From positions 32,001 through 96,000 of the IMG/VR virus record IMGVR_UViG_3300020170_000001: DNA of 64,000 bases. The stretch is one strand, 5' to 3'. The notes beneath the pieces were generated by a model. The model ran no database searches. It was not told the DNA's origin and saw nothing but the letters and a program-made list of their open reading frames with translations. The DNA is from a virus. A program made the position numbers and the translations under genes. Shown piece after piece: positions 1 through 64,000 of this stretch. How positions within the stretch are numbered: position 1 is the stretch's first letter; the number at the start of each line of letters is the position of its first letter.

Positions 1-231
1 CACGATCTTCTCTTTCAGCCGTTCCTTCAGCTTCTTGGTGAAGTCATCGTCGCCCGCGTCTTTCACCTGGTGCCAGCAGTAGATGTTCAGCAGAAAGATC
101 AGGGACTGCCACCAGGGCAACTTGCCATCAATCAGGAAGCGCAACACTGGCTGGGCCAGGACGTAACCGAGGGCGGGCCACTTGGTCCACTTCCATACGC
201 TATTCAACCTGCGCGGCCTCCCTCTCACCAT
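1..231 (-). CDS. Hypothetical membrane protein, partial (runs off the window)
   Basis: Manual translation MVRGRPRRLNSVWKWTKWPALGYVLAQPVLRFLIDGKLPWWQSLIFLLNIYCW... from the ATG at 231, overlapping the upstream stop; hydrophobic segments. Confidence 0.55.
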   Translation of the reverse strand, partial: MVRGRPRRLNSVWKWTKWPALGYVLAQPVLRFLIDGKLPWWQSLIFLLNIYCWHQVKDAGDDDFTKKLKERLKEKIV

Positions 232-1184
232 AAAGCCACCAGCGCCTCAAGCACCCCGACACGGGCACCGGTACGCAGGGCGTCATCTAGTACGGCCAGA
301 ACGCGGCGGCGATGCGTGCAGCTCTTCGTGTCGTAGTGCCGGGCGTGCGGCATGTATTGCCGTAGCAGGTACGGATTGATCCCGGTGGCGTCACGCCAGC
401 TCTGCCCGGCGACTTGGATGCGGTGCAGCCGCTCCAGCAGATCGAGCCGGGAATCGAGTAGGGCGACGGTTTTGATCTGGTCGGATTCGCCCAGCTCAGC
501 CATGTTCAGCAGGGCTTTGCGCTTGTCCAGGGCGATGAGATTGTCGGCGAAGCCCTGCGTCGGTGTCTCGACGACCAGAGCGTTGATGGTCGCCGGCCCG
601 GCCTTTCCGTCGAACAGCGCGATCTTGGTGCAGACCGCGGCGGCGGCGGTGAGGTTTCCACCCGTTCGGGTGAGCAGGTGCCGGGCGGTGGGCTCGTCGA
701 GCGGAGCGCGGCGGGCGACCCAGCTCAGGGCGTCGGCGTCGGTGAGCGCGCTGCACTTCACCAGGGACCCGCGGGGGGCCTTGAGCTGGGCTACGTGGGC
801 CTTGAGGTGTTTGCGCCCGCCGACGGATGTGCTGGGTAGGTCTGCTTCGCTGCTGACGAACACAAGGTAGACGCCGGGCAGGCTGCGGGTGCGCCCGAGC
901 CAGGTCTCCAGCTGGCCCCAGCGGGTCAGCTTGTCGGCGTCGCGGATCAGGATCATCCGGTTCGCGCCGGGGTTGAGTGGATACTGGTTGGCTTCGGCCC
1001 AGACGTCACGCTCGAACGTCGGGTTGAAAGACAGGCTGACATAGTCCAGATCGGAGACGTTCAGCTTGTTCTTCACAGTATCGACGACTTCCTCGATCAG
1101 GATCGGTTGGTCACCGCAGACCCACGTGACCCGGCGAAGGTCTCCGGCGTCGATGGCGGTGCGCCATTGCTGGTAGCTTCCGAT
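225..1184 (-). CDS. holA: DNA polymerase III delta-like clamp loader subunit (HolA-like)
   Basis: Frame is open upstream of the GTG at 1076 and gives RRVTWVCGDQPILIEEVVDTVK, typical of a delta N-terminus; also MILIRDAD and the helical lid ARHLLTRTGGNL; lies next to a delta-prime gene. Start uncertain (ATC 1184 or GTG 1076). Confidence 0.6.
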   Translation of the reverse strand: MGSYQQWRTAIDAGDLRRVTWVCGDQPILIEEVVDTVKNKLNVSDLDYVSLSFNPTFERDVWAEANQYPLNPGANRMILIRDADKLTRWGQLETWLGRTRSLPGVYLVFVSSEADLPSTSVGGRKHLKAHVAQLKAPRGSLVKCSALTDADALSWVARRAPLDEPTARHLLTRTGGNLTAAAAVCTKIALFDGKAGPATINALVVETPTQGFADNLIALDKRKALLNMAELGESDQIKTVALLDSRLDLLERLHRIQVAGQSWRDATGINPYLLRQYMPHARHYDTKSCTHRRRVLAVLDDALRTGARVGVLEALVALW

Positions 1185-1190
1185 CTCAGA

Positions 1191-1355
1191 TCACCATTCG
1201 AGGTGTGTTTCGGTCTTACCTTGCCGGCGTTCCCGGCGACGCATACGGCGTTTGATGGCGGAGGCGACCCCCGCGCGCTTCAGGTAGCAGTAGCGCCGAC
1301 GCCAGTAACGCGAGACGACATCGTATTCTTCGGGTCGCACCGCCGCGCGTTTCAT
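1191..1355 (-). CDS. Small Arg-rich hypothetical protein (54 aa)
   Basis: ATG at 1355 preceded by GGAGGAG; overlaps the upstream stop (ATGA). Confidence 0.6.
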   Translation of the reverse strand: MKRAAVRPEEYDVVSRYWRRRYCYLKRAGVASAIKRRMRRRERRQGKTETHLEW

Positions 1356-1528
1356 GTCTCCTCCAGTCCGTATTCGTCGTAGAGACCTGAGATCTCCACG
1401 CATTCCTTGCTGCTCGTGCATTCGCCGCCGCACTCGTCGCACACTTCGTCGGCGTAGATCGCCTGAACCTCGCGGGAGCAGCCGTCCAGGTCGAACAGCG
1501 CCATCTGACCTTCCAATTCTTGGCTCAT
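1352..1528 (-). CDS. Small acidic Cys-containing hypothetical protein
   Basis: MSQELEGQMALFDLDGC...CDECGGEC; coupled to the next gene. Confidence 0.5.
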   Translation of the reverse strand: MSQELEGQMALFDLDGCSREVQAIYADEVCDECGGECTSSKECVEISGLYDEYGLEET

Positions 1529-1690
1529 GTCAGCGAGTGCTCTGCGAGGCGAGCGGAGTCGACGATCATCGTCCAGACCTGCCCGCAGGAAACACATTCC
1601 AACTGCTGTGGCTGGCTGTGGGTTCTGGCGTCCACGCGGGACGCGCAGCAGGGACAGACCAGCACGACGTTGCGTAACAACCAGGGCTCC

Positions 1691-2485
1691 TTATCGTGAG
1701 AGGAACGGCTCCAGCGCCGCTCGTACGCCTAATCGGGGCCGTGCGCCGGGGAGCCGCGTGACGGCGGAGACCATGCGCCAGAGCCTGATCCGCTCGTGGT
1801 GCAGGCCGAAACTGTCGGCCTCGGCGAAGGTGTTCCAGCGGTGCGTCAGGCACTCGGTGAAGAACGTGGTTAGCAGGTCGGTGCAGGCGCTGTCCCAGGC
1901 GGCGCAGGCGGCGAGGAACAGGTCGCGATCGCGGGTCGCCAACGCCTTGGCGAGGTTGACAACCTGGGTCTTCTGGACCTCGCGGCCCTCTGCCTGGTAG
2001 CCGCGGGCGACCTGCCCGCGGGCGAAGGCGGCGGCGCGGTGTGCCTTCGCGACGGTGAAGCCCTGGGTGCGGTACACCGATTCCAGTTCGCCGGCGGACA
2101 GCAGCCCCAGCTCGAACACGGTGCAGCGGCTCGCCACGGTGGGCAGGGTCTTGGCATCAGCGGTGAACAGGAATTTCACCCGCGGTGGCGGCTCTTCCAG
2201 GGTCTTGAGCAGAGCGTTGAGGGCGGGTCGGCTGGAGTCGTCGAGCCGGGCGAGGATGAGCTTGAAGTCGCCGTGCGGCGCGCGAGCTGCGTAGGCGGTG
2301 ACCAGCCGAACCGTCTCGATGCTCAGCCCGTGCGGCACTTCCCAGCGGTCGATGGTGCGCACCTGGTGGTGCTCGGCGAGGTGGGTGGCCAGGGTCCACT
2401 TGCCGACGCTGGCCGGCCCGCACAGCAGGGTAGCGGCAGGCAGCTCGCGTTCGAGGTAGTGCCGAGCGGCGAGGTGGCCGATCAC
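1691..2485 (-). CDS. holB: DNA polymerase III delta-prime-like clamp loader subunit (HolB-like)
   Basis: VIGH start, GPASVGKWT P-loop, degenerate Walker B, NALLKTLEEPP and the TVASRC arginine finger; GTG at 2485 overlaps the upstream stop. Confidence 0.8.
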   Translation of the reverse strand: MIGHLAARHYLERELPAATLLCGPASVGKWTLATHLAEHHQVRTIDRWEVPHGLSIETVRLVTAYAARAPHGDFKLILARLDDSSRPALNALLKTLEEPPPRVKFLFTADAKTLPTVASRCTVFELGLLSAGELESVYRTQGFTVAKAHRAAAFARGQVARGYQAEGREVQKTQVVNLAKALATRDRDLFLAACAAWDSACTDLLTTFFTECLTHRWNTFAEADSFGLHHERIRLWRMVSAVTRLPGARPRLGVRAALEPFLSR

Positions 2486-3213
2486 TGCTCTTCCTTGGCG
2501 TGGGTCCGGCGTGGACGCTTGGCCGGCACCGGCAGCCCGTAGATCTCGGCGAGGTTCTCCTTGAGCCACCACATCCAGGAATGCATGGCGGTCGAGCTGA
2601 CGCCGAACAGCTCGCGCAGGGCGCTGATGTCGTATTGGCCGGTGGCCAGGATCTGTTCGCGGGCGGCGTCGAACAGGGCGACCAGGTCGCACCGGTCGTG
2701 CGGACTGCGCCGGGGGACACGGGCCAGGATCTGCCGGACGCCGACCGCTTCCGCCTCTTCGTTCATGGTGTCGAGGACGTGGTCGGCGTGGTCCTCGTGC
2801 GGATCGCCGTAGACCTCGACCCAGGGAGCGTCAGCGCTGGAATGATAGCCTCCCGCGTCCCGAACGTTCATGGAGAAGTCAACGTCGCAGATCTGCAGTT
2901 CCCGGCGGGCGAGCTTCTTCAGCTTGTCGCGATGCCCGCGGGTATACATGTCGACGGCGCGCGACAAGTAGGACTTGAAACGCGCGGGGCGCATCTCCCC
3001 CATGTACTCGAAGTTGAGTTCGGGGTCGAACTTCTCCAGGGAGCCACGTTCCATGAAGCGCAGGAAGATCTCGCTGGCAACGTCTTCGCGGTTGTTGTCG
3101 TCGATGCCGAAACGGGCGCAGAGGTTGACGACGTACGGGTAGTACTGGGTGAAGAGATCAGCGTAATTCTTCGGCGCAGACACGTAGTCCACGTCGACGG
3201 CGATTGCGGTCAC
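2482..3213 (-). CDS. Sigma-70 family (ECF-like) RNA polymerase sigma factor
   Basis: Region-2-like DLFTQYYPYVVNLC...REDVASEIFLRF...FDP...FKSYL and a C-terminal HTH (ISALRELFGVSSTAMHSW); GTG at 3213 with AAGGAG SD. Confidence 0.65.
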   Translation of the reverse strand: MTAIAVDVDYVSAPKNYADLFTQYYPYVVNLCARFGIDDNNREDVASEIFLRFMERGSLEKFDPELNFEYMGEMRPARFKSYLSRAVDMYTRGHRDKLKKLARRELQICDVDFSMNVRDAGGYHSSADAPWVEVYGDPHEDHADHVLDTMNEEAEAVGVRQILARVPRRSPHDRCDLVALFDAAREQILATGQYDISALRELFGVSSTAMHSWMWWLKENLAEIYGLPVPAKRPRRTHAKEEQ

Positions 3214-3405
3214 AGCGCTCCTTGAATCCCCTCGTTCAGGAATGCGGGTTCCCTGATATTCAGTTGTCGGCGTGTGGTGCGGGACCGGGGCGACCGTCAT
3301 TGGGCGCGGCAGGATCGACCCGGTCCCGAGCGTGTGGGCCGGAGCTAGGCGCTCGACGGCTGGAAGGTGCAAGACACGGCAAGCCCCCGCTTCGTGTGTC
3401 GGCTG

Positions 3406-3687
3406 CTATTCGAGAATGTCCGGCGGCCGTGCCCAGCGTGCAGCGCTGGCGGCTTGATGCCGGTTGATATCTGCGAAGCGCGCAGCAAGCCGCGTTCCGC
3501 GTTGCTCAGCGCGGGCGACCACGCTGTTGTCCTCGTTCCGAAATCGCTCGTACTCCGCTGCCGGAGCAAGGCAACGCTCAGGCTGGCGCTGAAAAAGGTC
3601 TATATATTGCGGACAGTCGACGAGGTGCAGACTGATCTTGCGCTGCGAATCAGTCCGACCGCACCCGGCACAACGTCCTGCTGCCAT
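3406..3687 (-). CDS. Hypothetical Zn-finger protein
   Basis: CAGC-x11-HLVDC pattern; strong GAGGAGG SD. Confidence 0.7.
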   Translation of the reverse strand: MAAGRCAGCGRTDSQRKISLHLVDCPQYIDLFQRQPERCLAPAAEYERFRNEDNSVVARAEQRGTRLAARFADINRHQAASAARWARPPDILE

Positions 3688-3689
3688 CG

Positions 3690-3968
3690 GAACCCTCCTC
3701 GCGGAGTAAGCGAAATCCTACGACCGTCCAACGACCTCCGCCACCCGCGGTAACGCAATATCGCTGTAGGTAGATACCGCAGCGGAATGGTTATCGATGA
3801 ATGGCAGGAGCTTGTTTCCCGGCGGAGTGAAGCCGGTGAGAGGACTATCCTAAACCGGACATCCCAGGACATGCCCGGTCACGCGGAAGAAAGAATCTTT
3901 TTTTTCTCCCGTCACCGGCTGCCGCCTTCCTCGTTACGCCCGCGAGAGACGCCACAGTAGATTGAGGG
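3690..3968. promoter_or_regulatory. Divergent intergenic promoter region
   Basis: Non-coding gap between leftward and rightward genes, with an A/T tract (aagaaaagaatcttttttttct) near 3886-3907. Confidence 0.45.
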
Positions 3969-4244
3969 TTGACGATGGACAGGGACGAGCAGGATTGCGG
4001 ACACACCGAAGAGGACCACACCGAGATGCGAGAGCTGGTGAATCTGGTCCGAGTCGTGCAGACGATCGAGAACCCCCGGGTCGCGCTGATCGTCACCGAC
4101 AGCGGAGAGGTTCACTTCGCCACTTCGCTGCCGCCGGGCGAGGCCGCCAGGGCGCTGGCGCTCATGGCTGATCGAGTGCGCCGCTACGGAGGCAACTACG
4201 TTCACGATCACTTCGATCGCGCTCAGGCGTCGCCGTGGAATTGA
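3969..4244 (+). CDS. Hypothetical protein
   Basis: 91-aa ORF with phage-like codon usage, overlapping the next + gene. Confidence 0.6.
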   Translation: MTMDRDEQDCGHTEEDHTEMRELVNLVRVVQTIENPRVALIVTDSGEVHFATSLPPGEAARALALMADRVRRYGGNYVHDHFDRAQASPWN

Positions 4245-4642
4245 CCCGGGACCTCCTGCTGTCTATCTGCGGTGGGCTGCTCGGGTCGTTGACCGTCAGT
4301 CTGCTCATCTCGGTCTTCACCCGTCCGCGCGAGCGCGCCAAGCGATCACCGAAGGGCAGTCGACCAAAGGGTCGACCTCCGAAAGGAACCCGGCCCGAGG
4401 TTCGGATGAAACACGACGGGATCATCTACGACGTCACCGAGGGCCTGGAGCGCCGCGGGGACGACGAAGAGGGCTTCGCGGTCTGGGTGGTCCACGGGCC
4501 CGCACACGTGACCGTCACCGTGCCACCGTCCATGGCGATCGCCCTGCCGGCACCGGATCAGACGTCCGTCGCCGTCCACATCGTCGGTGGCAAATTCGCT
4601 ACCGCGGAACAGATCGACGCGGACTATCCGCCGGCCCCCTGA
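4235..4642 (+). CDS. Membrane-anchored hypothetical protein
   Basis: N-terminal TM (LLLSICGGLLGSLTVSLLISVF), then basic PKG repeats and a beta-rich domain. Confidence 0.65.
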   Translation: MELTRDLLLSICGGLLGSLTVSLLISVFTRPRERAKRSPKGSRPKGRPPKGTRPEVRMKHDGIIYDVTEGLERRGDDEEGFAVWVVHGPAHVTVTVPPSMAIALPAPDQTSVAVHIVGGKFATAEQIDADYPPAP

Positions 4643-4647
4643 TCGAC

Positions 4648-4684
4648 CAGAGCCCGACCCTTTAGCTTCAGGGGTCGGGCTCTG
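4648..4684. terminator. Probable bidirectional terminator hairpin
   Basis: 13-bp inverted repeat CAGAGCCCGACCC / GGGTCGGGCTCTG between convergent genes. Confidence 0.7.
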
Positions 4685-4692
4685 TGCTTGGG

Positions 4693-5607
4693 TCAGGCCA
4701 GTGCTGCGCCGGCCTCCTTGCGGAGCTCGCGGTCGACGAACGTCGCGGTGCCCGGGTTGAGGCTGACCGTGCCGTCGGCGAGCTCGGCCAGCGCCCACGT
4801 GTGCTTCGGCTTCCAGCCCGGCTCGGCGGCGTGGTCGTCGGGCTCCAGGCCGATCACGGTGGTCTGCCAGCCGTCTCCCTGGATGCGGTCCAGGTAGTGG
4901 TAGTGCAGGTGCCCGTGTAGCCAGTACGCGGGCTGGTGAGCCCGTAGGGCCCGTTCCAGGCGCAGTTGGTTGGGCACGCAGCCCGGCAATTCCTTGCGGT
5001 TCCAGGTCGGCTTCGCGCTGTAGGGCTTGTCGTGGCTCAGCACGATCTGCTTGCGGCTGCTGTCGGCGGCCAGCAGATCGTCCATCTCGGCGTCGGTCAT
5101 CTCCTCCTCGGGGAACCAGAGGGTGCCGGCCGTGGGCTCGACGGTCTCGTGTTTCCCGCCCGCGGCGGCCCGGTCGTTGGCCTTGCGCAGCAGGTGCAGG
5201 TAGCGCTCTTGCTCGTGCTGGATTCGCCAGGCCTTGTCGACGGAATAGGCACCGCCGAAGGAGCGGAACGAGACGCCGCCCCAGCTCCAGGTGTGACCCT
5301 GGGGAATGTAGAAGACGAAGTCGCGGCAGACGAGGAAGCCGCGACGGTCGCGGATGTCGCCGTAGGCCTTCAGGGTATGCGAATGCTTGTCGTGGTTGCC
5401 GTGCAGCCAGTACAGCGGGATGCCGGAGGCGACGCAGAGTTCGTTCACCTCGTCCATGTAGGCGACACCGTCAATGGTGTGTTCCCAGGCTCCGAAATCG
5501 CCGAGGACAACGAGGGCGTCGACTTGCAGGGTCATCGCCACGGGGAAGATGTAGCCGCGCAACCAGTCGGCGAAGCCGTGGGTGTCGCCAACGAACATGA
5601 CTCTCAC
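4693..5607 (-). CDS. Calcineurin-like metallophosphoesterase
   Basis: Motifs GDTHG, GDFG, GNHD, LSHD, GHLH. Confidence 0.9.
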   Translation of the reverse strand: MRVMFVGDTHGFADWLRGYIFPVAMTLQVDALVVLGDFGAWEHTIDGVAYMDEVNELCVASGIPLYWLHGNHDKHSHTLKAYGDIRDRRGFLVCRDFVFYIPQGHTWSWGGVSFRSFGGAYSVDKAWRIQHEQERYLHLLRKANDRAAAGGKHETVEPTAGTLWFPEEEMTDAEMDDLLAADSSRKQIVLSHDKPYSAKPTWNRKELPGCVPNQLRLERALRAHQPAYWLHGHLHYHYLDRIQGDGWQTTVIGLEPDDHAAEPGWKPKHTWALAELADGTVSLNPGTATFVDRELRKEAGAALA

Positions 5608-5653
5608 GGATTACCTACCTCGAAATGGTGTCCGTGGATGCGGCTTGTCGCTG

Positions 5654-5698
5654 AAAAGGCTGAACCCCGGCCCCCTTCGCGGGAGGCCGGGGTTCAGC
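5654..5698 (-). terminator. Intrinsic terminator after lsr2
   Basis: 14-bp stem GCTGAACCCCGGCC / GGCCGGGGTTCAGC followed by CTTTT on the minus strand. Confidence 0.75.
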
Positions 5699-5714
5699 AG
5701 GAAGGGAGATTGGG

Positions 5715-6248
5715 TTAGGCGTTGGCCCTGAACTTGACGGGACTGGCTTTCCTGGTCCGTTTCTGCGGCGGCGCTGCGCTTTCATCGGAAGCCGCCGGCT
5801 CAGCGGGCTCGGTCGGAGGAGTTTCGAACTCCCCGAGCAAGTCGGCCTGCACTTGCGCAACGGAGGTGGTGTCGCTGTGGAAGGCGTCGACGACGTACTG
5901 CGGAATGCGGCCCTTCTCGTGGAGCATGTGGCCCTTGTCCGCAGCCCAGCCCCGAATCCTCTGGTTGAGCTCCTTGTTGGCCTGGAAGGTGGGGTGGTTG
6001 ACGCCGCTGCGAGGCCCCGACGGAGAAGATCCTCCGCGGCGGTGGCTGCTGAGTTGAGCGGGCTCGCCCACTCTGCCGAGGCGTGTCCCGGCGTCCTGGT
6101 AGGTCGCTAGGAACTTGCGCAACACACTTGCGTTCTTGGAGGTGAGATCGATTTCGTAGGCGATGCCGTCGAGCGCGAACCTGAGGGTCTCGTCGGCGTC
6201 TGTGCCGTCGAGGTCGTCGGTGATTTTGGTGATGATCTGCTTGGCCAC
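5715..6248 (-). CDS. lsr2: Lsr2 family nucleoid-associated protein
   Basis: DDLDGTDADETLRFALDGIAYEIDLT dimerisation domain; IRGWAADKG...KGRIPQYVVDAF DNA-binding domain. Confidence 0.92.
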   Translation of the reverse strand: MAKQIITKITDDLDGTDADETLRFALDGIAYEIDLTSKNASVLRKFLATYQDAGTRLGRVGEPAQLSSHRRGGSSPSGPRSGVNHPTFQANKELNQRIRGWAADKGHMLHEKGRIPQYVVDAFHSDTTSVAQVQADLLGEFETPPTEPAEPAASDESAAPPQKRTRKASPVKFRANA

Positions 6249-6264
6249 CGGTCGAGGGGTCCTT

Positions 6265-6690
6265 TCAGCGAGTGTTCCGTGCTTCCAATTCGTCCATGAG
6301 TCCGCCCAGCAAGGCGAACAGCATCCTCGTGCTGGGAACAGTGGTGTCTACGATCGTCCGGGCGGGCGAGTTGCCGGTCCTGACCGGTCCGACCGCGGTG
6401 ATCGCGACATGGTAGCCGTAGGTGAGCCGCGCCGAGGCGTCGAACATCTTCATGGCAAGATCGCCTCGGTCCTCGTTGTCGGCGAGGGCTACCGACGACG
6501 AGAGATCGAAGGGCGGCGGGAAGGTGAGTTCTCCTTCGGCTAAATCAGCAACGATCGCAAAAAGCTGGCTGAGCCCACTTCGCCCGTCGGATATCGAGCC
6601 CGAATCACTCCGCATGACTGCCTCCGTCACCGTCTGCTGCCGAACTGACGGGGGATGAACATCTGCCCACGGTAAAACGTCCGTCGACAC
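6265..6690 (-). CDS. Hypothetical protein
   Basis: 141-aa ORF abutting its neighbours. Confidence 0.5.
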   Translation of the reverse strand: MSTDVLPWADVHPPSVRQQTVTEAVMRSDSGSISDGRSGLSQLFAIVADLAEGELTFPPPFDLSSSVALADNEDRGDLAMKMFDASARLTYGYHVAITAVGPVRTGNSPARTIVDTTVPSTRMLFALLGGLMDELEARNTR

Positions 6691-7088
6691 TACGTCAACC
6701 TTGCTTGCTGCCAGGCGAACATATTTACGATCTCTTTCTCGTCCCAGCCCGCCGCAGTGCAGAGGTCATCGAGCAGCTCGTCAGCCTCCGCGGCCCAGTC
6801 CACTCGCCTCTTCTGTTGTGACCGCATCCAGCACAGACACGCAAGATCGAGCCAATGTGCGGCGCACAGAGCGAAGATGTTTCCCGCGGCTTTTTCGGGC
6901 ACGTGCCCAGACCACAACAGACTAGCGGCGACAGCGCTGTCACAAATCCGAACGAGTGACAGCGACCGCCACGGCGGCAACGTCAAGTCCAGCAGCGGCC
7001 CGCGGCACTCCCCCACATCCCGGTTTCGCGTCGCGAGGGCCCGAACGAACTCCCACTCGCTGCCGGCATTGGTCGGTTCGCACACCAT
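6690..7088 (-). CDS. Hypothetical protein
   Basis: 132-aa ORF with GGAG SD; stop overlaps the next start. Confidence 0.45.
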   Translation of the reverse strand: MVCEPTNAGSEWEFVRALATRNRDVGECRGPLLDLTLPPWRSLSLVRICDSAVAASLLWSGHVPEKAAGNIFALCAAHWLDLACLCWMRSQQKRRVDWAAEADELLDDLCTAAGWDEKEIVNMFAWQQARLT

Positions 7089-7208
7089 GCGATGAACTCC
7101 TGAAACATGCAGGCGGCCCAGCTCCGCAACGAGAACTGGGCCACCCGAAGGTAGACGGACAACCGGGAAACGGTTGATCCCGACCTCTCTACCTGCACAA
7201 CCTGCCGT

Positions 7209-7625
7209 CTATTCAGCTGGCGAAGGATCCCCCGGGTTGTCCGCCAAATAGGCCCCAACCAGCGCCTTGTTCGGCGGACCGGACGGAAAGATCCGCGTGT
7301 CGGTCCACCCCTGGTCAGTTCCCCACTGCTTGACCCGGCGGTTCCACTGCTGGAGCAGCTGGGCGTAGGAGAGATCTTTGACCGCTGCGGCGTCCCGAAC
7401 GCGATCGGCGAAAACCGCGTCGACCTCCTGCTCCAGGATCAGCAGAAGCGGTCGCTTGTCGTCCACGCCGGTGCTGATCTTGTAGACGTGCCGAAACGCC
7501 CGCTGCTGGTAGATCATGTAGTAGATCGTGCCCTTGTGCACGCCGTAGCGCGCGGAGATCGCGGCGACCGGGAGGTACCCAGGAAGTTCCGGGATCTCGT
7601 CCTGGGTGAGCTTCTTCTTGCCCAT
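7209..7625 (-). CDS. HTH DNA-binding protein with an Lsr2-like C-terminal domain
   Basis: YLPVAAISARYGVHKGTIYYMI HTH; C-terminal NRRVKQWGTDQG...SGPPNKALVGAY resembles the Lsr2 DNA-binding domain; ATG at 7625 with AAGGAGG SD. Confidence 0.65.
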   Translation of the reverse strand: MGKKKLTQDEIPELPGYLPVAAISARYGVHKGTIYYMIYQQRAFRHVYKISTGVDDKRPLLLILEQEVDAVFADRVRDAAAVKDLSYAQLLQQWNRRVKQWGTDQGWTDTRIFPSGPPNKALVGAYLADNPGDPSPAE

Positions 7626-7636
7626 GTGCGCCTCCT

Positions 7637-8257
7637 TCAGTCGTCGTTCATGGTCCCCCAGAGTACATCGTATTTCTGGCTCGTGGACAACGGCCCGACA
7701 TGTAGAGCGCGGTGCATGAACTCCTTGCAGCTGGCCAGCCACAGGCCCACGTCGTCGCCGGATTTGACGAGCTCAAGCAGGGCGAAGCAGCGATTGAGGG
7801 CGCGGGCGATGTCGGGCTCGAACTGGCGCTGTGACCAGTCGGCGCTGGTTCGCCGGCAGTACGTCTTGAGCGCATCCGCCATGAGCGCCTTGTCCGGTTG
7901 CGGTTGATATTCCTTGGCGCTTTCCCAGTCCGCCGCGAGATCTCGCGGCTTGACCCCGACGCGGTCGAGCAGCCGCAGCGCGGCTGCCTGGCGGGTGGTG
8001 TCCATCGCCTTTGCCGCCAGGCTCACCGGCGTGTAGTAGGCCGAACAGCTGAAGCAGTACGCGGAGTTGGTCTCCGGGTAGATCCGCATGGCGGGGCTGA
8101 CCCCGCCGTCGGAGTGATACGTCTCGCCGAACGGGCATTCCACCTTCTGGCTGCGGCGGGAGCCGAGCTCGTCCGGCAGGTCCATCCGCAGCATCTGGCA
8201 CACCGTGACGATCGAGACCTGCTCGTTCGCCACGGCGACGACATTCGGCCGAGGCAC
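7637..8257 (-). CDS. DNA primase CHC2-type zinc-binding domain protein (no TOPRIM domain)
   Basis: CPFGETYH...PAMRIY...AYCFSC. Confidence 0.75.
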   Translation of the reverse strand: MPRPNVVAVANEQVSIVTVCQMLRMDLPDELGSRRSQKVECPFGETYHSDGGVSPAMRIYPETNSAYCFSCSAYYTPVSLAAKAMDTTRQAAALRLLDRVGVKPRDLAADWESAKEYQPQPDKALMADALKTYCRRTSADWSQRQFEPDIARALNRCFALLELVKSGDDVGLWLASCKEFMHRALHVGPLSTSQKYDVLWGTMNDD

Positions 8258-8263
8258 CGGAAA

Positions 8264-8464
8264 CTACTTGGCGGCCGGCGTATCAAACTGCGCCACGAGC
8301 AGCGGGGCGATGTGGCTCTCCGGGTAACGACGGTGCCCGCCCGGCGTTTTGATGCTGAGGATCTTGCCGGCCAACGCCCAGCGGGTCACCGTCTTCGGAT
8401 CGACCGCAAACCGCTCGGCAACCTCGCGAGGCGTCAGCAACTTATCCTTCTTCTGCTGTGTCAT
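8264..8464 (-). CDS. bldC: BldC-family MerR-like HTH regulator
   Basis: LLTPREVAERFAVDPKTVTRWALAGKILSIKTPGGHRRY closely matches the BldC core as recalled (LLTPAEVATMFRVDPKTVTRWAKAGKLTSIRTLGGHRRY). Confidence 0.85.
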   Translation of the reverse strand: MTQQKKDKLLTPREVAERFAVDPKTVTRWALAGKILSIKTPGGHRRYPESHIAPLLVAQFDTPAAK

Positions 8465-8502
8465 GCCCTCTATACCGATTCGAGGACCCGATTAGTAATC
8501 GG

Positions 8503-9957
8503 TCACAGCAGCCCTGCGAAGCCTTCGTACATGCTGTCGATGGGATTACCCTGCTGAAACTCCCCGGTGAACTTGGAAGTCGCATAGTCGACACATAACT
8601 CGATCGAGTTAGCTTTTTCACCGTCCCGGTGCTTCATCAGCTGGGCCTTCACCTTTGTGCGGCGTGACTCGTTGTCCAGCGGAGCCAGCAATCCGATGAT
8701 GCTGTCGGCGGAGTTGGACGTCTCCGCCGTTTCGGACAACGCGCTGAGGGTGTAGTGACTCAGCTTCTCCGCTTCCGCCCGGGCGCTCCGGCTGACCTGC
8801 CACGGGCTGACGAACGGCACGCCGAGTCCGTCGTTGGTCGTCGTGCTGATCTGCTTGGCGGCTTTCAGCGTCTCCGACAATTCCTCACGCATCGTCGTCC
8901 GCTTGCGCTCCGGGCGCAGCAATGCGAGGTAGTCCATGATGACCAGGTCGATGTGCATCTGCCGGCCAATCCGAATGATCTTCGAATCCACGTAGCCCAT
9001 TGACGCGCCGCGGGGGACCTGGGCGACATAGGATCGCCCGTAGCTGGGATTCTCGTCGAAGTCCTCGACGACGTTCACGAACCGTCGCCGGTCCTCAGCC
9101 GACAAGGTGCCGTCTTTGATGTCGCGAGAATTGAGCCCGTCGCCGCTGCCGAACATCGGCAGGCAGGAGTGCCGGGCGATCAGCCGGCGTCGCACCTGAT
9201 TGCGGACCGTCTCGGTCGTCAGAAACAACACGTTCTTGCCCTGCTCGATGGCGGCGGACCAGGCCAGCTGCACGCACAGGCTGGTCTTGCCGTCGGAGGT
9301 GAACGCGACGATGAGCACCAGCTCGCCGCGGTGCAGACCGCCCAGCTTGTCGTCCAGGGCAGGAACACCGAAGCGGATGCCGAGTCCGTGCCCGGCCTGC
9401 CGGGCGGCTTCCTGAGCGGCGTACTCGGCCAGGATCTCGTGGCCCTCGCCGCGGACATCGCCTTCCGGCGCGTCCTGCATGGACAGGTTCCGGTCGATGT
9501 CGGCGAACCGGGACAGGGCATGCGCGCGGGCGTCGGCGTGCCCGCGCAGGGTCTCGCCCTTCTCGTCGGTGACCCCCCGGGTGAGGATCTCCATCGCGCC
9601 GGACAGCGCCTCGTTGGTGGCCCGGTCGGCGGCGAGCTCGCGGACCTGCTGCAGCGACCACAGGAAGGCGGCGTCATCGGCGCTCAGGTCGTGGATCTCG
9701 TCGTAGATTTCCTGGTAGGCGGCGATCGTGCCGGCGTCGACCCGTGTCCCGGCGAGCAGGTCGGCCAGCGCGGCGCGGCTGAGCACTGCGCCCTGGGTGA
9801 CTTCGCTGAAGCGTTCCAGCAGGGCGAACAGGTTGGCCAGGATCCGGTCCGGGATCTGCTCGGGGCTCAGGTCACGCAGGGCCCGTTCGAGCAGGTCGGG
9901 CCGGCTGGGAATGATCGCAGCCAGGACGGTTTTCGCGTGGGTCGTTGCACTGGTCAC
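8503..9957 (-). CDS. DnaB-like replicative helicase
   Basis: Walker A AFTSDGKTS, FLTTE, VIMDYL, WQVSR, KHRDGE motifs. Confidence 0.9.
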   Translation of the reverse strand: MTSATTHAKTVLAAIIPSRPDLLERALRDLSPEQIPDRILANLFALLERFSEVTQGAVLSRAALADLLAGTRVDAGTIAAYQEIYDEIHDLSADDAAFLWSLQQVRELAADRATNEALSGAMEILTRGVTDEKGETLRGHADARAHALSRFADIDRNLSMQDAPEGDVRGEGHEILAEYAAQEAARQAGHGLGIRFGVPALDDKLGGLHRGELVLIVAFTSDGKTSLCVQLAWSAAIEQGKNVLFLTTETVRNQVRRRLIARHSCLPMFGSGDGLNSRDIKDGTLSAEDRRRFVNVVEDFDENPSYGRSYVAQVPRGASMGYVDSKIIRIGRQMHIDLVIMDYLALLRPERKRTTMREELSETLKAAKQISTTTNDGLGVPFVSPWQVSRSARAEAEKLSHYTLSALSETAETSNSADSIIGLLAPLDNESRRTKVKAQLMKHRDGEKANSIELCVDYATSKFTGEFQQGNPIDSMYEGFAGLL

Positions 9958-9996
9958 GGCCTCCCTACGAGTGGCATGCCGTGACGATGCAGCGCG

Positions 9997-10323
9997 TTAC
10001 GCCGGATCGAGGGTGAATGCGAAGACGCGCTGCTCGCCGGGGTAGTCACGGAATTCGCCGAGCGCGTTGCGCATCCGAACCCCCCAGGTCAGGGCCGCCT
10101 GCTCATCCTCATACTCGACGGTGTAGACGTCGGAGATCTGGACGACGACGCCGAAGTTCGCGACCGTGTCGTCCGTCTCGACATCCAGCACGCTGGTGTC
10201 CTTCCACGACCGCTTGTCCCGTGAGCCGCCAAGGTTGACGCTGTCGCGGGTGAACGGCGCTGGCAGCGTCCTGCGCGTCTGCGAGTGGGGGTATGGCGAA
10301 CCCGTGACACCGTGCAATTCCAT
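9997..10323 (-). CDS. Hypothetical protein
   Basis: ATG at 10323 with GGGGAG SD. Confidence 0.5.
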   Translation of the reverse strand: MELHGVTGSPYPHSQTRRTLPAPFTRDSVNLGGSRDKRSWKDTSVLDVETDDTVANFGVVVQISDVYTVEYEDEQAALTWGVRMRNALGEFRDYPGEQRVFAFTLDPA

Positions 10324-10408
10324 TCCGATACTCCCCCGTGGACGACGACGCATGTGTGGCTATTCGGCTGAGTCAACGATATTGGCCGGTTCGTGGTTAC
10401 TGACCCGA

Positions 10409-10762
10409 TCAGCTCCGAGCGACCCGGCCGGTGATCGGCGGCCGTTCCCAGCCATCGACCAGGCGGCCGACTGAGGACCTCGCGGTCTGTCCGCAGCCTC
10501 GACACTTGCCCTCGCGGAAGATGTAGCCGAACCGGCCGGCCGGCACCTGCTCGTGCGGGTAGGCCGGCGACAGCCAGTACTGCTCGCGCAGCTCCAGGGC
10601 GGTCGAGCGGTGGTGCCGCGCGGGACACAGGTGGCGGTAGATGCCCAAGAAGAACGGGGCATCATAGGTCGGCGGTTTCGTCTCGTTGAGCCCGAGCAGC
10701 AGTGTCGCCGCCTCGTCGCGGAAGACCCGGCCGACGCTCTTCTCCTGCGCCGTCAGCTCCAC
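10409..10762 (-). CDS. Hypothetical Cys/His-containing protein
   Basis: GTG at 10762 overlapping the dcd stop; HLC...CRGC. Confidence 0.6.
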   Translation of the reverse strand: MELTAQEKSVGRVFRDEAATLLLGLNETKPPTYDAPFFLGIYRHLCPARHHRSTALELREQYWLSPAYPHEQVPAGRFGYIFREGKCRGCGQTARSSVGRLVDGWERPPITGRVARS

Positions 10763-11262
10763 GGCAGGGCCGACGGGGTCACGCTGGACTGGTGCTGGTA
10801 GTGGCTGCCCAGCGCTGGCGTCCCGTAGGGTCGCGTGACCGGCTGGTCGACCCGCTCGAAGCTGATCTGTGCGATGGCGCAGCCGACCGAGAGGGCCTGG
10901 GTGACCGCGGAGAGGTTGGTCAGCTCCAGGGTGATCGTGCCTTCGAAGCCGGGGTCGACGAACCCGGCGGTCGAGTGGACCATGAGGAACTTGCGGCCCC
11001 AGGAGGATTTGCCCTCGACCCGGGCGACCAGATCGTCGGGGATCGCGATGCGTTCGGCCGTGGTCGCCAGGACGCATTCGCCCGGCAGCATCAGGTAGGC
11101 CGTCGGGTGCTGGACGGGAACGTTGGAGTACGGGGACAGGAATGCCGAGCCGAGGGTCAGGTCCACGCTGGCGGGCTGGAATTGCCAATCCTCCGGCTGC
11201 GGGTCGATGCGAATCCGTTTGCCGCGGATCTGGCTGCGGATCGAGGCGTCGGACAGGATCAC
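10753..11262 (-). CDS. dcd: dCTP deaminase
   Basis: ILSD, QPASVDLTL, EGKSSWGR, TAGFVDPGFEGTITLEL motifs. Confidence 0.95.
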   Translation of the reverse strand: MILSDASIRSQIRGKRIRIDPQPEDWQFQPASVDLTLGSAFLSPYSNVPVQHPTAYLMLPGECVLATTAERIAIPDDLVARVEGKSSWGRKFLMVHSTAGFVDPGFEGTITLELTNLSAVTQALSVGCAIAQISFERVDQPVTRPYGTPALGSHYQHQSSVTPSALPWS

Positions 11263-11459
11263 AGCTGACCCACTTCCGCGCCGACCGCGGAAACGACCTC
11301 GGACCAGAAGACCTTGACGGCGGTTGCCGCGGCGTGCCGCATGTTCTCCTCAACGCCGGGCGCGATCGCTGCGACGATTTTGTTGGCGATCTTCTCGGTG
11401 TCCTCGTCGCTCATCTGGAACTCGTCGCGCAGGATCTTCTCGATGCTGTCTTTAATCAT
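11259..11459 (-). CDS. Hypothetical protein
   Basis: 66-aa ORF coupled to both neighbours. Confidence 0.6.
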   Translation of the reverse strand: MIKDSIEKILRDEFQMSDEDTEKIANKIVAAIAPGVEENMRHAAATAVKVFWSEVVSAVGAEVGQL

Positions 11460-12147
11460 TGCTCTCTCGATGTTGGACGGCGAGGATCATTCCGGCGTGC
11501 ACGGCAAGCACGGCCCTGGCGTGCAACTGGCTGGCGCGGCTCTCGGAGATGCCCATCGCTTTGGCGACCTCCTGTAGTTGGAGGCCCTTGAAGTAATGCA
11601 GGCTCAGCACAACTTGCTGGTCCGGTTCGAGGTCTCGGATGGTGCCCACGACGGTGTCCAGGACTTCGGAGGTGAAGGCGTCGGATTCGACGCCCCGCCC
11701 GGAGACCGGGTCCAACTCCTCAGCTTCCAGCGACACCGGGCGTTGCGCCATGCCGCGGATCGTGTTGCGGACCTCTTGGACGCTCATCCCGGAACGCTCG
11801 GCAAGCTCCTTCTCGGACAGACCCTTCTCCTGGCCTGCTTCCTGCAACGCTTTCGCCCGGGTCCGCAGGCTGCGGGTGGCCCAGTCGCTGGAGCGGATGG
11901 CGTCGATCAGCGCGCCGTTGACACGCTGCACAACGAACGGCCGGAAGAACTGCAACGCCAGCGGGTCGAAGTTCTTCTCAGCGCAATAGGTCTCCCACCT
12001 GCGGGCGGCGCTGACCAGGCCGAGGTAGGCGATGCCGGTCAGCTCATCCAGTTCCAGCGCGTGTGGGGCTCTGCGCCAGGTCTGCCGGGCGAGTGACTGT
12101 GACAGGCCCATGTACTGGTGAATGAGGACGTCGGCATCGACTGCCAT
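11452..12147 (-). CDS. FliA/WhiG-family (sigma-28) RNA polymerase sigma factor
   Basis: ELDELTGIAYLGLV, GALIDAIRSSDWATRSLR (cf. WhiG/FliA DWxPRS), and region 4 LQEVAKAMGISESRASQLH; ATG at 12147. Confidence 0.88.
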   Translation of the reverse strand: MAVDADVLIHQYMGLSQSLARQTWRRAPHALELDELTGIAYLGLVSAARRWETYCAEKNFDPLALQFFRPFVVQRVNGALIDAIRSSDWATRSLRTRAKALQEAGQEKGLSEKELAERSGMSVQEVRNTIRGMAQRPVSLEAEELDPVSGRGVESDAFTSEVLDTVVGTIRDLEPDQQVVLSLHYFKGLQLQEVAKAMGISESRASQLHARAVLAVHAGMILAVQHRESND

Positions 12148-12458
12148 TACATCACTTTCCGGTTGATCCGCTTGTAGCCCAGCTCGGCGTATTTCCGCTC
12201 CTCGAAGGAGTACCGGCGCAGGATGGCGTAGGGTACCCGGCCCATCAGCATCCGGTAGTGCCCGAGGAGATCGTGGATGTTGTAGTGGCCGGTAGCGCAG
12301 GCGACGATGATGTTGTCCTCGATATCGGGGCCGCCATCGCCGAGCGGCCACACATGGTGGCGGTGGTTGACGTGGGTCTCCGGCATATGCCGGGCGTGCA
12401 GTTGGCACGGCTGCGTCGTCGCCCGAATGTGTGTGTGCGGGTCTGTTTCATTGGCCAT
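12147..12458 (-). CDS. HNH endonuclease-like protein
   Basis: HHVWPLGDGGPD...NIIVACATGHYNIH. Confidence 0.8.
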   Translation of the reverse strand: MANETDPHTHIRATTQPCQLHARHMPETHVNHRHHVWPLGDGGPDIEDNIIVACATGHYNIHDLLGHYRMLMGRVPYAILRRYSFEERKYAELGYKRINRKVM

Positions 12459-12472
12459 GGGTCACCCTTGTC

Positions 12473-14134
12473 CTATCTCGATCGCCCGATCAGGTTCAGC
12501 AGCTGCAATGGCGAGAGCGCCTCATACAGCTGATTGGTTTCGTTCCACACGGCGTCGGCGATCGCCTGTTCGGTACACAAGGTTTCCAAATAGTGTTCCT
12601 CTTGGGTGCCGACCGTGAAGAGGTTGTGCACGTAGACCGCCCGGTGAGCGGAGCCGTCGCGGCGGATACGCCCGACCAGCTGCTGCATGCGGGCCGGGTT
12701 GAGCAGCTGGTCGACGTTGATCAGGTGGCGCGACACCTGAAGGTTCAGCGACGCTTCCATCGCGGCGGTGCCGATCAGTACCCGGCATTCGGGGTCGTCC
12801 CAGAACTGCTGCTGGGCGGCCCGGCGAGCGCTGGCCCGGTTCTCCCGGCCCCAGATCAGAGCGTGCCGGACACCGCGGCGGGTCAGTCGCTTACTGAGGG
12901 CGTCGACCGCGTTGGTGAATTGGCAGAACACCACGACCTTTTCGTCGGACAGGTCCCCGTCGACCAGCGTGTTCTCGGCCCAGTCGAGCTTGCTGCTCGT
13001 GCGGGGCAGGTCGGGTTCGCCGAGGGTGGCCAGGCCGGAGCAGATCATCGCGCCGTAGACGAACCGGGCGACGGCCGCGAGCCGCTTGACCTGGACGCTT
13101 TCTTCTTTGATGACTTTGAGGACGCCCGCGCGCAGCTGCTCGTACTTCTCGGCCTGCGCCGGGTAGAGGTCGAGGAAGATGTCGTTCGGCGGCATGATCT
13201 CGGGCAGATCGACGTCGTCGACGTGCGCGGCGGTCCTACGCAGGGTCATGGGGGCGAGCTTGCGAACGAAGTCGTCGATGTTCTTGTAGCCGAGCGTCTT
13301 CTTGGTGACGACCTCGCGGCCCAGGGAACGGTTGTAGACGTTGACGAGTTCGGTCCGTTCGTAGGTCCGCCGGAAATTGGTCTCGGATCCGAATACGGCG
13401 AATCCGCCGACCGGCTCCAGCATGGAGTGCAGCTCCCGGAGGCGCTTCTGCAGCGGGGTCGCGTTGAGTTCGATGACGCGGGGGCTGCGCCGGGCGAGGC
13501 GTTTGATCACGGCGGCGGATTGGTTCTTGCGGTTGCGCAGGGCGTCGACGTCGTCGATGACGACCGCGCCGAGAGTGAAATGTTCGAAGTGCTCGTGGTC
13601 GCGCATGAGCATCTGGTATCCGGTGACCAGGATGTCCCAGCCGGCGACATACTTGTCGATCCGTTTGCTCAGGGGGCCGGTGGCATCGACAACGACGAGC
13701 TTCGGCAGGAACCGCATCAGCTCTGCGCGCCATTGGTCGATGGCGGCCGGCCGGCAGATCACGATGACGCGCTTGCCGCCGTCGAGCTCGCCCGACTGTT
13801 TGATCATCGCGAGTAGTCCGGCGGCCTGGCCGGTCTTGCCCAGTCCGACTTGGTCGGCGATCAAGCCTTTGCCGCGCATGTAAAGCCAGGCAATCCCGAC
13901 GCGCTGGTGTTTACGGAATTTGATGCCGCAACGCCGGCACGGGCTGGGCGCTTGGCGAAGTCCCTCATCGAGGGTGGCATGGCTGGGGCACGGGCTGGAG
14001 TTGAACCATTCGAGCTCTGGCAGGGCGAAGTCGCCCAGGGTGCGGATCTTGTCGGCGGCAGCCAGGCGCGTCTGCTCGGGCAGGTCGCGGGCGTCGACGA
14101 AGTGATTCACGGCATCTCTACATGGATGCGCCAC
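12473..14134 (-). CDS. SNF2-family helicase/translocase
   Basis: LIADQVGLGKT, IDDVD, NATPLQ, KVVVFCQF, SLNLQ, QLVGRIRR. Confidence 0.88.
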   Translation of the reverse strand: MAHPCRDAVNHFVDARDLPEQTRLAAADKIRTLGDFALPELEWFNSSPCPSHATLDEGLRQAPSPCRRCGIKFRKHQRVGIAWLYMRGKGLIADQVGLGKTGQAAGLLAMIKQSGELDGGKRVIVICRPAAIDQWRAELMRFLPKLVVVDATGPLSKRIDKYVAGWDILVTGYQMLMRDHEHFEHFTLGAVVIDDVDALRNRKNQSAAVIKRLARRSPRVIELNATPLQKRLRELHSMLEPVGGFAVFGSETNFRRTYERTELVNVYNRSLGREVVTKKTLGYKNIDDFVRKLAPMTLRRTAAHVDDVDLPEIMPPNDIFLDLYPAQAEKYEQLRAGVLKVIKEESVQVKRLAAVARFVYGAMICSGLATLGEPDLPRTSSKLDWAENTLVDGDLSDEKVVVFCQFTNAVDALSKRLTRRGVRHALIWGRENRASARRAAQQQFWDDPECRVLIGTAAMEASLNLQVSRHLINVDQLLNPARMQQLVGRIRRDGSAHRAVYVHNLFTVGTQEEHYLETLCTEQAIADAVWNETNQLYEALSPLQLLNLIGRSR

Positions 14135-14378
14135 CTCGATCCGGCGCAGCCGCGCGGGCGTCCCGGCGGGCCTGCCAGACTTCCCTCTTGCGGGTGATGG
14201 TGACTGCGGCGCGGGCCATCTGCACGGCGTAGGAGACGTCGGTCTGGAATGCTTCCATGGCCTGCTCGATGTGGTGCCGGAAAGCGACCGTGTCGACCGG
14301 GTTGGCCGTGCGTCGGGGCCGTCGCCGAAACAGCGGGGTGAGCTCGTCGAGTCGCACGTCGCTGATTGTTTGGGTCAT
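14118..14378 (-). CDS. Hypothetical protein
   Basis: 86-aa ORF coupled to its neighbours. Confidence 0.55.
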   Translation of the reverse strand: MTQTISDVRLDELTPLFRRRPRRTANPVDTVAFRHHIEQAMEAFQTDVSYAVQMARAAVTITRKREVWQARRDARAAAPDRGGASM

Positions 14379-14740
14379 CAGCCGATGTCCTGCGGGACGT
14401 TGGGGGCCTTGTGTTTCGCGCTGGGAACCAGGACGGGGATTGCCGCCGAGTTGGTGTTGTCGACGGCCTTGAGGGTGTCCTTGGTGAGGCTAGCTCCCGA
14501 GCCTACAGACAGTCCGTAAAAGACCAGCGACCAGAATCCGAGGGTGTGCAGATTCATGTCGCCGATCGTGATGCCGTCCGCCCATGCGGTCTGGGCGACC
14601 AGGAGCACGACAACGACGCCGGCCAGCCAACTGAAGAGTTGAGTAAGAACGCCGTTACGGTCGCCGGCGCGTACGTAACGGAGAAAGTCAATTATTTTCA
14701 GGGTCAGGGCGGCCATGGCAACCACAGGCAGGAAGTCCAT
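14378..14740 (-). CDS. Holin-like membrane protein
   Basis: 120 aa with about three hydrophobic segments, at the end of the tail operon. Confidence 0.55.
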   Translation of the reverse strand: MDFLPVVAMAALTLKIIDFLRYVRAGDRNGVLTQLFSWLAGVVVVLLVAQTAWADGITIGDMNLHTLGFWSLVFYGLSVGSGASLTKDTLKAVDNTNSAAIPVLVPSAKHKAPNVPQDIG

Positions 14741-14810
14741 CGGTGCAGCCTTTCCAGGAGGTGAGGCGTCGCCTCACGTCCTAGTACCGCATTCAGGTGT
14801 CTCCGATGCG

Positions 14811-16064
14811 TCAGAAGAAGAATGCGGTTGAAGCGTGATGACTTTCCACCGGCGTGTCTTTGTCGACAGTAGCGTAGTGAATGTTGACGTCGAGCCCGTT
14901 GAAGCTGATGAAGGATTGAACCTCGGTGTTGGTCGCGTCCGCCGGAGGCAACCCTTCGATAGTGGCGTAGAAGCTGATGTTGTCTTCGCCGGGAGCTTCG
15001 AAGTCCCAGACGAAACTGGGGACGGTGAGGGAGCCAGATGTGTAGCGCCCGCCCTGGCCGTTTGGGCCGTCAAAATCGATCGGGATGCCGGTTGTCTCGA
15101 AGATGAGCAGCCCGGTCGGGATGGGACTGCTGGGGTAGCGCGAGTCATACTCCACGCCGAGCAGCCGCACAGAGTTCGGATCGGCCGCCGGTGTTCCCGC
15201 CGCACTCGTCTCAGCGTAGATCCGAAACGTCACCGCATTCACCAACAGTGGACCGCCGGTCCCCGACGACACGATCGTCACGGAGCAGACGATGGCACCG
15301 GTCACATAGACGCGCCGGATTGTCATCTGGGACATGGGAGCGTACTGGCCTGTGTAGTCGACGCTTCGTTGGTTATAGGCAGCACTGAGGCGAGCCCGAA
15401 TGACCTGGAAGTCGATCATCCCGGCAGTGCTGAAGTTCGACGTTCGGGTCAAGAAGGGACTGTGGCTGATCGTGTAGGCGTCGAATACCTGAACGGCGCA
15501 CAGGATGTGGTAGGAGTTATGGGTGTAGAAGGCAACGACGTCAAGTGTGGTCACTGAACCGTCGGCATATTCCGTCACTTGATGCTGGACCGTCGCTCCT
15601 CGCGGCCAGAAGTAGTCGAGCAGCATTCGAGAGTGAGACGGCGGACCGGCCGCAGTAAGTCGCAGCAGAGGGACGATGCGCCAGTTCGGGTCGCCCCTGG
15701 CAACCAGGTGGAAAAGGCGGACATAGTCGGACGGCATCGGCGAGTACGACGAAACTACTGAGTTGGTCAGGTAGTTGGGATTGAAGGGTGTCGTGCTCCA
15801 GGTCCGGGCGGGGGCGCGCACATCAAGGGCATCGAGACTGGTATTGGTGAGGCCTCGCCGGTATACCAGTTCGTACCCCCAGGCGGGAACCATCCATCGA
15901 TGGTTTACGCCGTGGTAGATGTTCAGGGAGCGAATCACCGTGTCTTCACCTGCACCGACCGGGACCGGGGCCCATCGGCCGTCCGGGGTGTAAATCCAGA
16001 GTTGCTTTCCGGAGGTGCCGGTGCCGTAGATCTGTGCGCCGGAGGGCTTGGAGAGGTCAGTCAT
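14811..16064 (-). CDS. Putative minor tail / receptor-binding protein
   Basis: Last gene of the tail tip block; beta-rich, lower GC. Confidence 0.5.
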   Translation of the reverse strand: MTDLSKPSGAQIYGTGTSGKQLWIYTPDGRWAPVPVGAGEDTVIRSLNIYHGVNHRWMVPAWGYELVYRRGLTNTSLDALDVRAPARTWSTTPFNPNYLTNSVVSSYSPMPSDYVRLFHLVARGDPNWRIVPLLRLTAAGPPSHSRMLLDYFWPRGATVQHQVTEYADGSVTTLDVVAFYTHNSYHILCAVQVFDAYTISHSPFLTRTSNFSTAGMIDFQVIRARLSAAYNQRSVDYTGQYAPMSQMTIRRVYVTGAIVCSVTIVSSGTGGPLLVNAVTFRIYAETSAAGTPAADPNSVRLLGVEYDSRYPSSPIPTGLLIFETTGIPIDFDGPNGQGGRYTSGSLTVPSFVWDFEAPGEDNISFYATIEGLPPADATNTEVQSFISFNGLDVNIHYATVDKDTPVESHHASTAFFF

Positions 16065-17655
16065 AAGTCTCCAGCCAGAAGTCTCCAGGGCTGACGGTGA
16101 CGTTGGACTGGGTTGCCGGGTCTACGGACTGGACGAATACCCGCGGGCCGCCGGTTCCGCCGCCTGAGCCGGTGGCCGGGTCTCCTGGCTCCCATTTCCC
16201 GGTCGTGGCGTTGTAGACCAGGGTGCTCCCGTCGGCGGGGGTGCCGGGTATCGCGATCTCTTTGAGATCGGCGAGGCTGTAGTTTCGCGGGTTGTTGATC
16301 AGCTGGGTGATCTGCTTTTCCAGCTCCAGCAGCTTCGCGTCGATCAGCGACTGCAGGGTCAGCTCGCAGTCGGGGACGGTCTGGTCGGAGGCGAGGCTAA
16401 CGGTGATCGCCATGACCCGGTATTTCGTTGGGGGTCCCGCCGCGGTCGGCGTGGAGCCGAACGTGTCGTCGTTGACGCCGACGTCGTCGCCGACGAAATA
16501 GTTTCGATACGGAACCCGGCCGGGCTCATCGTAGGCGACCTTGATGGTCCACTGATCTTTCTGGTCTTTGCTCTGCTGGATGTAGCGGTCGGCGATCTGG
16601 TCGCGCAATTTGGTGTCGGTGACGTTCTTATTGGTCTCGTTGCGCTGCTCGCGGATGTTCCAGGCGGCGACGCTGCGGGTGTCGAGCCGAATCGACTCAT
16701 CGCCATCAACGTCGACCGCAATGACCCTGTTGTAGATAGTCTCACGGTCGCGGACGCGCTCGTCGGAGATGATGTTGCCGGAGAAGAACCGGACGGTCTT
16801 GCTCCGGTCGGTGCCGATCCGGCGGCGAACGTCGAGTTTGAATCCGGGGTACATGAGCCATTCGAGGCGCTGCCCGAACCATTTGCTGTAGTCGCGCCCG
16901 GTGCAGTCGTTGAGGAATTCGAGCAGATTCTGCCCGGGCTCCTGCGGCTGGTATCCGGTGTTGGTGGCGACCTCCTCGATCGTCTTGACCACCTGGAAGT
17001 CCTGTTTCCCGCTGTCTTTGAGGGCGGTGAACATCAGGGTCACGAAGGGGACGACTCCGCGGCGCTGGGCGGCCTTAAAGACGGTGTACCACATCCGCAT
17101 CGTTGGCCAGTCGATCGGAAATCGCCACAGAAAGGCTGGCTGCGTGTCGTTCTGGGAGGTGGACCGCCAGATGTTGATGACGGTGTTGCTGCCGTCGGTG
17201 CTGGTCTGGTGCCCGATGATCGGCGGTTTGGTCGGCCAGCCAGGACGGTTGATGATCGCCCAGGTCAGGGCCTGGGCAATGCCGGGGCCGGCGATGGTGA
17301 TCCCGTGGGTGCCGTCGTCGCCGGTGACGGTCTGGGTGACGGTTTGTGCGAGCCAGGCGAAGCGGGGCACCCCATTGTCCCAGGCCTCGAACACGTATTC
17401 GTTGTTGAGCAGCACCCGTCGGGAGTTGCCATTGGACAGGATGTCGGTCCAGAAGGGGCTGTCGTAGTCCAGGGTGATGCTGCCCTGGCCGGGGCCGTTG
17501 AGTTCCTGGGTGAAGCTGAAGGCGGTGTATTCGCCGACGATGGCCACCAGCGACTTCATGTCCTTGTAGTCCAGGACCCGGATCTGCCAGCCGGTGGAGA
17601 TGTTGGGTTCCGGCGTGCCGATGCTCAGGAAACGGCTGTTAACGGTGCTGGGCAT
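16057..17655 (-). CDS. Minor tail (tip/hub) protein
   Basis: ATG at 17655; FTQELNGPGQGSITL and YFVGDDVGV are typical of siphovirus hub proteins; C-terminal fibre-like motif. Confidence 0.7.
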   Translation of the reverse strand: MPSTVNSRFLSIGTPEPNISTGWQIRVLDYKDMKSLVAIVGEYTAFSFTQELNGPGQGSITLDYDSPFWTDILSNGNSRRVLLNNEYVFEAWDNGVPRFAWLAQTVTQTVTGDDGTHGITIAGPGIAQALTWAIINRPGWPTKPPIIGHQTSTDGSNTVINIWRSTSQNDTQPAFLWRFPIDWPTMRMWYTVFKAAQRRGVVPFVTLMFTALKDSGKQDFQVVKTIEEVATNTGYQPQEPGQNLLEFLNDCTGRDYSKWFGQRLEWLMYPGFKLDVRRRIGTDRSKTVRFFSGNIISDERVRDRETIYNRVIAVDVDGDESIRLDTRSVAAWNIREQRNETNKNVTDTKLRDQIADRYIQQSKDQKDQWTIKVAYDEPGRVPYRNYFVGDDVGVNDDTFGSTPTAAGPPTKYRVMAITVSLASDQTVPDCELTLQSLIDAKLLELEKQITQLINNPRNYSLADLKEIAIPGTPADGSTLVYNATTGKWEPGDPATGSGGGTGGPRVFVQSVDPATQSNVTVSPGDFWLETYD

Positions 17656-18743
17656 CAGGCCTCCACGGTGAGCGCGTCGCCGGGGCCGTTGACGGCCGGG
17701 GCGGTGAAGGTGACCTCGTGGTGCTCGCAGGTGACGACGTCGCCGTCGATCGTGCGCGGGGTGAAGCCGCTGGCGGCGACCAGATGCCACGAGACGACGG
17801 GCAGCGGGGCGTCACCCAGGAGCAGGTGCCCGGTCGCGGGGAAGCCTTGGCCGAAGGCGGTGACCAGCTCGCCGGTGTTCGGGCCGGCCGGGTCGAAGTG
17901 CCAGAGGTGGATGGGCCGGGCCGCGAGGGGGTCCGCGGTCCAGGTGACCGGCAGCGTGACGGTGACGAGCTGGGCGCTGACGAAGAAGGAGCGCGCAGCA
18001 GTCCAGCCGAGCTGCTCGACGCCGTTGAACAGCAGCCGGGCCCGCCAGTAGGTGGTGTCGGGGACCGCGCTGGCGGGGGTGATGATGGCTCCGCCGTCGA
18101 CCGCCGGGGCAGTCGCTACGAGGGTGACGGGGTGGAGGAATCCTGCGTTGTCGTCGTATTGGATCTCGATGGTGTAGGTGAGCGTCTCGTCGTGAGCGGC
18201 AAGGACGACCATGAAACTTGGTGTCGCGGTGCCGACGGTCACGCCATCCTCCGGTGAGGACAGCGTAAGCAGGGCGGAGACCGCAACCGCGCTCGTGCTC
18301 AGGGACAGCGCTATCGCTGGGACGGCCTCGGCGGACGTGCCGGACAGCCCGGCGGCGACGGTAATGGCGGGGCAGGCGACGATGCCCGAATCGCCGAGCA
18401 GGCGGGTGACCGTGACGGTGAGGGTGACCGCGAGCGACGCCGGGTCGAGTAGAACCGACGGGTCGGTCAGGGTCGCGGTGATGCCCTGCGAGATGGTGAT
18501 CGCTGCCGGGTCGAGCGGCACCGCCAGGTCGGTCAGGGTTGCCGTGAGGGTGATCGCGGTGGCGACGACCGCCGGGTCGAGCTGTAGAGAAACGTCGGAC
18601 AGCGTCGCCGCGATGGTGATCGCGGTGGCGATCGCCGCCGGGTTGAGCGCTACTGGCCCGCCGGGGTCCGGCGGCTCAGGCGTGACAACGATGGTACGGG
18701 TGACGACAACCGGCGCGGCTGCGTCGTCGATCAGCGTGGCCAC
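17655..18743 (-). CDS. Minor tail protein with internal repeats
   Basis: Repeated LDPAAI..AITLTATLTD units followed by Ig-like segments. Confidence 0.6.
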   Translation of the reverse strand: MATLIDDAAAPVVVTRTIVVTPEPPDPGGPVALNPAAIATAITIAATLSDVSLQLDPAVVATAITLTATLTDLAVPLDPAAITISQGITATLTDPSVLLDPASLAVTLTVTVTRLLGDSGIVACPAITVAAGLSGTSAEAVPAIALSLSTSAVAVSALLTLSSPEDGVTVGTATPSFMVVLAAHDETLTYTIEIQYDDNAGFLHPVTLVATAPAVDGGAIITPASAVPDTTYWRARLLFNGVEQLGWTAARSFFVSAQLVTVTLPVTWTADPLAARPIHLWHFDPAGPNTGELVTAFGQGFPATGHLLLGDAPLPVVSWHLVAASGFTPRTIDGDVVTCEHHEVTFTAPAVNGPGDALTVEA

Positions 18744-18756
18744 AACTCGCCCCCTC

Positions 18757-18855
18757 TTACGCGGATGTCGGCAGCGTCATTCGCGGGGCGACGATGATGG
18801 TGCGGACCACGACCACCGGCACGCCGCTGTCGTCGGGGACCGTCGCGGACGGCAT
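18757..18855 (-). CDS. Putative 32-aa peptide resembling the N-terminus of the next gene
   Basis: ATG overlaps the upstream stop (TGATG); PDDSGVPVVVVRTIIVAP vs IDDAAAPVVVTRTIVVTP. Confidence 0.45.
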   Translation of the reverse strand: MPSATVPDDSGVPVVVVRTIIVAPRMTLPTSA

Positions 18856-19727
18856 CACTCCCACCTGATGGCGGCGCAGTGGGCGGCAATCTGGGTGGCC
18901 GACCAGTAGTTCATGGCGACACCTACCGGCAGCCAGGTATGACTGGAGCCGAGCACCGTCGCGGTGAACGGGGTCAGCGCCCCGAATTCGGCGTTGAAGT
19001 AGGTCAGGCTGCCCAGCGACGGCGCGACCCCGGGCACCATCATGTAGTGCCGGAAGACGTTGACATTCGCCCCGGCCGAGCTGGAGATTGCGGCTTTCGA
19101 CGGAACCAGCCCCGGCACGAAGTTCGCGTCGAGCGCGGGCGACGCTGATCCGAATAGGCTGCGGCTCTGTGTGGCGGACGCCTGCGGCGTGGTGTTGGAC
19201 TCGCACAGGAACCCGCTGGCCAGGGCGGTACCGGTCGCGTCGCGTGCCCGATCGATCACCAGCGCACAAACGGCGTTGTTCACGACGTCCGAGGCCTTGT
19301 ATGTGTGGCCGAGCACCATCGTGAAGGTGCCATCCGTATAACAGGCATATGAGTTGAGCGACGCTTGGAAGGTGCCCATGCTGTTGGAGTTGACGTCAAA
19401 GCGGGGCGTCGACAACGCTCCGGCCCCGTCGGTGGCTCCCGAGACCTGCGCAGTCACGATGGGGCGGCCACTGGAGTCGTTGGCAAGGGTCAGCTTCAAG
19501 AAGATCGGCGTGGTGCTCTGCAACGTGTCCGGGAACTTATAGACGCGGTAGCCGAACGAGACGCTAGCCCCGAAGCTGGAGGGGGTTGCGGTGAGGTCGA
19601 GCTGCCCGGTGTCGCTGGTGGCGACCAGGCCGGCGGCGATCACCAGATCGTTGACGGCGTTCAGCCACGCTTTCGCCGTGGTCCCGGAGGCGTTGCTCCA
19701 GGAGAAATTGCTGATGGCGGTGGTCAT
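18855..19727 (-). CDS. Virion structural protein (minor tail)
   Basis: Ser/Thr/Ala-rich beta protein in the tail operon. Confidence 0.6.
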   Translation of the reverse strand: MTTAISNFSWSNASGTTAKAWLNAVNDLVIAAGLVATSDTGQLDLTATPSSFGASVSFGYRVYKFPDTLQSTTPIFLKLTLANDSSGRPIVTAQVSGATDGAGALSTPRFDVNSNSMGTFQASLNSYACYTDGTFTMVLGHTYKASDVVNNAVCALVIDRARDATGTALASGFLCESNTTPQASATQSRSLFGSASPALDANFVPGLVPSKAAISSSAGANVNVFRHYMMVPGVAPSLGSLTYFNAEFGALTPFTATVLGSSHTWLPVGVAMNYWSATQIAAHCAAIRWE

Positions 19728-19730
19728 CGG

Positions 19731-20147
19731 TCAGACCGCCGTCAGCGACAACGAGCCGGCCGCCAGGGTCGGCACGGCACCGGTGGTGATGGTGCGGGGC
19801 GTGCCCAGCAGCGAGTACGCCACCACCGAGCCGGACGCGCCGTCCTTGAGGACCACATGCGTCACGGTCCCCCAGTTGCCGGTTGCGGTCGGGAACACGA
19901 TGGACACGCCGTTGGTTTTGGCTCCCGAGGCTGCGGCCGGGAAGTTCGTCGCGTTGTTGGTGACCGCGACGACCGCGTAGCCGTTACCGGACGGTTCGGT
20001 GACGTTGCCGCCGGTGGCCGTTGGGGTGGTCGTGGATAGCCCGACGTAGTAGGTGGCGGGTGCGTTGGTCGCGCCGGCCGCGCCGGCCCCGAACCGGCTA
20101 TCCAGCACGTTGTTCAATTGCGCGGTCACGAGCGGCATTGCCGGCAA
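19731..20147 (-). CDS. Virion structural protein (minor tail)
   Basis: YVGLST...EPSGNGYA...FPTATGNWGTVTH, a common actinophage structural motif. Confidence 0.65.
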   Translation of the reverse strand: MPAMPLVTAQLNNVLDSRFGAGAAGATNAPATYYVGLSTTTPTATGGNVTEPSGNGYAVVAVTNNATNFPAAASGAKTNGVSIVFPTATGNWGTVTHVVLKDGASGSVVAYSLLGTPRTITTGAVPTLAAGSLSLTAV

Positions 20148-20180
20148 CCTCCATTTCTTTGTGGTCGTTCGACTGATCAG

Positions 20181-20615
20181 TCAGACGCTGCTGATGTTGA
20201 CGATGCCTGAGGGAAATGACAGCTGGAATGGTTCGGCGGCGTACGTACGGTCCGCGCCGAAGTCGATGAGTCCGATCAAATTGCTGGTGGCGTTGCTGCC
20301 GCCGACCCGGTAGATAACCGCGTAGCGGCACGTGGCGGTTAGGCTCGCCCAACTGGTCGGGTCGGCACTGACGGACGTGACGTTGGTCGCGGCGTTGTAG
20401 CTGATGACCTTGTTTGCCAGGGCGTTTCCGCCTGCGGTGTAGCCGGTGCCGGACACCTCGTTGGCGACGACGTCCGCGAAGCTGACGTGGGTGTCGAAAT
20501 TGGGCGTATAGCCGCTGGTGAGAAGCGCCGCCTTGGTGGTGTCAGCAGTGATGTTGTGGACGCCGGCCAACAGGTCCTGCTGGAACTGCCCGTAGGGCGT
20601 CGCCGTGACGGTCAT
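20181..20615 (-). CDS. Virion structural protein (minor tail)
   Basis: ATG at 20615; NEVSGTGYTAGG motif common in phage structural proteins. Confidence 0.65.
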   Translation of the reverse strand: MTVTATPYGQFQQDLLAGVHNITADTTKAALLTSGYTPNFDTHVSFADVVANEVSGTGYTAGGNALANKVISYNAATNVTSVSADPTSWASLTATCRYAVIYRVGGSNATSNLIGLIDFGADRTYAAEPFQLSFPSGIVNISSV

Positions 20616-20617
20616 GA

Positions 20618-21010
20618 TCAGTCTTTCGTGTCGAGCGGGATGTTGGGCGTGGTCGAGGTATCGGTCGGGCTGCTCCAGCCGGCCGGAACGGCGGCCAACG
20701 CCGCCGCATAGCCGCCGGGGCCGTCCGTGCTGGCCGTGACGCGGCGCAGCCAGAAGGTGGCACTGGTCGCGCCGGGTGGGATGTCGCCCAGGGCGACCGA
20801 GTCGGCGAAGGTGTCGCCGTCGACGGAGAGCCACAGCTGGACCGCGTCGGTGCCGGTGAGGCTCACGCTGACGTCTTTCGCCTGGTAGAGGTCGCTGAGA
20901 TTCAGCACGCGCAGTTGGGTGTCGTCGCTGGACTGCGGCGCGACCGTGCCGAGGTCGAGGGCAGTGACCATGCTGATGGTTTCCACCAGGTAGAAGGCAA
21001 GGGTCTCCAT
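20618..21010 (-). CDS. Virion structural protein
   Basis: ATG at 21010; lies in the tail operon. Confidence 0.55.
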   Translation of the reverse strand: METLAFYLVETISMVTALDLGTVAPQSSDDTQLRVLNLSDLYQAKDVSVSLTGTDAVQLWLSVDGDTFADSVALGDIPPGATSATFWLRRVTASTDGPGGYAAALAAVPAGWSSPTDTSTTPNIPLDTKD

Positions 21011-21020
21011 ACGCCGCCGC

Positions 21021-21959
21021 CTACACGTACGGGGGTCGGAAGGTGATGACGGCTTGCCCGTCACCCGCGGCGGCGGTGAGCTTGAGCTTGTTCATGCCGG
21101 GCAGCAGGGTCACCCACCAGCGGGCCCCATAGCTCGAAATCTGGCCGACCTTGTTGACATTGCCGGAAGACTTGACCTGCTCGGCGGTGAACCGGTTGAC
21201 CACCAGCTGGACGGTCTCCAGCAGCTGAATCACGCCGTCGTACTTCACCCAGCTGTCCGGCTCGGTGGACATGTTGGTGATCACCGGCGTATCGAGGTAG
21301 CCACTGATCTCGACCTGCATGTATCCGCTGGCGGCGATGTCGTGACCGTCGTTCCACACGTAGACGGTCTCGCCCGGGTTGAGAGTGACGCTGACGGTGC
21401 TGCCGTAGAAGTACGGATCCGCCAAAGTGAAGTCGAGCTGGAAGTCCGACCGCAACCGGCCAGTCATGCTGGGGGCCATGGTGCCGGTCATCTCGGCCCA
21501 GGCGAAGGCGGTGAGCAGATGGTCGCCGGGCGGCGGAGCGCCGGGGTCACCTTGGATGCAGATGTCGCCGGTCCGGGTGCTCGGGAAGTCGGGGGCGGTC
21601 AGCCGCCAGCGGCGGTACAGCTTGACCCGCTGGTCGTTGAGCAGGCTGTGCCGAAAGACCAGCCGGCGCAGCGCATCCCAGTTGTTGTTCCACTGCAGAC
21701 GCTGGTTGAACGGGGCTTCCCCGGTGCTCGGGTCGAAGCCGACCATGAACATGACCAGGGTGATCGGGCGGGCATCCGGTAGCTTGCGCCGGTGCACCTG
21801 GCCCGGTCGGTACGCGAAGGTCATGTCGGAGCCGCGCCGCGGGGGCAGGTCGTAGCGCGACCCTCCGACGGTCGTGACCGCCCATCCCCACTGGTGCAGC
21901 GAGACCTCCTGGCCGTCGACCCCGACGATGCTCCAGAACTCCTCGGTCGAGTTGCTCAC
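21021..21959 (-). CDS. Distal tail protein (Dit-like)
   Basis: Immediately follows the tape measure; RRGSD...ARPITL, FTLADPYFY and LLPGMNKL motifs. Confidence 0.75.
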   Translation of the reverse strand: MSNSTEEFWSIVGVDGQEVSLHQWGWAVTTVGGSRYDLPPRRGSDMTFAYRPGQVHRRKLPDARPITLVMFMVGFDPSTGEAPFNQRLQWNNNWDALRRLVFRHSLLNDQRVKLYRRWRLTAPDFPSTRTGDICIQGDPGAPPPGDHLLTAFAWAEMTGTMAPSMTGRLRSDFQLDFTLADPYFYGSTVSVTLNPGETVYVWNDGHDIAASGYMQVEISGYLDTPVITNMSTEPDSWVKYDGVIQLLETVQLVVNRFTAEQVKSSGNVNKVGQISSYGARWWVTLLPGMNKLKLTAAAGDGQAVITFRPPYV

Positions 21960-21972
21960 GGCTCTCCTACCT

Positions 21973-24900
21973 TCAGCGCCGGTGCCGGATGTTGGCGATC
22001 TGGACCTGGCGGCGCAGGGAGAATTCGGCGGCCTCCCGGACCGGGTTGTGGATCGTCACATCGCCCATGAGCGGAGCGTGGTTGACGGTGTGATTGACGA
22101 TCGTCGGAACTGCCCCGGTCAGCGCGCTGACGTTGGGCGGGACGATCGACATCACCGGCGGTGCCGTTGCCGCGGACAGGCCCCGGTAGAAAATGGCGGG
22201 GTCGATGCGGCCCTCGTTGTAATCGCTGAGGAACTGCTTGCCGTAGGGCTGGACCACCTTGGAGCGCCGAACGACGAATTCCTCAGGCGTGGCCATCACC
22301 CGGGCGGTGTCCTCGATGCCCTGGTAGATGCCGGTGACCAGGCCGCCGGACATCTTGCCCTGGTAACCCTCCTGGGTGTCCGCGCTTGCCCGGTCGAACA
22401 GACCCTTCGCCCAGTTCCACAGGTCTTTCGCCCCGGTGAACAGGTCCGAGATGTGGATATGGGCTTTCAGCCCTTGGAAGAACCCGGTGATGGGCTTGAC
22501 GATGTGGTTGTAGAGCATGCCGGGCAGCGACGCGATGGCGTTCGGCAGGGTCTTGGTGAAGAAGTTCGGCAGTGTCTGGGTGAAGAAGTTGGTGATCGGG
22601 TCGATCACGTGGGTCTTGAACCAATGTGGGGCAGCGGCGAACCACTTCGGAATGGTGTCGGTGAAGAACTTCGGCACAGATTCGAAGATGAACCTGTGCA
22701 GCGGGGACACGATGTGCTGCTGGAACCAGTGCCAGCCGGTTTCGAACCAGTGCGGGATGGTCTTGGTGAAGAAGCCGGGGATCCCCCGCACGAACGCGAC
22801 GAAGGGGTTCCAGAGAGTGCGGACGATCCAACTCCACGCAGCGGCGGCGTTATGCGGAATTGTCTGCGTGAAGAAGATGGAGATGGTCCGGGGCAGATCG
22901 ACGAGGAAGAACCGCGCCAGCCTGCCGATGGTGCGGAAGACAAAGTCGAAGGCGACCCCGGCGAAATGCGGCAAGGTCTTGGTGAAAAAGTTTCCGACAG
23001 CCTTCGGCAGATCGACAACGAAGAACCTGGCGACGCGACCGAGCAGCCGGAAGAAGAAGTCAAATGCCTTGCCGGGAAGGCTCGGCAGGGTCTTGGTGAA
23101 GAAGTCGCCGATTGAGCTGGCCATGTGCCGGGCGAAGCCGGGGACGGTCTTGGTGAAGAAGTCGCCGACGCCACCGGCAGCCGATTTCACGGAACTCAGG
23201 ATGGACTTGCCGATGTCGGTCTTCGCCACCGCAGCGGCAAGCAGTCCGACCGGCCCGGCAACCAACCCGGCCTTCGCAACCCCCGAATCGGGCTTGTCCC
23301 GGTCGCCCCCGGCGAGGAAGTTCTCGACCCCGTGAAAACCGGAACTGATCTTGCTGCCGACGAAATGGCGCAGGTTCTTGTCCCGCGCCAGGCTGTAGAC
23401 CCCGGCGATCGCACCGCCAACCACGCCGCCCACAGCGGTGCCGAGGCCGGGGATGACCGAGCCGATCGTCGCACCGATGCCTGCGCCGGTGGCGACGGCA
23501 CCGAGACCGCGGGAAAGGCTGGCCCGGTCGTCTGCGTTCTTGACAGTGCGGTTGATCAGGTAGTCGCCGCCGAGTTGGGCGGCGGTGCCCAGAACAGCGG
23601 AGACGATGCCGCCTCGGGCACCGCGCAGAAATGCGGAGCCACCCCGAGCGAGCAGGCTCTTACCGCCAGCCTCGGCGGCCGTCTCGGCGACCCCGGCGGC
23701 CGTGGTGGTCGCGGCACGCCGCCCTACGGCGACGGTGGCGGTCTTGACGGGTCGCTCGGGAAGCCCAACGGACCCCTCGTCACCGCTCGGCCACAGCTTG
23801 CTCAGGACCCGACGCAAGACACTGGGCTTGCCGGTCCCGGTTGCGGCGCTTTCCACGGCAGACTCCGCAGCGCCTTCGGCGACCGATGCCGCGACCCCCC
23901 GCCGCCAGGGGATCAGCCGCCGGAGCCGCCCAAAGCGGCTCCGAGAAGCCGTGCCGGCGACATCCTTCTCCGCAGCACTCGCGGCGTCCTTTTCCGCGCT
24001 GGCGAGCTTGTCCTTGGCCCGGTGCTTGCCGCCTTTGCCCTCGTCCTCACCGTCGGGCAGGTCGTTGCCGAGGCTTCCCGCCCCGCCGGTGTTAATGGCG
24101 ATCTGCCGCAGGTACGCCTCCATGCGCCGCAGGACGGTGACGACCGCGGTGTTGCTGTCCCCCCCGGTCAGGGCGTTGACGACGCCAGCAGCCTTGCCCG
24201 AGGCTCCGCCCGGCAGGGCGTTCTTGAGTTTGTCGACAACCCCCAGCCCTTTGAGGATTCTGAAGATGAGCGTGTCGATACGAGTCAGCGACGCGACGAG
24301 GGCTGCGCCGAAGACGAGACCAAAGGCGATGCTGAGCGCCTTGAACGCGGTGTGGAAGCCCTTGACATGTTCGGAGAGCCAGTCGATCGCGCCGACGACA
24401 TCGCTGATCCCTCCGGCGATGGTCTTGAAGACGGTGCCGATGGCTCCGAGGCCTTGGAACCCTCCGCTCTGGGCGAACGAGGCGACGGCGCGCACGATGC
24501 TGCCGATCCCGTCGGCGAGCTTGGAGATCGCGCCGGACTTCGACAAATTGTCGAAGATCGTTGCGAGGCCGGGGAGCCACTTGGTGGAGATGTTCTTGAG
24601 GAGGGCCTCGGCCTCCTTCATGTTGGAGGGGTCGCTGAACAGCCGTCCGAAGAACCGACCGGCCGCGCTCAGGAAACCGACGACCTCTTTCAACAATGGC
24701 TTGACGTTCGTCAGCCATTTCTGGAATCCGCTGTTTGGGTCGCGGGCCTGCTCGCCGAGTTTCCGGAACGTCTCGGAAATGTTGAGCAGGCCCTTGTTGA
24801 ACCAGGTGGTGAAGTCTTCCTGCCCGGCGCGTTTCGGGTCGGGGTTGAGCGCCTGGAAGAATCCGACGAGCCCGGCGGCGAAATTCTTGACGACCGGCCA

Positions 24901-27423
24901 GAGCTCGTGGATGCGCTGCTGGGTGGTGGACAGGAAGTCCGACAGCGACTTTCGGCCCTGCTCGCTGGTGGCGAACTTGTCGAAGGATGTGGCAAGCGCT
25001 TCGATACCGCCAACAACGAAGGTGGTGAACGGCCGGGCGATCTCGATCAGGGAGCGGAAGGCATTGCCGAACTTCAGCGCTGCGTCGCCGAGCGCGCTGA
25101 AGATCTTCCCGGACTCTGTGCCCTGCTCGGAGAAGAACTTCTTCCACTCGGGATTGGTGAGCAGGTCCAGGGCGTTCTGGAGAAGTTTGCCAAGGGCGAC
25201 GCTGGCGGGCTCCATGAAGGAGCGCAGCTCGTCCAGGACGTCGGCGAACTTGCCGGTCTCGGTGGAGACGGGACCGAAGATGTTCTCCGACAGTGCGGTG
25301 CGCATGTCCTTGTAGGGGCCCCTGAGCAGGCCGATGATCGCCTCGGCGACCTTGCGGGTCATGGGCGGCAGCTGGGCAAGCTCGGCCTGTAGCTGGGCCG
25401 CGGCGGAGCCGCCAGCGAGTTTCACCTGGGCGGCCTGGCTGACCGCGATGATCGACTTCTGCCACTGGACGTAGGACTGCGCGACGTTCAGCGTGGCGTC
25501 CTGGACCGCCCGTTCGGCCGCCACGACCTCGTCAGCGCCCTCGACGCCCTTCTTGAAGGCCAGCGAAGAATCCTGCAACAGCCGCTGGCCGGCGACCTTC
25601 TGATCACGCTGGTCGAACAGCGCCCCCTGCACCCGGTTACGGGCGATGGCCCGGTCCAGGACGCTGGCCGTGGGGTCGGCCAGGGCACGCCGGTAGTCCT
25701 GTTCGGAGCTGAGCACCCCGAGGGTGGCGCTCTCCTCGTCGTACTTGAGCTTCTGCAGCTGGAGCCGGTAGTCCTGGATGGTGCGGGCGGCTTGCCGGCG
25801 AGCCTGGTTCAGGTTCTGCTGGGAGCGGGGAACGTCCTGCACGGCGCGCTGGTAGGCCAGCTGGGCGGCCTTCTCGCTCAGCAGCGCTTCGGTGTAGCTC
25901 AGCGATGCCGAGCGGGCTGCCTGGGTGGTCTTGATGGCTTCGGCTTGGGCCGCGGAGAAGGCGCTGAAGACGTTGCTCAGCGGCTTCATGACGATGGCCA
26001 GCGCGCCGAAGCCGGCGACGGCTGCGCCGATGATGCCGGGCAGGGCGGCGAACGTGCCGATGAGGGCGACGAAGTTGCTGGCCAGGCCGAGTGCTGCGGC
26101 CCCGACGGCACCGAGAATGGCCGCAAGCGGCCCGAGCGCGACGATGACGGCAGCGATGAGGGTCTGCCAGGACAGGAAGTGTCGGCTGAGGTTCTGGACG
26201 CCGTTGCGCATGGCGTCGGCCATCGACAGGAAGTTGCTGACGATGTCGCCGCCGAGCCCGCCACTGCCGCTGCGCCGTGGCCGGTTGAGGTCCTCGAAGA
26301 AGGCCTTGAACCGGCCGGAAAGCGAGACCACGGCCTTTTCCGAGTCGGCGGCTTCCCGCCGGAATTTGCCGAAGAACGCAGACACGACCCGTTCCGCGCG
26401 GGAGGCGGTCTTGCCGACCTCATCGAGGCCGGCGCTGGGGCTGTCCCCGGGCCGGCGGGAGGTTCCACGGAAGAACGACACGGCGGAGGTGGTCGGGATC
26501 CGGGATGCTCCGATGAGCAGGTCGGTGCCGATGCGGCTGGCTGAGCCGATGACGCCGCGCCGATTGCGTCGGGCTTCGGCCGCTGCTGCTCTGGCGGCGC
26601 GCTCCTCTTGGCGTATTTGCGCCGCTGCCTGTTGCTCTTCGGCTTTAGCGCGACGGGCATCCTCGGAGATGGCCTGGATGTGGGCCTTCGAGATGATGTC
26701 TTCGGGACCGTTGACCTGCCTGAAATGAGCAGTCGTTCCCGCCTTTACTGCTCGCGCATCGGCGGCGGCCTGTGCCTTCGCGTCGCGCTCTGCAGCTTTG
26801 ACCGCGCGGGCCTCAGCGGCAGCGGCAATTTTTGCCTGCTGGTCGGCGACGTCCTTATCAAGCCGCAATTGCTTTGCCGCCCGGACACCTTTATCCGCGG
26901 CGGCTTTCGCTTCCTGAGCAGCGGCTCGTTCGCTGGCCCTCGCCTGCTGGTCGGCACGCTTCTGCGTGGCCCGTGCTTCCTGTTCCGCGGCACGGGAGCG
27001 GCGCTCTTGAACCTCGGCCGCACGCTGCTCGATGACGCTGGTCTGAGCGGCTGTCTTGGCGGCCTCGCTTTGGAGCTTGGCAGCGGTTGCCTCGGCGACC
27101 GTGCGCGCGTTGACGGCCTTGGTCTCGTCCTTAACCGCGGCGGTACGGCTCTTCTGCTCCTCCGCTGCGGCTCGGCCGCCGGCCTGTCCGGCCCGTTGCG
27201 CGGCCTCGTGCGTCTTGCGGTTCTCGTCGAGCGCCTTGTTCTGCTCGCGGAGGGCGTTGCTGACCTTCTCGGCGTCTTTTGAACGTTCCTTGTTGGACTG
27301 CTTCTCGGCGTCCTGGAGGGCCCGTAGCTTCGCCCGGGCGGCGGCCATCTCCTCGGCAAGACCGGCCTGGTCGACGACGATGCGGAGAATGACGTGGCGT
27401 ACGACATCGTTGAGATCCGGCAT
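21973..27423 (-). CDS. Tape measure protein
   Basis: 1816 aa, Ala-rich and helical, with central hydrophobic segments and C-terminal FFTKT(L/I)P repeats; follows the tail chaperone. Confidence 0.95.
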   Translation of the reverse strand: MPDLNDVVRHVILRIVVDQAGLAEEMAAARAKLRALQDAEKQSNKERSKDAEKVSNALREQNKALDENRKTHEAAQRAGQAGGRAAAEEQKSRTAAVKDETKAVNARTVAEATAAKLQSEAAKTAAQTSVIEQRAAEVQERRSRAAEQEARATQKRADQQARASERAAAQEAKAAADKGVRAAKQLRLDKDVADQQAKIAAAAEARAVKAAERDAKAQAAADARAVKAGTTAHFRQVNGPEDIISKAHIQAISEDARRAKAEEQQAAAQIRQEERAARAAAAEARRNRRGVIGSASRIGTDLLIGASRIPTTSAVSFFRGTSRRPGDSPSAGLDEVGKTASRAERVVSAFFGKFRREAADSEKAVVSLSGRFKAFFEDLNRPRRSGSGGLGGDIVSNFLSMADAMRNGVQNLSRHFLSWQTLIAAVIVALGPLAAILGAVGAAALGLASNFVALIGTFAALPGIIGAAVAGFGALAIVMKPLSNVFSAFSAAQAEAIKTTQAARSASLSYTEALLSEKAAQLAYQRAVQDVPRSQQNLNQARRQAARTIQDYRLQLQKLKYDEESATLGVLSSEQDYRRALADPTASVLDRAIARNRVQGALFDQRDQKVAGQRLLQDSSLAFKKGVEGADEVVAAERAVQDATLNVAQSYVQWQKSIIAVSQAAQVKLAGGSAAAQLQAELAQLPPMTRKVAEAIIGLLRGPYKDMRTALSENIFGPVSTETGKFADVLDELRSFMEPASVALGKLLQNALDLLTNPEWKKFFSEQGTESGKIFSALGDAALKFGNAFRSLIEIARPFTTFVVGGIEALATSFDKFATSEQGRKSLSDFLSTTQQRIHELWPVVKNFAAGLVGFFQALNPDPKRAGQEDFTTWFNKGLLNISETFRKLGEQARDPNSGFQKWLTNVKPLLKEVVGFLSAAGRFFGRLFSDPSNMKEAEALLKNISTKWLPGLATIFDNLSKSGAISKLADGIGSIVRAVASFAQSGGFQGLGAIGTVFKTIAGGISDVVGAIDWLSEHVKGFHTAFKALSIAFGLVFGAALVASLTRIDTLIFRILKGLGVVDKLKNALPGGASGKAAGVVNALTGGDSNTAVVTVLRRMEAYLRQIAINTGGAGSLGNDLPDGEDEGKGGKHRAKDKLASAEKDAASAAEKDVAGTASRSRFGRLRRLIPWRRGVAASVAEGAAESAVESAATGTGKPSVLRRVLSKLWPSGDEGSVGLPERPVKTATVAVGRRAATTTAAGVAETAAEAGGKSLLARGGSAFLRGARGGIVSAVLGTAAQLGGDYLINRTVKNADDRASLSRGLGAVATGAGIGATIGSVIPGLGTAVGGVVGGAIAGVYSLARDKNLRHFVGSKISSGFHGVENFLAGGDRDKPDSGVAKAGLVAGPVGLLAAAVAKTDIGKSILSSVKSAAGGVGDFFTKTVPGFARHMASSIGDFFTKTLPSLPGKAFDFFFRLLGRVARFFVVDLPKAVGNFFTKTLPHFAGVAFDFVFRTIGRLARFFLVDLPRTISIFFTQTIPHNAAAAWSWIVRTLWNPFVAFVRGIPGFFTKTIPHWFETGWHWFQQHIVSPLHRFIFESVPKFFTDTIPKWFAAAPHWFKTHVIDPITNFFTQTLPNFFTKTLPNAIASLPGMLYNHIVKPITGFFQGLKAHIHISDLFTGAKDLWNWAKGLFDRASADTQEGYQGKMSGGLVTGIYQGIEDTARVMATPEEFVVRRSKVVQPYGKQFLSDYNEGRIDPAIFYRGLSAATAPPVMSIVPPNVSALTGAVPTIVNHTVNHAPLMGDVTIHNPVREAAEFSLRRQVQIANIRHRR
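22440..23200 (-). repeat. Coding repeats of the tape measure (FFTKTxP, multiples of about 11 aa)
   Basis: Recurrent ggtgaagaa words on the + strand; repeated FFTKT/FFTQT/FFTDT peptides. Confidence 0.7.
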
Positions 27424-27450
27424 GTGGTACGCCCCGCCTTCCGTCCTTGC

Positions 27451-28367
27451 TTAGCGGCCCGCCCACCGGGCTGGGCTGCCGAAGGTCGACATGAACTGCT
27501 CGTAGCTGCCGACCCGTGGTTCGGTGCTGCTTGCCTTTGTCGCGGCGGTCTCGTCCTCGTCGCTGGCTGGCTCGCCGATGGATTTGGCCCATTCCAGGAG
27601 CGGATTCACGTCACCGGCCTTTTCCATGGGAACGGTGGCTGCGATGACGGTGGCCAGGGTTCGGGTTTGCCAGATCAGCCAATGCTGACGCTCCCAGCGT
27701 GCATAGTGCTGTCGTCTTCCGATAGCAGCGACGCATTGGCGGATACGACCGAGGTAGAGGTCCCCGATTTCCGGGTCCGTCCACCCGTATTCCGACGCGA
27801 TGAGGTCGAATGCCCGGGAGACCCCGCCGAGGATGTCGAGTTCGACCCCGTCGGGTTCGGGGATGTCGACGAGTCGATCTGCCCGGTCTTCTCGGCCAGC
27901 TTGAAGAGGCTGGCCAGACGTTTTCCCAGGGCTTGAATGTCCGCGCTTTCGCGTTTCACGACGGCTTCAATGATCGTGATGAGATCGTCGAGGTCGGGGT
28001 TTTCCAGTTCAGCGTCCAGGCCCTCCCACAGGATGGCGTTGCGCTCGGCGTCCTGCTTGTTCAGTGCCCGACGCTCGATCAACCCGACGGGGTAACACAG
28101 CGACCGGATGAACTCGATCGTCTCGTCCTCGGCATCAGGGATGGCCAGAAGGGTGACCGACAGCAGCCGTCCCATGAATTCGTCGGTGTCCAGGCCGTCG
28201 AGATCGAGGAGTCCCGAGTCGCGCATTCCCGGAAGCGCGCCGTGGGTAACGATCCGAAGCAGTTTGAAGAACTGCCGGGCACGCAACGACTCAAGCTGGA
28301 CCCTCAGCCCGGACCGAAGCGTCACGGTCTCAGGAGTCGGATCCAGCTTGTCGAGTTCATCCGCCAT
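27451..28367 (-). CDS. Tail assembly chaperone G-T (programmed -1 frameshift product, about 305 aa)
   Basis: Slippery G GGA AAA at 27927-27921; the -1 frame stays open (…AFDLIASEYGWTD…) to the TAA at 27451. Confidence 0.85.
27675..28367 (-). CDS. Tail assembly chaperone G (non-shifted product)
   Basis: 230-aa ORF between the major tail and tape measure genes. Confidence 0.85.
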   Translation of the reverse strand: MADELDKLDPTPETVTLRSGLRVQLESLRARQFFKLLRIVTHGALPGMRDSGLLDLDGLDTDEFMGRLLSVTLLAIPDAEDETIEFIRSLCYPVGLIERRALNKQDAERNAILWEGLDAELENPDLDDLITIIEAVVKRESADIQALGKRLASLFKLAEKTGQIDSSTSPNPTGSNSTSSAGSPGHSTSSRRNTGGRTRKSGTSTSVVSANASLLSEDDSTMHAGSVSIG

Positions 28368-28411
28368 TATGGCCTCCAGGGCTCCTAGCGATATTTATGA
28401 GAAAGGGCAGA

Positions 28412-28972
28412 TCAGACCGCGGGGCGGTTGATCAGACGACCAATGGCCCGGCGGCCCAGCGCAGTGCCGGTCTCGTCCTTGTCGCTCATCACGGCGCGGC
28501 CGGTGTAGTTGAGCAGCAGACCGGACTTGTAGGCCGGTCCGTCGAACGAGAACGGGCCGAACTGGACCTTGTAGAGGACGAAGTCGAGTGTGCGGATCGC
28601 GCCGTCTTTGTCCTTCGAGGGAACCCGAACGAGCATCGGCCGGACCGGCTGGTTCAGCGACGTTTCCTCCCACAGCGGCAGGGAGTAGTAGTCGTTGACG
28701 CCCGATCCGGAACTGGTGATCGACGAGCCGGCGAGCAGCGCGATCGTGTCGAACGGGATATAGCCCGACTGAATGGTCACGGTCGCGTAGTTGAACCAGA
28801 ACCAGGACGACAGAACGGCGTCGTCGCCGGTGTTGTCGTAGTTACCCGTGTCCACCGCGATCGTGCCGGTGCGCACGCCGTAGATGTCTCCGGCGGCCTC
28901 TTCCGCGCCGGTGGTGCCGTTGAGGATCGCGGCGTGGGTAAGAGAAAAGCCTTCAACAGTCGTGCTAGTCAC
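28412..28972 (-). CDS. Major tail tube protein
   Basis: 186-aa beta-rich protein directly upstream of the chaperone genes. Confidence 0.75.
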   Translation of the reverse strand: MTSTTVEGFSLTHAAILNGTTGAEEAAGDIYGVRTGTIAVDTGNYDNTGDDAVLSSWFWFNYATVTIQSGYIPFDTIALLAGSSITSSGSGVNDYYSLPLWEETSLNQPVRPMLVRVPSKDKDGAIRTLDFVLYKVQFGPFSFDGPAYKSGLLLNYTGRAVMSDKDETGTALGRRAIGRLINRPAV

Positions 28973-29026
28973 GCTGACACACCCTTTTCACGGCGCGGAC
29001 GGGTCAACGTGTCTAATCGGACGGAC

Positions 29027-29275
29027 TTACGCGAAGGCGGTGCCACACTCCCACTCGTCTTCAACGATCGTCTGGACCAAATCGCCGACGAAGTTGAAAC
29101 GGTGATACACGCGAACGCGCTGCTGGCGGCCCCTGCTCATGCGCTTCGCACAATCACTACAGGTGAACTCGATGCTGTTCGACGTCGGAATGTACTTTCC
29201 GAATTCTTCGCCGAGCTTGAGCTTGGTGAACAATTTTTGCGGTCCGACCGGGCATCGAACTTCGACGGTGTTCAC
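29027..29275 (-). CDS. Small Cys-containing hypothetical protein
   Basis: RCP...CSDC; coupled to the glycosyltransferase. Confidence 0.65.
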   Translation of the reverse strand: MNTVEVRCPVGPQKLFTKLKLGEEFGKYIPTSNSIEFTCSDCAKRMSRGRQQRVRVYHRFNFVGDLVQTIVEDEWECGTAFA

Positions 29276-30396
29276 AACAGCATCAACTGCCGGGATTCCT
29301 GGACGCGGGCCTGAGCCACGCGGAACTTGTGCAGCACCCGTTCCCCGCTCTCGTTGAGCTCACCGACTCGTTCCATGAACCGCTCGATGGCCTTGGGCCA
29401 GGAACACATCTCGGGGATGAGCCGTGCCGCCGTGTCGGCTTTGCGGGCCGCCTCGTCGCGGCGCTGGTAGGCGTGCAGCATCAGTTGTTTGAGATGGTCC
29501 TTGCTGGCCTTGGCCCAGAAGCAGTTCGACAATGCCGGGCTCATCGGCACGAGCGTGTAATCCAGGGGGTAGCCGAGCGCGGGGCTGAGCCATTGGGCGT
29601 GCCCGCCCCAGTTGGTCGCGATGACCGTGCCGCCGGTGGACAGCATCTCTAGGGCGGGCAGGTTCTTGCCTTCTCCTTTGCTCGGTGCGATCAGCACGTG
29701 ATGGCCGTAGTAGAACTCCCGTAGAACGTCCTCGGACCACACCTCGTAGAAGATCCGTAGGCCGGGGGTGACGCCTTGCAGCTTGCTGTGCAGGCCGGGC
29801 GTGACGGTCTTGAGGTTCAGTTCGACGTCGAGCTCAGGGTGTTCCTCACGCAGCTCGCGGAAGGCGTCGATCGCGAGGAGCGGATCCTTGCGGGGGCCGA
29901 GCGCGCCAACCATGCAGAATTTGAAGGTCTTGGCGTTCCAGTCCCGCGATCGGGCAGGCCACTTCCGCGGCCAGTATCCGCCTTGGACGGTGGCGGCGTT
30001 GGTACGCACGTAGGGTGCGATCGCTCCGGTGGTCACCGCGTCGTAGCCGACGACCAGATCGAAGTCTGTGAGGCGCTTCCGCAGGCTGGATCGGCCGGGG
30101 CAGTTGTCGAGGCTCGACATTTCCCACATGCTCCAGGCGGCGGTGACGGTGCTGCTGCGGCGGGCTCCGTCGGAGATCCCGAGGTGCGGCGGGTCCCAGT
30201 GGTGGATGAGCAGGTCGAACGGCGGTTCGAGGCGTTTGGTGAACAGCTCGGCGATCTCGGCGGGCAGCGGCGTTTCGACGGCCTCGGGGTCGAGGTAGAC
30301 ATCGGCCCCGGCCTGCCGGAACGCGAGCGCGATGCCGATACCGTCCTGTCCGTAACCCGAATGCGGGCTCAGCGGCGTCTTAATCAGGACCTTCAA
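29272..30396 (-). CDS. GT-B fold glycosyltransferase (GT4-like)
   Basis: SGYG N-terminal motif, GPRKD, and the EX7E motif EGKNLPALE. Confidence 0.88.
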   Translation of the reverse strand: MKVLIKTPLSPHSGYGQDGIGIALAFRQAGADVYLDPEAVETPLPAEIAELFTKRLEPPFDLLIHHWDPPHLGISDGARRSSTVTAAWSMWEMSSLDNCPGRSSLRKRLTDFDLVVGYDAVTTGAIAPYVRTNAATVQGGYWPRKWPARSRDWNAKTFKFCMVGALGPRKDPLLAIDAFRELREEHPELDVELNLKTVTPGLHSKLQGVTPGLRIFYEVWSEDVLREFYYGHHVLIAPSKGEGKNLPALEMLSTGGTVIATNWGGHAQWLSPALGYPLDYTLVPMSPALSNCFWAKASKDHLKQLMLHAYQRRDEAARKADTAARLIPEMCSWPKAIERFMERVGELNESGERVLHKFRVAQARVQESRQLMLL

Positions 30397-30401
30397 CGAG
30401 A

Positions 30402-30899
30402 TCAGCCCTCAGTGATGGCGTAGATGACCTGGCAGCGGACGAGCCCGTCGCCATCCGGGACGACGTAGATGATCGGCTCAGTCAGCCGGACGCTGGTGAT
30501 CACCCTGAGCTGACCGAACATGACCTCGGGCCCGGTCGTGCGGTGCAGGAAGGTGTCGAAGACCTTGTAGACGGCGAAGGCGCGACGCAGAACTTCGCCG
30601 GGGGCGGTGACATTGTTGTTGCCGTCACGGATCGGGTCCGCCCAGATGTTGAGGGTGAGTCGGGGGAACCGCAGCGTGTTGTGCAGGTTCGGGCCGGCCC
30701 AGCCGCCGTCGTTGGTGAGCACGGCGCAGGTAGCGCTCGAACCTTCCATCTTGGCCCAGGTGCGGTATTGGAAGACGCCGGGAGTGTTCGTGCCGCCGAT
30801 GACGAAGGAGGAGACGGCCGCTAGTACCTCGGGCTGGGCGAGGAGGTAGGTGGCCGCGCCGGAGACGATGTCGTCGGCGGTGACAGGGGGCAGGGTCAC
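30402..30899 (-). CDS. Tail terminator / completion protein
   Basis: Position and size; PRLTLNIWA motif. Confidence 0.6.
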   Translation of the reverse strand: MTLPPVTADDIVSGAATYLLAQPEVLAAVSSFVIGGTNTPGVFQYRTWAKMEGSSATCAVLTNDGGWAGPNLHNTLRFPRLTLNIWADPIRDGNNNVTAPGEVLRRAFAVYKVFDTFLHRTTGPEVMFGQLRVITSVRLTEPIIYVVPDGDGLVRCQVIYAITEG

Positions 30900-31321
30900 A
30901 GCGCACCGGCTTCGGGGTGCGGGGTGCGCCGGCCGCGGCTGATGAAGGAGGTGGCCGGGCCGAGCAGGTCTTCGTCGATGTGGTCGAGGTGGCGAAGGTA
31001 GTCGTGCGAGGGCGGACCGCCGTGTTTCGGGCTGGTGCCGAACAGCTCGGACGCCGCATAGCGGACCGGGTTGTTCACTCCCGCGGAGTCGCCGCCGACC
31101 TTGATCTCACCCTCCCAGCGACCAGGCGTGGAATCGAGCACTTCGACTCGGCTTGACGAGAGCAGGGATCCGGTCTCGATGTGAATGTCGGAGACGACTC
31201 GCTGGAATCCTTGCAGCAGGATGCGGGCGAAGTTGGTGAAGTCGTACCCGGTGAACCCTTCTTCGAGTCGACGCAATTCCATATCGGCGCATCGGATGTC
31301 CCACTCGTATTTCTCCGTCAT
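30896..31321 (-). CDS. Neck protein (HK97 gp10-like)
   Basis: HIETGSLLSS...YAASELFGT motif; ATG at 31321. Confidence 0.6.
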   Translation of the reverse strand: MTEKYEWDIRCADMELRRLEEGFTGYDFTNFARILLQGFQRVVSDIHIETGSLLSSSRVEVLDSTPGRWEGEIKVGGDSAGVNNPVRYAASELFGTSPKHGGPPSHDYLRHLDHIDEDLLGPATSFISRGRRTPHPEAGAL

Positions 31322-31740
31322 GGTAGATCCACGGGGTCGAGCAGATTCGGCTGGAAGTTCTGCGCTACTTCGATGATCTGTACTTCCATGTGGTGAGCGA
31401 GAGAGAACCCGGCGGCGGGGTCCGGCATGGCCCGGATCTCGAAGGTGCCTTGGATCGGGCCGGAGATACACCGGAACCGGTCTCCGGAGACGATCTCGTC
31501 AGTGGGGTCGAAGAACATCACGCCAACCCGGTCGGGAGCCCGGCCGGCAACCACGGGCATCGGCTGGTCTTTGCCGGGTCGCTGATATTGCAAGTCAATG
31601 CGGCACAGCATCTCGCCCGGCACGCCAAGATACGGGTCGACAATGGTGTTGAGCTTCTGCCAGGTCTGCTGCGGAATGCCGTTGGTCATGTCGAGCTGGA
31701 GCCGCAGGACGTCAACGCGGGTGTGGTAGAGCCATCGCAC
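31318..31740 (-). CDS. Head-to-tail stopper
   Basis: GTG at 31740 with AAGGAG SD; HHMEV C-terminal motif; synteny. Confidence 0.6.
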   Translation of the reverse strand: MRWLYHTRVDVLRLQLDMTNGIPQQTWQKLNTIVDPYLGVPGEMLCRIDLQYQRPGKDQPMPVVAGRAPDRVGVMFFDPTDEIVSGDRFRCISGPIQGTFEIRAMPDPAAGFSLAHHMEVQIIEVAQNFQPNLLDPVDLP

Positions 31741-31754
31741 GGCCGGTGCTCCTT

Positions 31755-32276
31755 TCAGGAGATTCGCACGTACGGAATTCCGCCGTTGACGTCGTCGACC
31801 TCGGCTGCGTTGCGAACGACCCAGTGACCGTCCGGCGCGCGGCGTAGCCCGTCGGGAAGGACTTGGACGGAGCCGCTGCCCACGATGGATGCGGCCGGCA
31901 TGGCGAGTTGCTCGACGGCGATGTCCCACCAGAACAGCCCGGTGCCGAGGTCGCCGGCCAGCTTGAGCCCGGCGATGGAGGTCCTGGCGGCGTTGAGCCC
32001 GCGGGAGTAGCTGTAGGAGCCGACCGTCTCGGCTTGGAACGGCCCGGCCTTGACGACGGCGAAGGGCTGTTCCAAATACAGCTTGTCGGCCATCTCCAGG
32101 ATGGCGTTGTTGGCGAGCAACACCTTGTCCGGATCGTCGGGCATGGCGGTGAGTTGGGTGACGATGGAAAACATCAACGTGGCCTGCGCCAGCGCCTCAT
32201 CGGAGAAGGGCGTGAAGCTTTGCGCGGGCCGCCCGGTGAATACCGCGAGGTCCGCTGTTGTCGGCACAGGCAGCAC
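31755..32276 (-). CDS. Head-to-tail adaptor
   Basis: PTTADL...ETVGSYSYS motif typical of actinophage adaptors. Confidence 0.65.
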   Translation of the reverse strand: MLPVPTTADLAVFTGRPAQSFTPFSDEALAQATLMFSIVTQLTAMPDDPDKVLLANNAILEMADKLYLEQPFAVVKAGPFQAETVGSYSYSRGLNAARTSIAGLKLAGDLGTGLFWWDIAVEQLAMPAASIVGSGSVQVLPDGLRRAPDGHWVVRNAAEVDDVNGGIPYVRIS

Positions 32277-32293
32277 GATGATCGCCTTCTTCC

Positions 32294-32974
32294 TTAGGCT
32301 TGGCTCAGCGACGGCAGGCGCGGTGCCGAGCGCTGCTTTCGGCGTTTCTCCGCGGCTGCCAACTCCTGCTCCGACGGCGGCGCGATGCGGCCCTCGCCGC
32401 GCTCGACGCGCAGGATCTCGAAGTTCCCGTCCGAGTAGGACTTCCCGGGCCACGGCCCGCTGCGAAACATGACCGTGCCGAATCGCTCCACCTGGGCGAA
32501 GTCGTTGTCGCGCAGGTCCAGCCAGGTTTTGCCGCGCCGGTCGAAGGTGTCGCGGTAGGCTTGCGAGCCGACTTCGAATTCGAGTTCGTCGCCGCGATAC
32601 CAGATCCGTCCGAGCGCGGTCAGGCCATCTCCCAGGAAATGAATCAGAATGTTCCTCTGATCTCCGGGCTCCTGCACTTCCTCGACGACGGGCTCGACGT
32701 CTTTGCTGCCGGAGAGCCGGGCGATCTGATCGCGCAGGGCCTTGATCTCTTGCTGCTCCGGAGTCATCTCGTCGTCGACCAGGGCCTTCTCATCCGGCGG
32801 GGCCGGGGTCAGGTCGACGGGAAGATCAGCCTCCGGAATTTCGTCCGCGGCGGACGTGTCGATCCGATCGAACTGGTCCAGGGCGCTACCGGCCACGGGC
32901 GTCTCGGCCGCCGACTTCGCGGGGCCGACGGCACGGGGCTGACGCTTGCCACTGGCGGGTACTCCTCGGGGCAT
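32294..32974 (-). CDS. Hypothetical protein of the head-tail region
   Basis: 226-aa ORF with an acidic N-terminus and a short coiled coil. Confidence 0.65.
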   Translation of the reverse strand: MPRGVPASGKRQPRAVGPAKSAAETPVAGSALDQFDRIDTSAADEIPEADLPVDLTPAPPDEKALVDDEMTPEQQEIKALRDQIARLSGSKDVEPVVEEVQEPGDQRNILIHFLGDGLTALGRIWYRGDELEFEVGSQAYRDTFDRRGKTWLDLRDNDFAQVERFGTVMFRSGPWPGKSYSDGNFEILRVERGEGRIAPPSEQELAAAEKRRKQRSAPRLPSLSQA

Positions 32975-33036
32975 GGTTGGCCACCACCTTTCCCCGGTCC
33001 TTATCGGGTGTCAGGCGAGGAAGTACCAGTGCAGGC

Positions 33037-33693
33037 CTAAGCGACCTTGAAGCGGATTGTTGGCGGCGTAGAGTTCGTCCCGCCGTTGACCGTGGGATAC
33101 GACAACGGTGTGTTGCTACCGCTGCCGCTCTGGGTCCAATAGGTTTGCGGAGCTCCACCCTGTGGGCCGTTGGCATTCATTGCCCACGGAACGCGATAGC
33201 AGTAGGGTCCAGCCGACGCGGGCGCTACGCCAGTTGAACTTCCCGCAAACGCGAGGAAATTCCAGCCGGCGGGCACGGTCGTTGTGGTGATCGTGATCGA
33301 CGTCTGGGTGGCGGATGTACCGGATGCCGACACCAGCAGTTGCGCGGGGCGAAGTGTGATGGGGTCCATGGTGTTGATGCCGACCTTCATCGCCAGCCCA
33401 GTGCCGGCTACGACATAACACCCGATGGCCGTCACCGACACCGCCGACGTGAAGTAACACGGAACATAGATGCAGTTGATGAAGGCAGAACTAGTGGACG
33501 TGTCGAAGTCAACAACGACGCGATTGTCGTACCAGTTGCCTGACACGTACGTCTGCGGATAAGGCGTTGCCGGGTTGGACCAACCGAAGGCGTAGTCGGC
33601 GGCGGAGGTCTTCGTCAAAGCGTGACTGGTGTTGCCGCCGGCGAATGCGTGGACGGCTATAAGAGCGGGACTGACGTCACCGATGGTTGGCAC
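33037..33693 (-). CDS. Fibre/decoration-like paralog D (WYDNR family)
   Basis: GGNTSHALTKTSAADYAFGW followed by SGNWYDNR. Confidence 0.65.
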   Translation of the reverse strand: MPTIGDVSPALIAVHAFAGGNTSHALTKTSAADYAFGWSNPATPYPQTYVSGNWYDNRVVVDFDTSTSSAFINCIYVPCYFTSAVSVTAIGCYVVAGTGLAMKVGINTMDPITLRPAQLLVSASGTSATQTSITITTTTVPAGWNFLAFAGSSTGVAPASAGPYCYRVPWAMNANGPQGGAPQTYWTQSGSGSNTPLSYPTVNGGTNSTPPTIRFKVA

Positions 33694-33708
33694 GGCAGGT
33701 CTCCTCGC

Positions 33709-34362
33709 TCACGCGACTCTAAAGCTAACGAGTGGACAGTCGGGAAGCGCGATCGCGGACGTCAGGCTCACGGTTGGATTCGCTTTCGGCTGGGCAGACG
33801 TGTTGTCCTGGAGAACCCACGTCTGCGGATTCGTCGAGATTGACGTCCCTGCTCCAAGGAATGAGCGGGCTCCTCTGGACTGAAACGTGCCAACCTGCCC
33901 GGATCCAGAGGTCCCCCACGCCAGGTAGCACCAGCCCGCGGGGAGTGCCGTAGACGTGATTGAAGCAGTCGCCGCCGCACCGCTTGTGGCGGTGATCGGC
34001 GTTGCAGCAACCAGTTGTGCGCCGGGAAGGCCGGTGGAGAGCACCGAGTTGATACCGACGTAACACGTCGACCCGCCCAGTGACACCGAGTAGAAGCCGA
34101 CCGAATTAATCGTAATTGACGACGACAGTAACACCGGCATATAAAAGCAATTGTTGGCAGTGAATCCATTCTGTTGCGTCGGCGAGGGGGCCCCCGACAC
34201 GCGATTGTCATACCAACTCCCGGAGACAAAGGTGGTCTCTGGGCCGAACGGCGGATTTGACCAGTCGACATCGAAATCAGCGTCCGTGTTCTTGACCAAG
34301 ACCGCCCCAGAAGCTCCGCCTGCCGGGTAGTCTTCCGCCGCCGGTACGCCAATCGAGACCAC
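33709..34362 (-). CDS. Fibre/decoration-like paralog C (WYDNR family)
   Basis: PAGGASGAVLVKNTDADFDVDW followed by SGSWYDNR. Confidence 0.65.
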   Translation of the reverse strand: MVSIGVPAAEDYPAGGASGAVLVKNTDADFDVDWSNPPFGPETTFVSGSWYDNRVSGAPSPTQQNGFTANNCFYMPVLLSSSITINSVGFYSVSLGGSTCYVGINSVLSTGLPGAQLVAATPITATSGAAATASITSTALPAGWCYLAWGTSGSGQVGTFQSRGARSFLGAGTSISTNPQTWVLQDNTSAQPKANPTVSLTSAIALPDCPLVSFRVA

Positions 34363-34384
34363 GCCGAACCCCCTCCTCCAGCCG

Positions 34385-35065
34385 CTATGTGACCTGAAAC
34401 CAGATTACCGGCGTTACACTGTCCTTCGTTGCAGTCACCGTCGGATTTGACACAATTGCGGAACTTGTCGAGTCGACATAGTAGGCGACGGGACTGGTAT
34501 TCGCGGCTGCCGGCCCCGTCGAATTGAGCGAAAGCGGGGTCGCAAACTGTATTGTCTGGGCTCCAGCCGGGACAATGCCGCCGTTCGCTACGATCGACAA
34601 CCAATTCCACCCCGCGGGCACTGCGACGGGGGAAAAGGTGCCGGTGTAGGCAGCTAGCCCTGCCAACGTAAACGAGGTCGTCGCCAGCACCGTCCCCGGC
34701 AGCCCCGAAGAAGCCGACTGGCTGAGTCCGACCGAACCGACCGGGCCGCTGACGCTAGTTGCCTGGTAAAAGCCCAAAGCCGTCACCTTGATCGGCGCGT
34801 GCATATAGACCGGCACATAGGTGACATAATTGGTGGTCGGGGAAAAGCTAGTTGAACTCGCCGCCGCCGGAGCGACCCGATTGTCATACCACTGACTCGC
34901 GAGGTAGGCAGCGGGAGACAGGTGGATAGCGACAGGGTCTCCCGGCACCGTCGTCCAGGACGCATGGTAGTCGTTTGTCGAGGTCTTGGTCAGAATCCGA
35001 TCTGCCGTTCCACCGGGCGGCAACCCGATGGTCGGCCTGAACGATGCGCGGCCTACCGTCACCAT
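34385..35065 (-). CDS. Fibre/decoration-like paralog B (WYDNR family)
   Basis: PPGGTADRILTKTSTNDYHASW followed by ASQWYDNR; ATG at 35065. Confidence 0.65.
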   Translation of the reverse strand: MVTVGRASFRPTIGLPPGGTADRILTKTSTNDYHASWTTVPGDPVAIHLSPAAYLASQWYDNRVAPAAASSTSFSPTTNYVTYVPVYMHAPIKVTALGFYQATSVSGPVGSVGLSQSASSGLPGTVLATTSFTLAGLAAYTGTFSPVAVPAGWNWLSIVANGGIVPAGAQTIQFATPLSLNSTGPAAANTSPVAYYVDSTSSAIVSNPTVTATKDSVTPVIWFQVT

Positions 35066-35067
35066 CG

Positions 35068-36162
35068 TTAGCCCACCACCCGGTACCACACGTTCGCCGA
35101 GGCCACCAGACCCGTGGTGAAGGTCATGGACAACGGCGTTGCCGTTGCGACAAGTGCTGCGCCGGTACCCGCCTCATAGAACATGTAACTGGTCTGCGTG
35201 GCGACTGCCGACGCTTGGGTCAACGACGACAGTCCCGACTGCGGGGCAATAGTCGCGGTATTCGCGACGGTGTAAATGGAACTGGAGTTTGTGGAGTTGC
35301 ACGAGAGCGCCCACCACGACCATCCCTTGGGAATCGTGCCGGAGGCCGCGAGGGTGTAGACGGTGCTGTTTGCGGTGGGCGACACGGTGCCGAAGTCGTA
35401 GATGCGCGTTCCGGGCGCGTTCGTCGCCGAGTTGGTGTAGAGGCCTATGCGAATCGTCGCGCCTCCGGTCGGCGTCGACGACCCGGTGATGATCGCTACC
35501 GTGTCGATGACCAACGCCCGGTGGGCGAACATCGGCACGTACGAGACGCTGCTGATCGCGATTGGTGCGGAACCCGCGGTGCCGGACGACACCGATGTGA
35601 GGGTGATGTTGGACCCGGTCGGGGTCCGCCGGTCGTGCCAGTTTCCGTTGGTGTACGCCGGTGTCCATAGTGTCTGGAGGCTGTCGGTCCCGGCGCTGAC
35701 GATCGCGGTGTTCTGGATCTGCCAGTTGGTGCCGTCGAACACAAAGGTCGCCGCGGCCTCGGGCGAGGTGATCACGCAGGTGGCGTCGCCGTCGATCGTG
35801 GTTCCGCCGGACCCCACAACGGTGATCGCGTTGCCGCTGACGTCGGTCTTCTTGGCCCCGACGGTGACCCCGGCGCTCGGCGACGCTGGCAATGTGACAG
35901 TAAACGCGCCACCATTGGCGTTGCAGAGGACCAGCTGACCCGAAGCGGCGGTGTAGTTGGCGGTCTTCGATGCGGTTGGCGTGAGCCCGCCGCCGCCCGA
36001 GGACGCCGTGATCCACCCGGTGTCGTAGTCGGTCCCGGAGCTCTTGGCCAGCACCTGCCCGGTCGTGCCGCCCGTAGGCATGGCGACAAGACGCGGGTCG
36101 GTCTCCAGCGCGAGCAGAGCTCCGCCGTACGACTGCCGTTGCTGTACTTTCCGGGTGGCCAT
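35068..36162 (-). CDS. Fibre/decoration-like paralog A (WHDRR variant with an extra domain)
   Basis: PTGGTTGQVLAKSSGTDYDTGW, a TLPA..P...FDGTNW domain, then NGNWHDRR. Confidence 0.65.
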   Translation of the reverse strand: MATRKVQQRQSYGGALLALETDPRLVAMPTGGTTGQVLAKSSGTDYDTGWITASSGGGGLTPTASKTANYTAASGQLVLCNANGGAFTVTLPASPSAGVTVGAKKTDVSGNAITVVGSGGTTIDGDATCVITSPEAAATFVFDGTNWQIQNTAIVSAGTDSLQTLWTPAYTNGNWHDRRTPTGSNITLTSVSSGTAGSAPIAISSVSYVPMFAHRALVIDTVAIITGSSTPTGGATIRIGLYTNSATNAPGTRIYDFGTVSPTANSTVYTLAASGTIPKGWSWWALSCNSTNSSSIYTVANTATIAPQSGLSSLTQASAVATQTSYMFYEAGTGAALVATATPLSMTFTTGLVASANVWYRVVG

Positions 36163-36166
36163 CAGA

Positions 36167-37075
36167 TCACATCTTCGAAACGACGGCGTGGAACTCGTTA
36201 GTGGCCCACACCGCGTCGGGCTTGAGGGTCACCGTGTTCAGGTCAGTGTGTTCCACATACACGTCAACCTCGTCGAACGGGGAAGCGACCCGGTACACCA
36301 TGACGTTCACGGCACGGGTGCCGAAGCTGTGGGTGATCGCAAAGCTAGTCGCCGCGCCGTTGCCGCAGTCCTGCTCGACCGGAGCCGTAGCGGCGGTGGT
36401 AACTCCGACGTAGATGAACGCGGCGGTAGTGGTGTTGAGAGTGAACGTATCGTTGGTCATCAGCGCGAACTTGTCGGCCTGAGTGCCCTGCAACACGATC
36501 CAGTACGAACCGACGATGGCGGTGGCGGTGGTGCTCCAGTTCTGCGCCCGAGCCATCGTCGCGCCGGTGGCGGTCCACACGTAGGGACCGTTTTGGGAGC
36601 CGGTGGTCTGTCCGGCGAGCAGGAACACGTCCCCGTTGGTGGGGGTGACTCCGTCGATCGTGGCCGGGGCGGAAGCGAGGTTGACGTTGGTGGCGGCGAC
36701 CGCCCGCACTGTGCCCTTGAGGGTCTGCCCGGACGAGAGGAAGGCAATTTGAGTCTCAAGATCGATCTGGCGGACGGCGTCGTTGGACCCCTGAATCGCG
36801 GCTGCCAGGTTCGTAAGCCGCTGGCTGTTCATGCTGACCAGGGTGGTGGGGGCTTGCAGCTGGTCGATACGGCTAGTGTGAACCTGCGTGTCGAAGTCGC
36901 TGATGGTCGCTGCAAGCTGGGTGCCGGTGTGGTTGGCGCGGGAGATGGAGAACGTCTGCACGCTCTCGATGTCGACCTTACGAGCTGCATCATTGCTCGC
37001 CGCTGTGGGTGCCCCCAGGTTGATTACCTTGAGGCCGTTCATGTCCTTATTGGAAGCGTCTTTACGGGCGGTCAT
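36167..37075 (-). CDS. Fibre/decoration-like protein, large partner 3
   Basis: NLGAP..SNDA repeats, TVRA...IDGVT...GQT...NGPYVW domain, C-terminal ITHSFGT domain. Confidence 0.65.
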   Translation of the reverse strand: MTARKDASNKDMNGLKVINLGAPTAASNDAARKVDIESVQTFSISRANHTGTQLAATISDFDTQVHTSRIDQLQAPTTLVSMNSQRLTNLAAAIQGSNDAVRQIDLETQIAFLSSGQTLKGTVRAVAATNVNLASAPATIDGVTPTNGDVFLLAGQTTGSQNGPYVWTATGATMARAQNWSTTATAIVGSYWIVLQGTQADKFALMTNDTFTLNTTTAAFIYVGVTTAATAPVEQDCGNGAATSFAITHSFGTRAVNVMVYRVASPFDEVDVYVEHTDLNTVTLKPDAVWATNEFHAVVSKM

Positions 37076-37097
37076 GGTGCAGTTCCTCCGACAATTG

Positions 37098-37928
37098 TCA
37101 GGACAAGTAGGCGGTTCCGGCGATGCTGATATCGAAGGACAACCGCAACGACTGCCCCGGGGTTAGGTATTGAACTCCGCCACCGTCGATGGTGTAACCG
37201 TCGTCGGAGATGACTGTCAGTCCGGCGGGATCAAAACCCAACCCGTGGGTGATTTGCCAGACCGTTGCCGGAGTGCTCTGATCATGGCGATACCCGGCGG
37301 CAGCATTCGCACCCGGCGGGCCGGTGGCTCCCTGCTGGACGAGCAGCCCCCACGTCGCAGTGGTGGTATTGACGACGGGAGCGGTGTTGGTGCTCGCCAA
37401 GATCGCGACATAAGCGCCGCCGCTGAAGAAGACGACGTCGTTGATGGCGTAGGTGACGCCGCTGTTCCAGGTGCTGCGGTAGGTGAAGTTCTTCGCACCG
37501 GGGTCGAAGATCACCGTCGACTCGACGCGCCAGTTGGTGCCGTCGAAGACGAGGACGGCTCCGGACTGGGCTTGCAGCAGAGTCAGGGTGGCGTCGCCGT
37601 CGACGGTTGCGCCGCTGGAGCCGACGACGGTGACCAGGTTGAGGCTGGCGTCGACCTTCTTGATCGCCACGGAGGTGTTCGTGGCCGGCGTGGCCGGCAG
37701 CGTGATGGTCAGCGCGGCGCTGCTGGCGTCGGCAAGGATGAAGTCGCCAACGGCCGCGGTCGCGGCGACGTTGACGGAGCGCACAGCGAGGGTCTGACCG
37801 CCGCCGCCTTCCAGCACGGCGACTCGGGCGGAGAGTGCGGCGTCGGCGGAGTCTACATAGCCCTTCCGGACTGCCTGCGAGGCGGTCGTCGCCGCCGGGA
37901 TATCCAGGGCCGTCCCGAGGAACTTCAT
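37098..37928 (-). CDS. Fibre/decoration-like protein, upstream partner 3
   Basis: C-terminal HDQSTPATVWQITHGL...AGTAYL domain; WNSGVTYAINDVV module. Confidence 0.65.
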   Translation of the reverse strand: MKFLGTALDIPAATTASQAVRKGYVDSADAALSARVAVLEGGGGQTLAVRSVNVAATAAVGDFILADASSAALTITLPATPATNTSVAIKKVDASLNLVTVVGSSGATVDGDATLTLLQAQSGAVLVFDGTNWRVESTVIFDPGAKNFTYRSTWNSGVTYAINDVVFFSGGAYVAILASTNTAPVVNTTTATWGLLVQQGATGPPGANAAAGYRHDQSTPATVWQITHGLGFDPAGLTVISDDGYTIDGGGVQYLTPGQSLRLSFDISIAGTAYLS

Positions 37929-37977
37929 CAGCCAGTCACCGCCCTTTCGCGTTGACCTATCGGTCCGAGCAGGACCG

Positions 37978-38178
37978 TCAAGGGGTCGCCGGGAACCGGG
38001 TGAACCGCGACACCGCCGGCCAGCTCGTCGAGCCGGTCGACATCACTCGCGCCGCGACCTCCTTAGTGGGGCCCGCCTTGATCATCGCCGCGCTCAGCGG
38101 CATCGTCTGTGCAAGGAAACGCACCAGGTACGGGAACGTCGGCTGGGCCCACAGCCCTGTCGAGGTCAGCGCCGCCAT
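37978..38178 (-). CDS. Small hypothetical protein
   Basis: ATG at 38178 with AGGAG SD. Confidence 0.45.
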   Translation of the reverse strand: MAALTSTGLWAQPTFPYLVRFLAQTMPLSAAMIKAGPTKEVAARVMSTGSTSWPAVSRFTRFPATP

Positions 38179-38182
38179 CGCG

Positions 38183-40240
38183 TCACACTCCTGAGTCGAC
38201 GAAGAAGCCGTAGGTGGAGGCCGGGCCGGCGAACCGTACGTAGGTTTTGCCTCCGGCGGTGACCGTGTCGCCGGCCACCGAGGCCACCAGGCTGCACACC
38301 GTCCCGTACAACAGCCCCCGGATGGCGTCCGGCCAGTTGATGACCGTGCGGGCGGAGCCAATCGGCACCCGCGACAGGCTGCACGGGTTGCCGTACAACG
38401 GCGCGGTGGTCGAGGTCGGCGTGTACGCCCCCGGGCTAATGGCGTTGGTGCCGCCCAAGTTGTTGTAGCAGTAACCGTTATGGATGCGGGCCTCGAAGTT
38501 CAAGAGCACCGACAACGTCTGCAGCGGCTCCCGGGTGAACCCGCCGACCTGCAGCAGGCTGTTGCTACCGATGGCCCAGGCATTGGTCTGGGCGGTCGGG
38601 AACTGCGCGGCCACCAGCGGCTGGCCCGTCGTGCCCGCCGGGAGCAAGTCCTCGTACAGGCCTGCGTAGAACCCCATCTCGGAAGCCGCCTTCACCCCGA
38701 GGATCACCCGGTCCGGGGTCGCGCTGAACCAGTAGGTGAACGGCGACCCGGCCGCGAGCGTAACTGAGGCTGGGCCCGCATGAGCCTGATCCGCGAGGGT
38801 AGCGACGTCCGGGTTGAGGTAGGTGCCGGTGACCGGAATCCCGCCCAGACCGCGCCCGCCGAAGTTGCTGGCCTTGTGTGTGCTCGTGTCGTAGGCTTCG
38901 GCGACCTGATAGAAGATCGTGTTGGCTGCTTCCGAGGCGCGGCGCAGGATCAGGTACCAGTCCGTGCCAGACGTATTCGACGCGCCGGGACTCTTGTAGA
39001 CATCCGCGCAGGGGCTGGCCGACGTGCCGGGCATGTTCCGCGAGGTCCAGGTGATTCCATCCGACGAGGTCGCGGTGACGGTGGAGGTGCTGGTCGCGAC
39101 GAGCTGGCCGCCCGCGTAGACCGGCTGATTCCAGCTGATGCTCACCGGCAGGGTCCGGGCGGTCCAGGTGATCCCGTCCGGCGAGGACAGAGCGACCGTG
39201 CCCGTGGTGTTGCACACCACCCAGACGCTGCCGGTGTAGACCGGCGGGTACCAGTTGCCGCTGACGGGCAGGGTTCGCTGGGTCCAGGTGATCCCGTCAG
39301 TAGAAGTCACCGCGACCGTGCCCGAAGCGGTGACCACCACCCAGATGCCGCCGGCATAGACCGGCGGTTGCCAGCCTGAGGCGGTGGGCAGGGTCCGCGA
39401 GGTCCAGGTAATGCCGTCCGGCGAGGTGTTAATCGTGGCAGAAGCGGAGTTGTTCATCAGAACCCACAGGTTGCTGCCGTTATGGACCGGCAAGTACCAG
39501 GCCATGCCAGACGTGGCCAGGGTCCGCTGTGTCCAGGTCACCCCGTCGGGCGAGGTCGCGGCGACGGTGGAGGCTGCGGTGTTGATCGCGATATACACGC
39601 TGCCGTTGTAGGCCAACTGCAGCCAGCTGGTACTGACTGGCAGGGTCCGCGCGGTCCAGGTGATCCCGTCGGACGAGGTCAGCACGTTGGTGCCCGCGTT
39701 GTTGATCGACAGGAACTGCCCGCCCGCGTAAATCGGCTGAATCCAGGTTGTGCTGACCGGCAGGGTCCGCTGGGTCCAGGTCACCCCGTCCGGCGAGCTC
39801 AAGGCGACGTTGCCCACGGTGTTGAATACGACCCAGATGCCGCCGCCGTACACCGGCAGCCGCCAGGTGCCCGTGGTGGGTAGAGTCCGCTGGGTCCAGG
39901 TGATCCCGTCAGTCGAGGTCGCGGCGACTGTTCCTGAGGTGTTGAGCACCAGCCAGGTGCCGCCGCCATAGACCGCCTGCATCCAGAAGGATGCGGGGGT
40001 GGGAAGGCTCCGCTGGGTCCAGGTGAACCCGTCGGGCGAGGTCGCCACCGAGGTCGATGAGTTGATGGTCGAGACCACATACAGGTTGTTGGCGTACGTG
40101 GGCATCTGCCAGTTCGGGCCGGCGGGGCTGCTGAAGGTCTCCACGAAGGTGAGCCCGGCCGGGACCAGGGCCGTGTTCAGCGCCGCCATCAGATCCTTGG
40201 CAGGCAGGGCGCTGTTGATCGACGCCGTCGAATAACTCAT
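38183..40240 (-). CDS. Asp-box/BNR-repeat beta-propeller virion protein
   Basis: Nine SxDGxTWTxRxLP repeats of about 39 aa; ATG at 40240. Confidence 0.8.
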   Translation of the reverse strand: MSYSTASINSALPAKDLMAALNTALVPAGLTFVETFSSPAGPNWQMPTYANNLYVVSTINSSTSVATSPDGFTWTQRSLPTPASFWMQAVYGGGTWLVLNTSGTVAATSTDGITWTQRTLPTTGTWRLPVYGGGIWVVFNTVGNVALSSPDGVTWTQRTLPVSTTWIQPIYAGGQFLSINNAGTNVLTSSDGITWTARTLPVSTSWLQLAYNGSVYIAINTAASTVAATSPDGVTWTQRTLATSGMAWYLPVHNGSNLWVLMNNSASATINTSPDGITWTSRTLPTASGWQPPVYAGGIWVVVTASGTVAVTSTDGITWTQRTLPVSGNWYPPVYTGSVWVVCNTTGTVALSSPDGITWTARTLPVSISWNQPVYAGGQLVATSTSTVTATSSDGITWTSRNMPGTSASPCADVYKSPGASNTSGTDWYLILRRASEAANTIFYQVAEAYDTSTHKASNFGGRGLGGIPVTGTYLNPDVATLADQAHAGPASVTLAAGSPFTYWFSATPDRVILGVKAASEMGFYAGLYEDLLPAGTTGQPLVAAQFPTAQTNAWAIGSNSLLQVGGFTREPLQTLSVLLNFEARIHNGYCYNNLGGTNAISPGAYTPTSTTAPLYGNPCSLSRVPIGSARTVINWPDAIRGLLYGTVCSLVASVAGDTVTAGGKTYVRFAGPASTYGFFVDSGV
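39030..40090 (-). repeat. Nine coding tandem repeats of about 117 bp (Asp-box)
   Basis: Recurrent ggtccaggtgatcccgtc-like words on the + strand. Confidence 0.85.
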
Positions 40241-40698
40241 CCGAACTTCTCCACTCGCAGATTCGACAGCGTGAATACCCGGACGCTTGGTCCGGTGTTG
40301 CGGATCCCGACGAACAGGTCCTGCCCGGCGGCGTCGTTTTCGAGATACCAGGGCACGGGGTTGGAGTAGCTGGCGGTGGTGATCCCGATCGCCTGCAGCC
40401 ACAAGGTGCCCGAGGTGTTGCCGGCTCCGCGGACTTCCAGGTCGAAGGAGCCGGCCGCGTCTACCGTGACCGTGATGAGGCTGACCAGGCCTCGCGCGGC
40501 GATGGACGGCACGGTGTAGTAGGTGAAGGCCGTCTGGCTGCCGGACTGGGTGCCCAGCGTCACGGCTGTCGCGGTGACCTTGCTCGGCCCGACGCCAACA
40601 GCCCACTGGTAGTCGAAGTCGACGGTGGACTTCTTCTGCAGAAACCACCCGGTCGTGCCGCCAGGCGGCACGCGAGAACCCGATCCCACTGACGGCAT
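40237..40698 (-). CDS. Structural protein sharing the GGTTG..L.K.S..D.D..W motif
   Basis: PPGGTTGWFLQKKSTVDFDYQW at the N-terminus. Confidence 0.65.
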   Translation of the reverse strand: MPSVGSGSRVPPGGTTGWFLQKKSTVDFDYQWAVGVGPSKVTATAVTLGTQSGSQTAFTYYTVPSIAARGLVSLITVTVDAAGSFDLEVRGAGNTSGTLWLQAIGITTASYSNPVPWYLENDAAGQDLFVGIRNTGPSVRVFTLSNLRVEKFG

Positions 40699-40717
40699 GT
40701 GCGTCTCCTTGCCGAGA

Positions 40718-42262
40718 TCAGCCGACGATGACGCAGCGGTATTGGCCGGAGGTCGGCGCGGCCCCGAAGACCAGGGCGACGTTGTTGGCGTCGGTGCGCT
40801 GGACTTCGGCGTAGACGGTGTCGTAGGGGGCGGCGGCGGAGTACACCTCGACGTGCACGTCGCGGGTGTTCAGGTTGTGGTTGATCGTGATGGTGGTGGC
40901 GACGCCGTCGCCGAGCGACGCGGCGAACCGGCGGGCGACGACCGCGGTGTCGATGGCGATGTTGGCACCGACCACGATGCCCAGACCGGCAACGGCCTTG
41001 ACACCGGGCACGCCGACCGCGAGGCCGCCGGACGGGTCGAGAACCGTGCTGACCCCGGCTGCGGCGACCGCGATGCCGGAGTTCGGCTTGGGCACGACGG
41101 CCAGGCCGGTTGCGCTGGTCGCGAGACCGCCGGCCGGGTCGGTGGTGATGCCGACGCCGGTGACGTCGACGTCGAGGCCGTCGTTGGGCCGCAGCACCAC
41201 GCTGACGCCGGTGGCGTCGACGCCGATGCCGGTGTTCGGCTTGGGCACCACACCGACCCCGGCGGCGTCGACCGATAGGCCGCCGGTCGGGCGGGGCACC
41301 ACGTACAGGCCGGTCGCGTCGGTGATCAGGCCGCTGATCGCGGGCAGTTTCGCCGCGATGCCGCTTACGCCGACCTGCAGACCTCCGGTGCCGGTGGCGA
41401 CCGCCACAACGCCGGTCGCGCCGACGGTGACACCGTTGCCGGGCAGGACCTGCAAGCCGGTGGCATCAACGGTGAGGCCCTTGTTCGGGGCCAGCACCGT
41501 CTGCACGCCGGTGGCGTCGACGGCGAGGCCGGCGCTCGGCTTGATGGTGACGCCGGCACCGTTGGCGTCGGTGTCGAGGCCGTAGTTGGGGCGCGGGACG
41601 AACTTGAGGCCGTTGGTGTCCTCGAAGAGTCCGGCGTTCGCGACGAGCTTGACCGCGACGCCGTTGGTCCCGACGTTCAGGCCTCCGGTGGGATCGGCGA
41701 TCACGCCGATGCCGGAGCCGGTCACGGCGACGCCGCTGTTCGGGGCCGGGACCGCGGTGACGACGTGGTTGGTGATGTCGACGCCGTTGCCGGCGGTGTA
41801 GATCGGCGAGGTGCCAGCGTTTAGCAGCGCCCACTGAATCGCCGTGGTGCCGATGCTGATCGGCCCATCGGTGATCAGCACGTAGGTGTGGTTGCCGCTG
41901 GCGGTGCCCTCGGAGACGGTGACGGCCGTGCCGGGCCGCAGCTCGGCGTTGGTGTCGGCGTCAGCGGAGCGGGTCAGCGCGGTGCCGGTGAAGTCGTAGA
42001 TGCCGTTCTCGATGGGGTTGGTCTGCCCCATGAGCAGGACGCGGTCGTTGGCGGCGAGGGTGACCCCGTCGATGGCCACGCCGGGCGCGCCGACGGTGAC
42101 GTTGGCGGACGCTGCGACCCGGACGGCGTCCTTCCAGATCAGACCAGTCGCGATGTTGTCGACATACTGCTTGGTAACCGCGTCGGTGCTGACGGCCGGA
42201 GCGCCCAGGTTGGTGATGCGGTTGAGCTTGAGGTCGAGAAGCTGGGTATAGGTAATTGCCAT
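40718..42262 (-). CDS. Fibre protein, large partner 2, with a 17-aa repeat shaft
   Basis: NLGAP..STDAVTKQYVD, WKDAVRV...IDGVT...NGIY domain, about 16 repeats, C-terminal INHNLNT domain. Confidence 0.75.
   Translation of the reverse strand: MAITYTQLLDLKLNRITNLGAPAVSTDAVTKQYVDNIATGLIWKDAVRVAASANVTVGAPGVAIDGVTLAANDRVLLMGQTNPIENGIYDFTGTALTRSADADTNAELRPGTAVTVSEGTASGNHTYVLITDGPISIGTTAIQWALLNAGTSPIYTAGNGVDITNHVVTAVPAPNSGVAVTGSGIGVIADPTGGLNVGTNGVAVKLVANAGLFEDTNGLKFVPRPNYGLDTDANGAGVTIKPSAGLAVDATGVQTVLAPNKGLTVDATGLQVLPGNGVTVGATGVVAVATGTGGLQVGVSGIAAKLPAISGLITDATGLYVVPRPTGGLSVDAAGVGVVPKPNTGIGVDATGVSVVLRPNDGLDVDVTGVGITTDPAGGLATSATGLAVVPKPNSGIAVAAAGVSTVLDPSGGLAVGVPGVKAVAGLGIVVGANIAIDTAVVARRFAASLGDGVATTITINHNLNTRDVHVEVYSAAAPYDTVYAEVQRTDANNVALVFGAAPTSGQYRCVIVG
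40950..41780 (-). repeat. About 16 coding repeats of about 51 bp (beta-spiral-like shaft)
   Basis: Repeats such as GVVPKPNTGIGVDATGV, SVVLRPNDGLDVDVTGV, QTVLAPNKGLTVDATGL. Confidence 0.8.
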
Positions 42263-42274
42263 TTCGGGCGTCTC

Positions 42275-42742
42275 CTAGGGCCGCAGGTATGCCGTGCCGG
42301 TATATGGCGCGCTATGCACAACCACAGTCGTCTGGTCACTCGGGTGATGGATTTCTGCGATCATTTCCTGACCGCCGCTGTCCAAAAGGATCACGTTCGG
42401 GATCAGGCTCATGTGGTGGTCGATGACCCACTGCGCAGCCGGAACCGTCTGATGGTGGGTGAAGGAGATGCCCCCGCCGACAGCAACGCTCTGAATCTCG
42501 TCTTCGAGTTGCCGGGCGGTGTTTTCCCACTCGTATTGGAATCCGCGTCCGCCGCCTGCGGTCGGATCGGTGACATCGAGATCGGTCGTGCGGATCAGCG
42601 CGGCCCCGCGGATCTCCTTCTCCTCCGCTGCTGTCGAGAGCAGTGGGAAGGGAGCGCGCTGGGTCTTACGCAGCAATGGCCGGCGGGCACGATTCGACTG
42701 CCGCTCGTCGGACGGCTGGGAGGTGCTGTCGGCCCCTGACAC
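42275..42742 (-). CDS. Fibre/decoration-like protein, upstream partner 2
   Basis: C-terminal HHQTVPAAQWVIDH...TGTAYL domain. Confidence 0.65.
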   Translation of the reverse strand: MSGADSTSQPSDERQSNRARRPLLRKTQRAPFPLLSTAAEEKEIRGAALIRTTDLDVTDPTAGGGRGFQYEWENTARQLEDEIQSVAVGGGISFTHHQTVPAAQWVIDHHMSLIPNVILLDSGGQEMIAEIHHPSDQTTVVVHSAPYTGTAYLRP

Positions 42743-42777
42743 GACCTACTACATCGGAAGGAGTCCGTGAGGACGGG

Positions 42778-42996
42778 CTATTCCTTGTTGCCGCTCAGCA
42801 GCGCAATGACCTCACGCAGCGACGCGATCTGTGCGTCGTGCAGCCGTAGTTGGGTTTGCATCTGATCCTGCACCGACCGCAGAACGTCGATCTGATCGAC
42901 CAACGATTTTCTGGTCTGGGTGATGTCCCTTTCGGCGCTCAGGTCTTGCAGGTTGCTCAGCACCTCTGACAGCCTTTCCGCCGGTTCAGCGGCCAC
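42778..42996 (-). CDS. Small coiled-coil protein
   Basis: Heptad-rich 72 aa, overlapping the upstream gene. Confidence 0.65.
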   Translation of the reverse strand: MAAEPAERLSEVLSNLQDLSAERDITQTRKSLVDQIDVLRSVQDQMQTQLRLHDAQIASLREVIALLSGNKE

Positions 42997-43300
42997 GACG
43001 TTTCGCCTCCGCCCGGTGCATCGCTGTGCGCAGCAGGAACCAGAATCCGAGAACGAACCACACTACCGCGATGGCTTGAATGGTGTGATTGAGAACCATC
43101 CACTCCGAGTGTTGGAACCCGAAGGCCATCGACAGGTGAGTGATGGCGCAGGTGACGAAGAAGAACGAGCCGGCGAGCCGGACGGATCGCGAGAGCGGCA
43201 GGTAGCGCAGCACCGTGAATGGGACCACGCAGTAGCCGGCGACGATGACCAGATTGGAGACGACGTTAAGTACCACCCAGTGCGGATCTCCCGGGATCAT
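42986..43300 (-). CDS. Three-TM membrane protein resembling the ETR1-type ethylene-binding domain
   Basis: SNLVIVAGYCVVP (N16, Y23, P27) and FFFVTCAITHL (C51, H55) reproduce the ETR1 D25/Y32/P36 and C65/H69 spacing; ATG at 43300. Confidence 0.7.
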   Translation of the reverse strand: MIPGDPHWVVLNVVSNLVIVAGYCVVPFTVLRYLPLSRSVRLAGSFFFVTCAITHLSMAFGFQHSEWMVLNHTIQAIAVVWFVLGFWFLLRTAMHRAEAKRRGR

Positions 43301-43302
43301 CG

Positions 43303-43821
43303 TCAGCGGCCCTGCAGAGCGGGGCCGCCCGGGTAGAGGCGCTGCATGCATTCCAGGAATTTCTCGCCCTTGGGATCGGTCGACAACGGGTTGGTACGCG
43401 CGCAGTAGAACCCGACCAGGTTGTACTGCTTGACCTGATCCAGGAGTTGGTTCTGCAGGATGGCGTTCCGCTTGCCGCACTCACCGGTCGAATTCACACA
43501 GTCCAACAGCAGGGAGTTGAGCCTGCTGACTTGTTCCTCCTGCTTCTGCGTCGCCGAAATGTTAACCGCGTTAACAATCGCGAGCGTCAGCAGAATGACC
43601 ATCGCGCCGCCCACGAGGTAGGTGAGCCACCGGGTCTGGCGGTTGTTTTTCTCCAGCACGTCGATCTTCCGATCGCGGGCCTCGGTCTCTCGGCGCACGT
43701 GCTCCACTAGCGCCACCATGGTCTTGTTGGATTCGTGGTTCGCCGCAACAAGTTCCTCGACCGCGAGCGCACTGTGCAGGCGGCTGGCCTTCTCGTCGGC
43801 TGTCTCGCCCAGACCGGTCAT
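43303..43821 (-). CDS. Single-pass membrane protein with a coiled coil and a 4-Cys C-terminal domain
   Basis: TM WLTYLVGGAMVILLTLAIVNAV; four Cys downstream. Confidence 0.75.
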   Translation of the reverse strand: MTGLGETADEKASRLHSALAVEELVAANHESNKTMVALVEHVRRETEARDRKIDVLEKNNRQTRWLTYLVGGAMVILLTLAIVNAVNISATQKQEEQVSRLNSLLLDCVNSTGECGKRNAILQNQLLDQVKQYNLVGFYCARTNPLSTDPKGEKFLECMQRLYPGGPALQGR

Positions 43822-43967
43822 CGCTCCACGCCCTTCAACTCATCCCGGAGTCGCCTGATGAGCTCCTCCTGCCGTTGCAGAATCCGGTCGTGTTCCTGAA
43901 CGGCGCGCTGCAACTCCGCGAGAACGTCCTCAGTGTCTGTCTCAACACGACGCTCAGTGGCCGCCAT
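43818..43967 (-). CDS. Small coiled-coil protein (49 aa)
   Basis: ATG at 43967; VLAELQRAVQEHDRILQRQEELIRRLRDEL; overlaps both neighbours. Confidence 0.6.
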   Translation of the reverse strand: MAATERRVETDTEDVLAELQRAVQEHDRILQRQEELIRRLRDELKGVER

Positions 43968-44358
43968 CGCGATCGCCCCCTCCAGGCGGGCCGACTTCCG
44001 CTGCACGTCCACGGCGAGGACCGCTGGGTGGATTGCCCTTATCCTGACGGAGGATGCTGTCACGTATTTTCATTTCGGTAATGAGTTGGATCGCCTCTTC
44101 CAGAACGTCGGCTACCTGCTTGTGCAGCAGGGCCGCTTCGACCTGCTTCGGCAGCAACTCGTTGCGAATGAATTCGTTCAGCTCCTTGGCTTGTTGCGCG
44201 GCCTGGTCGCTTTTCTCGCGTTCCCGAGCGATGGACCCACGGGTATACATGATCATCAGGGCGGCGAAGATGCCCAGGACCCCGTACTGCAGGAGCGCGC
44301 CGACCGGATCTGTGGCGCTCGGGGAACTGGCCAGAACCAGGTCCTCGATGCGCAGCAT
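43954..44358 (-). CDS. Membrane protein with a coiled-coil tail (holin-like)
   Basis: TM ALLQYGVLGIFAALMIMY followed by a charged coiled coil. Confidence 0.7.
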   Translation of the reverse strand: MLRIEDLVLASSPSATDPVGALLQYGVLGIFAALMIMYTRGSIAREREKSDQAAQQAKELNEFIRNELLPKQVEAALLHKQVADVLEEAIQLITEMKIRDSILRQDKGNPPSGPRRGRAAEVGPPGGGDRDGGH

Positions 44359-44387
44359 GACAATCCCTATCGGATCGCAGAATAGGC

Positions 44388-44421
44388 GCAGCCTCCGCCC
44401 ACTCGGGAGGGCGGAGGCTGC
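44388..44421 (-). terminator. Hairpin after the major capsid gene
   Basis: 13-bp inverted repeat GCAGCCTCCGCCC / GGGCGGAGGCTGC. Confidence 0.7.
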
Positions 44422-44436
44422 ACGGCATGGCCCGAT

Positions 44437-45438
44437 TTACGGCACGGTCACGTCAGCGACGAAGATCATCTGCTCGGGCCGGGTGATGACCGGCATGATG
44501 TTCCACTCCAGCAGGTACTGCCGGGCGGACGGGTCCTTGTCGATCCAGCTCTTGGAGAACTTTCCGGTGAAGTTGTCCGGGGCCTCTTCGTCGGCGGTCG
44601 GACCGACGTACATTTCGATCGGCCGCTGGTCGGTGTAGTTGCCCATGTAGAGCGCGTTGTCCGGAACGAACAGGGTGTTGTTGCCGGCGTCGTCGTCGTA
44701 GATCGTTTCGATGGTGTTCCAGTTCATGCCCATGAAGCCCGGCAGCGTCCCGCTGGCGAAGTACTGGTCCTTCATCCGGTCGGACATCAGGATCGAGGCG
44801 TTCGCGCCGTGGGAGGCGAACGAGTCGAAGATGTACGCCATGGTCAGTTCGGTGACGTAGCTGTCCTTGGCCTCGACCCGGCCGTCGCGGCGGATGAGGC
44901 GCTTGAAGGCGCGGATGTCGCCGACGATCTGCTGCGGCGTCGCGGTGTTCCAGCCGACCGTGACGGTGGGCTTGTGCGAGGCCGGGAATTGATAGTCGAC
45001 GTTGGCCTGCACGTCGGGGAAGTCGTAGGTGATGCTGCCCTTCAGGGCCGCCCACAGCAGGAACTCGCCGAAGTTGTCGAACCGCTGGTTGAGGTCGTTG
45101 ACCTCGCGGAGCACCGCCTGCTCGGCGTTGGTCTGGGCGAGCTGGCCGGGCTGGCGCAGCCAGTGCAGGGTGGTCGGCGAGAAGACCTTCTTCTCGCGCA
45201 GGTAGACGAACGCGGCGCTGGCCTGCGAACGGCCGAGCCGGGGCACGATGTGTGCCTCGCTGTTGGGCACGTTCGGCTTCGCGACCATGCGGGAGCCCTT
45301 GATGACATCCCAGGTGACCGAGGGGAACGGCCACGGGGTCTGCGGAACCTGGCTGAGCATCGTCAGGGTTTCCGGAGTGGTGAATTTCTCGACCACGCCC
45401 CGAAGGACCGTGGGTTCGAGAAGCGAAATCTGAGGCAC
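44437..45438 (-). CDS. Major capsid protein (lambda gpE-like family)
   Basis: 333 aa with highly biased codon usage; follows the scaffold and decoration genes; VDYQFP and C-terminal MPVITRP motifs. Confidence 0.85.
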   Translation of the reverse strand: MPQISLLEPTVLRGVVEKFTTPETLTMLSQVPQTPWPFPSVTWDVIKGSRMVAKPNVPNSEAHIVPRLGRSQASAAFVYLREKKVFSPTTLHWLRQPGQLAQTNAEQAVLREVNDLNQRFDNFGEFLLWAALKGSITYDFPDVQANVDYQFPASHKPTVTVGWNTATPQQIVGDIRAFKRLIRRDGRVEAKDSYVTELTMAYIFDSFASHGANASILMSDRMKDQYFASGTLPGFMGMNWNTIETIYDDDAGNNTLFVPDNALYMGNYTDQRPIEMYVGPTADEEAPDNFTGKFSKSWIDKDPSARQYLLEWNIMPVITRPEQMIFVADVTVP

Positions 45439-45599
45439 GGCGCGCTCCGAATCGTGGGCAATCTCTGTTGTTCACCACAGCGACTCCGGAAGGAGCCCGG
45501 CCTGCGCCTCCCCTTGCGGGGAACACTTGGCTGGCCTAGTGCTTATCTCCATCGGAAGGAGTTGTTACCTACCCGCTCTTTCGCTATTTGCGCGGAATA

Positions 45600-45641
45600 G
45601 CCGAAAGCCCCCAACCGGGTGACCGGGCAGGGGCTTTCGGC
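45600..45641 (-). terminator. Hairpin after the decoration gene
   Basis: GCCGAAAGCCCC / GGGGCTTTCGGC followed by TATT on the minus strand. Confidence 0.65.
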
Positions 45642-45655
45642 GCTGGCGGCGGCGA

Positions 45656-46060
45656 TTAGAGCTTCATCGTCCCTCGGACGGTGTCGACGGTCGCGCCGAG
45701 GTCCGTGAGAGCTGCAGCGTCCGCGCCCACGATCAGGGGGTAGTTGAGGATGCCCTGGATGACAATGTTGCCGAGCTGGTCGTTTGCGGCGGAGACGACC
45801 GTGCTGGTGTCGACGCCGAAGCGCAGAACGCCGCGGGCGACCTGGGTTCCGTCAGCATTGGCGTTGCTGTAGGCGTAGTACTTCTTGTCGGCGGTCTTCT
45901 GGCCGAGCACCGTGCCGGCGGCAAGGACGCCCTGACCGGAGCCGAGGGTCACGCCCTTCTGGGTGAATGCCGCGGTCGAGTACAGGATCTCGGGATCGGT
46001 GTAGGCGGCGGTCGGGTAGGTAAACCCCGGCACCGGGAGTTTCTGGAACTGAGTGGCCAT
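45656..46060 (-). CDS. Head decoration protein (gpD-like)
   Basis: VTLGSGQGVLAAGTVLGQKTADKKY...DGTQVARGVL motif; directly upstream of the MCP. Confidence 0.8.
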   Translation of the reverse strand: MATQFQKLPVPGFTYPTAAYTDPEILYSTAAFTQKGVTLGSGQGVLAAGTVLGQKTADKKYYAYSNANADGTQVARGVLRFGVDTSTVVSAANDQLGNIVIQGILNYPLIVGADAAALTDLGATVDTVRGTMKL

Positions 46061-46096
46061 GTAGGCGACCTCTTCTTTCTGGTGCGCGGGGCGGTA

Positions 46097-47200
46097 TTAC
46101 TTGGCGAGGATCTGCGATAGCCGCGCGATCTCGGCGTCGACGTCGACCTGGTGGTTTTTGGCCTTGGGCTCGTTGACGCCGAGCTCATTCGAGAGCTTGA
46201 TGAACGGCTGCTCGGGAACGACCTTGACGAACATGTCGGAGTGCGACAGCTTCATCTCGACCATGACCTCGCGCTGGGCCGGGAAAATGCGGCCTTCGCT
46301 GATGAGCCCGTCCACGACGTGCTCGGCGTCCCGCTTTTCCAGCGAGGCGAGGCGGTTGGTCAGGGTGACGTTGTTGGTAGCCAACTCCTGAACCGCGCCG
46401 ATCACCGTCTCGGTGCCGATGTCCTTGGCGTCGTCGGCCTTGGACAACTGCACGACGCCGGCCGTGGCGAGCGCGTCGACAATGGTCTGGCTCAGCTCAG
46501 CCTGGCGCGTGTTTTCCGCGGTCTGGGCCTGCAGCGCCGACACGTCGATGTTGTGCTTGTCCTTGAGAGTGGCAAGCAGATCCTCCAGGGACGGCTCTGC
46601 CACAGTCTCGGTCTCCTTCTCGGGCATTCGCGTCTCCTTGGCGGGCTTTTCGATGACGACCGTGTCGGAAAGCAGCACGGCTGCTTCTCCTGATCTATCG
46701 GTCGTAGCTGCCACAATCTCCTCGTAGTCGTCCAGATCGATGACGTACGGCCGATTGGTGACACAAGAATGCAGGAGGGTCGGGCCGACCTTTTTCTGGT
46801 CCTTGGTGTTGGTGTAATCGAGGGAAAGCATCGCGGAGGCACCGAGATAGGTCTTGCCCATGCGATCGGCGTGCATCGGATCACGAATATCCATGACAGC
46901 GAAAAGCTTGTCGCCGTCGATCTGCAGATCGACGACCTCACCGATGTTGCGGTCGGGTTCCTCGCTGTGCTCGTTTTTCGCATTGGCAAGGGGGACCTGC
47001 ACGATGGGGCAGACGCCGTCTTCGAAGTTCTTCTTCAGCTTGGCGATGAAGTCGTCATCGATGTTGACCTCGCCGACGGCGGGGTGGACGAGCGTTCCCT
47101 TGGTGAGAAGGTGCTTCCGGAAGAGTCGACCCTGGCGGGTGCGCGCCAGTTCGACGTAGCCGTCGCCGTTGGACGGAACGATGACTAGTTCGTCACCCAT
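46097..47200 (-). CDS. Capsid maturation protease / scaffold (Mu gpI-like)
   Basis: NEH...GEV, YLGASA, VTNRPYV N-terminal domain plus a helical C-terminal scaffold; ATG at 47200 with GGGAGG SD. Confidence 0.75.
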   Translation of the reverse strand: MGDELVIVPSNGDGYVELARTRQGRLFRKHLLTKGTLVHPAVGEVNIDDDFIAKLKKNFEDGVCPIVQVPLANAKNEHSEEPDRNIGEVVDLQIDGDKLFAVMDIRDPMHADRMGKTYLGASAMLSLDYTNTKDQKKVGPTLLHSCVTNRPYVIDLDDYEEIVAATTDRSGEAAVLLSDTVVIEKPAKETRMPEKETETVAEPSLEDLLATLKDKHNIDVSALQAQTAENTRQAELSQTIVDALATAGVVQLSKADDAKDIGTETVIGAVQELATNNVTLTNRLASLEKRDAEHVVDGLISEGRIFPAQREVMVEMKLSHSDMFVKVVPEQPFIKLSNELGVNEPKAKNHQVDVDAEIARLSQILAK

Positions 47201-47251
47201 GTTCGAACCTCCCTGAATCACCGTCCTTAATCGGACGGGCCCGGGAGGTGT

Positions 47252-47548
47252 CTAGCTCTGGGCCCAGGCGCGCCGGAACTGAGCGAGGACAATGCTCAAC
47301 GCGATGCCGTCGTTGACCTCGACCGTCTGGAATTGGTCGAGCATCGTGGGCTCGGTCGCGGCGATGAGATCCATCCATTCGGCGACCGGCATGTCGATGT
47401 CGCGTGACGCCATGAGTTCGCGTGCGCGGGCGCTGATGGCGACGTCGAGGCTCTCGGGGTAGAAATGGGAGAGCACGCCAGCGTCGCTGTAGCTCCATGC
47501 ACCAATTGGGCCAAGGCTTTGGTCGATGTGGACCAGCACATACTGCAT
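47252..47548 (-). CDS. Hypothetical protein
   Basis: ATG at 47548; 98 aa. Confidence 0.55.
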   Translation of the reverse strand: MQYVLVHIDQSLGPIGAWSYSDAGVLSHFYPESLDVAISARARELMASRDIDMPVAEWMDLIAATEPTMLDQFQTVEVNDGIALSIVLAQFRRAWAQS

Positions 47549-47589
47549 AGCTGCACCGTTCCTCGGATAAGCATGGCTTGCCCCCGTCA

Positions 47590-48438
47590 TCAGGTCTTCA
47601 CCAACTCGACCTGACATCGGCAGTTCGGGTGCCGGGGCGGTGCGAGGAGGTTCCGCCAGACCGGCCGGTAGTCCTTTTCGGAGACGGTGGCGTTGTGGTC
47701 GAACTGCGCGTTGATGCCGACCATCGTGCCGTCCAGCGCCGCGCACATGCCGCAGGGCGTGATCGAGGTGACGACCCAACGCTTCATTAGCCCGGGGATG
47801 CCGATGCGGGACTGGAATTCGCTGTAGATCGCCTGCTGCGCGTCGGTGGCTCCCTGCTGGACCGCAGTGCCTGCGGCAGCTGCGGCACGGTTGGCCAGCC
47901 GAGCCCCAGCCATTGTCACGGCTTGCTTGATGGCCAACAGGCGGGCCGACTGGGCATCCGGTCCTTGGATGCCGTCGAAGGCGGCGGCGATCGCGTTCTG
48001 CAGGTCGGTCTGGGCGTGACCGAACATGGTGTCTACGTCGCGCAGGATCACATCGATCGTGTCGCCCAGCTCCGGCAGCACGCTGGGTACGTCGTAGCCC
48101 TCGTGCTGCAGGTCGGCGGTGAGCTTGATGAGGGCGACTTGCGCGGCTGCCGCGTAGCCCGCCTGGATGCTGGCGGCGACACTCTCCCGGGCCGCAGCGA
48201 GGTTGTGCGTGATGGCTTGGCTAAGGCTGGCCAGGCTCAGCAGCCCGACACCGGTGATGACCGAGGCGGGCGCAGTGCTGGCGGTGACCACGGCCACGTC
48301 GGCGATGCCCTGCAGCGCGGCCTGGATGTCGTCGTCGACCTCCTGCCGGACGCGCGTTTCGACGGCGATCAGAGCGAGGCCGAGAGTTGCTCCCGCGATG
48401 ATCTTGCCGGTGTCACCCTGGTCGGCGGGCTGAGTCAC
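47590..48438 (-). CDS. MuF-like minor head / morphogenesis protein
   Basis: KRW...CGMC..LDG...PPRHPNCRC. Confidence 0.85.
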   Translation of the reverse strand: MTQPADQGDTGKIIAGATLGLALIAVETRVRQEVDDDIQAALQGIADVAVVTASTAPASVITGVGLLSLASLSQAITHNLAAARESVAASIQAGYAAAAQVALIKLTADLQHEGYDVPSVLPELGDTIDVILRDVDTMFGHAQTDLQNAIAAAFDGIQGPDAQSARLLAIKQAVTMAGARLANRAAAAAGTAVQQGATDAQQAIYSEFQSRIGIPGLMKRWVVTSITPCGMCAALDGTMVGINAQFDHNATVSEKDYRPVWRNLLAPPRHPNCRCQVELVKT

Positions 48439-49754
48439 TGCCGACCGAGCCGGGCGTTGATCAGCGGCAGGTACGTCGGTTCACGCTCGATCGTGACGCA
48501 GTTGAACCCTTCCAGCTGGCAGGCGTGGGCGGTGGTACCCGACCCGGCGAACGGGTCCAGCACGGTACCGCCAGGCGGTGACACGAGCTTCACCAGCCAG
48601 CGCATGAGTTCCAACGGCTTGACGGTGGGGTGCGAGACACCATCGACCGTGAGGCGTTCCTTGCTACTGGCCTTGGCCTGGTAGCGGAAGGTCGGAAAGA
48701 AGCGTGACGCACCGCCCTCGACATCGAACCGCTCAATGAGCCCGTCCTGACCGCCGTGCCCGGTAATGGAGACACCGCCCGCGCCGCGCTGAGCGCGGCG
48801 GTGCCCGGCGCGGCGGATTCCGGAGTCCTCATCCAGGCTGGTGACGGCGCAGCCGGGGGCGCAGCTGCCGTTGCAGTCCGGAGTGTGGCTGAGGACGACG
48901 TTGGCGGGCCAGCGGCCTTGCGTGTGTTCTTGCGTCCTCGTGACGCCGTTGGTGTACGGACGGTCCCAGCCGCCGGTCTCGTCAACTTGGTGTGCAGCCC
49001 GGCCCCCTCTGCCGCCGACGGCGCTACCGGGGTTCGCGCGGCAGGCATCGATGTTGAGCGCGCCGGTGCCGTGGGTCAGCACGTTGCTGGCGACGGTCCC
49101 GGTCAGCGGCTTGCGGGCGACCACGATGGGCTCCGAGGCGGGTTTGAGGGCCGTCCCCCACCCGGCCCACAGGGCGGCATCCTCGGTGGCAGGTGCGGTC
49201 AAAGGCAGCGCACTTGCGGTGCCGAGCGGACCAGACATTGATCCGGAGACAGATGATCCGCCGCCGTGTCGATGGTGCACCCCAATAACCGGGCGTACGA
49301 CCCCGGCGGCTTTGTCGATGGCCTTGGACACGTCCATGGATTTGGGGAAGCCGGATCCGTAGAGCCAGGTGATGGAGTCGCGGATCTCGAAGCCGGCGTC
49401 CTCGATGCCACAGGCCAGTCGGTGGTGGGTGCGGGTGCCGCCGAACGCGAGCAGGTGCCCGCCGGGTTTGAGCACGCGCAGGCAGGCGGCAGCCCATTGC
49501 TGGGTCCATTGCTGGTACAGGCTTCCGGCCGGGTATTCCGGCGAGGACCGGGAGGTCCGGCCGTACACCGAGTCACGGCCCACCTCAGCGGGGTTCAGCG
49601 AGCGCCGGAACCCGTCGGCCCCGTCCCAGTCCTTGCCCATGAATTCCAGGCCGTAGGGCGGGTCGGTAACGATGGCGTCGATCGAGCAGGCGTCGAGTGC
49701 GGTGAGTTCCTCGATCGCGTCGCCGGAGATGACCTGGATGTCGGGCATCGTCAC
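48435..49754 (-). CDS. DNA methyltransferase (N6-A/N4-C, beta class)
   Basis: TDPPY catalytic motif N-terminal to HPTVKP and LDPFAGSGTT. Confidence 0.92.
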   Translation of the reverse strand: MTMPDIQVISGDAIEELTALDACSIDAIVTDPPYGLEFMGKDWDGADGFRRSLNPAEVGRDSVYGRTSRSSPEYPAGSLYQQWTQQWAAACLRVLKPGGHLLAFGGTRTHHRLACGIEDAGFEIRDSITWLYGSGFPKSMDVSKAIDKAAGVVRPVIGVHHRHGGGSSVSGSMSGPLGTASALPLTAPATEDAALWAGWGTALKPASEPIVVARKPLTGTVASNVLTHGTGALNIDACRANPGSAVGGRGGRAAHQVDETGGWDRPYTNGVTRTQEHTQGRWPANVVLSHTPDCNGSCAPGCAVTSLDEDSGIRRAGHRRAQRGAGGVSITGHGGQDGLIERFDVEGGASRFFPTFRYQAKASSKERLTVDGVSHPTVKPLELMRWLVKLVSPPGGTVLDPFAGSGTTAHACQLEGFNCVTIEREPTYLPLINARLGRQ

Positions 49755-51868
49755 GAGGCCGATTTCGGCTTCGGTGCCTTTTCGGCGGGGTCGGTCTTGG
49801 GGGTGAGGGTCTTGTCGACCTTCCAGCCGTACTTAGCGAAGACACCGATGTCGAAGACCTGGCGGGGTGTCATCTTGCCGGTCGCGTCGCGGATGGCGAC
49901 GGTGCCGTCGCCGTAGTCGATCAGCTGCGCGCCGGGCTCCTTGGGGTTGGTGAGAATCTGCTGCGGCCGGGCCGGCTCCCCGGGTCCCGGGCCGGGGTTC
50001 ACGCCACCGGTGTCCGCCGTGGCCCCCTTCCCGCCGCCAAGGGTCTGGCTCTTGACGTTGCTGGTGTCGCCCTTCCCGCCGCCCTGGACGTCGCCGTTGC
50101 CGTCTTTGCCGGGCGCGTGCCGTACCGTCGGGTCGGGATTGTGCGAATGGTCGCGGCCGTACTTCTCGCCCTTCTGGCCGTGCTTAGCCAGCTTCTTGTC
50201 CATGTCCCGGGTGATCGGGGAACCGACGGGCACGCCGTAGGTGCGAGCCCCCTCGACGCTGCGGACGAATTTCGGGCCGCCGGAGTTGGGCCGGCCCCGG
50301 GTCAGCGACGCGACCGCGTCGTCGAGCAGCGCGGCGGCCAATTCGGTCACGGTGAGACCGACCTCGGCGTTGCTGAGGGTGAACCCGCTGGGGACGCTCG
50401 CCGGGCTGATCTGCGCGCCGTGTGGCGGGAGCGTGGCGGGGGGCCCGCCGACCGCGGGAGCGGCGACATCGGGCGCGTTCGGCGCGCCAGCGTCGGCGTT
50501 CATCTGTTGCTGCTGGGCCAGCAACTCGGCCTGGGCCTGCTCCTCCTGCTCGCGCTGGGCGACGGCTTCCCAGTCCACTTCGAGACCGAATTCGTCGGCG
50601 ACCTGCTTTTCGATCTGCCGGAACATCTCCGGGGCCATCCCGGTGGCGTCGGGCGAGACGACCGCGACGGCCTTATACAGGTCCAGCAGCGCCGACTTCT
50701 GCTCGTCGGTCATCGTGCCGAACCGGAATAGCGGATACTTGCCGCTGCCGAAGTTCCAGTCGATGAACCTCGGGATGATCTTGGTGTTGACGACCTCTTC
50801 GATCTCACCCATGATCGTCTGCAGCATGAGCAGGAACAGCGCGTCGGACTGCCGTCCGAAGTCGACGAGACTCGCGTCGCCGCCGGTGCCCTGGCTGTCG
50901 TCGAAGAACGCAGCCAAAACGCTCTTGGACATCTGGGAATTGTGGTGGTTGATGTAGGCCAGGAAGTCGAAGCCGGTCGACTCGCGCAGCGACTCCACCT
51001 TGTACGTCTCAGGGATCGTCATCCACTGCGCGATACCAAGATCCGACAGGGAGCGCTGGAACTCCAGCTTTTCCTCGCGCGACGGGTTCTGCGGCATGGT
51101 GCCGACCCGGGTGCCGACCGCGGCACGCTGCGCGGCGATATGCGCCACGACATACAGCTTGAACTTGGCTTCCCAGTGCTTGTAGGCGGCGTTGAAGTAG
51201 CTGATTCCGTAGAACGGCCGCTCTTCCTCGTTCGCCGCGTAGTAGACAACGTCGGCCGCCGGGATGATCACATCGACTTGCCGGTCGTGATACATGGTCC
51301 GCTGCCGGAGGCCGAACAACTCGCTCCTGTCGTCCAGCAGGAACGTGATCTGCTCGCTCGGCCGCTGCGCAAGCTTCTTGAGCGTCCATTTGCCCTTGAG
51401 CGGACCCTGGGTGGGCTGCCAGTAGACCATCTCGAAGGCTTCGAACCCGTCGAAGATGGCCATGAGCATCTGCGCCATGACCCGCCCGAACGGCACGACC
51501 ATCCCGCCGCCGGTCACGGGCATCTGAAACATCTGCTGGATGAACAGCGCCTCGTCCTCGCCGCCGTCGACGCCTTCCTCCGGGACGAAGGTGGCGGTCT
51601 TCAGCGCGGCCCGGATCGGCAGGGTGATCAGCCGGTACAGCGCTCGGGCCTGCCCGTCGGTGCGCCGCATCGCGATGAGCTCGCGAACGGTGACGTCCTC
51701 GGTGCGCAGCGCCTCCCAGACGCTCTTGTACGCGGTCTGCCAGGGCAGGAACGCCGAGACGCCGACTTCGATGTCGGCCTGCGGCTTCGGCTGGACTCCG
51801 GAGATCGACGACTTACGCCTGTTGCCCCCATCGTCACCGGCGACAGCGGTCCTGGTTGACGTCGTCAT
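49751..51868 (-). CDS. Portal protein with a long C-terminal extension
   Basis: Follows TerL; FDGFEAFEMVY and INHHNSQMSKSVLA are Mu gp29/DUF935-like motifs. Confidence 0.85.
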   Translation of the reverse strand: MTTSTRTAVAGDDGGNRRKSSISGVQPKPQADIEVGVSAFLPWQTAYKSVWEALRTEDVTVRELIAMRRTDGQARALYRLITLPIRAALKTATFVPEEGVDGGEDEALFIQQMFQMPVTGGGMVVPFGRVMAQMLMAIFDGFEAFEMVYWQPTQGPLKGKWTLKKLAQRPSEQITFLLDDRSELFGLRQRTMYHDRQVDVIIPAADVVYYAANEEERPFYGISYFNAAYKHWEAKFKLYVVAHIAAQRAAVGTRVGTMPQNPSREEKLEFQRSLSDLGIAQWMTIPETYKVESLRESTGFDFLAYINHHNSQMSKSVLAAFFDDSQGTGGDASLVDFGRQSDALFLLMLQTIMGEIEEVVNTKIIPRFIDWNFGSGKYPLFRFGTMTDEQKSALLDLYKAVAVVSPDATGMAPEMFRQIEKQVADEFGLEVDWEAVAQREQEEQAQAELLAQQQQMNADAGAPNAPDVAAPAVGGPPATLPPHGAQISPASVPSGFTLSNAEVGLTVTELAAALLDDAVASLTRGRPNSGGPKFVRSVEGARTYGVPVGSPITRDMDKKLAKHGQKGEKYGRDHSHNPDPTVRHAPGKDGNGDVQGGGKGDTSNVKSQTLGGGKGATADTGGVNPGPGPGEPARPQQILTNPKEPGAQLIDYGDGTVAIRDATGKMTPRQVFDIGVFAKYGWKVDKTLTPKTDPAEKAPKPKSAS

Positions 51869-51875
51869 AGCTGTT

Positions 51876-54800
51876 CTATCGGAATTCGCCTACGGGGACG
51901 TAAAGACTATTCGTCCAAACCCGACGAACGTTCGCAACTCCGAATGGCAATTCGGCGGCCGGCCCGGTGCTGAAGGTGTCGGGCTCGTAATAGCGGCGCT
52001 CGCCGGAGCCTTCCTCCCGACCGCCGAGCCGAACCGAGGTCATGGCGACGCAGGCGAGAGCGTCTGCCAGGTCCTTGCTGCCATCCGCCGGGTGGTCAAC
52101 CCGTCCGTTCGGCAGCCGCGAGAGCGCCAGCAGTTCCTCGCGGAGCAGGAACGGGGCAGCTTTTGCTTCCAGTTCCGGCACCGAGAGCCGAGGGATCTCG
52201 ATACGACCTTCGTAAATCAAATCGCGAAGGTTGCGCCAGGGCTCTTCCGACATGTCCGTGGAGATCTTCTCGCAGCCGATCCCCCGGGATTCAAGGATCT
52301 GCATGCTGTCTTGGCTCTGAAAACTGTCGAACGTGAACAGCCGGATGTTGAACCCACGGCGGATCAGCTCGAAGCACAGCTGCCGCGCCCAGCGGATCTG
52401 AATCTCACGAGGAGGTTCGGCCGAGGAATCCGCAGAGTAGGAGATGACGAAGTCGACCTTGACCTTGGGTCGGACTTCCCGCACGACATACGGTGCGCCG
52501 TCCTCGTCTTCCGTGACGGTCTCGTGCTCGGCGTAGTCGATGACGTGCGCCATGGCCAGCCCGGCCCGGTCCCCGCTGACCGCGAGGTCGGCGTGCATGG
52601 TGTAGATGGCACCGCGGACGGGGAACAGGGTGTCGGCGAAGGTGTAGTACGGCGTCCACACTCGCCGCTGCGTGCGCTCGCTTTTCTCCATGGTGTAGCC
52701 GACGCTCAACGGCTCACTTTTGAGCATCACGAATGCGGAGTCGACGGCTTGGACGTTGCGGAAGTAGGGGTTGATGGCGCGGGCGGGCCGACACTCGTAC
52801 TTGGCCCGGGCCATGATGGGATCTTCGCGGTAATCCTCGGCGAAGGCCTCCCGGCCGGGAACGCGCGGGTTGACCTCCCAGGTCGCCATCGGACCGGAGA
52901 CGTAGTGTCGCGACAGTTGACCGCGCTCGTTGAAGTCTTCCCGGGCCGCGTCGGTCAGTTGCTGGATCGTCGAGCCCAGGTAGCGGGGGTACGAGATGCG
53001 GACGTTCTTGAAGACTTCCGGGAACCTCGTGCTTGACGACGTCCGCATCATGTTGAGGATGCCCTCGGCGGACTTCGTGGGCTCGCGCGCCGACGAGCCC
53101 TTGCGGAATTGCATCTCCTTCTTGGACTTGAAGGCGTCGATCTCGTCGGCGATGGCAAGTAGGAGGTTGAGGCCTTCCTGGGTCTCGGCGTCAGAGTGCC
53201 CGGAGACCGACTCGATGTTCTTCTTGTAACTGACCGTGTTGAGCCGCGGCGTGCACTTGTCGGCGAACCAGCCCTTTTTCGCGGCCCGGACGATGGGCAT
53301 GAAGAATGCCTGCTGCGCCTGCGCAGAACTGGAAGCGACGTTGAGCAGATGGATGGTGTCCTGTTCGGGCATGCCGTAATAGATCTGCGGCGATTGCAGG
53401 CACAGCAGCAGGTAGGCGATACGCATCGACGCTACTCGACAGATGTGATCTTTTCCGGAGTTGGAATTGATAAACGCCGATGTCCCGGCCGCATACGTGC
53501 CGGCTCCTGGAACATGAACGTCCCAGTAGTCCTGGTCGCCCAGTGGTTCAATGCTGACCACCTGGTCCCAATAGACATCGCCGGCCATAACTTGCTGACG
53601 GCGCAGCGGAACGTGCTCCAGCATCTCAACACGGCGGCGCTCTTTCTCACCGTGCAACGTGAGCACCGCAAGCAGCCGCTTCAGATGTTGATCGGCCTGA
53701 ACCTCCACGCGCCAGGCCCTACGCCCCTCTCGACGCTCACCCTTGTAGACATAGGAGGACACCTTGCTCGTCAGTCGGGCAACGACCCCAAATCGCAAAA
53801 GGAGGCGCTGAATATCGCGAGCGAGATCCTCTGAAACAGTGCAGTATTCTGCCCGCGGCTGGCCCTTCGACGAGGAGTACAACGATCCGTCGGTGTCCCA
53901 GAGCCCAGAGATAAAGGTCGCTAGTTGATCATTCGGCAAGGAGAAGAACTCGGGCGGCACCCGCTTATCCCAGGCGCGACTGCCGTAGAGGCCGTACTTG
54001 CGGATAATGTCGAGCAGCGGCGTCTTCGACTTCCTGCCGCGGCCGGGTTGCGTCGCGCGGATACGCATGGTCCCGGACTGCATCGTCTCGCACTTGGCAA
54101 TGATGTCTTCGTAGGACTCGACCAGCTCGATGTACCGGTTGCGCAGGTCATCGGCGACTGGCTTTGAGTCGATGTAGAACGCCCACTGCGGCGAGCCCTC
54201 GACCGGCATGGAACCGTCGCCGATCCAGTAGCCCACGAGTTCGACTTCACGCGGATCCTGCGGGACTGGTTCAAGGCAGTCGAGCTTCGACATCACCGCG
54301 AGACGGTCACCGACTTGGAGCTCGCCGGCTTGCTTCCAGACTGGCTTTGCCAGATCGTAGCGGTCTTTGTAGGGCAGGTTGTGGGTCTCCCAGGAAACGA
54401 ACAGGTGCCCGACATAAACGTCGATGTGCGCGCCGGTTGCGGTTGTGACTCGAACACACTGCCCCCGGCCACGCTTGAATGGGGCACCGTCGGTTTGCGC
54501 CGAGACTCGGTTTTCACCTCGCACCAAAGCAGGCTCGCCGGGCAGGTGTTCCGTGGTCCCGCTCGCGTTGACCGCGTCGATGCCCTGAACCGTCAGGGAC
54601 TCACCGACCCCGCCCACTTGACGCCACTGACCGGACCGGACATCATAGATCGGTACATCGACACATATGCATCCCTTACCCCACTGGAGGGTCGCGAAGT
54701 TGACCATCCGTAGGGGCTGTGACCAGTACTTTTCCTCGCGCCAGACCGCGGAGGCGGAGGCGATGTGGAGCCTTCCTTCGCGTTTCCCGGTCTCGAATTC

Positions 54801-55037
54801 GGTGGCGAGCAGGGGGTAGGTGGGCTGGTAGTAGATCCGCTCGATGTGGCGCACGGCGTCGTATTGGACTTGTGACAGCGGCGGGTTGCCGAGGAATTTC
54901 TTGTCTTGCACGAAGACGGTTAGCGGGACGGGTTCTTCGTCGAAGATGGTGTCGATGCCGTGCGGGTCGTCGGCTTTGATTTCGCTGGCGGCTTTGCGCA
55001 GTTCGGCGGAGAAGTCCCAGGGCTCGTTCTTCGCCAC
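51876..55037 (-). CDS. terL: Terminase large subunit (intein-containing)
   Basis: Walker A GKG|SGKD split by the intein; Walker B IADEID; RNase H-like HADLAVSGD and SKDLADA; GTG at 55037. Confidence 0.92.
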   Translation of the reverse strand: MAKNEPWDFSAELRKAASEIKADDPHGIDTIFDEEPVPLTVFVQDKKFLGNPPLSQVQYDAVRHIERIYYQPTYPLLATEFETGKREGRLHIASASAVWREEKYWSQPLRMVNFATLQWGKGCICVDVPIYDVRSGQWRQVGGVGESLTVQGIDAVNASGTTEHLPGEPALVRGENRVSAQTDGAPFKRGRGQCVRVTTATGAHIDVYVGHLFVSWETHNLPYKDRYDLAKPVWKQAGELQVGDRLAVMSKLDCLEPVPQDPREVELVGYWIGDGSMPVEGSPQWAFYIDSKPVADDLRNRYIELVESYEDIIAKCETMQSGTMRIRATQPGRGRKSKTPLLDIIRKYGLYGSRAWDKRVPPEFFSLPNDQLATFISGLWDTDGSLYSSSKGQPRAEYCTVSEDLARDIQRLLLRFGVVARLTSKVSSYVYKGERREGRRAWRVEVQADQHLKRLLAVLTLHGEKERRRVEMLEHVPLRRQQVMAGDVYWDQVVSIEPLGDQDYWDVHVPGAGTYAAGTSAFINSNSGKDHICRVASMRIAYLLLCLQSPQIYYGMPEQDTIHLLNVASSSAQAQQAFFMPIVRAAKKGWFADKCTPRLNTVSYKKNIESVSGHSDAETQEGLNLLLAIADEIDAFKSKKEMQFRKGSSAREPTKSAEGILNMMRTSSSTRFPEVFKNVRISYPRYLGSTIQQLTDAAREDFNERGQLSRHYVSGPMATWEVNPRVPGREAFAEDYREDPIMARAKYECRPARAINPYFRNVQAVDSAFVMLKSEPLSVGYTMEKSERTQRRVWTPYYTFADTLFPVRGAIYTMHADLAVSGDRAGLAMAHVIDYAEHETVTEDEDGAPYVVREVRPKVKVDFVISYSADSSAEPPREIQIRWARQLCFELIRRGFNIRLFTFDSFQSQDSMQILESRGIGCEKISTDMSEEPWRNLRDLIYEGRIEIPRLSVPELEAKAAPFLLREELLALSRLPNGRVDHPADGSKDLADALACVAMTSVRLGGREEGSGERRYYEPDTFSTGPAAELPFGVANVRRVWTNSLYVPVGEFR
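53460..54671 (-). mobile_element. Intein with a LAGLIDADG homing endonuclease (404 aa)
   Basis: Begins CICVD and ends YWDVHV...FINSN before Ser+1; LVGYWIGDG and FISGLWDTDG motifs. Confidence 0.92.
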
Positions 55038-55537
55038 TAGATGCCTACGATGACGGCTTGCTGCGCGGTGAAGGTGCCGGTCGAGCAGGTGGCCGAGAGG
55101 GTGATAAACCAGCCGTTGGTGGTGTTGACGGTGGGCGTGGTGACGGCGGCCACGAGGGTGGGCAGCAGCGCCGCCTGGGCGAAGCCAAAGGCTTCGCATT
55201 GGACGGTGCCGGAGCTGCCGCTGGCGCGGACGGTCAACAGGCCGTCGAAGCCGGCGCGTTGGTTGGCGACTTGGGCGGCGCTGGTGATCGATTGCCAGAT
55301 CTGGGTGTCGGCGGTGGTGCCGTTCGCTCCGGCGTGCGCGTGGAAGATCAGGGTGCCGGTGCTGCTGCTGGTTCCGATGAGGCTGACTCGAAACGCTTGG
55401 CCGGTGATGGCGAAGTTCGCGGGCACGGCCACCGAGAGCAGGGCCGTGTTGCCGGTGCCGACGGTGGCGGCGGTGGCGGCGAGGTTGCTGTTGACCACTT
55501 CGCTGGCGGGTGGGCCGGATCCATCGAACAGGGGCAT
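55037..55537 (-). CDS. Virion structural protein
   Basis: ATG at 55537; Thr/Ala/Gly-rich beta protein. Confidence 0.6.
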   Translation of the reverse strand: MPLFDGSGPPASEVVNSNLAATAATVGTGNTALLSVAVPANFAITGQAFRVSLIGTSSSTGTLIFHAHAGANGTTADTQIWQSITSAAQVANQRAGFDGLLTVRASGSSGTVQCEAFGFAQAALLPTLVAAVTTPTVNTTNGWFITLSATCSTGTFTAQQAVIVGI

Positions 55538-56838
55538 CAGGGGGCCACCACTTCGGTGATGCGGGCCGCTCCGTTGGCTGACGCCCAGATGCCGCGGAGG
55601 GCACCGGTGTAGCCGAACGGCACCTCGTAGTAGCCGGCTGCGTTGAGCTTGACGGTGTAGGCGGTATTGGATGCCGCGTTGGTGCCCAGAGACAGGTAGA
55701 GCACGGAAGTGGAGTCGTTGGCGACGGTGGCCCCACGCCGGTTGGCGTTGGCGGCCAGCAGCAGCGTGTCGGCGGCGGCGGATGCGACGGTGGCTGGCCC
55801 GTTCCCGGTGACGCTGCCGGACTGACTCGTGACGCTGAGGGCCCCGGCGGCGTCGATGCGGGACTTGCGCCAGGGGTAGGTGCCGTCGGACAGTTGCGTG
55901 GAGAGCCGGGAGATATCGAGCACGCTCATGCCGGAGACGGTGAAGACGCCGGTTCCGGTGACCGTGGCGCTGTTGAGTCGGTGCATCCGGAACGGCAGCA
56001 TCTGGGTCACCTCGGCGGTGAAACAGGTGGCGACCGCGTTTTCGATGTCGTCGATGTAGAAGAAGACGACGTTTCCGCGGGCCTGCATGAAGTACAGGTG
56101 TGGCAGACCGTCGGCTGGCATGGTCAGCACGGTGGTGAAGACGCGCGTTCCGGTGTTGTAGACGCTGGCCCGTAGCGTCCCGCCGCCGTCGACCTCGAAG
56201 CCGACAGCGTCGGTGAGCGGGGCCGCGTAGGTGCCGACGTTGGCGGGCGCGGTGCCGAGACCCCAGAACCGGTGGGTGCCGGTTGCGACCGGCGTGGCCT
56301 CGAAGGTGATCATCCCGCCGAGGGCGATGGAGGTGTTGATCGGGATGATCGGCTGGCTGGCGACGGCGACGGTCGCGTTGGCGGTCGACGCCGGGTTGAG
56401 GCTGACGCTGCCCTGAGCCTGGGCGGCGGCGACGCTGCCGTAGGTGTTCCACCGGTTGACGGTGTCGAAGGTGCCGCCGTCGAAGATGTCGGTGAAGGCG
56501 ATGGTCGGGTCGAGAACGACCTGTGCTGCGCCGAAGGCGTCGGTGGCGCTGAGTGCGACTTTGAGTTCGCCGAGGGCGGTGACGTCGGCGGTGTTGCCGG
56601 ATACGCCCTTGAGGGCGTTGACAACGACCGGATTAATCGTCAGCGGGGAACTGCTGAGCGCGACCTTGAGTTCGCCGATCGCCGTAACGTCGACGGTGTT
56701 GCCTGATGGTCCTTTGAGCGCATTGACGGTGATCGGGTTGACGGTCAATGCGGAGTTGTTGACGGAGACTTTCAGTTCACCGGCTGACGTGACCGCCGCT
56801 GTGTCGACCGAGTTCCCGCTCTTGATCACAATGGACAT
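55537..56838 (-). CDS. Virion structural protein with three N-terminal repeats
   Basis: Three copies of LKGxSGNTxDVTAxGELKV, then a lectin-like beta domain. Confidence 0.65.
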   Translation of the reverse strand: MSIVIKSGNSVDTAAVTSAGELKVSVNNSALTVNPITVNALKGPSGNTVDVTAIGELKVALSSSPLTINPVVVNALKGVSGNTADVTALGELKVALSATDAFGAAQVVLDPTIAFTDIFDGGTFDTVNRWNTYGSVAAAQAQGSVSLNPASTANATVAVASQPIIPINTSIALGGMITFEATPVATGTHRFWGLGTAPANVGTYAAPLTDAVGFEVDGGGTLRASVYNTGTRVFTTVLTMPADGLPHLYFMQARGNVVFFYIDDIENAVATCFTAEVTQMLPFRMHRLNSATVTGTGVFTVSGMSVLDISRLSTQLSDGTYPWRKSRIDAAGALSVTSQSGSVTGNGPATVASAAADTLLLAANANRRGATVANDSTSVLYLSLGTNAASNTAYTVKLNAAGYYEVPFGYTGALRGIWASANGAARITEVVAP

Positions 56839-56851
56839 GCAGGTGTTGCTC

Positions 56852-57202
56852 CTATCCCATCGCGTTGATCAGGTAGCGGCCCCACGTGTCGTGGGGTGCG
56901 TAGGCGACGATGTCGAAGCCGACGCCGGGCACCAGATTCGTCGAATACGCGGTGATCCCCTCGATAGCGGCATCGAGTGGATCGTGGTCGGCTGTCGGTG
57001 TGCCGGCAATCGAGCAGACAATCGTCGAGTTCGCGCTGACCCAGGACGCGGCGACGGTGACAGTGGCGATGTCACTCTCCCCGCCGTTCGCATGCCCGAA
57101 GTCGACGGTGGCCTGCGCCTTTCGGACGAGACCACCGTCGTCTTCTAATACGACCTTCTTGCCGTTGAATTGCGGCCAGGACGCGAATCGACGGAACGAC
57201 AT
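56852..57202 (-). CDS. Virion structural protein
   Basis: 116-aa beta-rich ORF coupled to the upstream gene. Confidence 0.6.
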   Translation of the reverse strand: MSFRRFASWPQFNGKKVVLEDDGGLVRKAQATVDFGHANGGESDIATVTVAASWVSANSTIVCSIAGTPTADHDPLDAAIEGITAYSTNLVPGVGFDIVAYAPHDTWGRYLINAMG

Positions 57203-58347
57203 CAGCCCAGGACGACGACCCGCAGGCTGCCGGCCTGCATGGAGACGTCGGGGTAGACGGCGATGGTGTTCGCGGCGGTGGTCGCCCAGTCGAGGTCGAT
57301 GACCCGGCTGTCGTCGGTCGTCTTGAAGGACACGGTGACATCGGTGGTGTCGAGGCCGTGGGTGATCGTGTAGGTGACTCCGGCGGAGATCGCGCCGAGG
57401 TCTCCGGCGTACTTGGTGACCGCGCCGAGGTTGGCGCGGGCGTCTAGGGCGGTGGTGGCACCGGTTCCACCGTTGGCGACCGAGACGGGCGCGTCGAGGG
57501 AGAAGGTGGTGCCGTTGATCAGCAGCCCGTTGCCGGCGGTGTAGGTCTGGCCGCCGATGGCGAAGATCCGCCAGTCCTGCGTCCAGCTGCCGGGCACGCC
57601 GCCGCTGGTCGTCTCCTGCATGTACTGGTAGTTCGCGCTGGTGCCCTCGGCGACGGCGACCACGGCACCGTCGACAATGTCGCCTGCGCTGTCGGCGTCA
57701 TCGGCGAGCGTGGCGGCCGTCGAGGGGCCGTTCCAGACGTAGATGCCGTTCTGGGTGCCGTTGTTCTGGGCGCGGGCGAGGAACCGGTCGCCGGTGTTCA
57801 TGGCGATGCCGTCGAGGTTCGCGCCGGGCGTGCTGATGTTGACGTTGCCCTGGGTGACGACCCGGACCGGGTCCTTGACGCTGATGCCGGCGCGCAGGTT
57901 GTCGGCGTAGGCCTTGTTGACGCCGTCGCCGGGGGCGACCGGGGCGGCGAGGTTGGTGAGCCGCACGCCGTTGACGTCGACGTTGTTGGTCGGGGCCGAC
58001 AGCTGGTCCAGGCGCGAGGTGCGGACCTGGGTGTCGAAGTTCGAGATGGTGCTGGCCGGCTGGGTGCCGGTGTGGTTCGAGCGGGCCAGCGGGTCGACGG
58101 CCAGTTTGGACAGCTGAATTCCGGCTGTGCTGGAGATCAGGTTGTCGTTGATGAACCCGGCCGGGATGCTCGTTCCGTCAGAGTTGACCCACTTGGTGCC
58201 GTCCCACCACTTCACCTTCGCCGGGTTGGTGGACGTGTCGGTCCAGAACTGGCCGTATGCCGGGTCGGCCGGTGCAACCGCAGAGGCCTCGACCCGGAAC
58301 TGCCGGACCGGGATCTGCATGAAATCCTGGGCACTGCCGTAACGCAT
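57202..58347 (-). CDS. Fibre/decoration-like protein, large partner 1
   Basis: RSNHTGTQ, LTNLAAP..PGDGVNKAY, VKDPVRV...NGIYVW, C-terminal ITHGLDT domain; paralog of 36167 and 40718. Confidence 0.7.
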   Translation of the reverse strand: MRYGSAQDFMQIPVRQFRVEASAVAPADPAYGQFWTDTSTNPAKVKWWDGTKWVNSDGTSIPAGFINDNLISSTAGIQLSKLAVDPLARSNHTGTQPASTISNFDTQVRTSRLDQLSAPTNNVDVNGVRLTNLAAPVAPGDGVNKAYADNLRAGISVKDPVRVVTQGNVNISTPGANLDGIAMNTGDRFLARAQNNGTQNGIYVWNGPSTAATLADDADSAGDIVDGAVVAVAEGTSANYQYMQETTSGGVPGSWTQDWRIFAIGGQTYTAGNGLLINGTTFSLDAPVSVANGGTGATTALDARANLGAVTKYAGDLGAISAGVTYTITHGLDTTDVTVSFKTTDDSRVIDLDWATTAANTIAVYPDVSMQAGSLRVVVLG

Positions 58348-58358
58348 TTACGGGCTCC

Positions 58359-58757
58359 TCACGCCTTAAGACGGGCAGTGCCCGCGATGGGCACACCAAA
58401 CGTCACCACTACGGTGTTTCTATCGGGCATCGCAATGTCGCCACTGATTGCGAAGCCGTAAAGGTCGTAGAGGGAGACAACCGGGAAGACGTTGAGGTTG
58501 TGCACGATGTACCAGGTGGTCAGAGGCGACGAAAACTGCTGGTCGAAGATGGGCGCGAAGGGGCCTTGCGGGCCTTGTGCGCCTTGTGTGCCTTGGGGCC
58601 CGGAGGCTCCTTGCGGGCCGGCCGGGCCGGTAAGACCGGAGGTGACGATCTGTACGACATCAGTGGTGGGCTCTAGGACCATCACCAGTGCGCCTTCGTC
58701 GTCGCGGACCTCGACGACGCCGACAGATTCGGTGTAGGTGACTACCTCGGCGGTCAC
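58359..58757 (-). CDS. Fibre/decoration-like protein, upstream partner 1, with a short collagen segment
   Basis: GPAGPQGASGPQGTQGAQGPQGP, then the QFSSPLTTWYIVHNL...AGTARL domain. Confidence 0.7.
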   Translation of the reverse strand: MTAEVVTYTESVGVVEVRDDEGALVMVLEPTTDVVQIVTSGLTGPAGPQGASGPQGTQGAQGPQGPFAPIFDQQFSSPLTTWYIVHNLNVFPVVSLYDLYGFAISGDIAMPDRNTVVVTFGVPIAGTARLKA

Positions 58758-59122
58758 GGGACGACGATCTTTTGCTTCACGTCTACTACTACGGAGACGC
58801 GACCCCGCAGAAACCGCCTGACGAAGCCATCCGGTTCGATCAGGTCGAGGTTGTAGTAGGCGATCGGTGGGCTCAGCGCCGCCGTCTGGAACGGGGTCAT
58901 CTCGATGATGATCTGCCCGATCGACGTGAGCGTGATGCCGGCGTTAGTGTCGGTGAGCTCGACATCGGCGGGGGCGAGTTGCTGTCCAACGAGCATCGTC
59001 GCGGCCCAGCCGGTGAAGTCGATGGCATTTGCGCCATCGGGTAGCCAGCGGAACTCACGTCGGTAGCTGGTGCCGCTGTAGACGACGATCTCGTAGTTGA
59101 GCGGCAGCGAGTTGTTCGCCAT
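58754..59122 (-). CDS. Virion structural protein (Ig-like adaptor)
   Basis: IDFTGWAA...YYNLDL...RFLRGRV pattern common in phage fibre adaptors. Confidence 0.6.
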   Translation of the reverse strand: MANNSLPLNYEIVVYSGTSYRREFRWLPDGANAIDFTGWAATMLVGQQLAPADVELTDTNAGITLTSIGQIIIEMTPFQTAALSPPIAYYNLDLIEPDGFVRRFLRGRVSVVVDVKQKIVVP

Positions 59123-59128
59123 GGCGGC

Positions 59129-59611
59129 TCAGCTGTCACTGGCTAGAAAGAGGTCGATCGGGTTCGTTGTGGGTGTGATGGATAGCAGCACCTTGTCGGT
59201 GGCGGTGCGGTGGCACGGCGGGGTGAGGGCGACCAGGCGCAGAAGTTCGGCGTCGTTCAGGTCGAATCGCGTCGCGGCGAGCGTGTGTTCCGCCTTCTTG
59301 CCGGCGGACTTGGCGTGCGATGTGGCGCGGAGCTTTTCCCAGGCCGCGACCGCTTCGGCGGCTTTGGCTTGGGTGTCCTTGTCGACGCCCTTTCCGGTGG
59401 CCCATACCTTGACCCGAGAGACCGCGATGCTGATGGCCTCGGAGGTGGTTTTCCCGGTCTTCTTGATCGCCTTGGCTATACGGCAGATGTAGTCGGGCAG
59501 ACCGCCCGAATCTTGGACCCAGTTAGAGCCGGGCGACTCGTCGAGCGAACAGCCGGCGAAGGCCAGGATGAGGTCCTGGTCTTCGCGGCCGAGTTCCACC
59601 GTGAGGGCCAC
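59129..59611 (-). CDS. Hypothetical head-associated protein
   Basis: NWVQDSGGLPDYICRIAKA...AISIAVSRVKVWA...AAWEKL helical domain. Confidence 0.6.
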   Translation of the reverse strand: MALTVELGREDQDLILAFAGCSLDESPGSNWVQDSGGLPDYICRIAKAIKKTGKTTSEAISIAVSRVKVWATGKGVDKDTQAKAAEAVAAWEKLRATSHAKSAGKKAEHTLAATRFDLNDAELLRLVALTPPCHRTATDKVLLSITPTTNPIDLFLASDS

Positions 59612-59623
59612 CGACGACCCCTC

Positions 59624-60073
59624 TCAGATCTTGACGTTCTCGAAGGCGGCGGCCATGTTGACGAGGACGCTGCTGCGGGTCTTGGGGTCGTTGACCGAGG
59701 CGTTGACGGTGGAGATGATGAGCTGCTGGATCTCGCGGAGCAGAGCCTTGCGCTCCGTTCCGTTCATGACTTCGGTCTTGGTGAGCATCCGGTTGAATTC
59801 CTGCGTCATGGACAGCCAGAAGGTGTTGAAGTCCTTCTGCATCGCGGCGGTGTTGAATCCGCCGGATCCTTCTTTGCTGCGCAGGACGATGTAGTTGTAG
59901 GCGATGCGCTCGATGAGTAGTTGCTGCACCGTGTTCATGGGCAGGTCGGCAGCTTCTTGACGCATGCGGGCGACGAGAACCTCGTAGAGGGCGCGCAGGT
60001 TCTCGTCGGTGATCAGGTCCGGCAGGTAAAAGGCCCGATCGAGTGCGGCGAGGTCATCGGTGCGGCGTGCCAT
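59624..60073 (-). CDS. Probable terminase small subunit
   Basis: 149-aa helical protein at the start of the late operon; assignment rests on position only. Confidence 0.45.
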   Translation of the reverse strand: MARRTDDLAALDRAFYLPDLITDENLRALYEVLVARMRQEAADLPMNTVQQLLIERIAYNYIVLRSKEGSGGFNTAAMQKDFNTFWLSMTQEFNRMLTKTEVMNGTERKALLREIQQLIISTVNASVNDPKTRSSVLVNMAAAFENVKI

Positions 60074-60093
60074 GTTGATTTGTATCGGTTGGA

Positions 60094-60726
60094 TTATTGC
60101 CGAGCGCGAAGCCATCCGTGGGAGTACCAGAGGGGGGTGCCGGCCCGGTAGTGGGGGTGTCGGATGGTGGTGTAGGTGTATCCGAATTGCTCCAGCAGGG
60201 CGATGCAGCTGGAGTGCAGTTCGGAGGAGTGGAATTCGATGAGCAGGTCGGGTCGGTTGATGGCGAGGGTTCGGCGCGCGCCGAACAGGACACGCAGCTC
60301 ATGCCCTTCGACGTCGATCTTGAGGAAGTCGGGGACTGGCAGGGAGCGCTCGGCGACGAGGGTGTCAACAGTGCGGCAGATGACGCGCCGGGTCAGCGCG
60401 CCGGGTCGATCGGGGTCCCATTCCATACCGCGGGTTCCGGCGGTGACCAGCTGCCCGGTGTCGATCTTGTCGGGGAGGGCGACGAGGTCGATGTGTTTGT
60501 CGTTGTCGGACAGGGCGATGGGCAGCCAGCTGACGTTTCCCTGGAAGGTGTCGAGGTAGGGCCAGCATTCTTCGGCCGGTTCGAAGGCGTAGACCTGTTC
60601 GAAGCGTTCGAGCATCAGCGGGAGGGTCTGGCCGCAGTTGGCCCCGACGTCCCAGCCGATGGTTCCGTGGAAGTCTTCCCAGAGGCCGGCCCAGATCTCC
60701 GGCGGGTCGATGGCGGCGGGTTTCAT
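60094..60726 (-). CDS. FkbM-family SAM-dependent methyltransferase
   Basis: WDVGANCG, YAFEP, FLKIDVEGHE; ATG at 60726. Confidence 0.9.
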   Translation of the reverse strand: MKPAAIDPPEIWAGLWEDFHGTIGWDVGANCGQTLPLMLERFEQVYAFEPAEECWPYLDTFQGNVSWLPIALSDNDKHIDLVALPDKIDTGQLVTAGTRGMEWDPDRPGALTRRVICRTVDTLVAERSLPVPDFLKIDVEGHELRVLFGARRTLAINRPDLLIEFHSSELHSSCIALLEQFGYTYTTIRHPHYRAGTPLWYSHGWLRARQ

Positions 60727-60911
60727 GAGTCGTTTGTCGTAGCGCGCAGTCGCTCGATCTCCTCGACCAAGGCCTGCATCACGGGTCGAAAGTCGCCACG
60801 GGGACAGGTGCAGGAGCTTGGCAAGGCAAGATCGCAGGGGGCGCAGAGTTGCAGCCACGGAAGTGCTCGCTCCAGAGGGTCGGCGTTGGGCGGCGTCACA
60901 GGGTTTCCCAC
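60723..60911 (-). CDS. Small Cys-rich hypothetical protein
   Basis: CAPC...CTC; overlaps both neighbours. Confidence 0.55.
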   Translation of the reverse strand: MGNPVTPPNADPLERALPWLQLCAPCDLALPSSCTCPRGDFRPVMQALVEEIERLRATTNDS

Positions 60912-61126
60912 GAGCCGACTTCACGCTTTTGGACGTCGAGATGAGCCAGCACGGCAGGAAGCTTGATTTCGATGGCGGCATAGAAGGCAAGCACAGACTC
61001 AAGCGCTCCCTCGTAGACCACCCAGTCACAGTCGATGAGGTGGATACAGACGGTGCCGTCGTCAGAGACGTGGCTCTCGTCGGGTCCGTCGAGGGCGCGG
61101 GCGAGGATGCGGTACTCGCGGGTCAT
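60896..61126 (-). CDS. Hypothetical protein
   Basis: ATG at 61126 overlapping the dnaX stop. Confidence 0.55.
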   Translation of the reverse strand: MTREYRILARALDGPDESHVSDDGTVCIHLIDCDWVVYEGALESVLAFYAAIEIKLPAVLAHLDVQKREVGSWETL

Positions 61127-62253
61127 GAGAATTTGCTCATGTCGGCGAGGCTGATCTGGTTGTTCGCGGTGGTGGTGGGGCGGGCGGTGGCCGGCGCGAA
61201 GATCTCGCTGAGCATGACGATGACCAGTTCGAGGCTGGAGCGGGCGTCGCCGAGGCGGATCTGGGTCTTCAGTGGCCATAGGACCTTGGTGAGGGCGGCG
61301 ACGACGAGCGGGGTTTCGAGGGCGAGCGCAAGGTTTTGTCGGGCGGCCAGGGCAATGCCGCTTTTGTTGATTTCGCCGCCGCTGCGAAGAACGAGAACGT
61401 CGCGGAGGCAGCCGATGGCGTTGGCGGCGATGGTGTCGGCGTCGGCGACGCGGGTCAGGGCCTCGTCGAGTTTCGTGAATGCGCCTGGCAGGTCGCCGCT
61501 GGTGATGGCGTTGAGGATGGCCGGCGCGTGATCGGTGTGGCCGAGCAGGCGCTGGTATTGCTCGGCCGTGGTCATGCCGGTGTGGGCGACTTGGTCGAGC
61601 AGCATGATGGCATCGCGCATGGCTCCGTCGGCACGTTCGGCGAGCAGCTGCAGTAGACCGTGTTCGACGGGGTAGCCCTCGGCGTGGGCGATGTGGGCGA
61701 GCCGGCAGGTGATGTCGGCGACGGTCAGGCGCTGGAACGTGAACGGGATGCAGCGGCTGGCCACGGTGGACAGGATTTTTGCTGGCTCGGTCGTGAGCAG
61801 GATGAAGTGGGTGTGCGGCGGCGGCTCTTCCAGGGTCTTGAGCAGGGCGTTGAACGCGGCGGTGCTCATCGAGTGCGCTTCGTCGAGGATGACGATGCGG
61901 TGATCGCCGGCGTGCCGGTACATGACCTGCTGGCGCAGGGCGCGGATGTCGTCGACCAGGCCGTTGCTGGCCGCGTCGATCTCGACGACGTCCATGCTGG
62001 AGCCGTCGAAGACGGCTGTGCAGCTGGGGCAGGTGCCGCAGGGTTTGGTGTCGGCGTGGCAGTTGAGTGCGGCGGCCAGGATCCGGGCGGTTGTGGTTTT
62101 GCCGGTGCCGCGGCAGCCGTCGAACAACAGAGCGCTCGGGACTTTCCCGACTTTGATCATCTGTCGGAGGATGATTTGGACAGCGGGCTGGCCGACCAGG
62201 TCGTCGAAGGTCTTGGGACGCCAGGTCAGGGCGAGGGTTTGCACGGCGCTCAC
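61123..62253 (-). CDS. dnaX: DNA polymerase III gamma/tau clamp loader ATPase
   Basis: WRPKTFDDLVGQ, GCRGTGKTT, four-Cys Zn module, EIDAASN, DEAH, NALLKTLEEPP, SRC; GTG at 62253. Confidence 0.93.
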   Translation of the reverse strand: MSAVQTLALTWRPKTFDDLVGQPAVQIILRQMIKVGKVPSALLFDGCRGTGKTTTARILAAALNCHADTKPCGTCPSCTAVFDGSSMDVVEIDAASNGLVDDIRALRQQVMYRHAGDHRIVILDEAHSMSTAAFNALLKTLEEPPPHTHFILLTTEPAKILSTVASRCIPFTFQRLTVADITCRLAHIAHAEGYPVEHGLLQLLAERADGAMRDAIMLLDQVAHTGMTTAEQYQRLLGHTDHAPAILNAITSGDLPGAFTKLDEALTRVADADTIAANAIGCLRDVLVLRSGGEINKSGIALAARQNLALALETPLVVAALTKVLWPLKTQIRLGDARSSLELVIVMLSEIFAPATARPTTTANNQISLADMSKFS

Positions 62254-63038
62254 TCGGCGTTTTCGGCGTCGTTCGGGGCCTCGGCGCTGGCGTCCTGCTG
62301 CTCCTGGGCGGGGTGCGGGATGCTGCGGCCGGTGATGATGCAGCATTCGCCGTCCGCGGCGAGCAGCTCGGCCATGTCATCGCGGCGGATTTTGGCATCG
62401 CCGTTGACGCCCCAGGTGGGGCCCCAGCTGTTGTGCACGGTGTAGTAGCCGGCGTTGACATTGATCCCGGTGACCAGGATGCAGTGGCCGCCGGCCTTGC
62501 CGCCGGTCAGGCGCAGGAAGCCACCGGAGTTCGGGGTGAACATGCCCCGGTACCAGTCGATGCCGATGACCGCCGGGCCGAGGTGGCTGAGGCCGAGGGC
62601 CATCTCCGCCTCGGAGGTTCCCCACCGGTATTCGGTGTAGTAGCCGAGGCTGACGGCGGCCTTGATAGCGAACAGGACCGCTGTGCCGTCGTAGTGGGGG
62701 TTGGCCCCGGGATATGCGCCGCCGGGCCAGGGGTCGCCTTCTTGGGCCGGCCAGTAGATCTTCTCGCGGGCGAAGGCGGCGTCGAGGGCCGGTACGGGGA
62801 CGGGGTTCCAGAGCAACTCGTTGGTGACACCGAAGCCGGTGCACGCTCCTTCTTGTCCTTGGTCGAGGACGGGCGTGCCGGCCGGGGCGTTCCAGTTCCT
62901 GGTCCACAGGGTCTGCTGCTGTGACTCGTCGAGGGCGGCGCGGATGCGGAAGTTCAGGGACTGCGGGTCGAAGGCGGGAATGCGGTCCAGGCGGACATCG
63001 GTGGTGCTAGTGCCGTCCTTGAGGGGGTACTGGGGCAT
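62250..63038 (-). CDS. Papain-like (C1) cysteine peptidase
   Basis: DQGQEGAC, GGHC, NSWGPTWG catalytic motifs; ATG at 63038. Confidence 0.88.
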   Translation of the reverse strand: MPQYPLKDGTSTTDVRLDRIPAFDPQSLNFRIRAALDESQQQTLWTRNWNAPAGTPVLDQGQEGACTGFGVTNELLWNPVPVPALDAAFAREKIYWPAQEGDPWPGGAYPGANPHYDGTAVLFAIKAAVSLGYYTEYRWGTSEAEMALGLSHLGPAVIGIDWYRGMFTPNSGGFLRLTGGKAGGHCILVTGINVNAGYYTVHNSWGPTWGVNGDAKIRRDDMAELLAADGECCIITGRSIPHPAQEQQDASAEAPNDAENAE

Positions 63039-63309
63039 CTGGGCGTCTCCCGATCGACAGCAGCGGCAGCGGCTGAGACGCCGCCAACGCATTCGTCATC
63101 GGTTGGGATGCGGCGCGGCGGACGTCCTCGGGAATCCCTACTGCGCAGTGCCCGTCGCGATTCATGGCGACGGTTTCCAAACGGGTGAATCCGAAGACGT
63201 AGCCGCACACATCGCACTCGAAGTAGGTGTGGTCACCGTCCTGTTCGGGTTCAGCGCGTCCCCTGCACCGGGGATCAGTGCAGGGGACGGTGTCGGCGCT
63301 AGTCGCCAT
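63007..63309 (-). CDS. Zn-ribbon hypothetical protein
   Basis: CTDPRC...CDVC. Confidence 0.6.
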   Translation of the reverse strand: MATSADTVPCTDPRCRGRAEPEQDGDHTYFECDVCGYVFGFTRLETVAMNRDGHCAVGIPEDVRRAASQPMTNALAASQPLPLLSIGRRPDAPVPPQGRH

Positions 63310-63451
63310 CCGGGGAGGTTCCTGGATCAGTGGTGAGCAGGCCGAACACGTCGTCATCGGGGTCGAGCGGCTCGACGAGGTCGTCGACGTCGGTGTTGGA
63401 CGGGTCCTGGCTGTCGCCGGGGGCGGTCTGTGTGGGCTGGTCGTCAGGCAT
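63299..63451 (-). CDS. Small highly acidic protein (50 aa)
   Basis: Manual translation MPDDQPTQTAPGDSQDPSNTDVDDLVEPLDPDDDVFGLLTTDPGTSPDGD; AAGGA SD; fills an intergenic gap. Confidence 0.5.
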   Translation of the reverse strand: MPDDQPTQTAPGDSQDPSNTDVDDLVEPLDPDDDVFGLLTTDPGTSPDGD

Positions 63452-63468
63452 GTGATTGTCCTTCGCTT

Positions 63469-63690
63469 TTAGGGCTGGCGGGCGAGTGCGGCGTTGGCCC
63501 AGAACATGACCTGTTCGAGGTTGGTGATCGCGAGGCTCATCTCACGGCCGTCGGGAACGACGTCGTTGCTGTCGGTCAACGGAATGTCGATGCCCTCGCC
63601 TCGGAAATCGGCGTCCGCCAGGAATTTGATACGTTCGGCGACTTCACCGTCTTGGCGGATTTCGATGACAATGGATTCGATGTCGGTCAA
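63469..63690 (-). CDS. Hypothetical protein
   Basis: REMSLAITNLEQVMFWANAALAR C-terminus; AGGA SD. Confidence 0.6.
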   Translation of the reverse strand: MTDIESIVIEIRQDGEVAERIKFLADADFRGEGIDIPLTDSNDVVPDGREMSLAITNLEQVMFWANAALARQP

Positions 63691-63992
63691 GGAGTCCTCA
63701 GCGTTCGAGTATGGAAGAAGTCGTTGAGATCTTCTTCGGTGGCCATGATCAGCCGGGCGTAGCGGCTGGTGAAGTGGTCGTTGAGTTTGAAGCTGTACTC
63801 GTCCGGAGTGGTCCTAAGCATCCGGTTCCATCGGTACGCGGCCCACAGGAGCTCGATGCCGATCTTCCGGTAGCCGCGATCGCGGAGTTGTCGGGCCATG
63901 GCGACCAGTTCGGTGTAGACACCGGGGTTGGCTTCGTGGAAGTCGCGGAAGCGTTGGTCAATGCTGCGTTGAGTGACCAGCGGGGCGGTCAC
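63687..63992 (-). CDS. Hypothetical phage protein
   Basis: FRDFHEANP...FKLND..TSRYAR; coupled to the next gene. Confidence 0.65.
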   Translation of the reverse strand: MTAPLVTQRSIDQRFRDFHEANPGVYTELVAMARQLRDRGYRKIGIELLWAAYRWNRMLRTTPDEYSFKLNDHFTSRYARLIMATEEDLNDFFHTRTLRTP

Positions 63993-64000
63993 GGCGTCGC

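Follow-up and report, generated by a model that had tools for sequence, protein, structure and literature searches.

The ethylene-binding domain (ETR1_N, Pfam PF25487) is known from receptors of plants, cyanobacteria and proteobacteria, which use it as their input module and in every known case couple it to an output domain. ETR1 carries an N-terminal Cys pair, holds Cu(I) through Cys65 and His69, needs seven residues (including Tyr32, Ile35, Pro36 and Ile62) for ethylene binding, and uses Lys91 as the partner of Asp25 that couples binding to output. The number of residues needed is likewise given as seven in PMC11819568. Two further papers state that ETR1 with Asn in place of Asp25 still responds to ethylene, with ~100-fold lower affinity (PMC11971883; PMC10266040), in agreement with the original prediction, and that this Asn lowers both copper and ethylene binding (PMC10266040). 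An alignment of 1,221 domains in PMC10266040 may already hold Asn variants or short forms. No publication on stand-alone ETR1_N proteins of phages was found in the literature searched, and to that extent the earlier statement that no such phage system is known can stand, but automatic database names already label phage clusters as ETR1_N-containing.

This study concerns a 104-aa protein, P0001, encoded by a large, uncultured phage of actinobacteria that is represented in IMG/VR by a 124,652-bp virus contig with an estimated completeness of 93%. Positions refer to the window, i.e. the whole stretch of 64,000 nt, and the features described within it lie on the minus strand. The P0001 gene (42986..43300; genome 74986-75300 in record coordinates) was delineated by translation, Pfam, hhalign and an AlphaFold2 (AF2) model, and its ATG lies 2 nt past the TGA of an upstream 172-aa ORF. 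A GTG-started, 164-aa version of the same frame was rejected, as it had no homologue support (homologues are 99-127 aa). The translation agreed exactly with the three-TM protein described in the original prediction, including the motifs of helix 1, SNLVIVAGYCVVP (containing N16, Y23 and P27), and helix 2, FFFVTCAITHL (containing C51 and H55). The AF2 model (mean pLDDT 87.7) consisted of three long helices, at residues 6-25, 38-59 and 66-103, and the C-terminal tail is very basic. In the inner membrane, the N-terminus would probably face out and the C-terminus in. A homodimer prediction with two copies scored 0.24, against a mark of 0.42, and weighs neither for nor against pairing.

Similarity to the ETR1_N domain and its metal site

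The proposed ETR1-type homology was upheld most clearly by profile-profile comparison. Alignment A3, of 66 stand-alone relatives (alignment A2 minus P0083, P0098, P0102 and P0111, plus 10 members of alignment A1), matched alignment A4, of 73 bacterial ETR1_N domains, at 96.1% (hhalign, E 3.2e-9) over 95 columns that span the whole domain and all three helices, and A1 matched A4 at 88.9% (E 2.4e-6). The real pair of alignments scored 53.0, while the reversed alignment scored 18.8, 30 global column shuffles gave at most 14.8 and 30 local block shuffles at most 32.4, so that none of the 61 controls reached the real score. The A4 rows were kept from 120 loci matching a DNA pattern; the other 47 were left out because the helix-1 motif was missed by the regular expression, the spacing was 34, 35, 37 or 41, the locus was cut by a contig end, or it was a duplicate. 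All 73 matched PF25487 (best E 1.2e-46), but their motif columns are invariant by construction and conservation there is no evidence. The hhalign register pairs N16, Y23, P27, C51 and H55 of P0001 with D25, Y32, P36, C65 and H69 of ETR1. Identity between the phage family and the bacterial domains in the profile alignment is 18-19%, and the loop between TM1 and TM2 is five residues shorter in P0001 than in bona fide ETR1_N domains, with a spacing from the N/D to the first Phe of the F-I/F-x-x-C motif of 31, compared with 36.

Taken singly, P0001 lay below the Pfam gathering cut-off for ETR1_N (21.8 against 27 bits; E 2.4e-4, model positions 2-95 of 97), and none of 29 relatives scanned individually reached that cut-off, the highest score being 21.7 bits. 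Matches at E<=0.01 were nevertheless found for 38 of 60 close homologues (best E 2.6e-5) and for 14 of 60 cluster representatives (best E 5.4e-7). Got1/Sft2 kinship was considered and rejected: Got1 tied with ETR1_N for P0001 itself, but its matches fell from 26/60 close homologues to 1/60 cluster representatives.

Among the ESM Atlas feature neighbours of P0001, 17 of the 30 nearest clusters had the ETR1_N family set. The top three were clusters of short proteins (107-138 aa) with PF25487 on 37-64% of their members and Uroviricota as the commonest phylum; once PF25487 clusters were removed the best score was at most 0.83, and holin families were absent. Structure comparison in the Atlas gave TM-scores of 0.70-0.75 to plant and bacterial ETR1_N receptors, though such scores mean little for short helical bundles. 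Foldseek of P0001 against PDB and BFVD gave no match at E<=0.001, and a PDB sequence search with the family profile returned chance matches only, the best being a melatonin receptor (E 0.048); in both sequence and fold searches, then, the membrane domain that holds the pocket had no match among solved structures. From its sequence, P0001 is very probably a real, if diverged, member of the ETR1_N superfamily.

The equivalents of the Cu(I) ligands Cys65 and His69 are present in P0001 as C51 and H55, while Asp25 is replaced by Asn (N16). Four of the seven ethylene-binding residues of ETR1 are identical (Tyr, Pro, Cys and His) and the other three changes are conservative: D to N, I to V (I35 to V26) and I to F (I62 to F48). 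The Lys91 column, which holds Lys in 65/73 bona fide domains, aligns to T73, and the coupling residue is missing from P0001; helix 3 of the phage family conserves N71, H72 and Q75, which together with N16, Y23, C51, T54 and H55 make up the strictly conserved polar residues inside the helices. Among 60 close homologues, C51, H55, Y23 and P27 were invariant (60/60) and N16 was Asn in 59; Asn was also present in 41 of the 60 cluster representatives, whereas the bona fide bacterial domains have Asp at this position in 71/73 and Asn in 2/73. In the survey of site conservation that the original prediction had advised, the C51/H55 pair was universal in close homologues but lost in part of the wider family. 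Among the 60 representatives of 50%-identity clusters, 44 kept both Cys and His, 12 had lost both and only 4 had lost one, so the two residues behave as a unit; the 12 with neither indicate that the core role of the family is not wholly dependent on the metal site. Binding of Cu(I) or another soft metal by P0001 would seem an even prospect.

Stand-alone form and the late gene cassette

P0001 has no GAF, PAS, kinase or cyclase output domain, and its description as a free-standing domain held well. The lengths of 59 representatives were 92-176 aa in all but one case (364 aa), and a profile search with A3 found no fused relatives of 257-2000 aa, which is weak evidence. The open frames of sampled bacterial ETR1_N domains, in comparison, were mostly several hundred to 1,345 aa long, some being shorter and cut by a contig end. 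Neither P0001 nor P0105, a more remote member of the family, had a tblastn match in 50,697 phage records, and megablast with 8 kb around the P0001 gene was equally negative; tblastn against plasmids gave a single chance match (E 10), and the family patterns found no relative in 185,579 bacterial species genomes.

The gene belongs to a small cassette that begins just downstream of the major capsid protein gene (44437..45438; Pfam Phage_cap_E, E 7.7e-29). Between the capsid stop and the cassette, folding revealed a 15-bp, G+C-rich hairpin (44386..44423; -47.7 kcal/mol, z -4.7, 0/200 shuffles as stable), which is terminator- or attenuator-like although it was absent from the list of a simple terminator scan. 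The first cassette gene (43954..44358, 134 aa as listed) specifies a protein with a TM at its N-terminus and a coiled coil after it; its PHROG match, to Rz-like spanin, is weak (E 0.036, and 0.0062 for the homologue in related locus L132), and it is conserved in L128, L129, L132 and L133. It is followed by a small coiled-coil ORF (43818..44063; 81 aa as listed, true start uncertain) with no Pfam or PHROG match, which sits between two TM/coiled-coil genes and has homologous pieces in L128, L129, L130, L132 and L133. The listed ORF directly upstream of P0001 (43303..43821) encodes the 172-aa protein, with a coiled coil, one TM and a four-Cys C-terminal part but no Pfam family; in six related loci, L128-L133, the gene immediately before the ETR1_N-like one encodes a homologue (49-63% identity). 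Downstream, the ORF list places a 72-aa coiled-coil ORF (42778..42996) whose start overlaps the end of the P0001 gene by 11 nt and for which tblastn found a homologue in L131 only. Beyond the cassette is the gene for a 155-aa protein (42275..42742; phrog_30556, E 1.9e-12), conserved beside it with homologues in L128, L129, L131, L132, L133 and L138, and then that for a fibre-like, 514-aa protein.

The late-operon setting of the original prediction was confirmed by Pfam and by related loci, the gene lying in a late block behind the capsid gene. This position is conserved: of 27 places examined, 8 related loci had the ETR1_N-like gene directly after the capsid gene, the window and 6 loci had it behind the same three upstream genes, and in 1 locus the cassette was inverted. 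The cassette occurs in two main types that do not have the same partner genes. In 6/7 inspected loci that are more distant, the ETR1_N-like gene is followed by one for a 3-4-TM protein of 174-227 aa.

Lysis genes and the possible role of P0001

Relatives of P0001 are linked to holin and endolysin genes in other phages. In loci L005 and L146, an ETR1_N-like relative is followed further on by a TM-plus-coiled-coil protein and then by a holin of phrog_9752 (E 3.5e-30 and 4.7e-22, respectively), placing these distant relatives three genes upstream of the holin; in Streptomyces phage Stuff, a holin of the phrog_9752 family lies two genes after the endolysin. The gene for gp65 of Maribacter phage Molly_1, which scores 60.9 bits on ETR1_N, ends 4 nt before an amidase (endolysin) gene. 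The ETR1_N-like gene of the present genome is not next to an endolysin. The only endolysin candidate (genome 13608-14387; PG_binding_1 and endolysin PHROGs) is ~61 kb away and has no membrane gene beside it, so a holin must be encoded elsewhere. Searches of the genome gave no match to phrog_9752 or another known holin family, or to Amidase_2, Glyco_hydro_25, NLPC_P60 or Peptidase_M23, and three 2-TM ORFs elsewhere in it, with no PHROG match, neither provide nor exclude another holin. P0001 itself had no holin profile match in Pfam or PHROG, its only PHROG match being phrog_14464 'membrane protein' (E 0.0073), and a sub-cut-off match to Phage_holin_2 (E 0.0062) was seen in 1/60 relatives, yet its size, three helices and basic tail fit the outline of a holin. 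The lysis link of the original prediction is supported indirectly, by the phrog_9752 holin near distant relatives and by the Molly_1 protein before the amidase; because no endolysin adjoins the gene in this genome, no phrog_9752 was found and partners vary, it rests on neighbourhood in other phages.

The explanation that best fits these observations, and the most likely one, is that P0001 is an accessory, metal-site-bearing membrane protein of a lysis-type module, a reading we consider about evenly balanced between right and wrong. As a diverged, stand-alone ETR1_N member, P0001 is a three-helix inner-membrane protein that keeps the Cys-x3-His pair of helix 2 (the Cu(I) holder in ETR1) as well as the helix-1 Tyr and Pro. 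It would be made late, from the small cassette of membrane and coiled-coil proteins behind the capsid gene, and may act as an accessory or regulatory subunit, with a metal site, of holin-type, lysis-associated membrane machinery, and not as a hormone receptor signalling to gene expression. It probably works with the other late membrane proteins of the phage, perhaps to help burst the host cell; involvement in lysis or in events around it, as suggested by the loci of other phages, is tentative and falls just short of an even chance.

P0001 could instead itself be the holin or antiholin, a class-I-like, three-TM pore former serving the distant orphan endolysin, with ETR1_N ancestry supplying just a fold and Cys/His a structural role. 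Holins are small, few-TM proteins with a charged C-terminal tail that open lesions in the membrane at a set time; in outline they are matched by the 104 aa, three TM helices and very basic C-terminal tail of P0001, and the endolysin candidate without an adjoining membrane gene, in a genome lacking known holin families, would be served by such a protein; the Molly_1 ETR1_N protein occupies a classical holin position, 12/60 relatives dispense with Cys/His, and holins appear among the structural neighbours, as a 'Holin' cluster in the Atlas (TM 0.67) and a Microbacterium phage holin ranked 5th in BFVD (E 0.33), although these structure matches are non-significant. Since, however, no holin profile matches P0001, L005 and L146 encode a separate, recognised holin three genes downstream, and the strictly conserved intrahelical polar residues resemble a binding pocket more closely than the lining of a pore, we regard this as unlikely. 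Chance resemblance, in which hydrophobic composition makes an unrelated small membrane protein look like ETR1_N, would account for the sub-cut-off Pfam score, its tie with Got1, the lack of a significant Foldseek match and TM-scores that mean little for short bundles, but not for a profile-profile match above all 61 shuffled or reversed controls, a motif register that is exact in two helices, a Got1 signal that vanishes in diverse relatives while that of ETR1_N stays, or feature neighbours that are ETR1_N clusters; it is disfavoured, as the least probable of the explanations.

The original prediction went further, proposing a Cu(I)-dependent receptor of ethylene, or of another small unsaturated or gaseous ligand, whose membrane partners tune lysis timing to a plant or soil signal. 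The copper ligands and the identity or conservative replacement of all seven binding residues are consistent with this, as are reports that ETR1 with Asp25Asn responds to ethylene at ~100-fold lower affinity (PMC11971883; PMC10266040) and that a bacterial receptor cut down to its N-terminal 130 residues and fused to GST binds ethylene (PMC11819568). It is nonetheless improbable, as P0001 has no output domain and no Lys91 equivalent to pass a signal to helix 3, Asn lowers copper and ethylene binding in ETR1 (PMC10266040), the site is lost in 12/60 relatives, and a protein of this sort is also encoded by a marine Maribacter phage, for which plant ethylene is an unlikely cue; ethylene sensing by P0001 is possible but unsupported, and support is likewise lacking for the sensing of another gas or of copper and for a relay through the neighbouring proteins. 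Similarly improbable is the broader version, that phages of soil actinobacteria, and independently those of other bacteria, made the copper pocket of the ethylene receptor into a free-standing membrane switch. Holin triggering would be gated by this switch in response to a small ligand (ethylene or some other molecule that is unsaturated or gaseous) or to the copper/redox state of the host membrane. Were such a switch to exist, lysis timing would answer an environmental or plant-derived chemical cue. A decoy function, with P0001 pairing in the membrane with an ETR1_N sensor kinase or cyclase of the host and blocking or locking its signalling during infection, is more doubtful still. Ethylene receptors act as dimers and higher complexes (PMC10266040), and fused ETR1_N sensors were present in 13/301 sampled genomes of the likely host phylum (that of an Acidimicrobiia MAG), in frames of 422-845 aa except for one of 165 aa, where the match was partial and covered model positions 2-33. 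That amounts to just ~4% of the sampled genomes, however; the P0001 gene lies in a late structural/lysis-type block and not among early takeover genes, and, with 18-19% identity to the bacterial domains, it is unlikely to have been acquired recently from a host sensor.

Under the preferred reading of an accessory protein with a metal site, the phage copies suggest a second life of the ethylene-receptor pocket in phage membrane or lysis machinery. They form a conserved, free-standing family in which the copper ligands are kept while the affinity-tuning (Asp25) and signal-passing (Lys91) residues are changed, and at ~100 residues they offer a minimal, naturally isolated model of the pocket. Were copper or a small ligand to bind at the site, lysis timing would have a chemical input of a new kind; were neither to bind, a sensor fold would have been re-used as a structural membrane part.

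Comparison with known systems

The closest cultured genome is that of Microbacterium phage Magritte (OR553905), whose capsid protein is 64% identical and whose homologues of the scaffold, decoration, tail terminator, glycosyltransferase and tape-measure genes are collinear with those of this phage. Its endolysin is likewise orphaned, lying in a tRNA region with no annotated holin, and had no tblastn match in the present genome. An ETR1_N-like gene was not detected in Magritte (tblastn with P0001); in place of the cassette, one small reverse-strand gene lies behind the capsid gene.

Like P0001, the phrog_9752 holins of actinophages and class I three-TM holins, of which lambda S105 is an example, are small late membrane proteins with charged C-termini, and distant relatives of P0001 share their run of membrane genes with phrog_9752. 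What sets P0001 apart from holins is a conserved polar pocket of the sort typical for ligand sites. Molly_1 gp65 (Molly1_65, 289 aa, annotated as a hypothetical protein) is, like P0001, a phage protein with a kinase-free domain of the ETR1_N type; it too has Asn in place of Asp25 and keeps the helix-2 Cys and His, and it is the product of a late gene adjoining lysis functions. Unlike P0001, it belongs formally to the Pfam family, continues for ~160 aa beyond the domain at its C-terminus, is encoded directly before an amidase endolysin, and comes from a phage of a marine member of the Bacteroidota. Its match to the P0001 family profile is weak (hhalign 8.8%, E 0.0038, 50 columns, as a single sequence), and no direct relationship is claimed beyond shared ETR1_N ancestry.

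With respect to the ETR1_N receptors themselves, such as Arabidopsis ETR1 and ERS1, Synechocystis SynEtr1 and Azospirillum AzoEtr1, P0001 has neither an output domain (GAF, PAS, kinase or other) nor the N-terminal Cys pair, and in place of Lys91 and the helix-3 T/S ladder it has N71, H72 and Q75. Common to both are the three TM helices and two motifs in the same register, S-[D/N]-x2-I-x2-[A/G]-Y-x2-[I/V]-P in helix 1 and F-[I/F]-x2-C-[G/A]-x-T-H-L in helix 2.

P0001 belongs to the ETR1_N superfamily

P0001, the stand-alone membrane protein, is encoded on the minus strand at window positions 42986-43300 of a virus record of 124,652 bp (CheckV completeness 93%, G+C about 65%). Translation yielded the 104 aa, three-helix protein of the original prediction, with SNLVIVAGYCVVP in helix 1 (containing N16, Y23 and P27) and FFFVTCAITHL in helix 2 (containing C51 and H55), and an AlphaFold2 model built with 60 homologues (mean pLDDT 87.7) gave three long helices at residues 6-25, 38-59 and 66-103, followed by a strongly basic C-terminal tail. 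The ATG lies 2 nt past the stop of a 172 aa ORF, and the next ORF begins 11 nt before the gene ends. An alternative frame of 164 aa starts at an upstream GTG, but homologues range in length from 99 to 127 aa, with 104 aa again in the nearest (97% identical).

Compared with the Pfam family ETR1_N (PF25487), the copper-holding domain of ethylene receptors, P0001 scored 21.8 bits (E 2.4e-4, model positions 2-95 of 97), by itself under the 27-bit cut-off, and a match to Got1/Sft2 was level with it. Among 60 close homologues (50-97% identical), 38 matched ETR1_N and 26 matched Got1 at E ≤ 0.01. Got1/Sft2 could be set apart at the family level: in a set of P0001 and 59 representatives of 50%-identity clusters, 14 of the 60 matched ETR1_N (best E 5.4e-7), and Got1 was matched by P0001 only. 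Verified domains were taken from 120 loci in bacterial genomes, recovered with a DNA pattern of the helix-2 motif; most of these carried the helix-1 motif D-x6-Y-x2-I-P exactly 36 residues upstream, and all 73 non-identical 108 aa segments cut from them matched PF25487 (best E 1.2e-46). Profile-profile alignment (hhalign) to these segments gave 88.9% (E 2.4e-6, 86 columns) for the close homologues and 96.1% (E 3.2e-9, score 53.0, 95 columns) for 66 stand-alone family members sampled more widely. The second score exceeded that of the reversed bacterial profile (18.8), the maximum of 30 global column shuffles (14.8) and that of 30 shuffles inside 12-column blocks (32.4, median 12.8), bearing out the claimed likeness to ETR1-type domains. 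The alignment places N16, Y23, V26 and P27 at Asp25, Tyr32, Ile35 and Pro36 of ETR1, and F47/F48, C51, T54 and H55 at Phe61/Ile62, Cys65, Thr68 and His69; the TM1-TM2 loop has a 5-residue deletion relative to the bacterial domains.

Searches of the ESM Atlas by features pointed the same way, with the ETR1_N family set common to 17 of the 30 nearest clusters. The top three comprised short proteins (107-138 aa), with PF25487 on 37-64% of members and Uroviricota as the commonest phylum; when PF25487 clusters were left out, the best feature score was at most 0.83, and MASE-type sensor domains surfaced rather than holins. Structural comparison supported the prediction in part: the nearest Atlas models included plant ethylene receptors and bacterial ETR1_N kinases (TM 0.70-0.75 by query), whereas searches of the PDB by sequence and by fold returned no match.

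Site conservation and departures from receptors

At the Asp25 position, 59 of the 60 close homologues and 41 of the 60 representatives have Asn; of the 73 bona fide domains, 71 have Asp and two have Asn. That such a change lowers affinity without abolishing function, as had been stated beforehand, agrees with PMC10266040 and PMC11971883, according to which ETR1 Asp25Asn retains function while binding less copper and ethylene, its affinity being about 100-fold lower. A helix-3 lysine is described there as the partner of Asp25 in passing the signal on. Of the 73 bona fide domains, 65 have this residue (Lys91); T73 is aligned with it in P0001, and the phage family conserves N71, H72 and Q75 in its place. 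Unlike ETR1-type receptors, P0001 has no output domain, and the stand-alone form held across the family, 58 of 59 representatives being 92-176 aa (one is 364 aa); a profile search among proteins of 257-2000 aa, which is weak evidence, found no relatives. Natural Asn variants also occur inside fused sensors, in two long bacterial open frames (1,284 and 1,345 aa) with internal ETR1_N domains at about residues 880 and 565.

Conservation of C51 and H55 was found for most but not all relatives: both residues are kept in 44 of the 60 cluster representatives (P0001 included), both are lost in 12, and one is lost in four. The two residues thus behave as a unit, in keeping with a shared role, for example in metal binding, and some lineages retain the protein without the pair.

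A membrane cassette behind the capsid gene

The P0001 gene is preceded on its strand by genes for a Mu-like protease/scaffold, a lambda-D-type decoration protein and an E-type major capsid protein, the last with 64% identity to that of Microbacterium phage Magritte, with which many structural genes are collinear. The capsid stop is followed by a 15-bp G+C-rich hairpin (window 44386-44423, minus strand; -47.7 kcal/mol, z -4.7, 0 of 200 shuffles as stable), absent from the reports of a consensus terminator scan, probably because its U-tract is weak. Beyond it are five abutting or overlapping genes, specifying a 134 aa protein with a TM segment and coiled coil, a small coiled coil, a 172 aa protein with a coiled coil, TM segment and four-Cys domain, P0001, and a 72 aa coiled coil. 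Its four neighbours matched no Pfam family, and their PHROG matches were weak. The late gene block originally proposed corresponds to a cassette just behind the capsid gene; Magritte has one small reverse-strand gene at this slot. About 11.7 kb between the capsid gene and homologues of Magritte genes 23/24 (window 32300-44440, genome 64300-76440) has no counterpart in that phage, and holds the cassette, a 155 aa protein, a 514 aa fibre-like protein, an 821 aa repeat protein (weak SpuA_C and DUF6242 matches) and more; it is unusual for fibre-like genes to stand between capsid and head-completion genes.

The window was compared with 26 other loci, many of them short (three viral and 23 metagenome contigs). 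The ETR1_N-like gene stood directly behind the capsid gene in eight of these 27 places, and in seven (the window and L128-L133) it followed a homologue of at least the 172 aa neighbour, usually also of the two preceding genes; a capsid homologue was unseen in 10, several of them short. In L004, an inverted unit converging on the capsid gene comprised the ETR1_N-like gene and those of a 4-TM and a TM-plus-coiled-coil protein, and the units of L149 and L003 were alike. A 3-4-TM protein of 174-227 aa came next in six of the seven more distant loci inspected, and minor tail proteins preceded the ETR1_N-like gene in L005 and L141. The membrane cassette is therefore variable, and what stays constant in it is the ETR1_N-like gene. 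The 181 aa four-TM protein of L003 (4374-4919), with homologues in L004 and L149, matched phrog_4026, 'minor tail protein' (E 1.3e-16), a label for a multi-pass protein that was probably inherited from gene position.

Links to lysis and alternative explanations

Two loci, L005 and L146, run onward into a TM-plus-coiled-coil protein, after which comes a 2-TM protein that matches phrog_9752, a holin family (E 3.5e-30 and 4.7e-22). Relatives of this 2-TM protein are present in 77 records of Gordonia and Streptomyces phages; the one in Streptomyces phage Stuff lies two genes past the annotated endolysin. Among cultured phages queried with two verified bacterial ETR1_N domains, the Maribacter phages Molly and Colly were matched by both. 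Molly1_65 (289 aa, 60.9 bits on ETR1_N) has Asn at the Asp25 position, as in P0001, and an N-acetylmuramoyl-L-alanine amidase gene starts 4 nt past its end. The only endolysin candidate found in the present genome is a 259 aa protein about 61 kb from the P0001 gene (C1:13608-14387, L151:1477-2253, minus strand, outside the window), which ends in a PG_binding_1 domain and matches endolysin PHROGs (E about 1e-12); its Cys-rich N-terminal half had no match among the families searched. It is isolated among replication-type genes, as the Magritte endolysin is within a tRNA region. No membrane gene adjoins it, and a search of the genome for phrog_9752 found none; a holin gene must therefore lie elsewhere, and, judging from gene neighbourhood, the cassette behind the capsid gene would be the obvious place.

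The reading we favour is that P0001, a free-standing member of the ETR1_N superfamily, acts together with the membrane and coiled-coil proteins encoded beside it in late, lysis-type membrane machinery; C51 and H55 would probably still hold a soft metal. That P0001 is itself a holin or antiholin is unlikely, since no holin profile matches it, a separate holin exists in relatives, and its polar pocket is conserved. The original idea that it is a working receptor for ethylene or another small ligand, timing lysis, appears distinctly improbable: Lys91 and an output domain are missing, a fifth of clusters have lost the site, and such a protein also occurs in a marine phage. That P0001 acts as a decoy for ETR1_N sensors of the host could draw on the presence of such sensors in 13 genomes among 301 sampled from the phylum of an Acidimicrobiia MAG, but we consider it very improbable, and chance likeness to ETR1_N is scarcely credible. 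One sampled genome has a 140 aa open frame (G210, C9:63899-64111, minus strand) with a sub-threshold ETR1_N match (21.1 bits), which may be a stand-alone bacterial copy, perhaps in a prophage.

The claim that no such phage system was known held in the literature searched, which yielded no publication about ethylene-binding domains that are phage-encoded or stand alone, but the automatic naming of the ESM Atlas already gives 'Ethylene receptor 1-like, N-terminal domain-containing protein' as the label of such clusters. What is new relative to known ethylene receptors is the form of the domain, which is phage-borne, output-less, Asn-type and Lys91-less, and its location in a capsid-proximal membrane cassette.

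Follow-up and report, generated by a model that had tools for sequence, protein, structure and literature searches.

A five-gene membrane protein cassette behind the capsid gene of an uncultured soil phage, a possible new form of actinophage holin-like gene array

The cassette and its flanking elements

The window analyzed here is a stretch of 64,000 nt (positions 32,001-96,000 of IMGVR_UViG_3300020170_000001) from the 125-kb genome of an uncultured soil phage. Behind its capsid gene lie five small genes, here called A to E, and then a further gene, F (Table 1). The junctions are tight: A and B overlap by 14 nt and B and C by 4 nt, the stop of B overlapping the start of C as ATGA; C and D are separated by 2 nt, D and E overlap by 11 nt, with the GTG of E lying within the end of D, and 35 nt separate E from F. 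The GC3 of all five genes is of the coding type (0.70-0.83), with A, B, and E at 0.70-0.75 and the capsid gene at 0.93. A to E are a real operon, translationally coupled and preceded by its own upstream element. All elements of the original prediction were found where it had placed them on the minus strand, and its series of five overlapping or abutting genes proved to be a tightly packed, recurrent unit. At the DNA level, neither megablast nor blastn matched the cassette to any of 50,697 phage records.

Table 1. Features of the cassette and its borders, in positions of the window
Feature	Position	Strand	Remarks
Capsid gene	44437-45438	minus	Phage_cap_E match, E 7.7e-29
GC-rich hairpin	44388-44421	minus	15 nt past the capsid-gene stop; 15-bp stem, 8-nt loop
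CCGATAG element	44367-44373	minus	CCGAT core ends 10 nt before the ATG of gene A
Gene A	43954-44358	minus	134 aa
Gene B	43818-43967	minus	49 aa from the ATG at 43967
Gene C	43303-43821	minus	172 aa
Gene D	42986-43300	minus	104 aa
Gene E	42778-42996	minus	72 aa, GTG start
CCGATG element	42752-42757	minus	CCGAT core ends 10 nt before the GTG of gene F
Gene F (next gene after the cassette)	42275-42742		GTG start

The hairpin between the capsid gene and A had been read as the terminator of the capsid gene. The structure itself is real: the hairpin region (91 nt) folds at -49.6 kcal/mol (z -4.0), and 0/200 shuffles fold as well. It has no T-run, and a simple terminator scan missed it; it is a candidate terminator or RNA-stabilizing stem. 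GC-rich inverted repeats, located by eye and unfolded, are present at the equivalent site in the related loci L023, L027, L028, L009, L033, L034, and L031.

A CCGAT element precedes both the cassette and F. The second of these, which had been predicted to begin the next unit, marks the downstream border of the cassette; the window and 7/7 relatives (L004, L005, L023, L024, L026, L027, L028) all have it 9-10 nt ahead of F. The same spacing is found before the start of A in the window and in four of the five loci inspected (L023, L024, L027, and L028; not L004), and before the start of D in five of the six loci where D follows the capsid gene. The motif also lies 8-9 nt before the ORFs starting at 51868 and 47221, which we take to be the portal and scaffold/protease genes, and an element shared with structural genes fits late expression of the cassette. 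By count, the CCGATAG 7-mer shows no enrichment across the window (7 found vs. 4.45 expected; 17/100 shuffles reach 7), and CCGAT[ATG] on the minus strand shows only a mild enrichment between genes, with 10/51 copies intergenic where non-coding sequence makes up 9.4% of the DNA (6/51 on the plus strand, for comparison). Among the phage genes is one for a sigma-70-family factor with regions 3 and 4 (window 11452-12408), and the element is a candidate -10-type late promoter for leaderless or near-leaderless mRNA. Sigma-28 (FliA/WhiG)-type promoters combine a -10 element of the GCCGATAA type with a matching -35 and are read by a cognate sigma factor. The upstream contexts inspected share no visible -35, and the element could instead act as a translational signal.

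Predicted products of the five genes

Protein A has a single transmembrane (TM) helix at ~19-37, with ~18 residues before it and basic residues after it, and by the positive-inside rule is predicted to be oriented N-out/C-in with a cytoplasmic tail. This tail is charged and helical (35% DEKRH) and has a Gly/Pro/Arg-rich end. The family counts 93 homologues with a conserved core. A matches phrog_1026 at E 0.036, and one of 22 relatives of A reaches E 0.0093; a tblastn search of 50,697 GenBank phage records gave one marginal match, in an unannotated record.

Protein B is small, charged, and helical, without a TM helix; an alternative reading of 81 aa is open from a GTG at 44063. It was found by tblastn in L004, L005, L023, L024, L025, L027, and L028, with an ORF at the equivalent position. 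Protein E is likewise small and helical, without a TM helix. An E-like ORF of 59-78 aa overlapping the stop of D is present in all six loci with the A-E order (19-59% identity), and tblastn recovered E in L026 only. The coiled-coil label originally given to A, B, and E agrees with their composition and with weak matches to Pfam coiled-coil families. The 72-aa product of E had also been proposed to stand in for the signaling helix that follows the sensing domain in canonical receptors. This idea found no sequence support: E aligned neither with the N-terminal helix of the 4-TM proteins encoded behind D elsewhere (hhalign 4.1%, 18 columns) nor with the tail on the cytoplasmic side of P0159, a longer relative of D (hhalign 0.2%). 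Complex prediction for D and E gave a score of 0.00 in a run without controls, which speaks neither for nor against their binding.

Protein C has a TM helix at ~68-86 and four conserved cysteines (108, 115, 140, 158); among its 43 homologues, C140 and C158 are invariant and C108 and C115 are at least 90% conserved. Its AF2 model (pLDDT 86.7) contains one long helix at 8-109 and further helices at 114-143 and 153-162. The predicted orientation is N-in/C-out, with a cytoplasmic helix and an outside helical domain that is probably held by two disulfides. Distant C-like genes occur in L007 (hhalign 97%) and L045 (88%). The model matched nothing in BFVD at E<=0.001 and only generic long coiled coils among 48,161 chains (VIA-align, Z<=7.7); in the ESM Atlas the best score was 0.83, under the lead level, and a scan of viral contigs with C alone found nothing.

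Protein D is predicted to span the membrane three times. Its AF2 model (pLDDT 89.6) has helices at 6-33, 38-59, and 66-103 and a basic C-tail, and the positive-inside rule suggests an N-out/C-in orientation. Invariant in 27 sequences are Asn16, Tyr23, Pro27, Cys51-x3-His55, His72, and Gln75. D matches the ethylene-receptor family ETR1_N (PF25487) over profile positions 2-95 of 97 with 21.8 bits (E 2.4e-4; 21 bits in a six-frame search), below the 27-bit gathering cut-off, and Got1 matches it with an equal E-value. Among 27 relatives of D, 18 match ETR1_N at E<=0.01 (best 5.3e-5), and seven match Got1 instead or additionally; sub-threshold ETR1_N matches are common, occurring in 6/14 control genomes at E<=0.1. 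The Cys-x3-His of D resembles the copper site of ethylene receptors and may bind metal, and this pair of conserved residues, taken with the sub-threshold match, makes D a putative sensor.

The D family comprises 59 homologues and 129 remote clusters. Of these remote relatives, 110 contain C-x3-H somewhere, 125 are of 200 aa or less, and only one (P0209) carries a receiver domain; many relatives of D have His-rich outside N-termini. In P0145 and P0150, a D-like domain is fused to two more TM helices and a tail with 39-40% charged residues. Foldseek gave no PDB match for the D model at E<=0.001, and the D profile found nothing relevant among PDB sequences; the PDB copy searched holds no solved structure of the ethylene-binding membrane domain. 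A scan of viral contigs with D alone found nothing, and the D alignment retrieved three viral and 20 metagenome loci and zero loci among 185,579 species genomes.

Distribution of the cassette and lysis genes in its relatives

The order A-B-C-D-E-F recurs in six other metagenome loci (L023, L024, L027, and L028, and partly L025 and L026), across which A, C, and D share 49-78% protein identity. As a proxy for lying on the same contig, 18 of the 43 C clusters have a longest contig of exactly the same size as that of a D cluster. Co-conservation of all five genes as a block, which the original prediction would require, was not seen: A-B-C is found without D-E in L004 and L005, and at least eight loci (L020, on the L009 contig, L029, L030, L031, L033, L034, L037, and L038) have D, but not A-C, immediately behind the capsid gene. 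What remains of the self-contained five-gene cassette is a recurrent, packed unit with its own element, whose A-B-C and D(-E) parts are also distributed separately.

A further arrangement involves PAS proteins. In L007, genes for a PAS protein, an A-like protein, one or more coils, and a C-like protein follow the capsid gene, and the complete genome G002 has a PAS-headed A-coil-C set ~39 kb from its capsid gene, beside an exonuclease-like gene and not among late genes. The L007 PAS protein has no tblastn match in the phage's own genome. Magritte, a Microbacterium phage and the closest one with a name (capsid protein 64% identical), and G001 (96% complete) contain neither A nor D; no membrane gene follows the capsid gene in L010, L011, or Magritte, and other membrane genes do so in L006. 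That near-complete relatives do without the cassette marks it as accessory rather than as the core lysis system. C and D have zero homologues in the 50,697 GenBank phage records (tblastn, E<=0.01), so that no annotated or tested relative is known.

In Pfam and PHROGs, none of A-E significantly matches a family of holins, antiholins, or spanins, the best score being that of A against phrog_1026. An endolysin-like gene (PG_binding_1) lies at 13608-14387 of the genome, ~62 kb from the cassette, and a 120-aa ORF with two TM helices (window 14378-14740), directly past the minor-tail genes, is by its position a rival holin candidate. Elsewhere, in at least seven loci, the gene behind D encodes a 4-TM protein and the one after that a 1-TM protein whose tail is long and helical. 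A phrog_9752 holin comes directly after the three genes, D included, in L022 and L039 (E 3.5e-30 and 4.7e-22), which places the D-like gene three genes upstream of a holin, at the lysis-cassette position past the tail genes; L022 also carries an endolysin-like gene. The phrog_9752 holin has no match in the phage's own genome. Homology of the A family to the 1-TM helical proteins behind D elsewhere found no support (hhalign 2.6%).

Possible roles and comparison with known systems

We tentatively favor, at somewhat under even confidence, the reading that the cassette is an accessory module of the host cytoplasmic membrane acting late on the membrane step of lysis. The format of A, the class-I-holin size and topology of D, the holin neighbors in L022 and L039, and the D-like fusions make a membrane or lysis role, as first proposed for these genes, the best-fitting one. 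The module would consist of two sub-modules that also travel separately, A-B-C and D-E. A would be an N-out/C-in single-pass protein with a charged cytoplasmic tail and B a small cytoplasmic helix; C would be a single-pass N-in/C-out protein with its helical domain outside; D would be a holin-sized 3-TM protein with its Cys-x3-His, and E, translated together with D, another small cytoplasmic helix. The parts acting in the membrane would then be A, C, and D, with B and E as regulators or adaptors on the cytoplasmic side, through protein contacts that we infer, and the step affected could be hole formation, its timing, or its restraint. The five products may, as the original prediction had it, form one membrane complex.

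A more specific version is unlikely in our estimation, namely that an A-coil-C core takes interchangeable stand-alone sensors, D(+E) here and PAS in sister phages, and that the phage times lysis by a chemical signal, for instance copper, the redox state, or an unsaturated gas of small size. If true, it would be an actinophage counterpart of lysis inhibition, using receptor domains without a kinase.

The site behind the capsid gene might alternatively be an insertion hot-spot, where two or three unrelated accessory units have stacked by chance without a common complex or function. The separate occurrence of A-B-C (L004, L005) and of D (the eight loci named above) agrees with this, as do the other membrane genes at this site in L006, their absence from L010, L011, and Magritte, and the lower GC3 of A, B, and E than of the capsid gene. 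A chance stack fits poorly with start/stop coupling across all five genes, with an order kept in six other loci that includes an E-like ORF in each, with the relocation of a sensor-type gene together with A, coil, and C as a set in G002, and with the natural fusions of D-like domains to TM and charged-tail parts; we consider it improbable.

We hold similarly low expectations of a membrane module with a role other than lysis, in superinfection exclusion, interference with the host envelope or defense, or copper handling. Such a module would suit the patchy, accessory distribution and the weak match of D to phrog_14464 ("moron ... membrane protein," E 0.0073); the invariant Cys51 and His55 and the His-rich outside N-termini of many relatives would suit metal binding, and a partner in the envelope could be bound by the domain of C that lies outside and is probably held by disulfides. 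Against it stand the upstream element, which is the one found before structural genes and fits late expression, and the D-like and holin-type genes together at the lysis-cassette position in L022 and L039.

That A-E are virion or assembly factors, e.g., membrane-anchored head-assembly or decoration helpers, is very improbable: the cassette does lie between the capsid gene and the fiber-like or decoration-like F/G, G514 matches phrog_2647 "head decoration" (2.4e-68), and the 4-TM neighbor of D in L009 matches phrog_4026 "minor tail protein" (1.3e-16), but three of the five proteins have strong TM helices, Pfam and PHROGs gave no virion-family match for any of the five, as predicted, structural genes are distant from the A-C set of G002, and close relatives build similar capsids without the cassette (capsid proteins 57-76% identical).

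Several membrane proteins of unknown role are involved in the control of actinophage lysis (PMC13056207, PMC9671378), which is only now being dissected. An accessory lysis module of the kind favored here would add a lysis-type membrane set that lies behind the capsid gene in a genome of 125 kb and has a conserved start signal to itself; a modular architecture joining one conserved membrane trio to different sensor-type proteins (PAS or ethylene-receptor-like); and a family of output-less proteins in which the copper ligands of ethylene receptors are retained. Should D bind copper or a gas and shift the timing of lysis, this would be a new environmental input to the phage's final decision and a minimal system for the ethylene-binding fold. 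If not, the cassette is still useful as a marker for a group of soil phages that is widespread.

Lambda S105 and other class I holins have ~100 aa, three TM domains, an N-out/C-in topology, and a charged C-tail. D is alike in size, in its three TM helices and predicted topology, and in its strongly basic short C-tail; it differs in having a single Met start and no dual-start motif, no holin-family match, and no adjacent endolysin. The many invariant polar residues inside the helices of D are unusual for holins.

For the comparison with ethylene receptors we assume a residue correspondence between D and ETR1 that draws on the Pfam match range and on the ETR1 numbering. In Arabidopsis ETR1 the copper ligands are Cys65 and His69 (PMC10266040), and D likewise has three TM helices, Cys-x3-His in helix 2, and a Tyr and Pro in helix 1. 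At the helix-1 position corresponding to ETR1 Asp25, D carries its invariant Asn16; an Asn there is a natural variant in 3.67% of EBDs and has lower affinity (PMC10266040). The helix-3 partner of the acidic Asp25 in ETR1 is Lys91, whereas helix 3 of D (66-90) contains no Lys and has the invariant His72 and Gln75. Ethylene-binding domains bind Cu(I) and ethylene and are coupled to an output domain, which D, at 104 aa, does not have. We found no account in the literature of such output-less proteins with copper-ligand residues in phages, and the available portions of PMC7700396 and PMC6944256 do not mention phages.

The T4 holin T and its antiholins RI (periplasmic) and RIII (cytoplasmic) (PMC8385771, PMC11413866) offer an analogy only. 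The logic would be alike in that C, a predicted bitopic N-in/C-out protein whose outside domain is sizeable, shares its operon with small partners that could act on C from the cytoplasmic side (B and the tail of A) or from outside; both phages also have a large genome and keep these genes far from the endolysin. C differs in having no sequence or fold similarity to the T4 proteins described in these sources, and the host envelope is here of the actinobacterial type.

The closest likeness in format is to LysF1b, a protein of 124 aa with an N-terminal TM domain, N-out/C-in orientation, basic residues past this domain, and a charged helical tail (PMC13056207). LysF1b-type proteins range from 92 to 150 aa with cytoplasmic tails that are 30-50% charged, and fall into 20 phams with minimal mutual identity (PMC13056207); comparable Gordonia phage proteins have 79-145 aa (PMC9671378). 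A fits this format in size, TM domain, and charge, with its orientation given by the positive-inside rule, and shares with the systems of Girr and NormanBulbieJr (PMC13056207) and of Gordonia phages (PMC9671378) the sequence of N-terminal TM helix, basic stretch, and charged tail, even though A has no detectable similarity to GenBank phage proteins apart from its one marginal match. LysF1b-type proteins are encoded in a lysis cassette beside the endolysin and a 2- or 4-TMD partner, and their deletion gives a lysis defect. The present cassette differs in that the endolysin-like gene is not adjacent, the neighbors being the TM partners C and D, and the parts of the two papers available to us describe nothing like B, C, D, or E. 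About 30% of M. smegmatis phages pair a LysF1b-like protein with a 4-TMD protein (PMC13056207), a pairing that the 4-TM and 1-TM proteins behind D in other loci resemble. As in the holin-like arrays of actinophages, A heads a linear array of TM genes with short overlaps such as ATGA, and the cassette may represent a new form of such an array, one with a sensor-type domain.

Layout and surroundings of the cassette

The source viral record comprises 124,652 bases and is judged 93% complete; the window corresponds to its bases 32001-96000 and has a GC content of about 65%. Among named phages, Microbacterium phage Magritte (133 kb) comes closest, with a capsid protein identity of 64%, and neither megablast nor blastn matched the cassette DNA to phage records. 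Genes around the cassette lie on the minus strand. The five cassette genes, A to E, are joined by a 14-nt overlap (A/B), a 4-nt overlap (B/C), a 2-nt gap (C/D) and an 11-nt overlap (D/E), and a 35-nt gap containing CCGATG separates E from the next gene, F (42275-42742, F155). All five show a coding-type base pattern (GC3 0.70-0.83). Hydropathy scans and AF2 models predict a single transmembrane (TM) helix each for A and C and three for D. C carries four Cys; among 30 sequences two of them never vary, and the other two are conserved at 90% or more. No virion family was matched by any of A-E. Based on gene order, TM predictions, Cys conservation and this lack of a virion-family match, the original prediction described the locus correctly: a five-gene layout behind the capsid hairpin, with the coordinates, junctions, TM counts and Cys content all found, and no virion-like protein among the five. 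For A, B and E, "coiled coil" is a tentative label that follows from weak Pfam hits and composition. The hairpin folds at -49.6 kcal/mol in its 91-nt context (z -4.0); it has no T-run and is absent from the list of a simple terminator scan.

Features of the cassette and of the loci compared with it (window positions unless another record is named)
Feature	Position	Strand	Description
Capsid gene	44437-45438	-	Phage_cap_E, E 7.7e-29
Hairpin behind capsid gene	44388-44421	-	15-bp stem, 8-nt loop
CCGATAG element	44367-44373	-	between hairpin and gene A
Gene A		-	134 aa; first of five cassette genes
Gene B	ATG 43967; GTG 44063	-	49 aa from ATG; 81 aa from GTG
Gene C		-	172 aa; third cassette gene
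Gene D		-	104 aa; fourth cassette gene
Gene E		-	72 aa; last cassette gene
CCGAT[ATG] copies near starts of four late genes	51877-51882, 47229-47234, 44368-44373, 42752-42757	-
Sigma-70-family protein	11452-12408	-	Sigma70_r4 E 2e-12, plus region 3
2-TM ORF	14378-14740	-	120 aa; directly after minor-tail genes, before DNA helicase gene
Endolysin-like gene	G000:C1:13608-14387 (L019:4608-5387), own genome, outside window	-	259 aa; C-terminal PG_binding_1 E 6.3e-10
Stand-alone PAS_4 proteins	L007:7158-7583; L045:959-1489 (relatives' loci)		head A-like, coil, C-like sets

The homologue of Magritte gp23, which is close behind the capsid gene in other relatives, lies about 11.7 kb further on here (32378-32758, minus strand), so that the cassette, F, G, H and a repeat protein all fall within an expanded variable block. 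G514 (40718-42262, minus strand) combines glycine-rich repeats with an N-terminal phrog_2647 domain ("head decoration", 2.4e-68) and a C-terminal domain that is conserved; segments of G514 occur twice more in the genome (G000:C1:89487-89963 and 68179-68847), and F155 has PHROG families in common with its C-terminal part. The block that separates the capsid gene from the head-tail connector genes also holds an 821-aa ORF (38183-40648, minus strand), which contains about a dozen "SPDGITWT.RTLP"-type repeat units and is beta-propeller-like in appearance.

Two separable sub-modules

Scanning by tblastn of the 15 loci found through the capsid protein (14 viral contigs and Magritte) detected A in three, B in two, C in two, D in one, E in none and F in five. 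In L004 and L005, which are the closest relatives (capsid identity 82-83%), F follows A-B-C immediately, without D-E. Among the 23 loci found through D, six keep the gene order of the window, four of them complete (L023, L024, L027, L028) and two cut by the contig end (L025, L026); in all six the D stop is overlapped by an E-like ORF of 59-78 aa, which has 19-59% identity to E and is detectable by tblastn in L026 only. In eight loci A-C is absent and D comes immediately after the capsid gene (L020, from the L009 contig, L029, L030, L031, L033, L034, L037, L038); one locus has D facing the capsid gene (L021), and eight contain no capsid gene inside the examined stretch. As a proxy for co-occurrence, the longest source contig of 18 of the 43 C clusters is identical in size to that of one of the 59 D clusters. 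Neither A nor D is present in Magritte or in the relative's genome G001 (96% complete). These distributions (A-B-C without D-E, D without A-C, and the joint order in six loci) establish A-B-C and D-E as two sub-modules, often joined in fixed order yet separable, and the cassette is an accessory module. The self-contained unit originally proposed is thus supported in part: its order is kept in six D-found loci, and its two halves are separable.

In the relative's locus L007, the capsid gene is followed first by a gene for a stand-alone PAS protein (PAS_4 at 32.8 bits, cut-off 23.1). Next come an A-like gene (tblastn E 2e-7) and a pair of small helical ORFs, and then a C-like gene whose four Cys align with those of C (hhalign 97%, E 8e-11). 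In the complete genome G002 (137.6 kb), no membrane gene follows the capsid gene; about 39 kb away, adjoining an exonuclease-like gene, lie a PAS protein with 58% identity to that of L007, an A-like gene (E 3.2e-20), a helix of 63 aa and a gene resembling C (hhalign 88%). These arrangements indicate that the A-coil-C set moves as a block and has D or a PAS protein as its sensor-type partner. No tblastn match to the L007 PAS protein was found in the phage's own genome.

Gene D and the ethylene-binding domain

D covers nearly the entire profile of the ethylene-binding domain ETR1_N (PF25487) at 21.8 bits, below the cut-off of 27, and Got1 scores equally; among 27 relatives of D, 18 match ETR1_N at E<=0.01 and seven match Got1. 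The score alone proves little, because sub-threshold ETR1_N matches are present in six of 14 control genomes. At the level of residues, a link to ETR1_N is supported by the invariant pattern: helix 1 has Asn16, Tyr23, Val26 and Pro27, and helix 2 has Phe48 and Cys51-x3-His55. In published work on ETR1, copper is held by Cys65 and His69, Asp25 is 93.55% conserved with Asn as a natural variant (3.67%) of lower affinity, and Lys91 of helix 3 partners Asp25; D has Asn at the Asp25 position, and its helix 3 lacks the Lys and has instead invariant His72 and Gln75 (PMC10266040). D is thus a diverged, output-less relative or a look-alike of the ethylene-binding domain. The portions of the literature covered yielded no published account of ETR1-like proteins in phages, and no solved structure is similar to the D model.

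Most remote relatives of D from a profile search are short (125 of 129 have at most 200 aa). P0145 and P0150 have the D-like part fused to two more TM helices and a tail of 81-131 aa, 39-40% charged, and P0209 (293 aa) has an N-terminal response-regulator receiver domain. Another, P0183 (506 aa), is fused to an IMPDH/GMP-reductase domain; like the receiver domain of P0209, this is a cellular domain. D also resembles class I holins in its size and number of helices, in its predicted N-out/C-in topology and in having a basic tail. A membrane-permeability role for the ethylene-binding fold is not far-fetched, given the cation-channel activity of rice ethylene receptors reported in a 2026 paper (PMC13261662).

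Proposed late expression and relation to known lysis systems

The 7-mer CCGATAG is not enriched in the window (7 observed vs 4.45 expected), and CCGAT[ATG] on the coding strand shows mild intergenic enrichment (10 of 51 copies in the 9.4% of DNA that is non-coding; opposite strand, 6 of 51). This hexamer ends 7-9 nt upstream of four starts in the window: that of A, that of F, and two more at 51868 and 47221, whose ORFs we take to be portal and scaffold/protease. Further intergenic copies lie 28-43 nt upstream of starts at 37958, 33002, 29015 and 8497. In relatives, the distance from the core to the start codon is 9-10 nt for A in four of the five loci inspected (L023, L024, L027, L028; not L004). 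It is likewise 9-10 nt for F in the window and 7/7 relatives, and for D in five of the six loci with D immediately behind the capsid gene. Between loci, core and spacing are constant and flanks variable; by eye, GC-rich inverted repeats immediately precede the core in relatives. The position of the hexamer before four late-gene starts suggests leaderless late mRNAs, and the simplest reading is a -10-type late promoter yielding them. No common -35 element was seen in the CCGAT contexts, and the core may possibly be a translational signal. The window also encodes a sigma-70-family protein; a 66-aa MerR/HTH_17-type protein is encoded near its gene (8264-8464, minus strand).

In at least seven loci (L009/L020, L022, L034, L035, L036, L039, L040), the gene after D encodes a 4-TM protein of about 180-217 aa, and the next one a protein of about 145-172 aa in which a single N-terminal TM precedes a long helical tail. 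This trio is located after tail-type genes in L022 and L039, directly followed by a 2-TM protein of the holin family phrog_9752 (E 3.5e-30 and 4.7e-22, respectively), and L022 also has an endolysin-like gene with PG_binding_1. The phage's own genome has no phrog_9752 holin; its 120-aa 2-TM ORF is a holin candidate by position, with no Pfam or PHROG family match. Its endolysin-like gene also matches PHROG endolysin families, the N-terminal catalytic part having no family match, and sits among replication genes (RecA, DNA polymerase) about 62 kb from the cassette; the Magritte endolysin is likewise far from the structural genes. Just past the window end (G000:C1:96220-97217, minus strand) lie two adjacent genes reminiscent of a spanin pair. 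The product of one (158 aa) contains two Cys and has a single TM close to its N-terminus; the product of the other (174 aa) carries a lipoprotein-like signal, its hydrophobic stretch ending before a Cys.

We tentatively propose, at slightly less than even odds, that the cassette is a late-expressed membrane module acting in host lysis. Its late transcription would begin at a CCGAT-type start of its own. The positive-inside rule predicts an N-out/C-in orientation for A and D and an N-in/C-out one for C, whose Cys domain would thus lie outside; B, E, the A tail and residues 1-65 of C would all be cytoplasmic helices and could bundle. A lesion formed or restrained by the membrane parts would collapse the membrane potential, whereupon the distant endolysin would act. 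This step could be coupled to a cue through D or, in sister phages, through the PAS protein. The original interpretation of the cassette as a sensor-controlled lysis module is partly supported.

The closest parallel in format is LysF1b, an actinophage lysis protein with one TM domain (TMD). As described by Pollenz and co-workers, LysF1b of mycobacteriophages Girr and NormanBulbieJr has 124 aa and is N-out/C-in: 22 residues outside precede its one N-terminal TMD, which leads into basic residues and an extended charged helical tail; its gene has an ATGA overlap with the upstream gene, and its deletion causes a severe lysis defect (PMC13056207). About 80% of M. smegmatis phages have a LysF1b-like protein, with minimal identity to one another, and about 30% pair it with a 4-TMD partner (same source). 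The TM-gene arrays of Gordonia phages likewise include 1-TM proteins that share this topology and have 79-145 aa (PMC9671378). A matches the LysF1b format (134 aa, about 18 residues outside, TM 19-37, tail 35% charged), and the "4-TM plus 1-TM" pair after D elsewhere fits the published pairing (PMC13056207). The resemblance of A is one of format: A has no significant match in GenBank phages and no detectable relationship to the 1-TM proteins following D elsewhere (hhalign 2.6%). The D29 homologue of LysF1b, encoded downstream of the tape-measure gene according to a 2026 preprint, provides a precedent for lysis proteins among structural genes. The cassette would be best filed among the multi-gene holin-like arrays of actinophages, where its location, its modular build and its sensor-type, putative copper-site protein are unusual.
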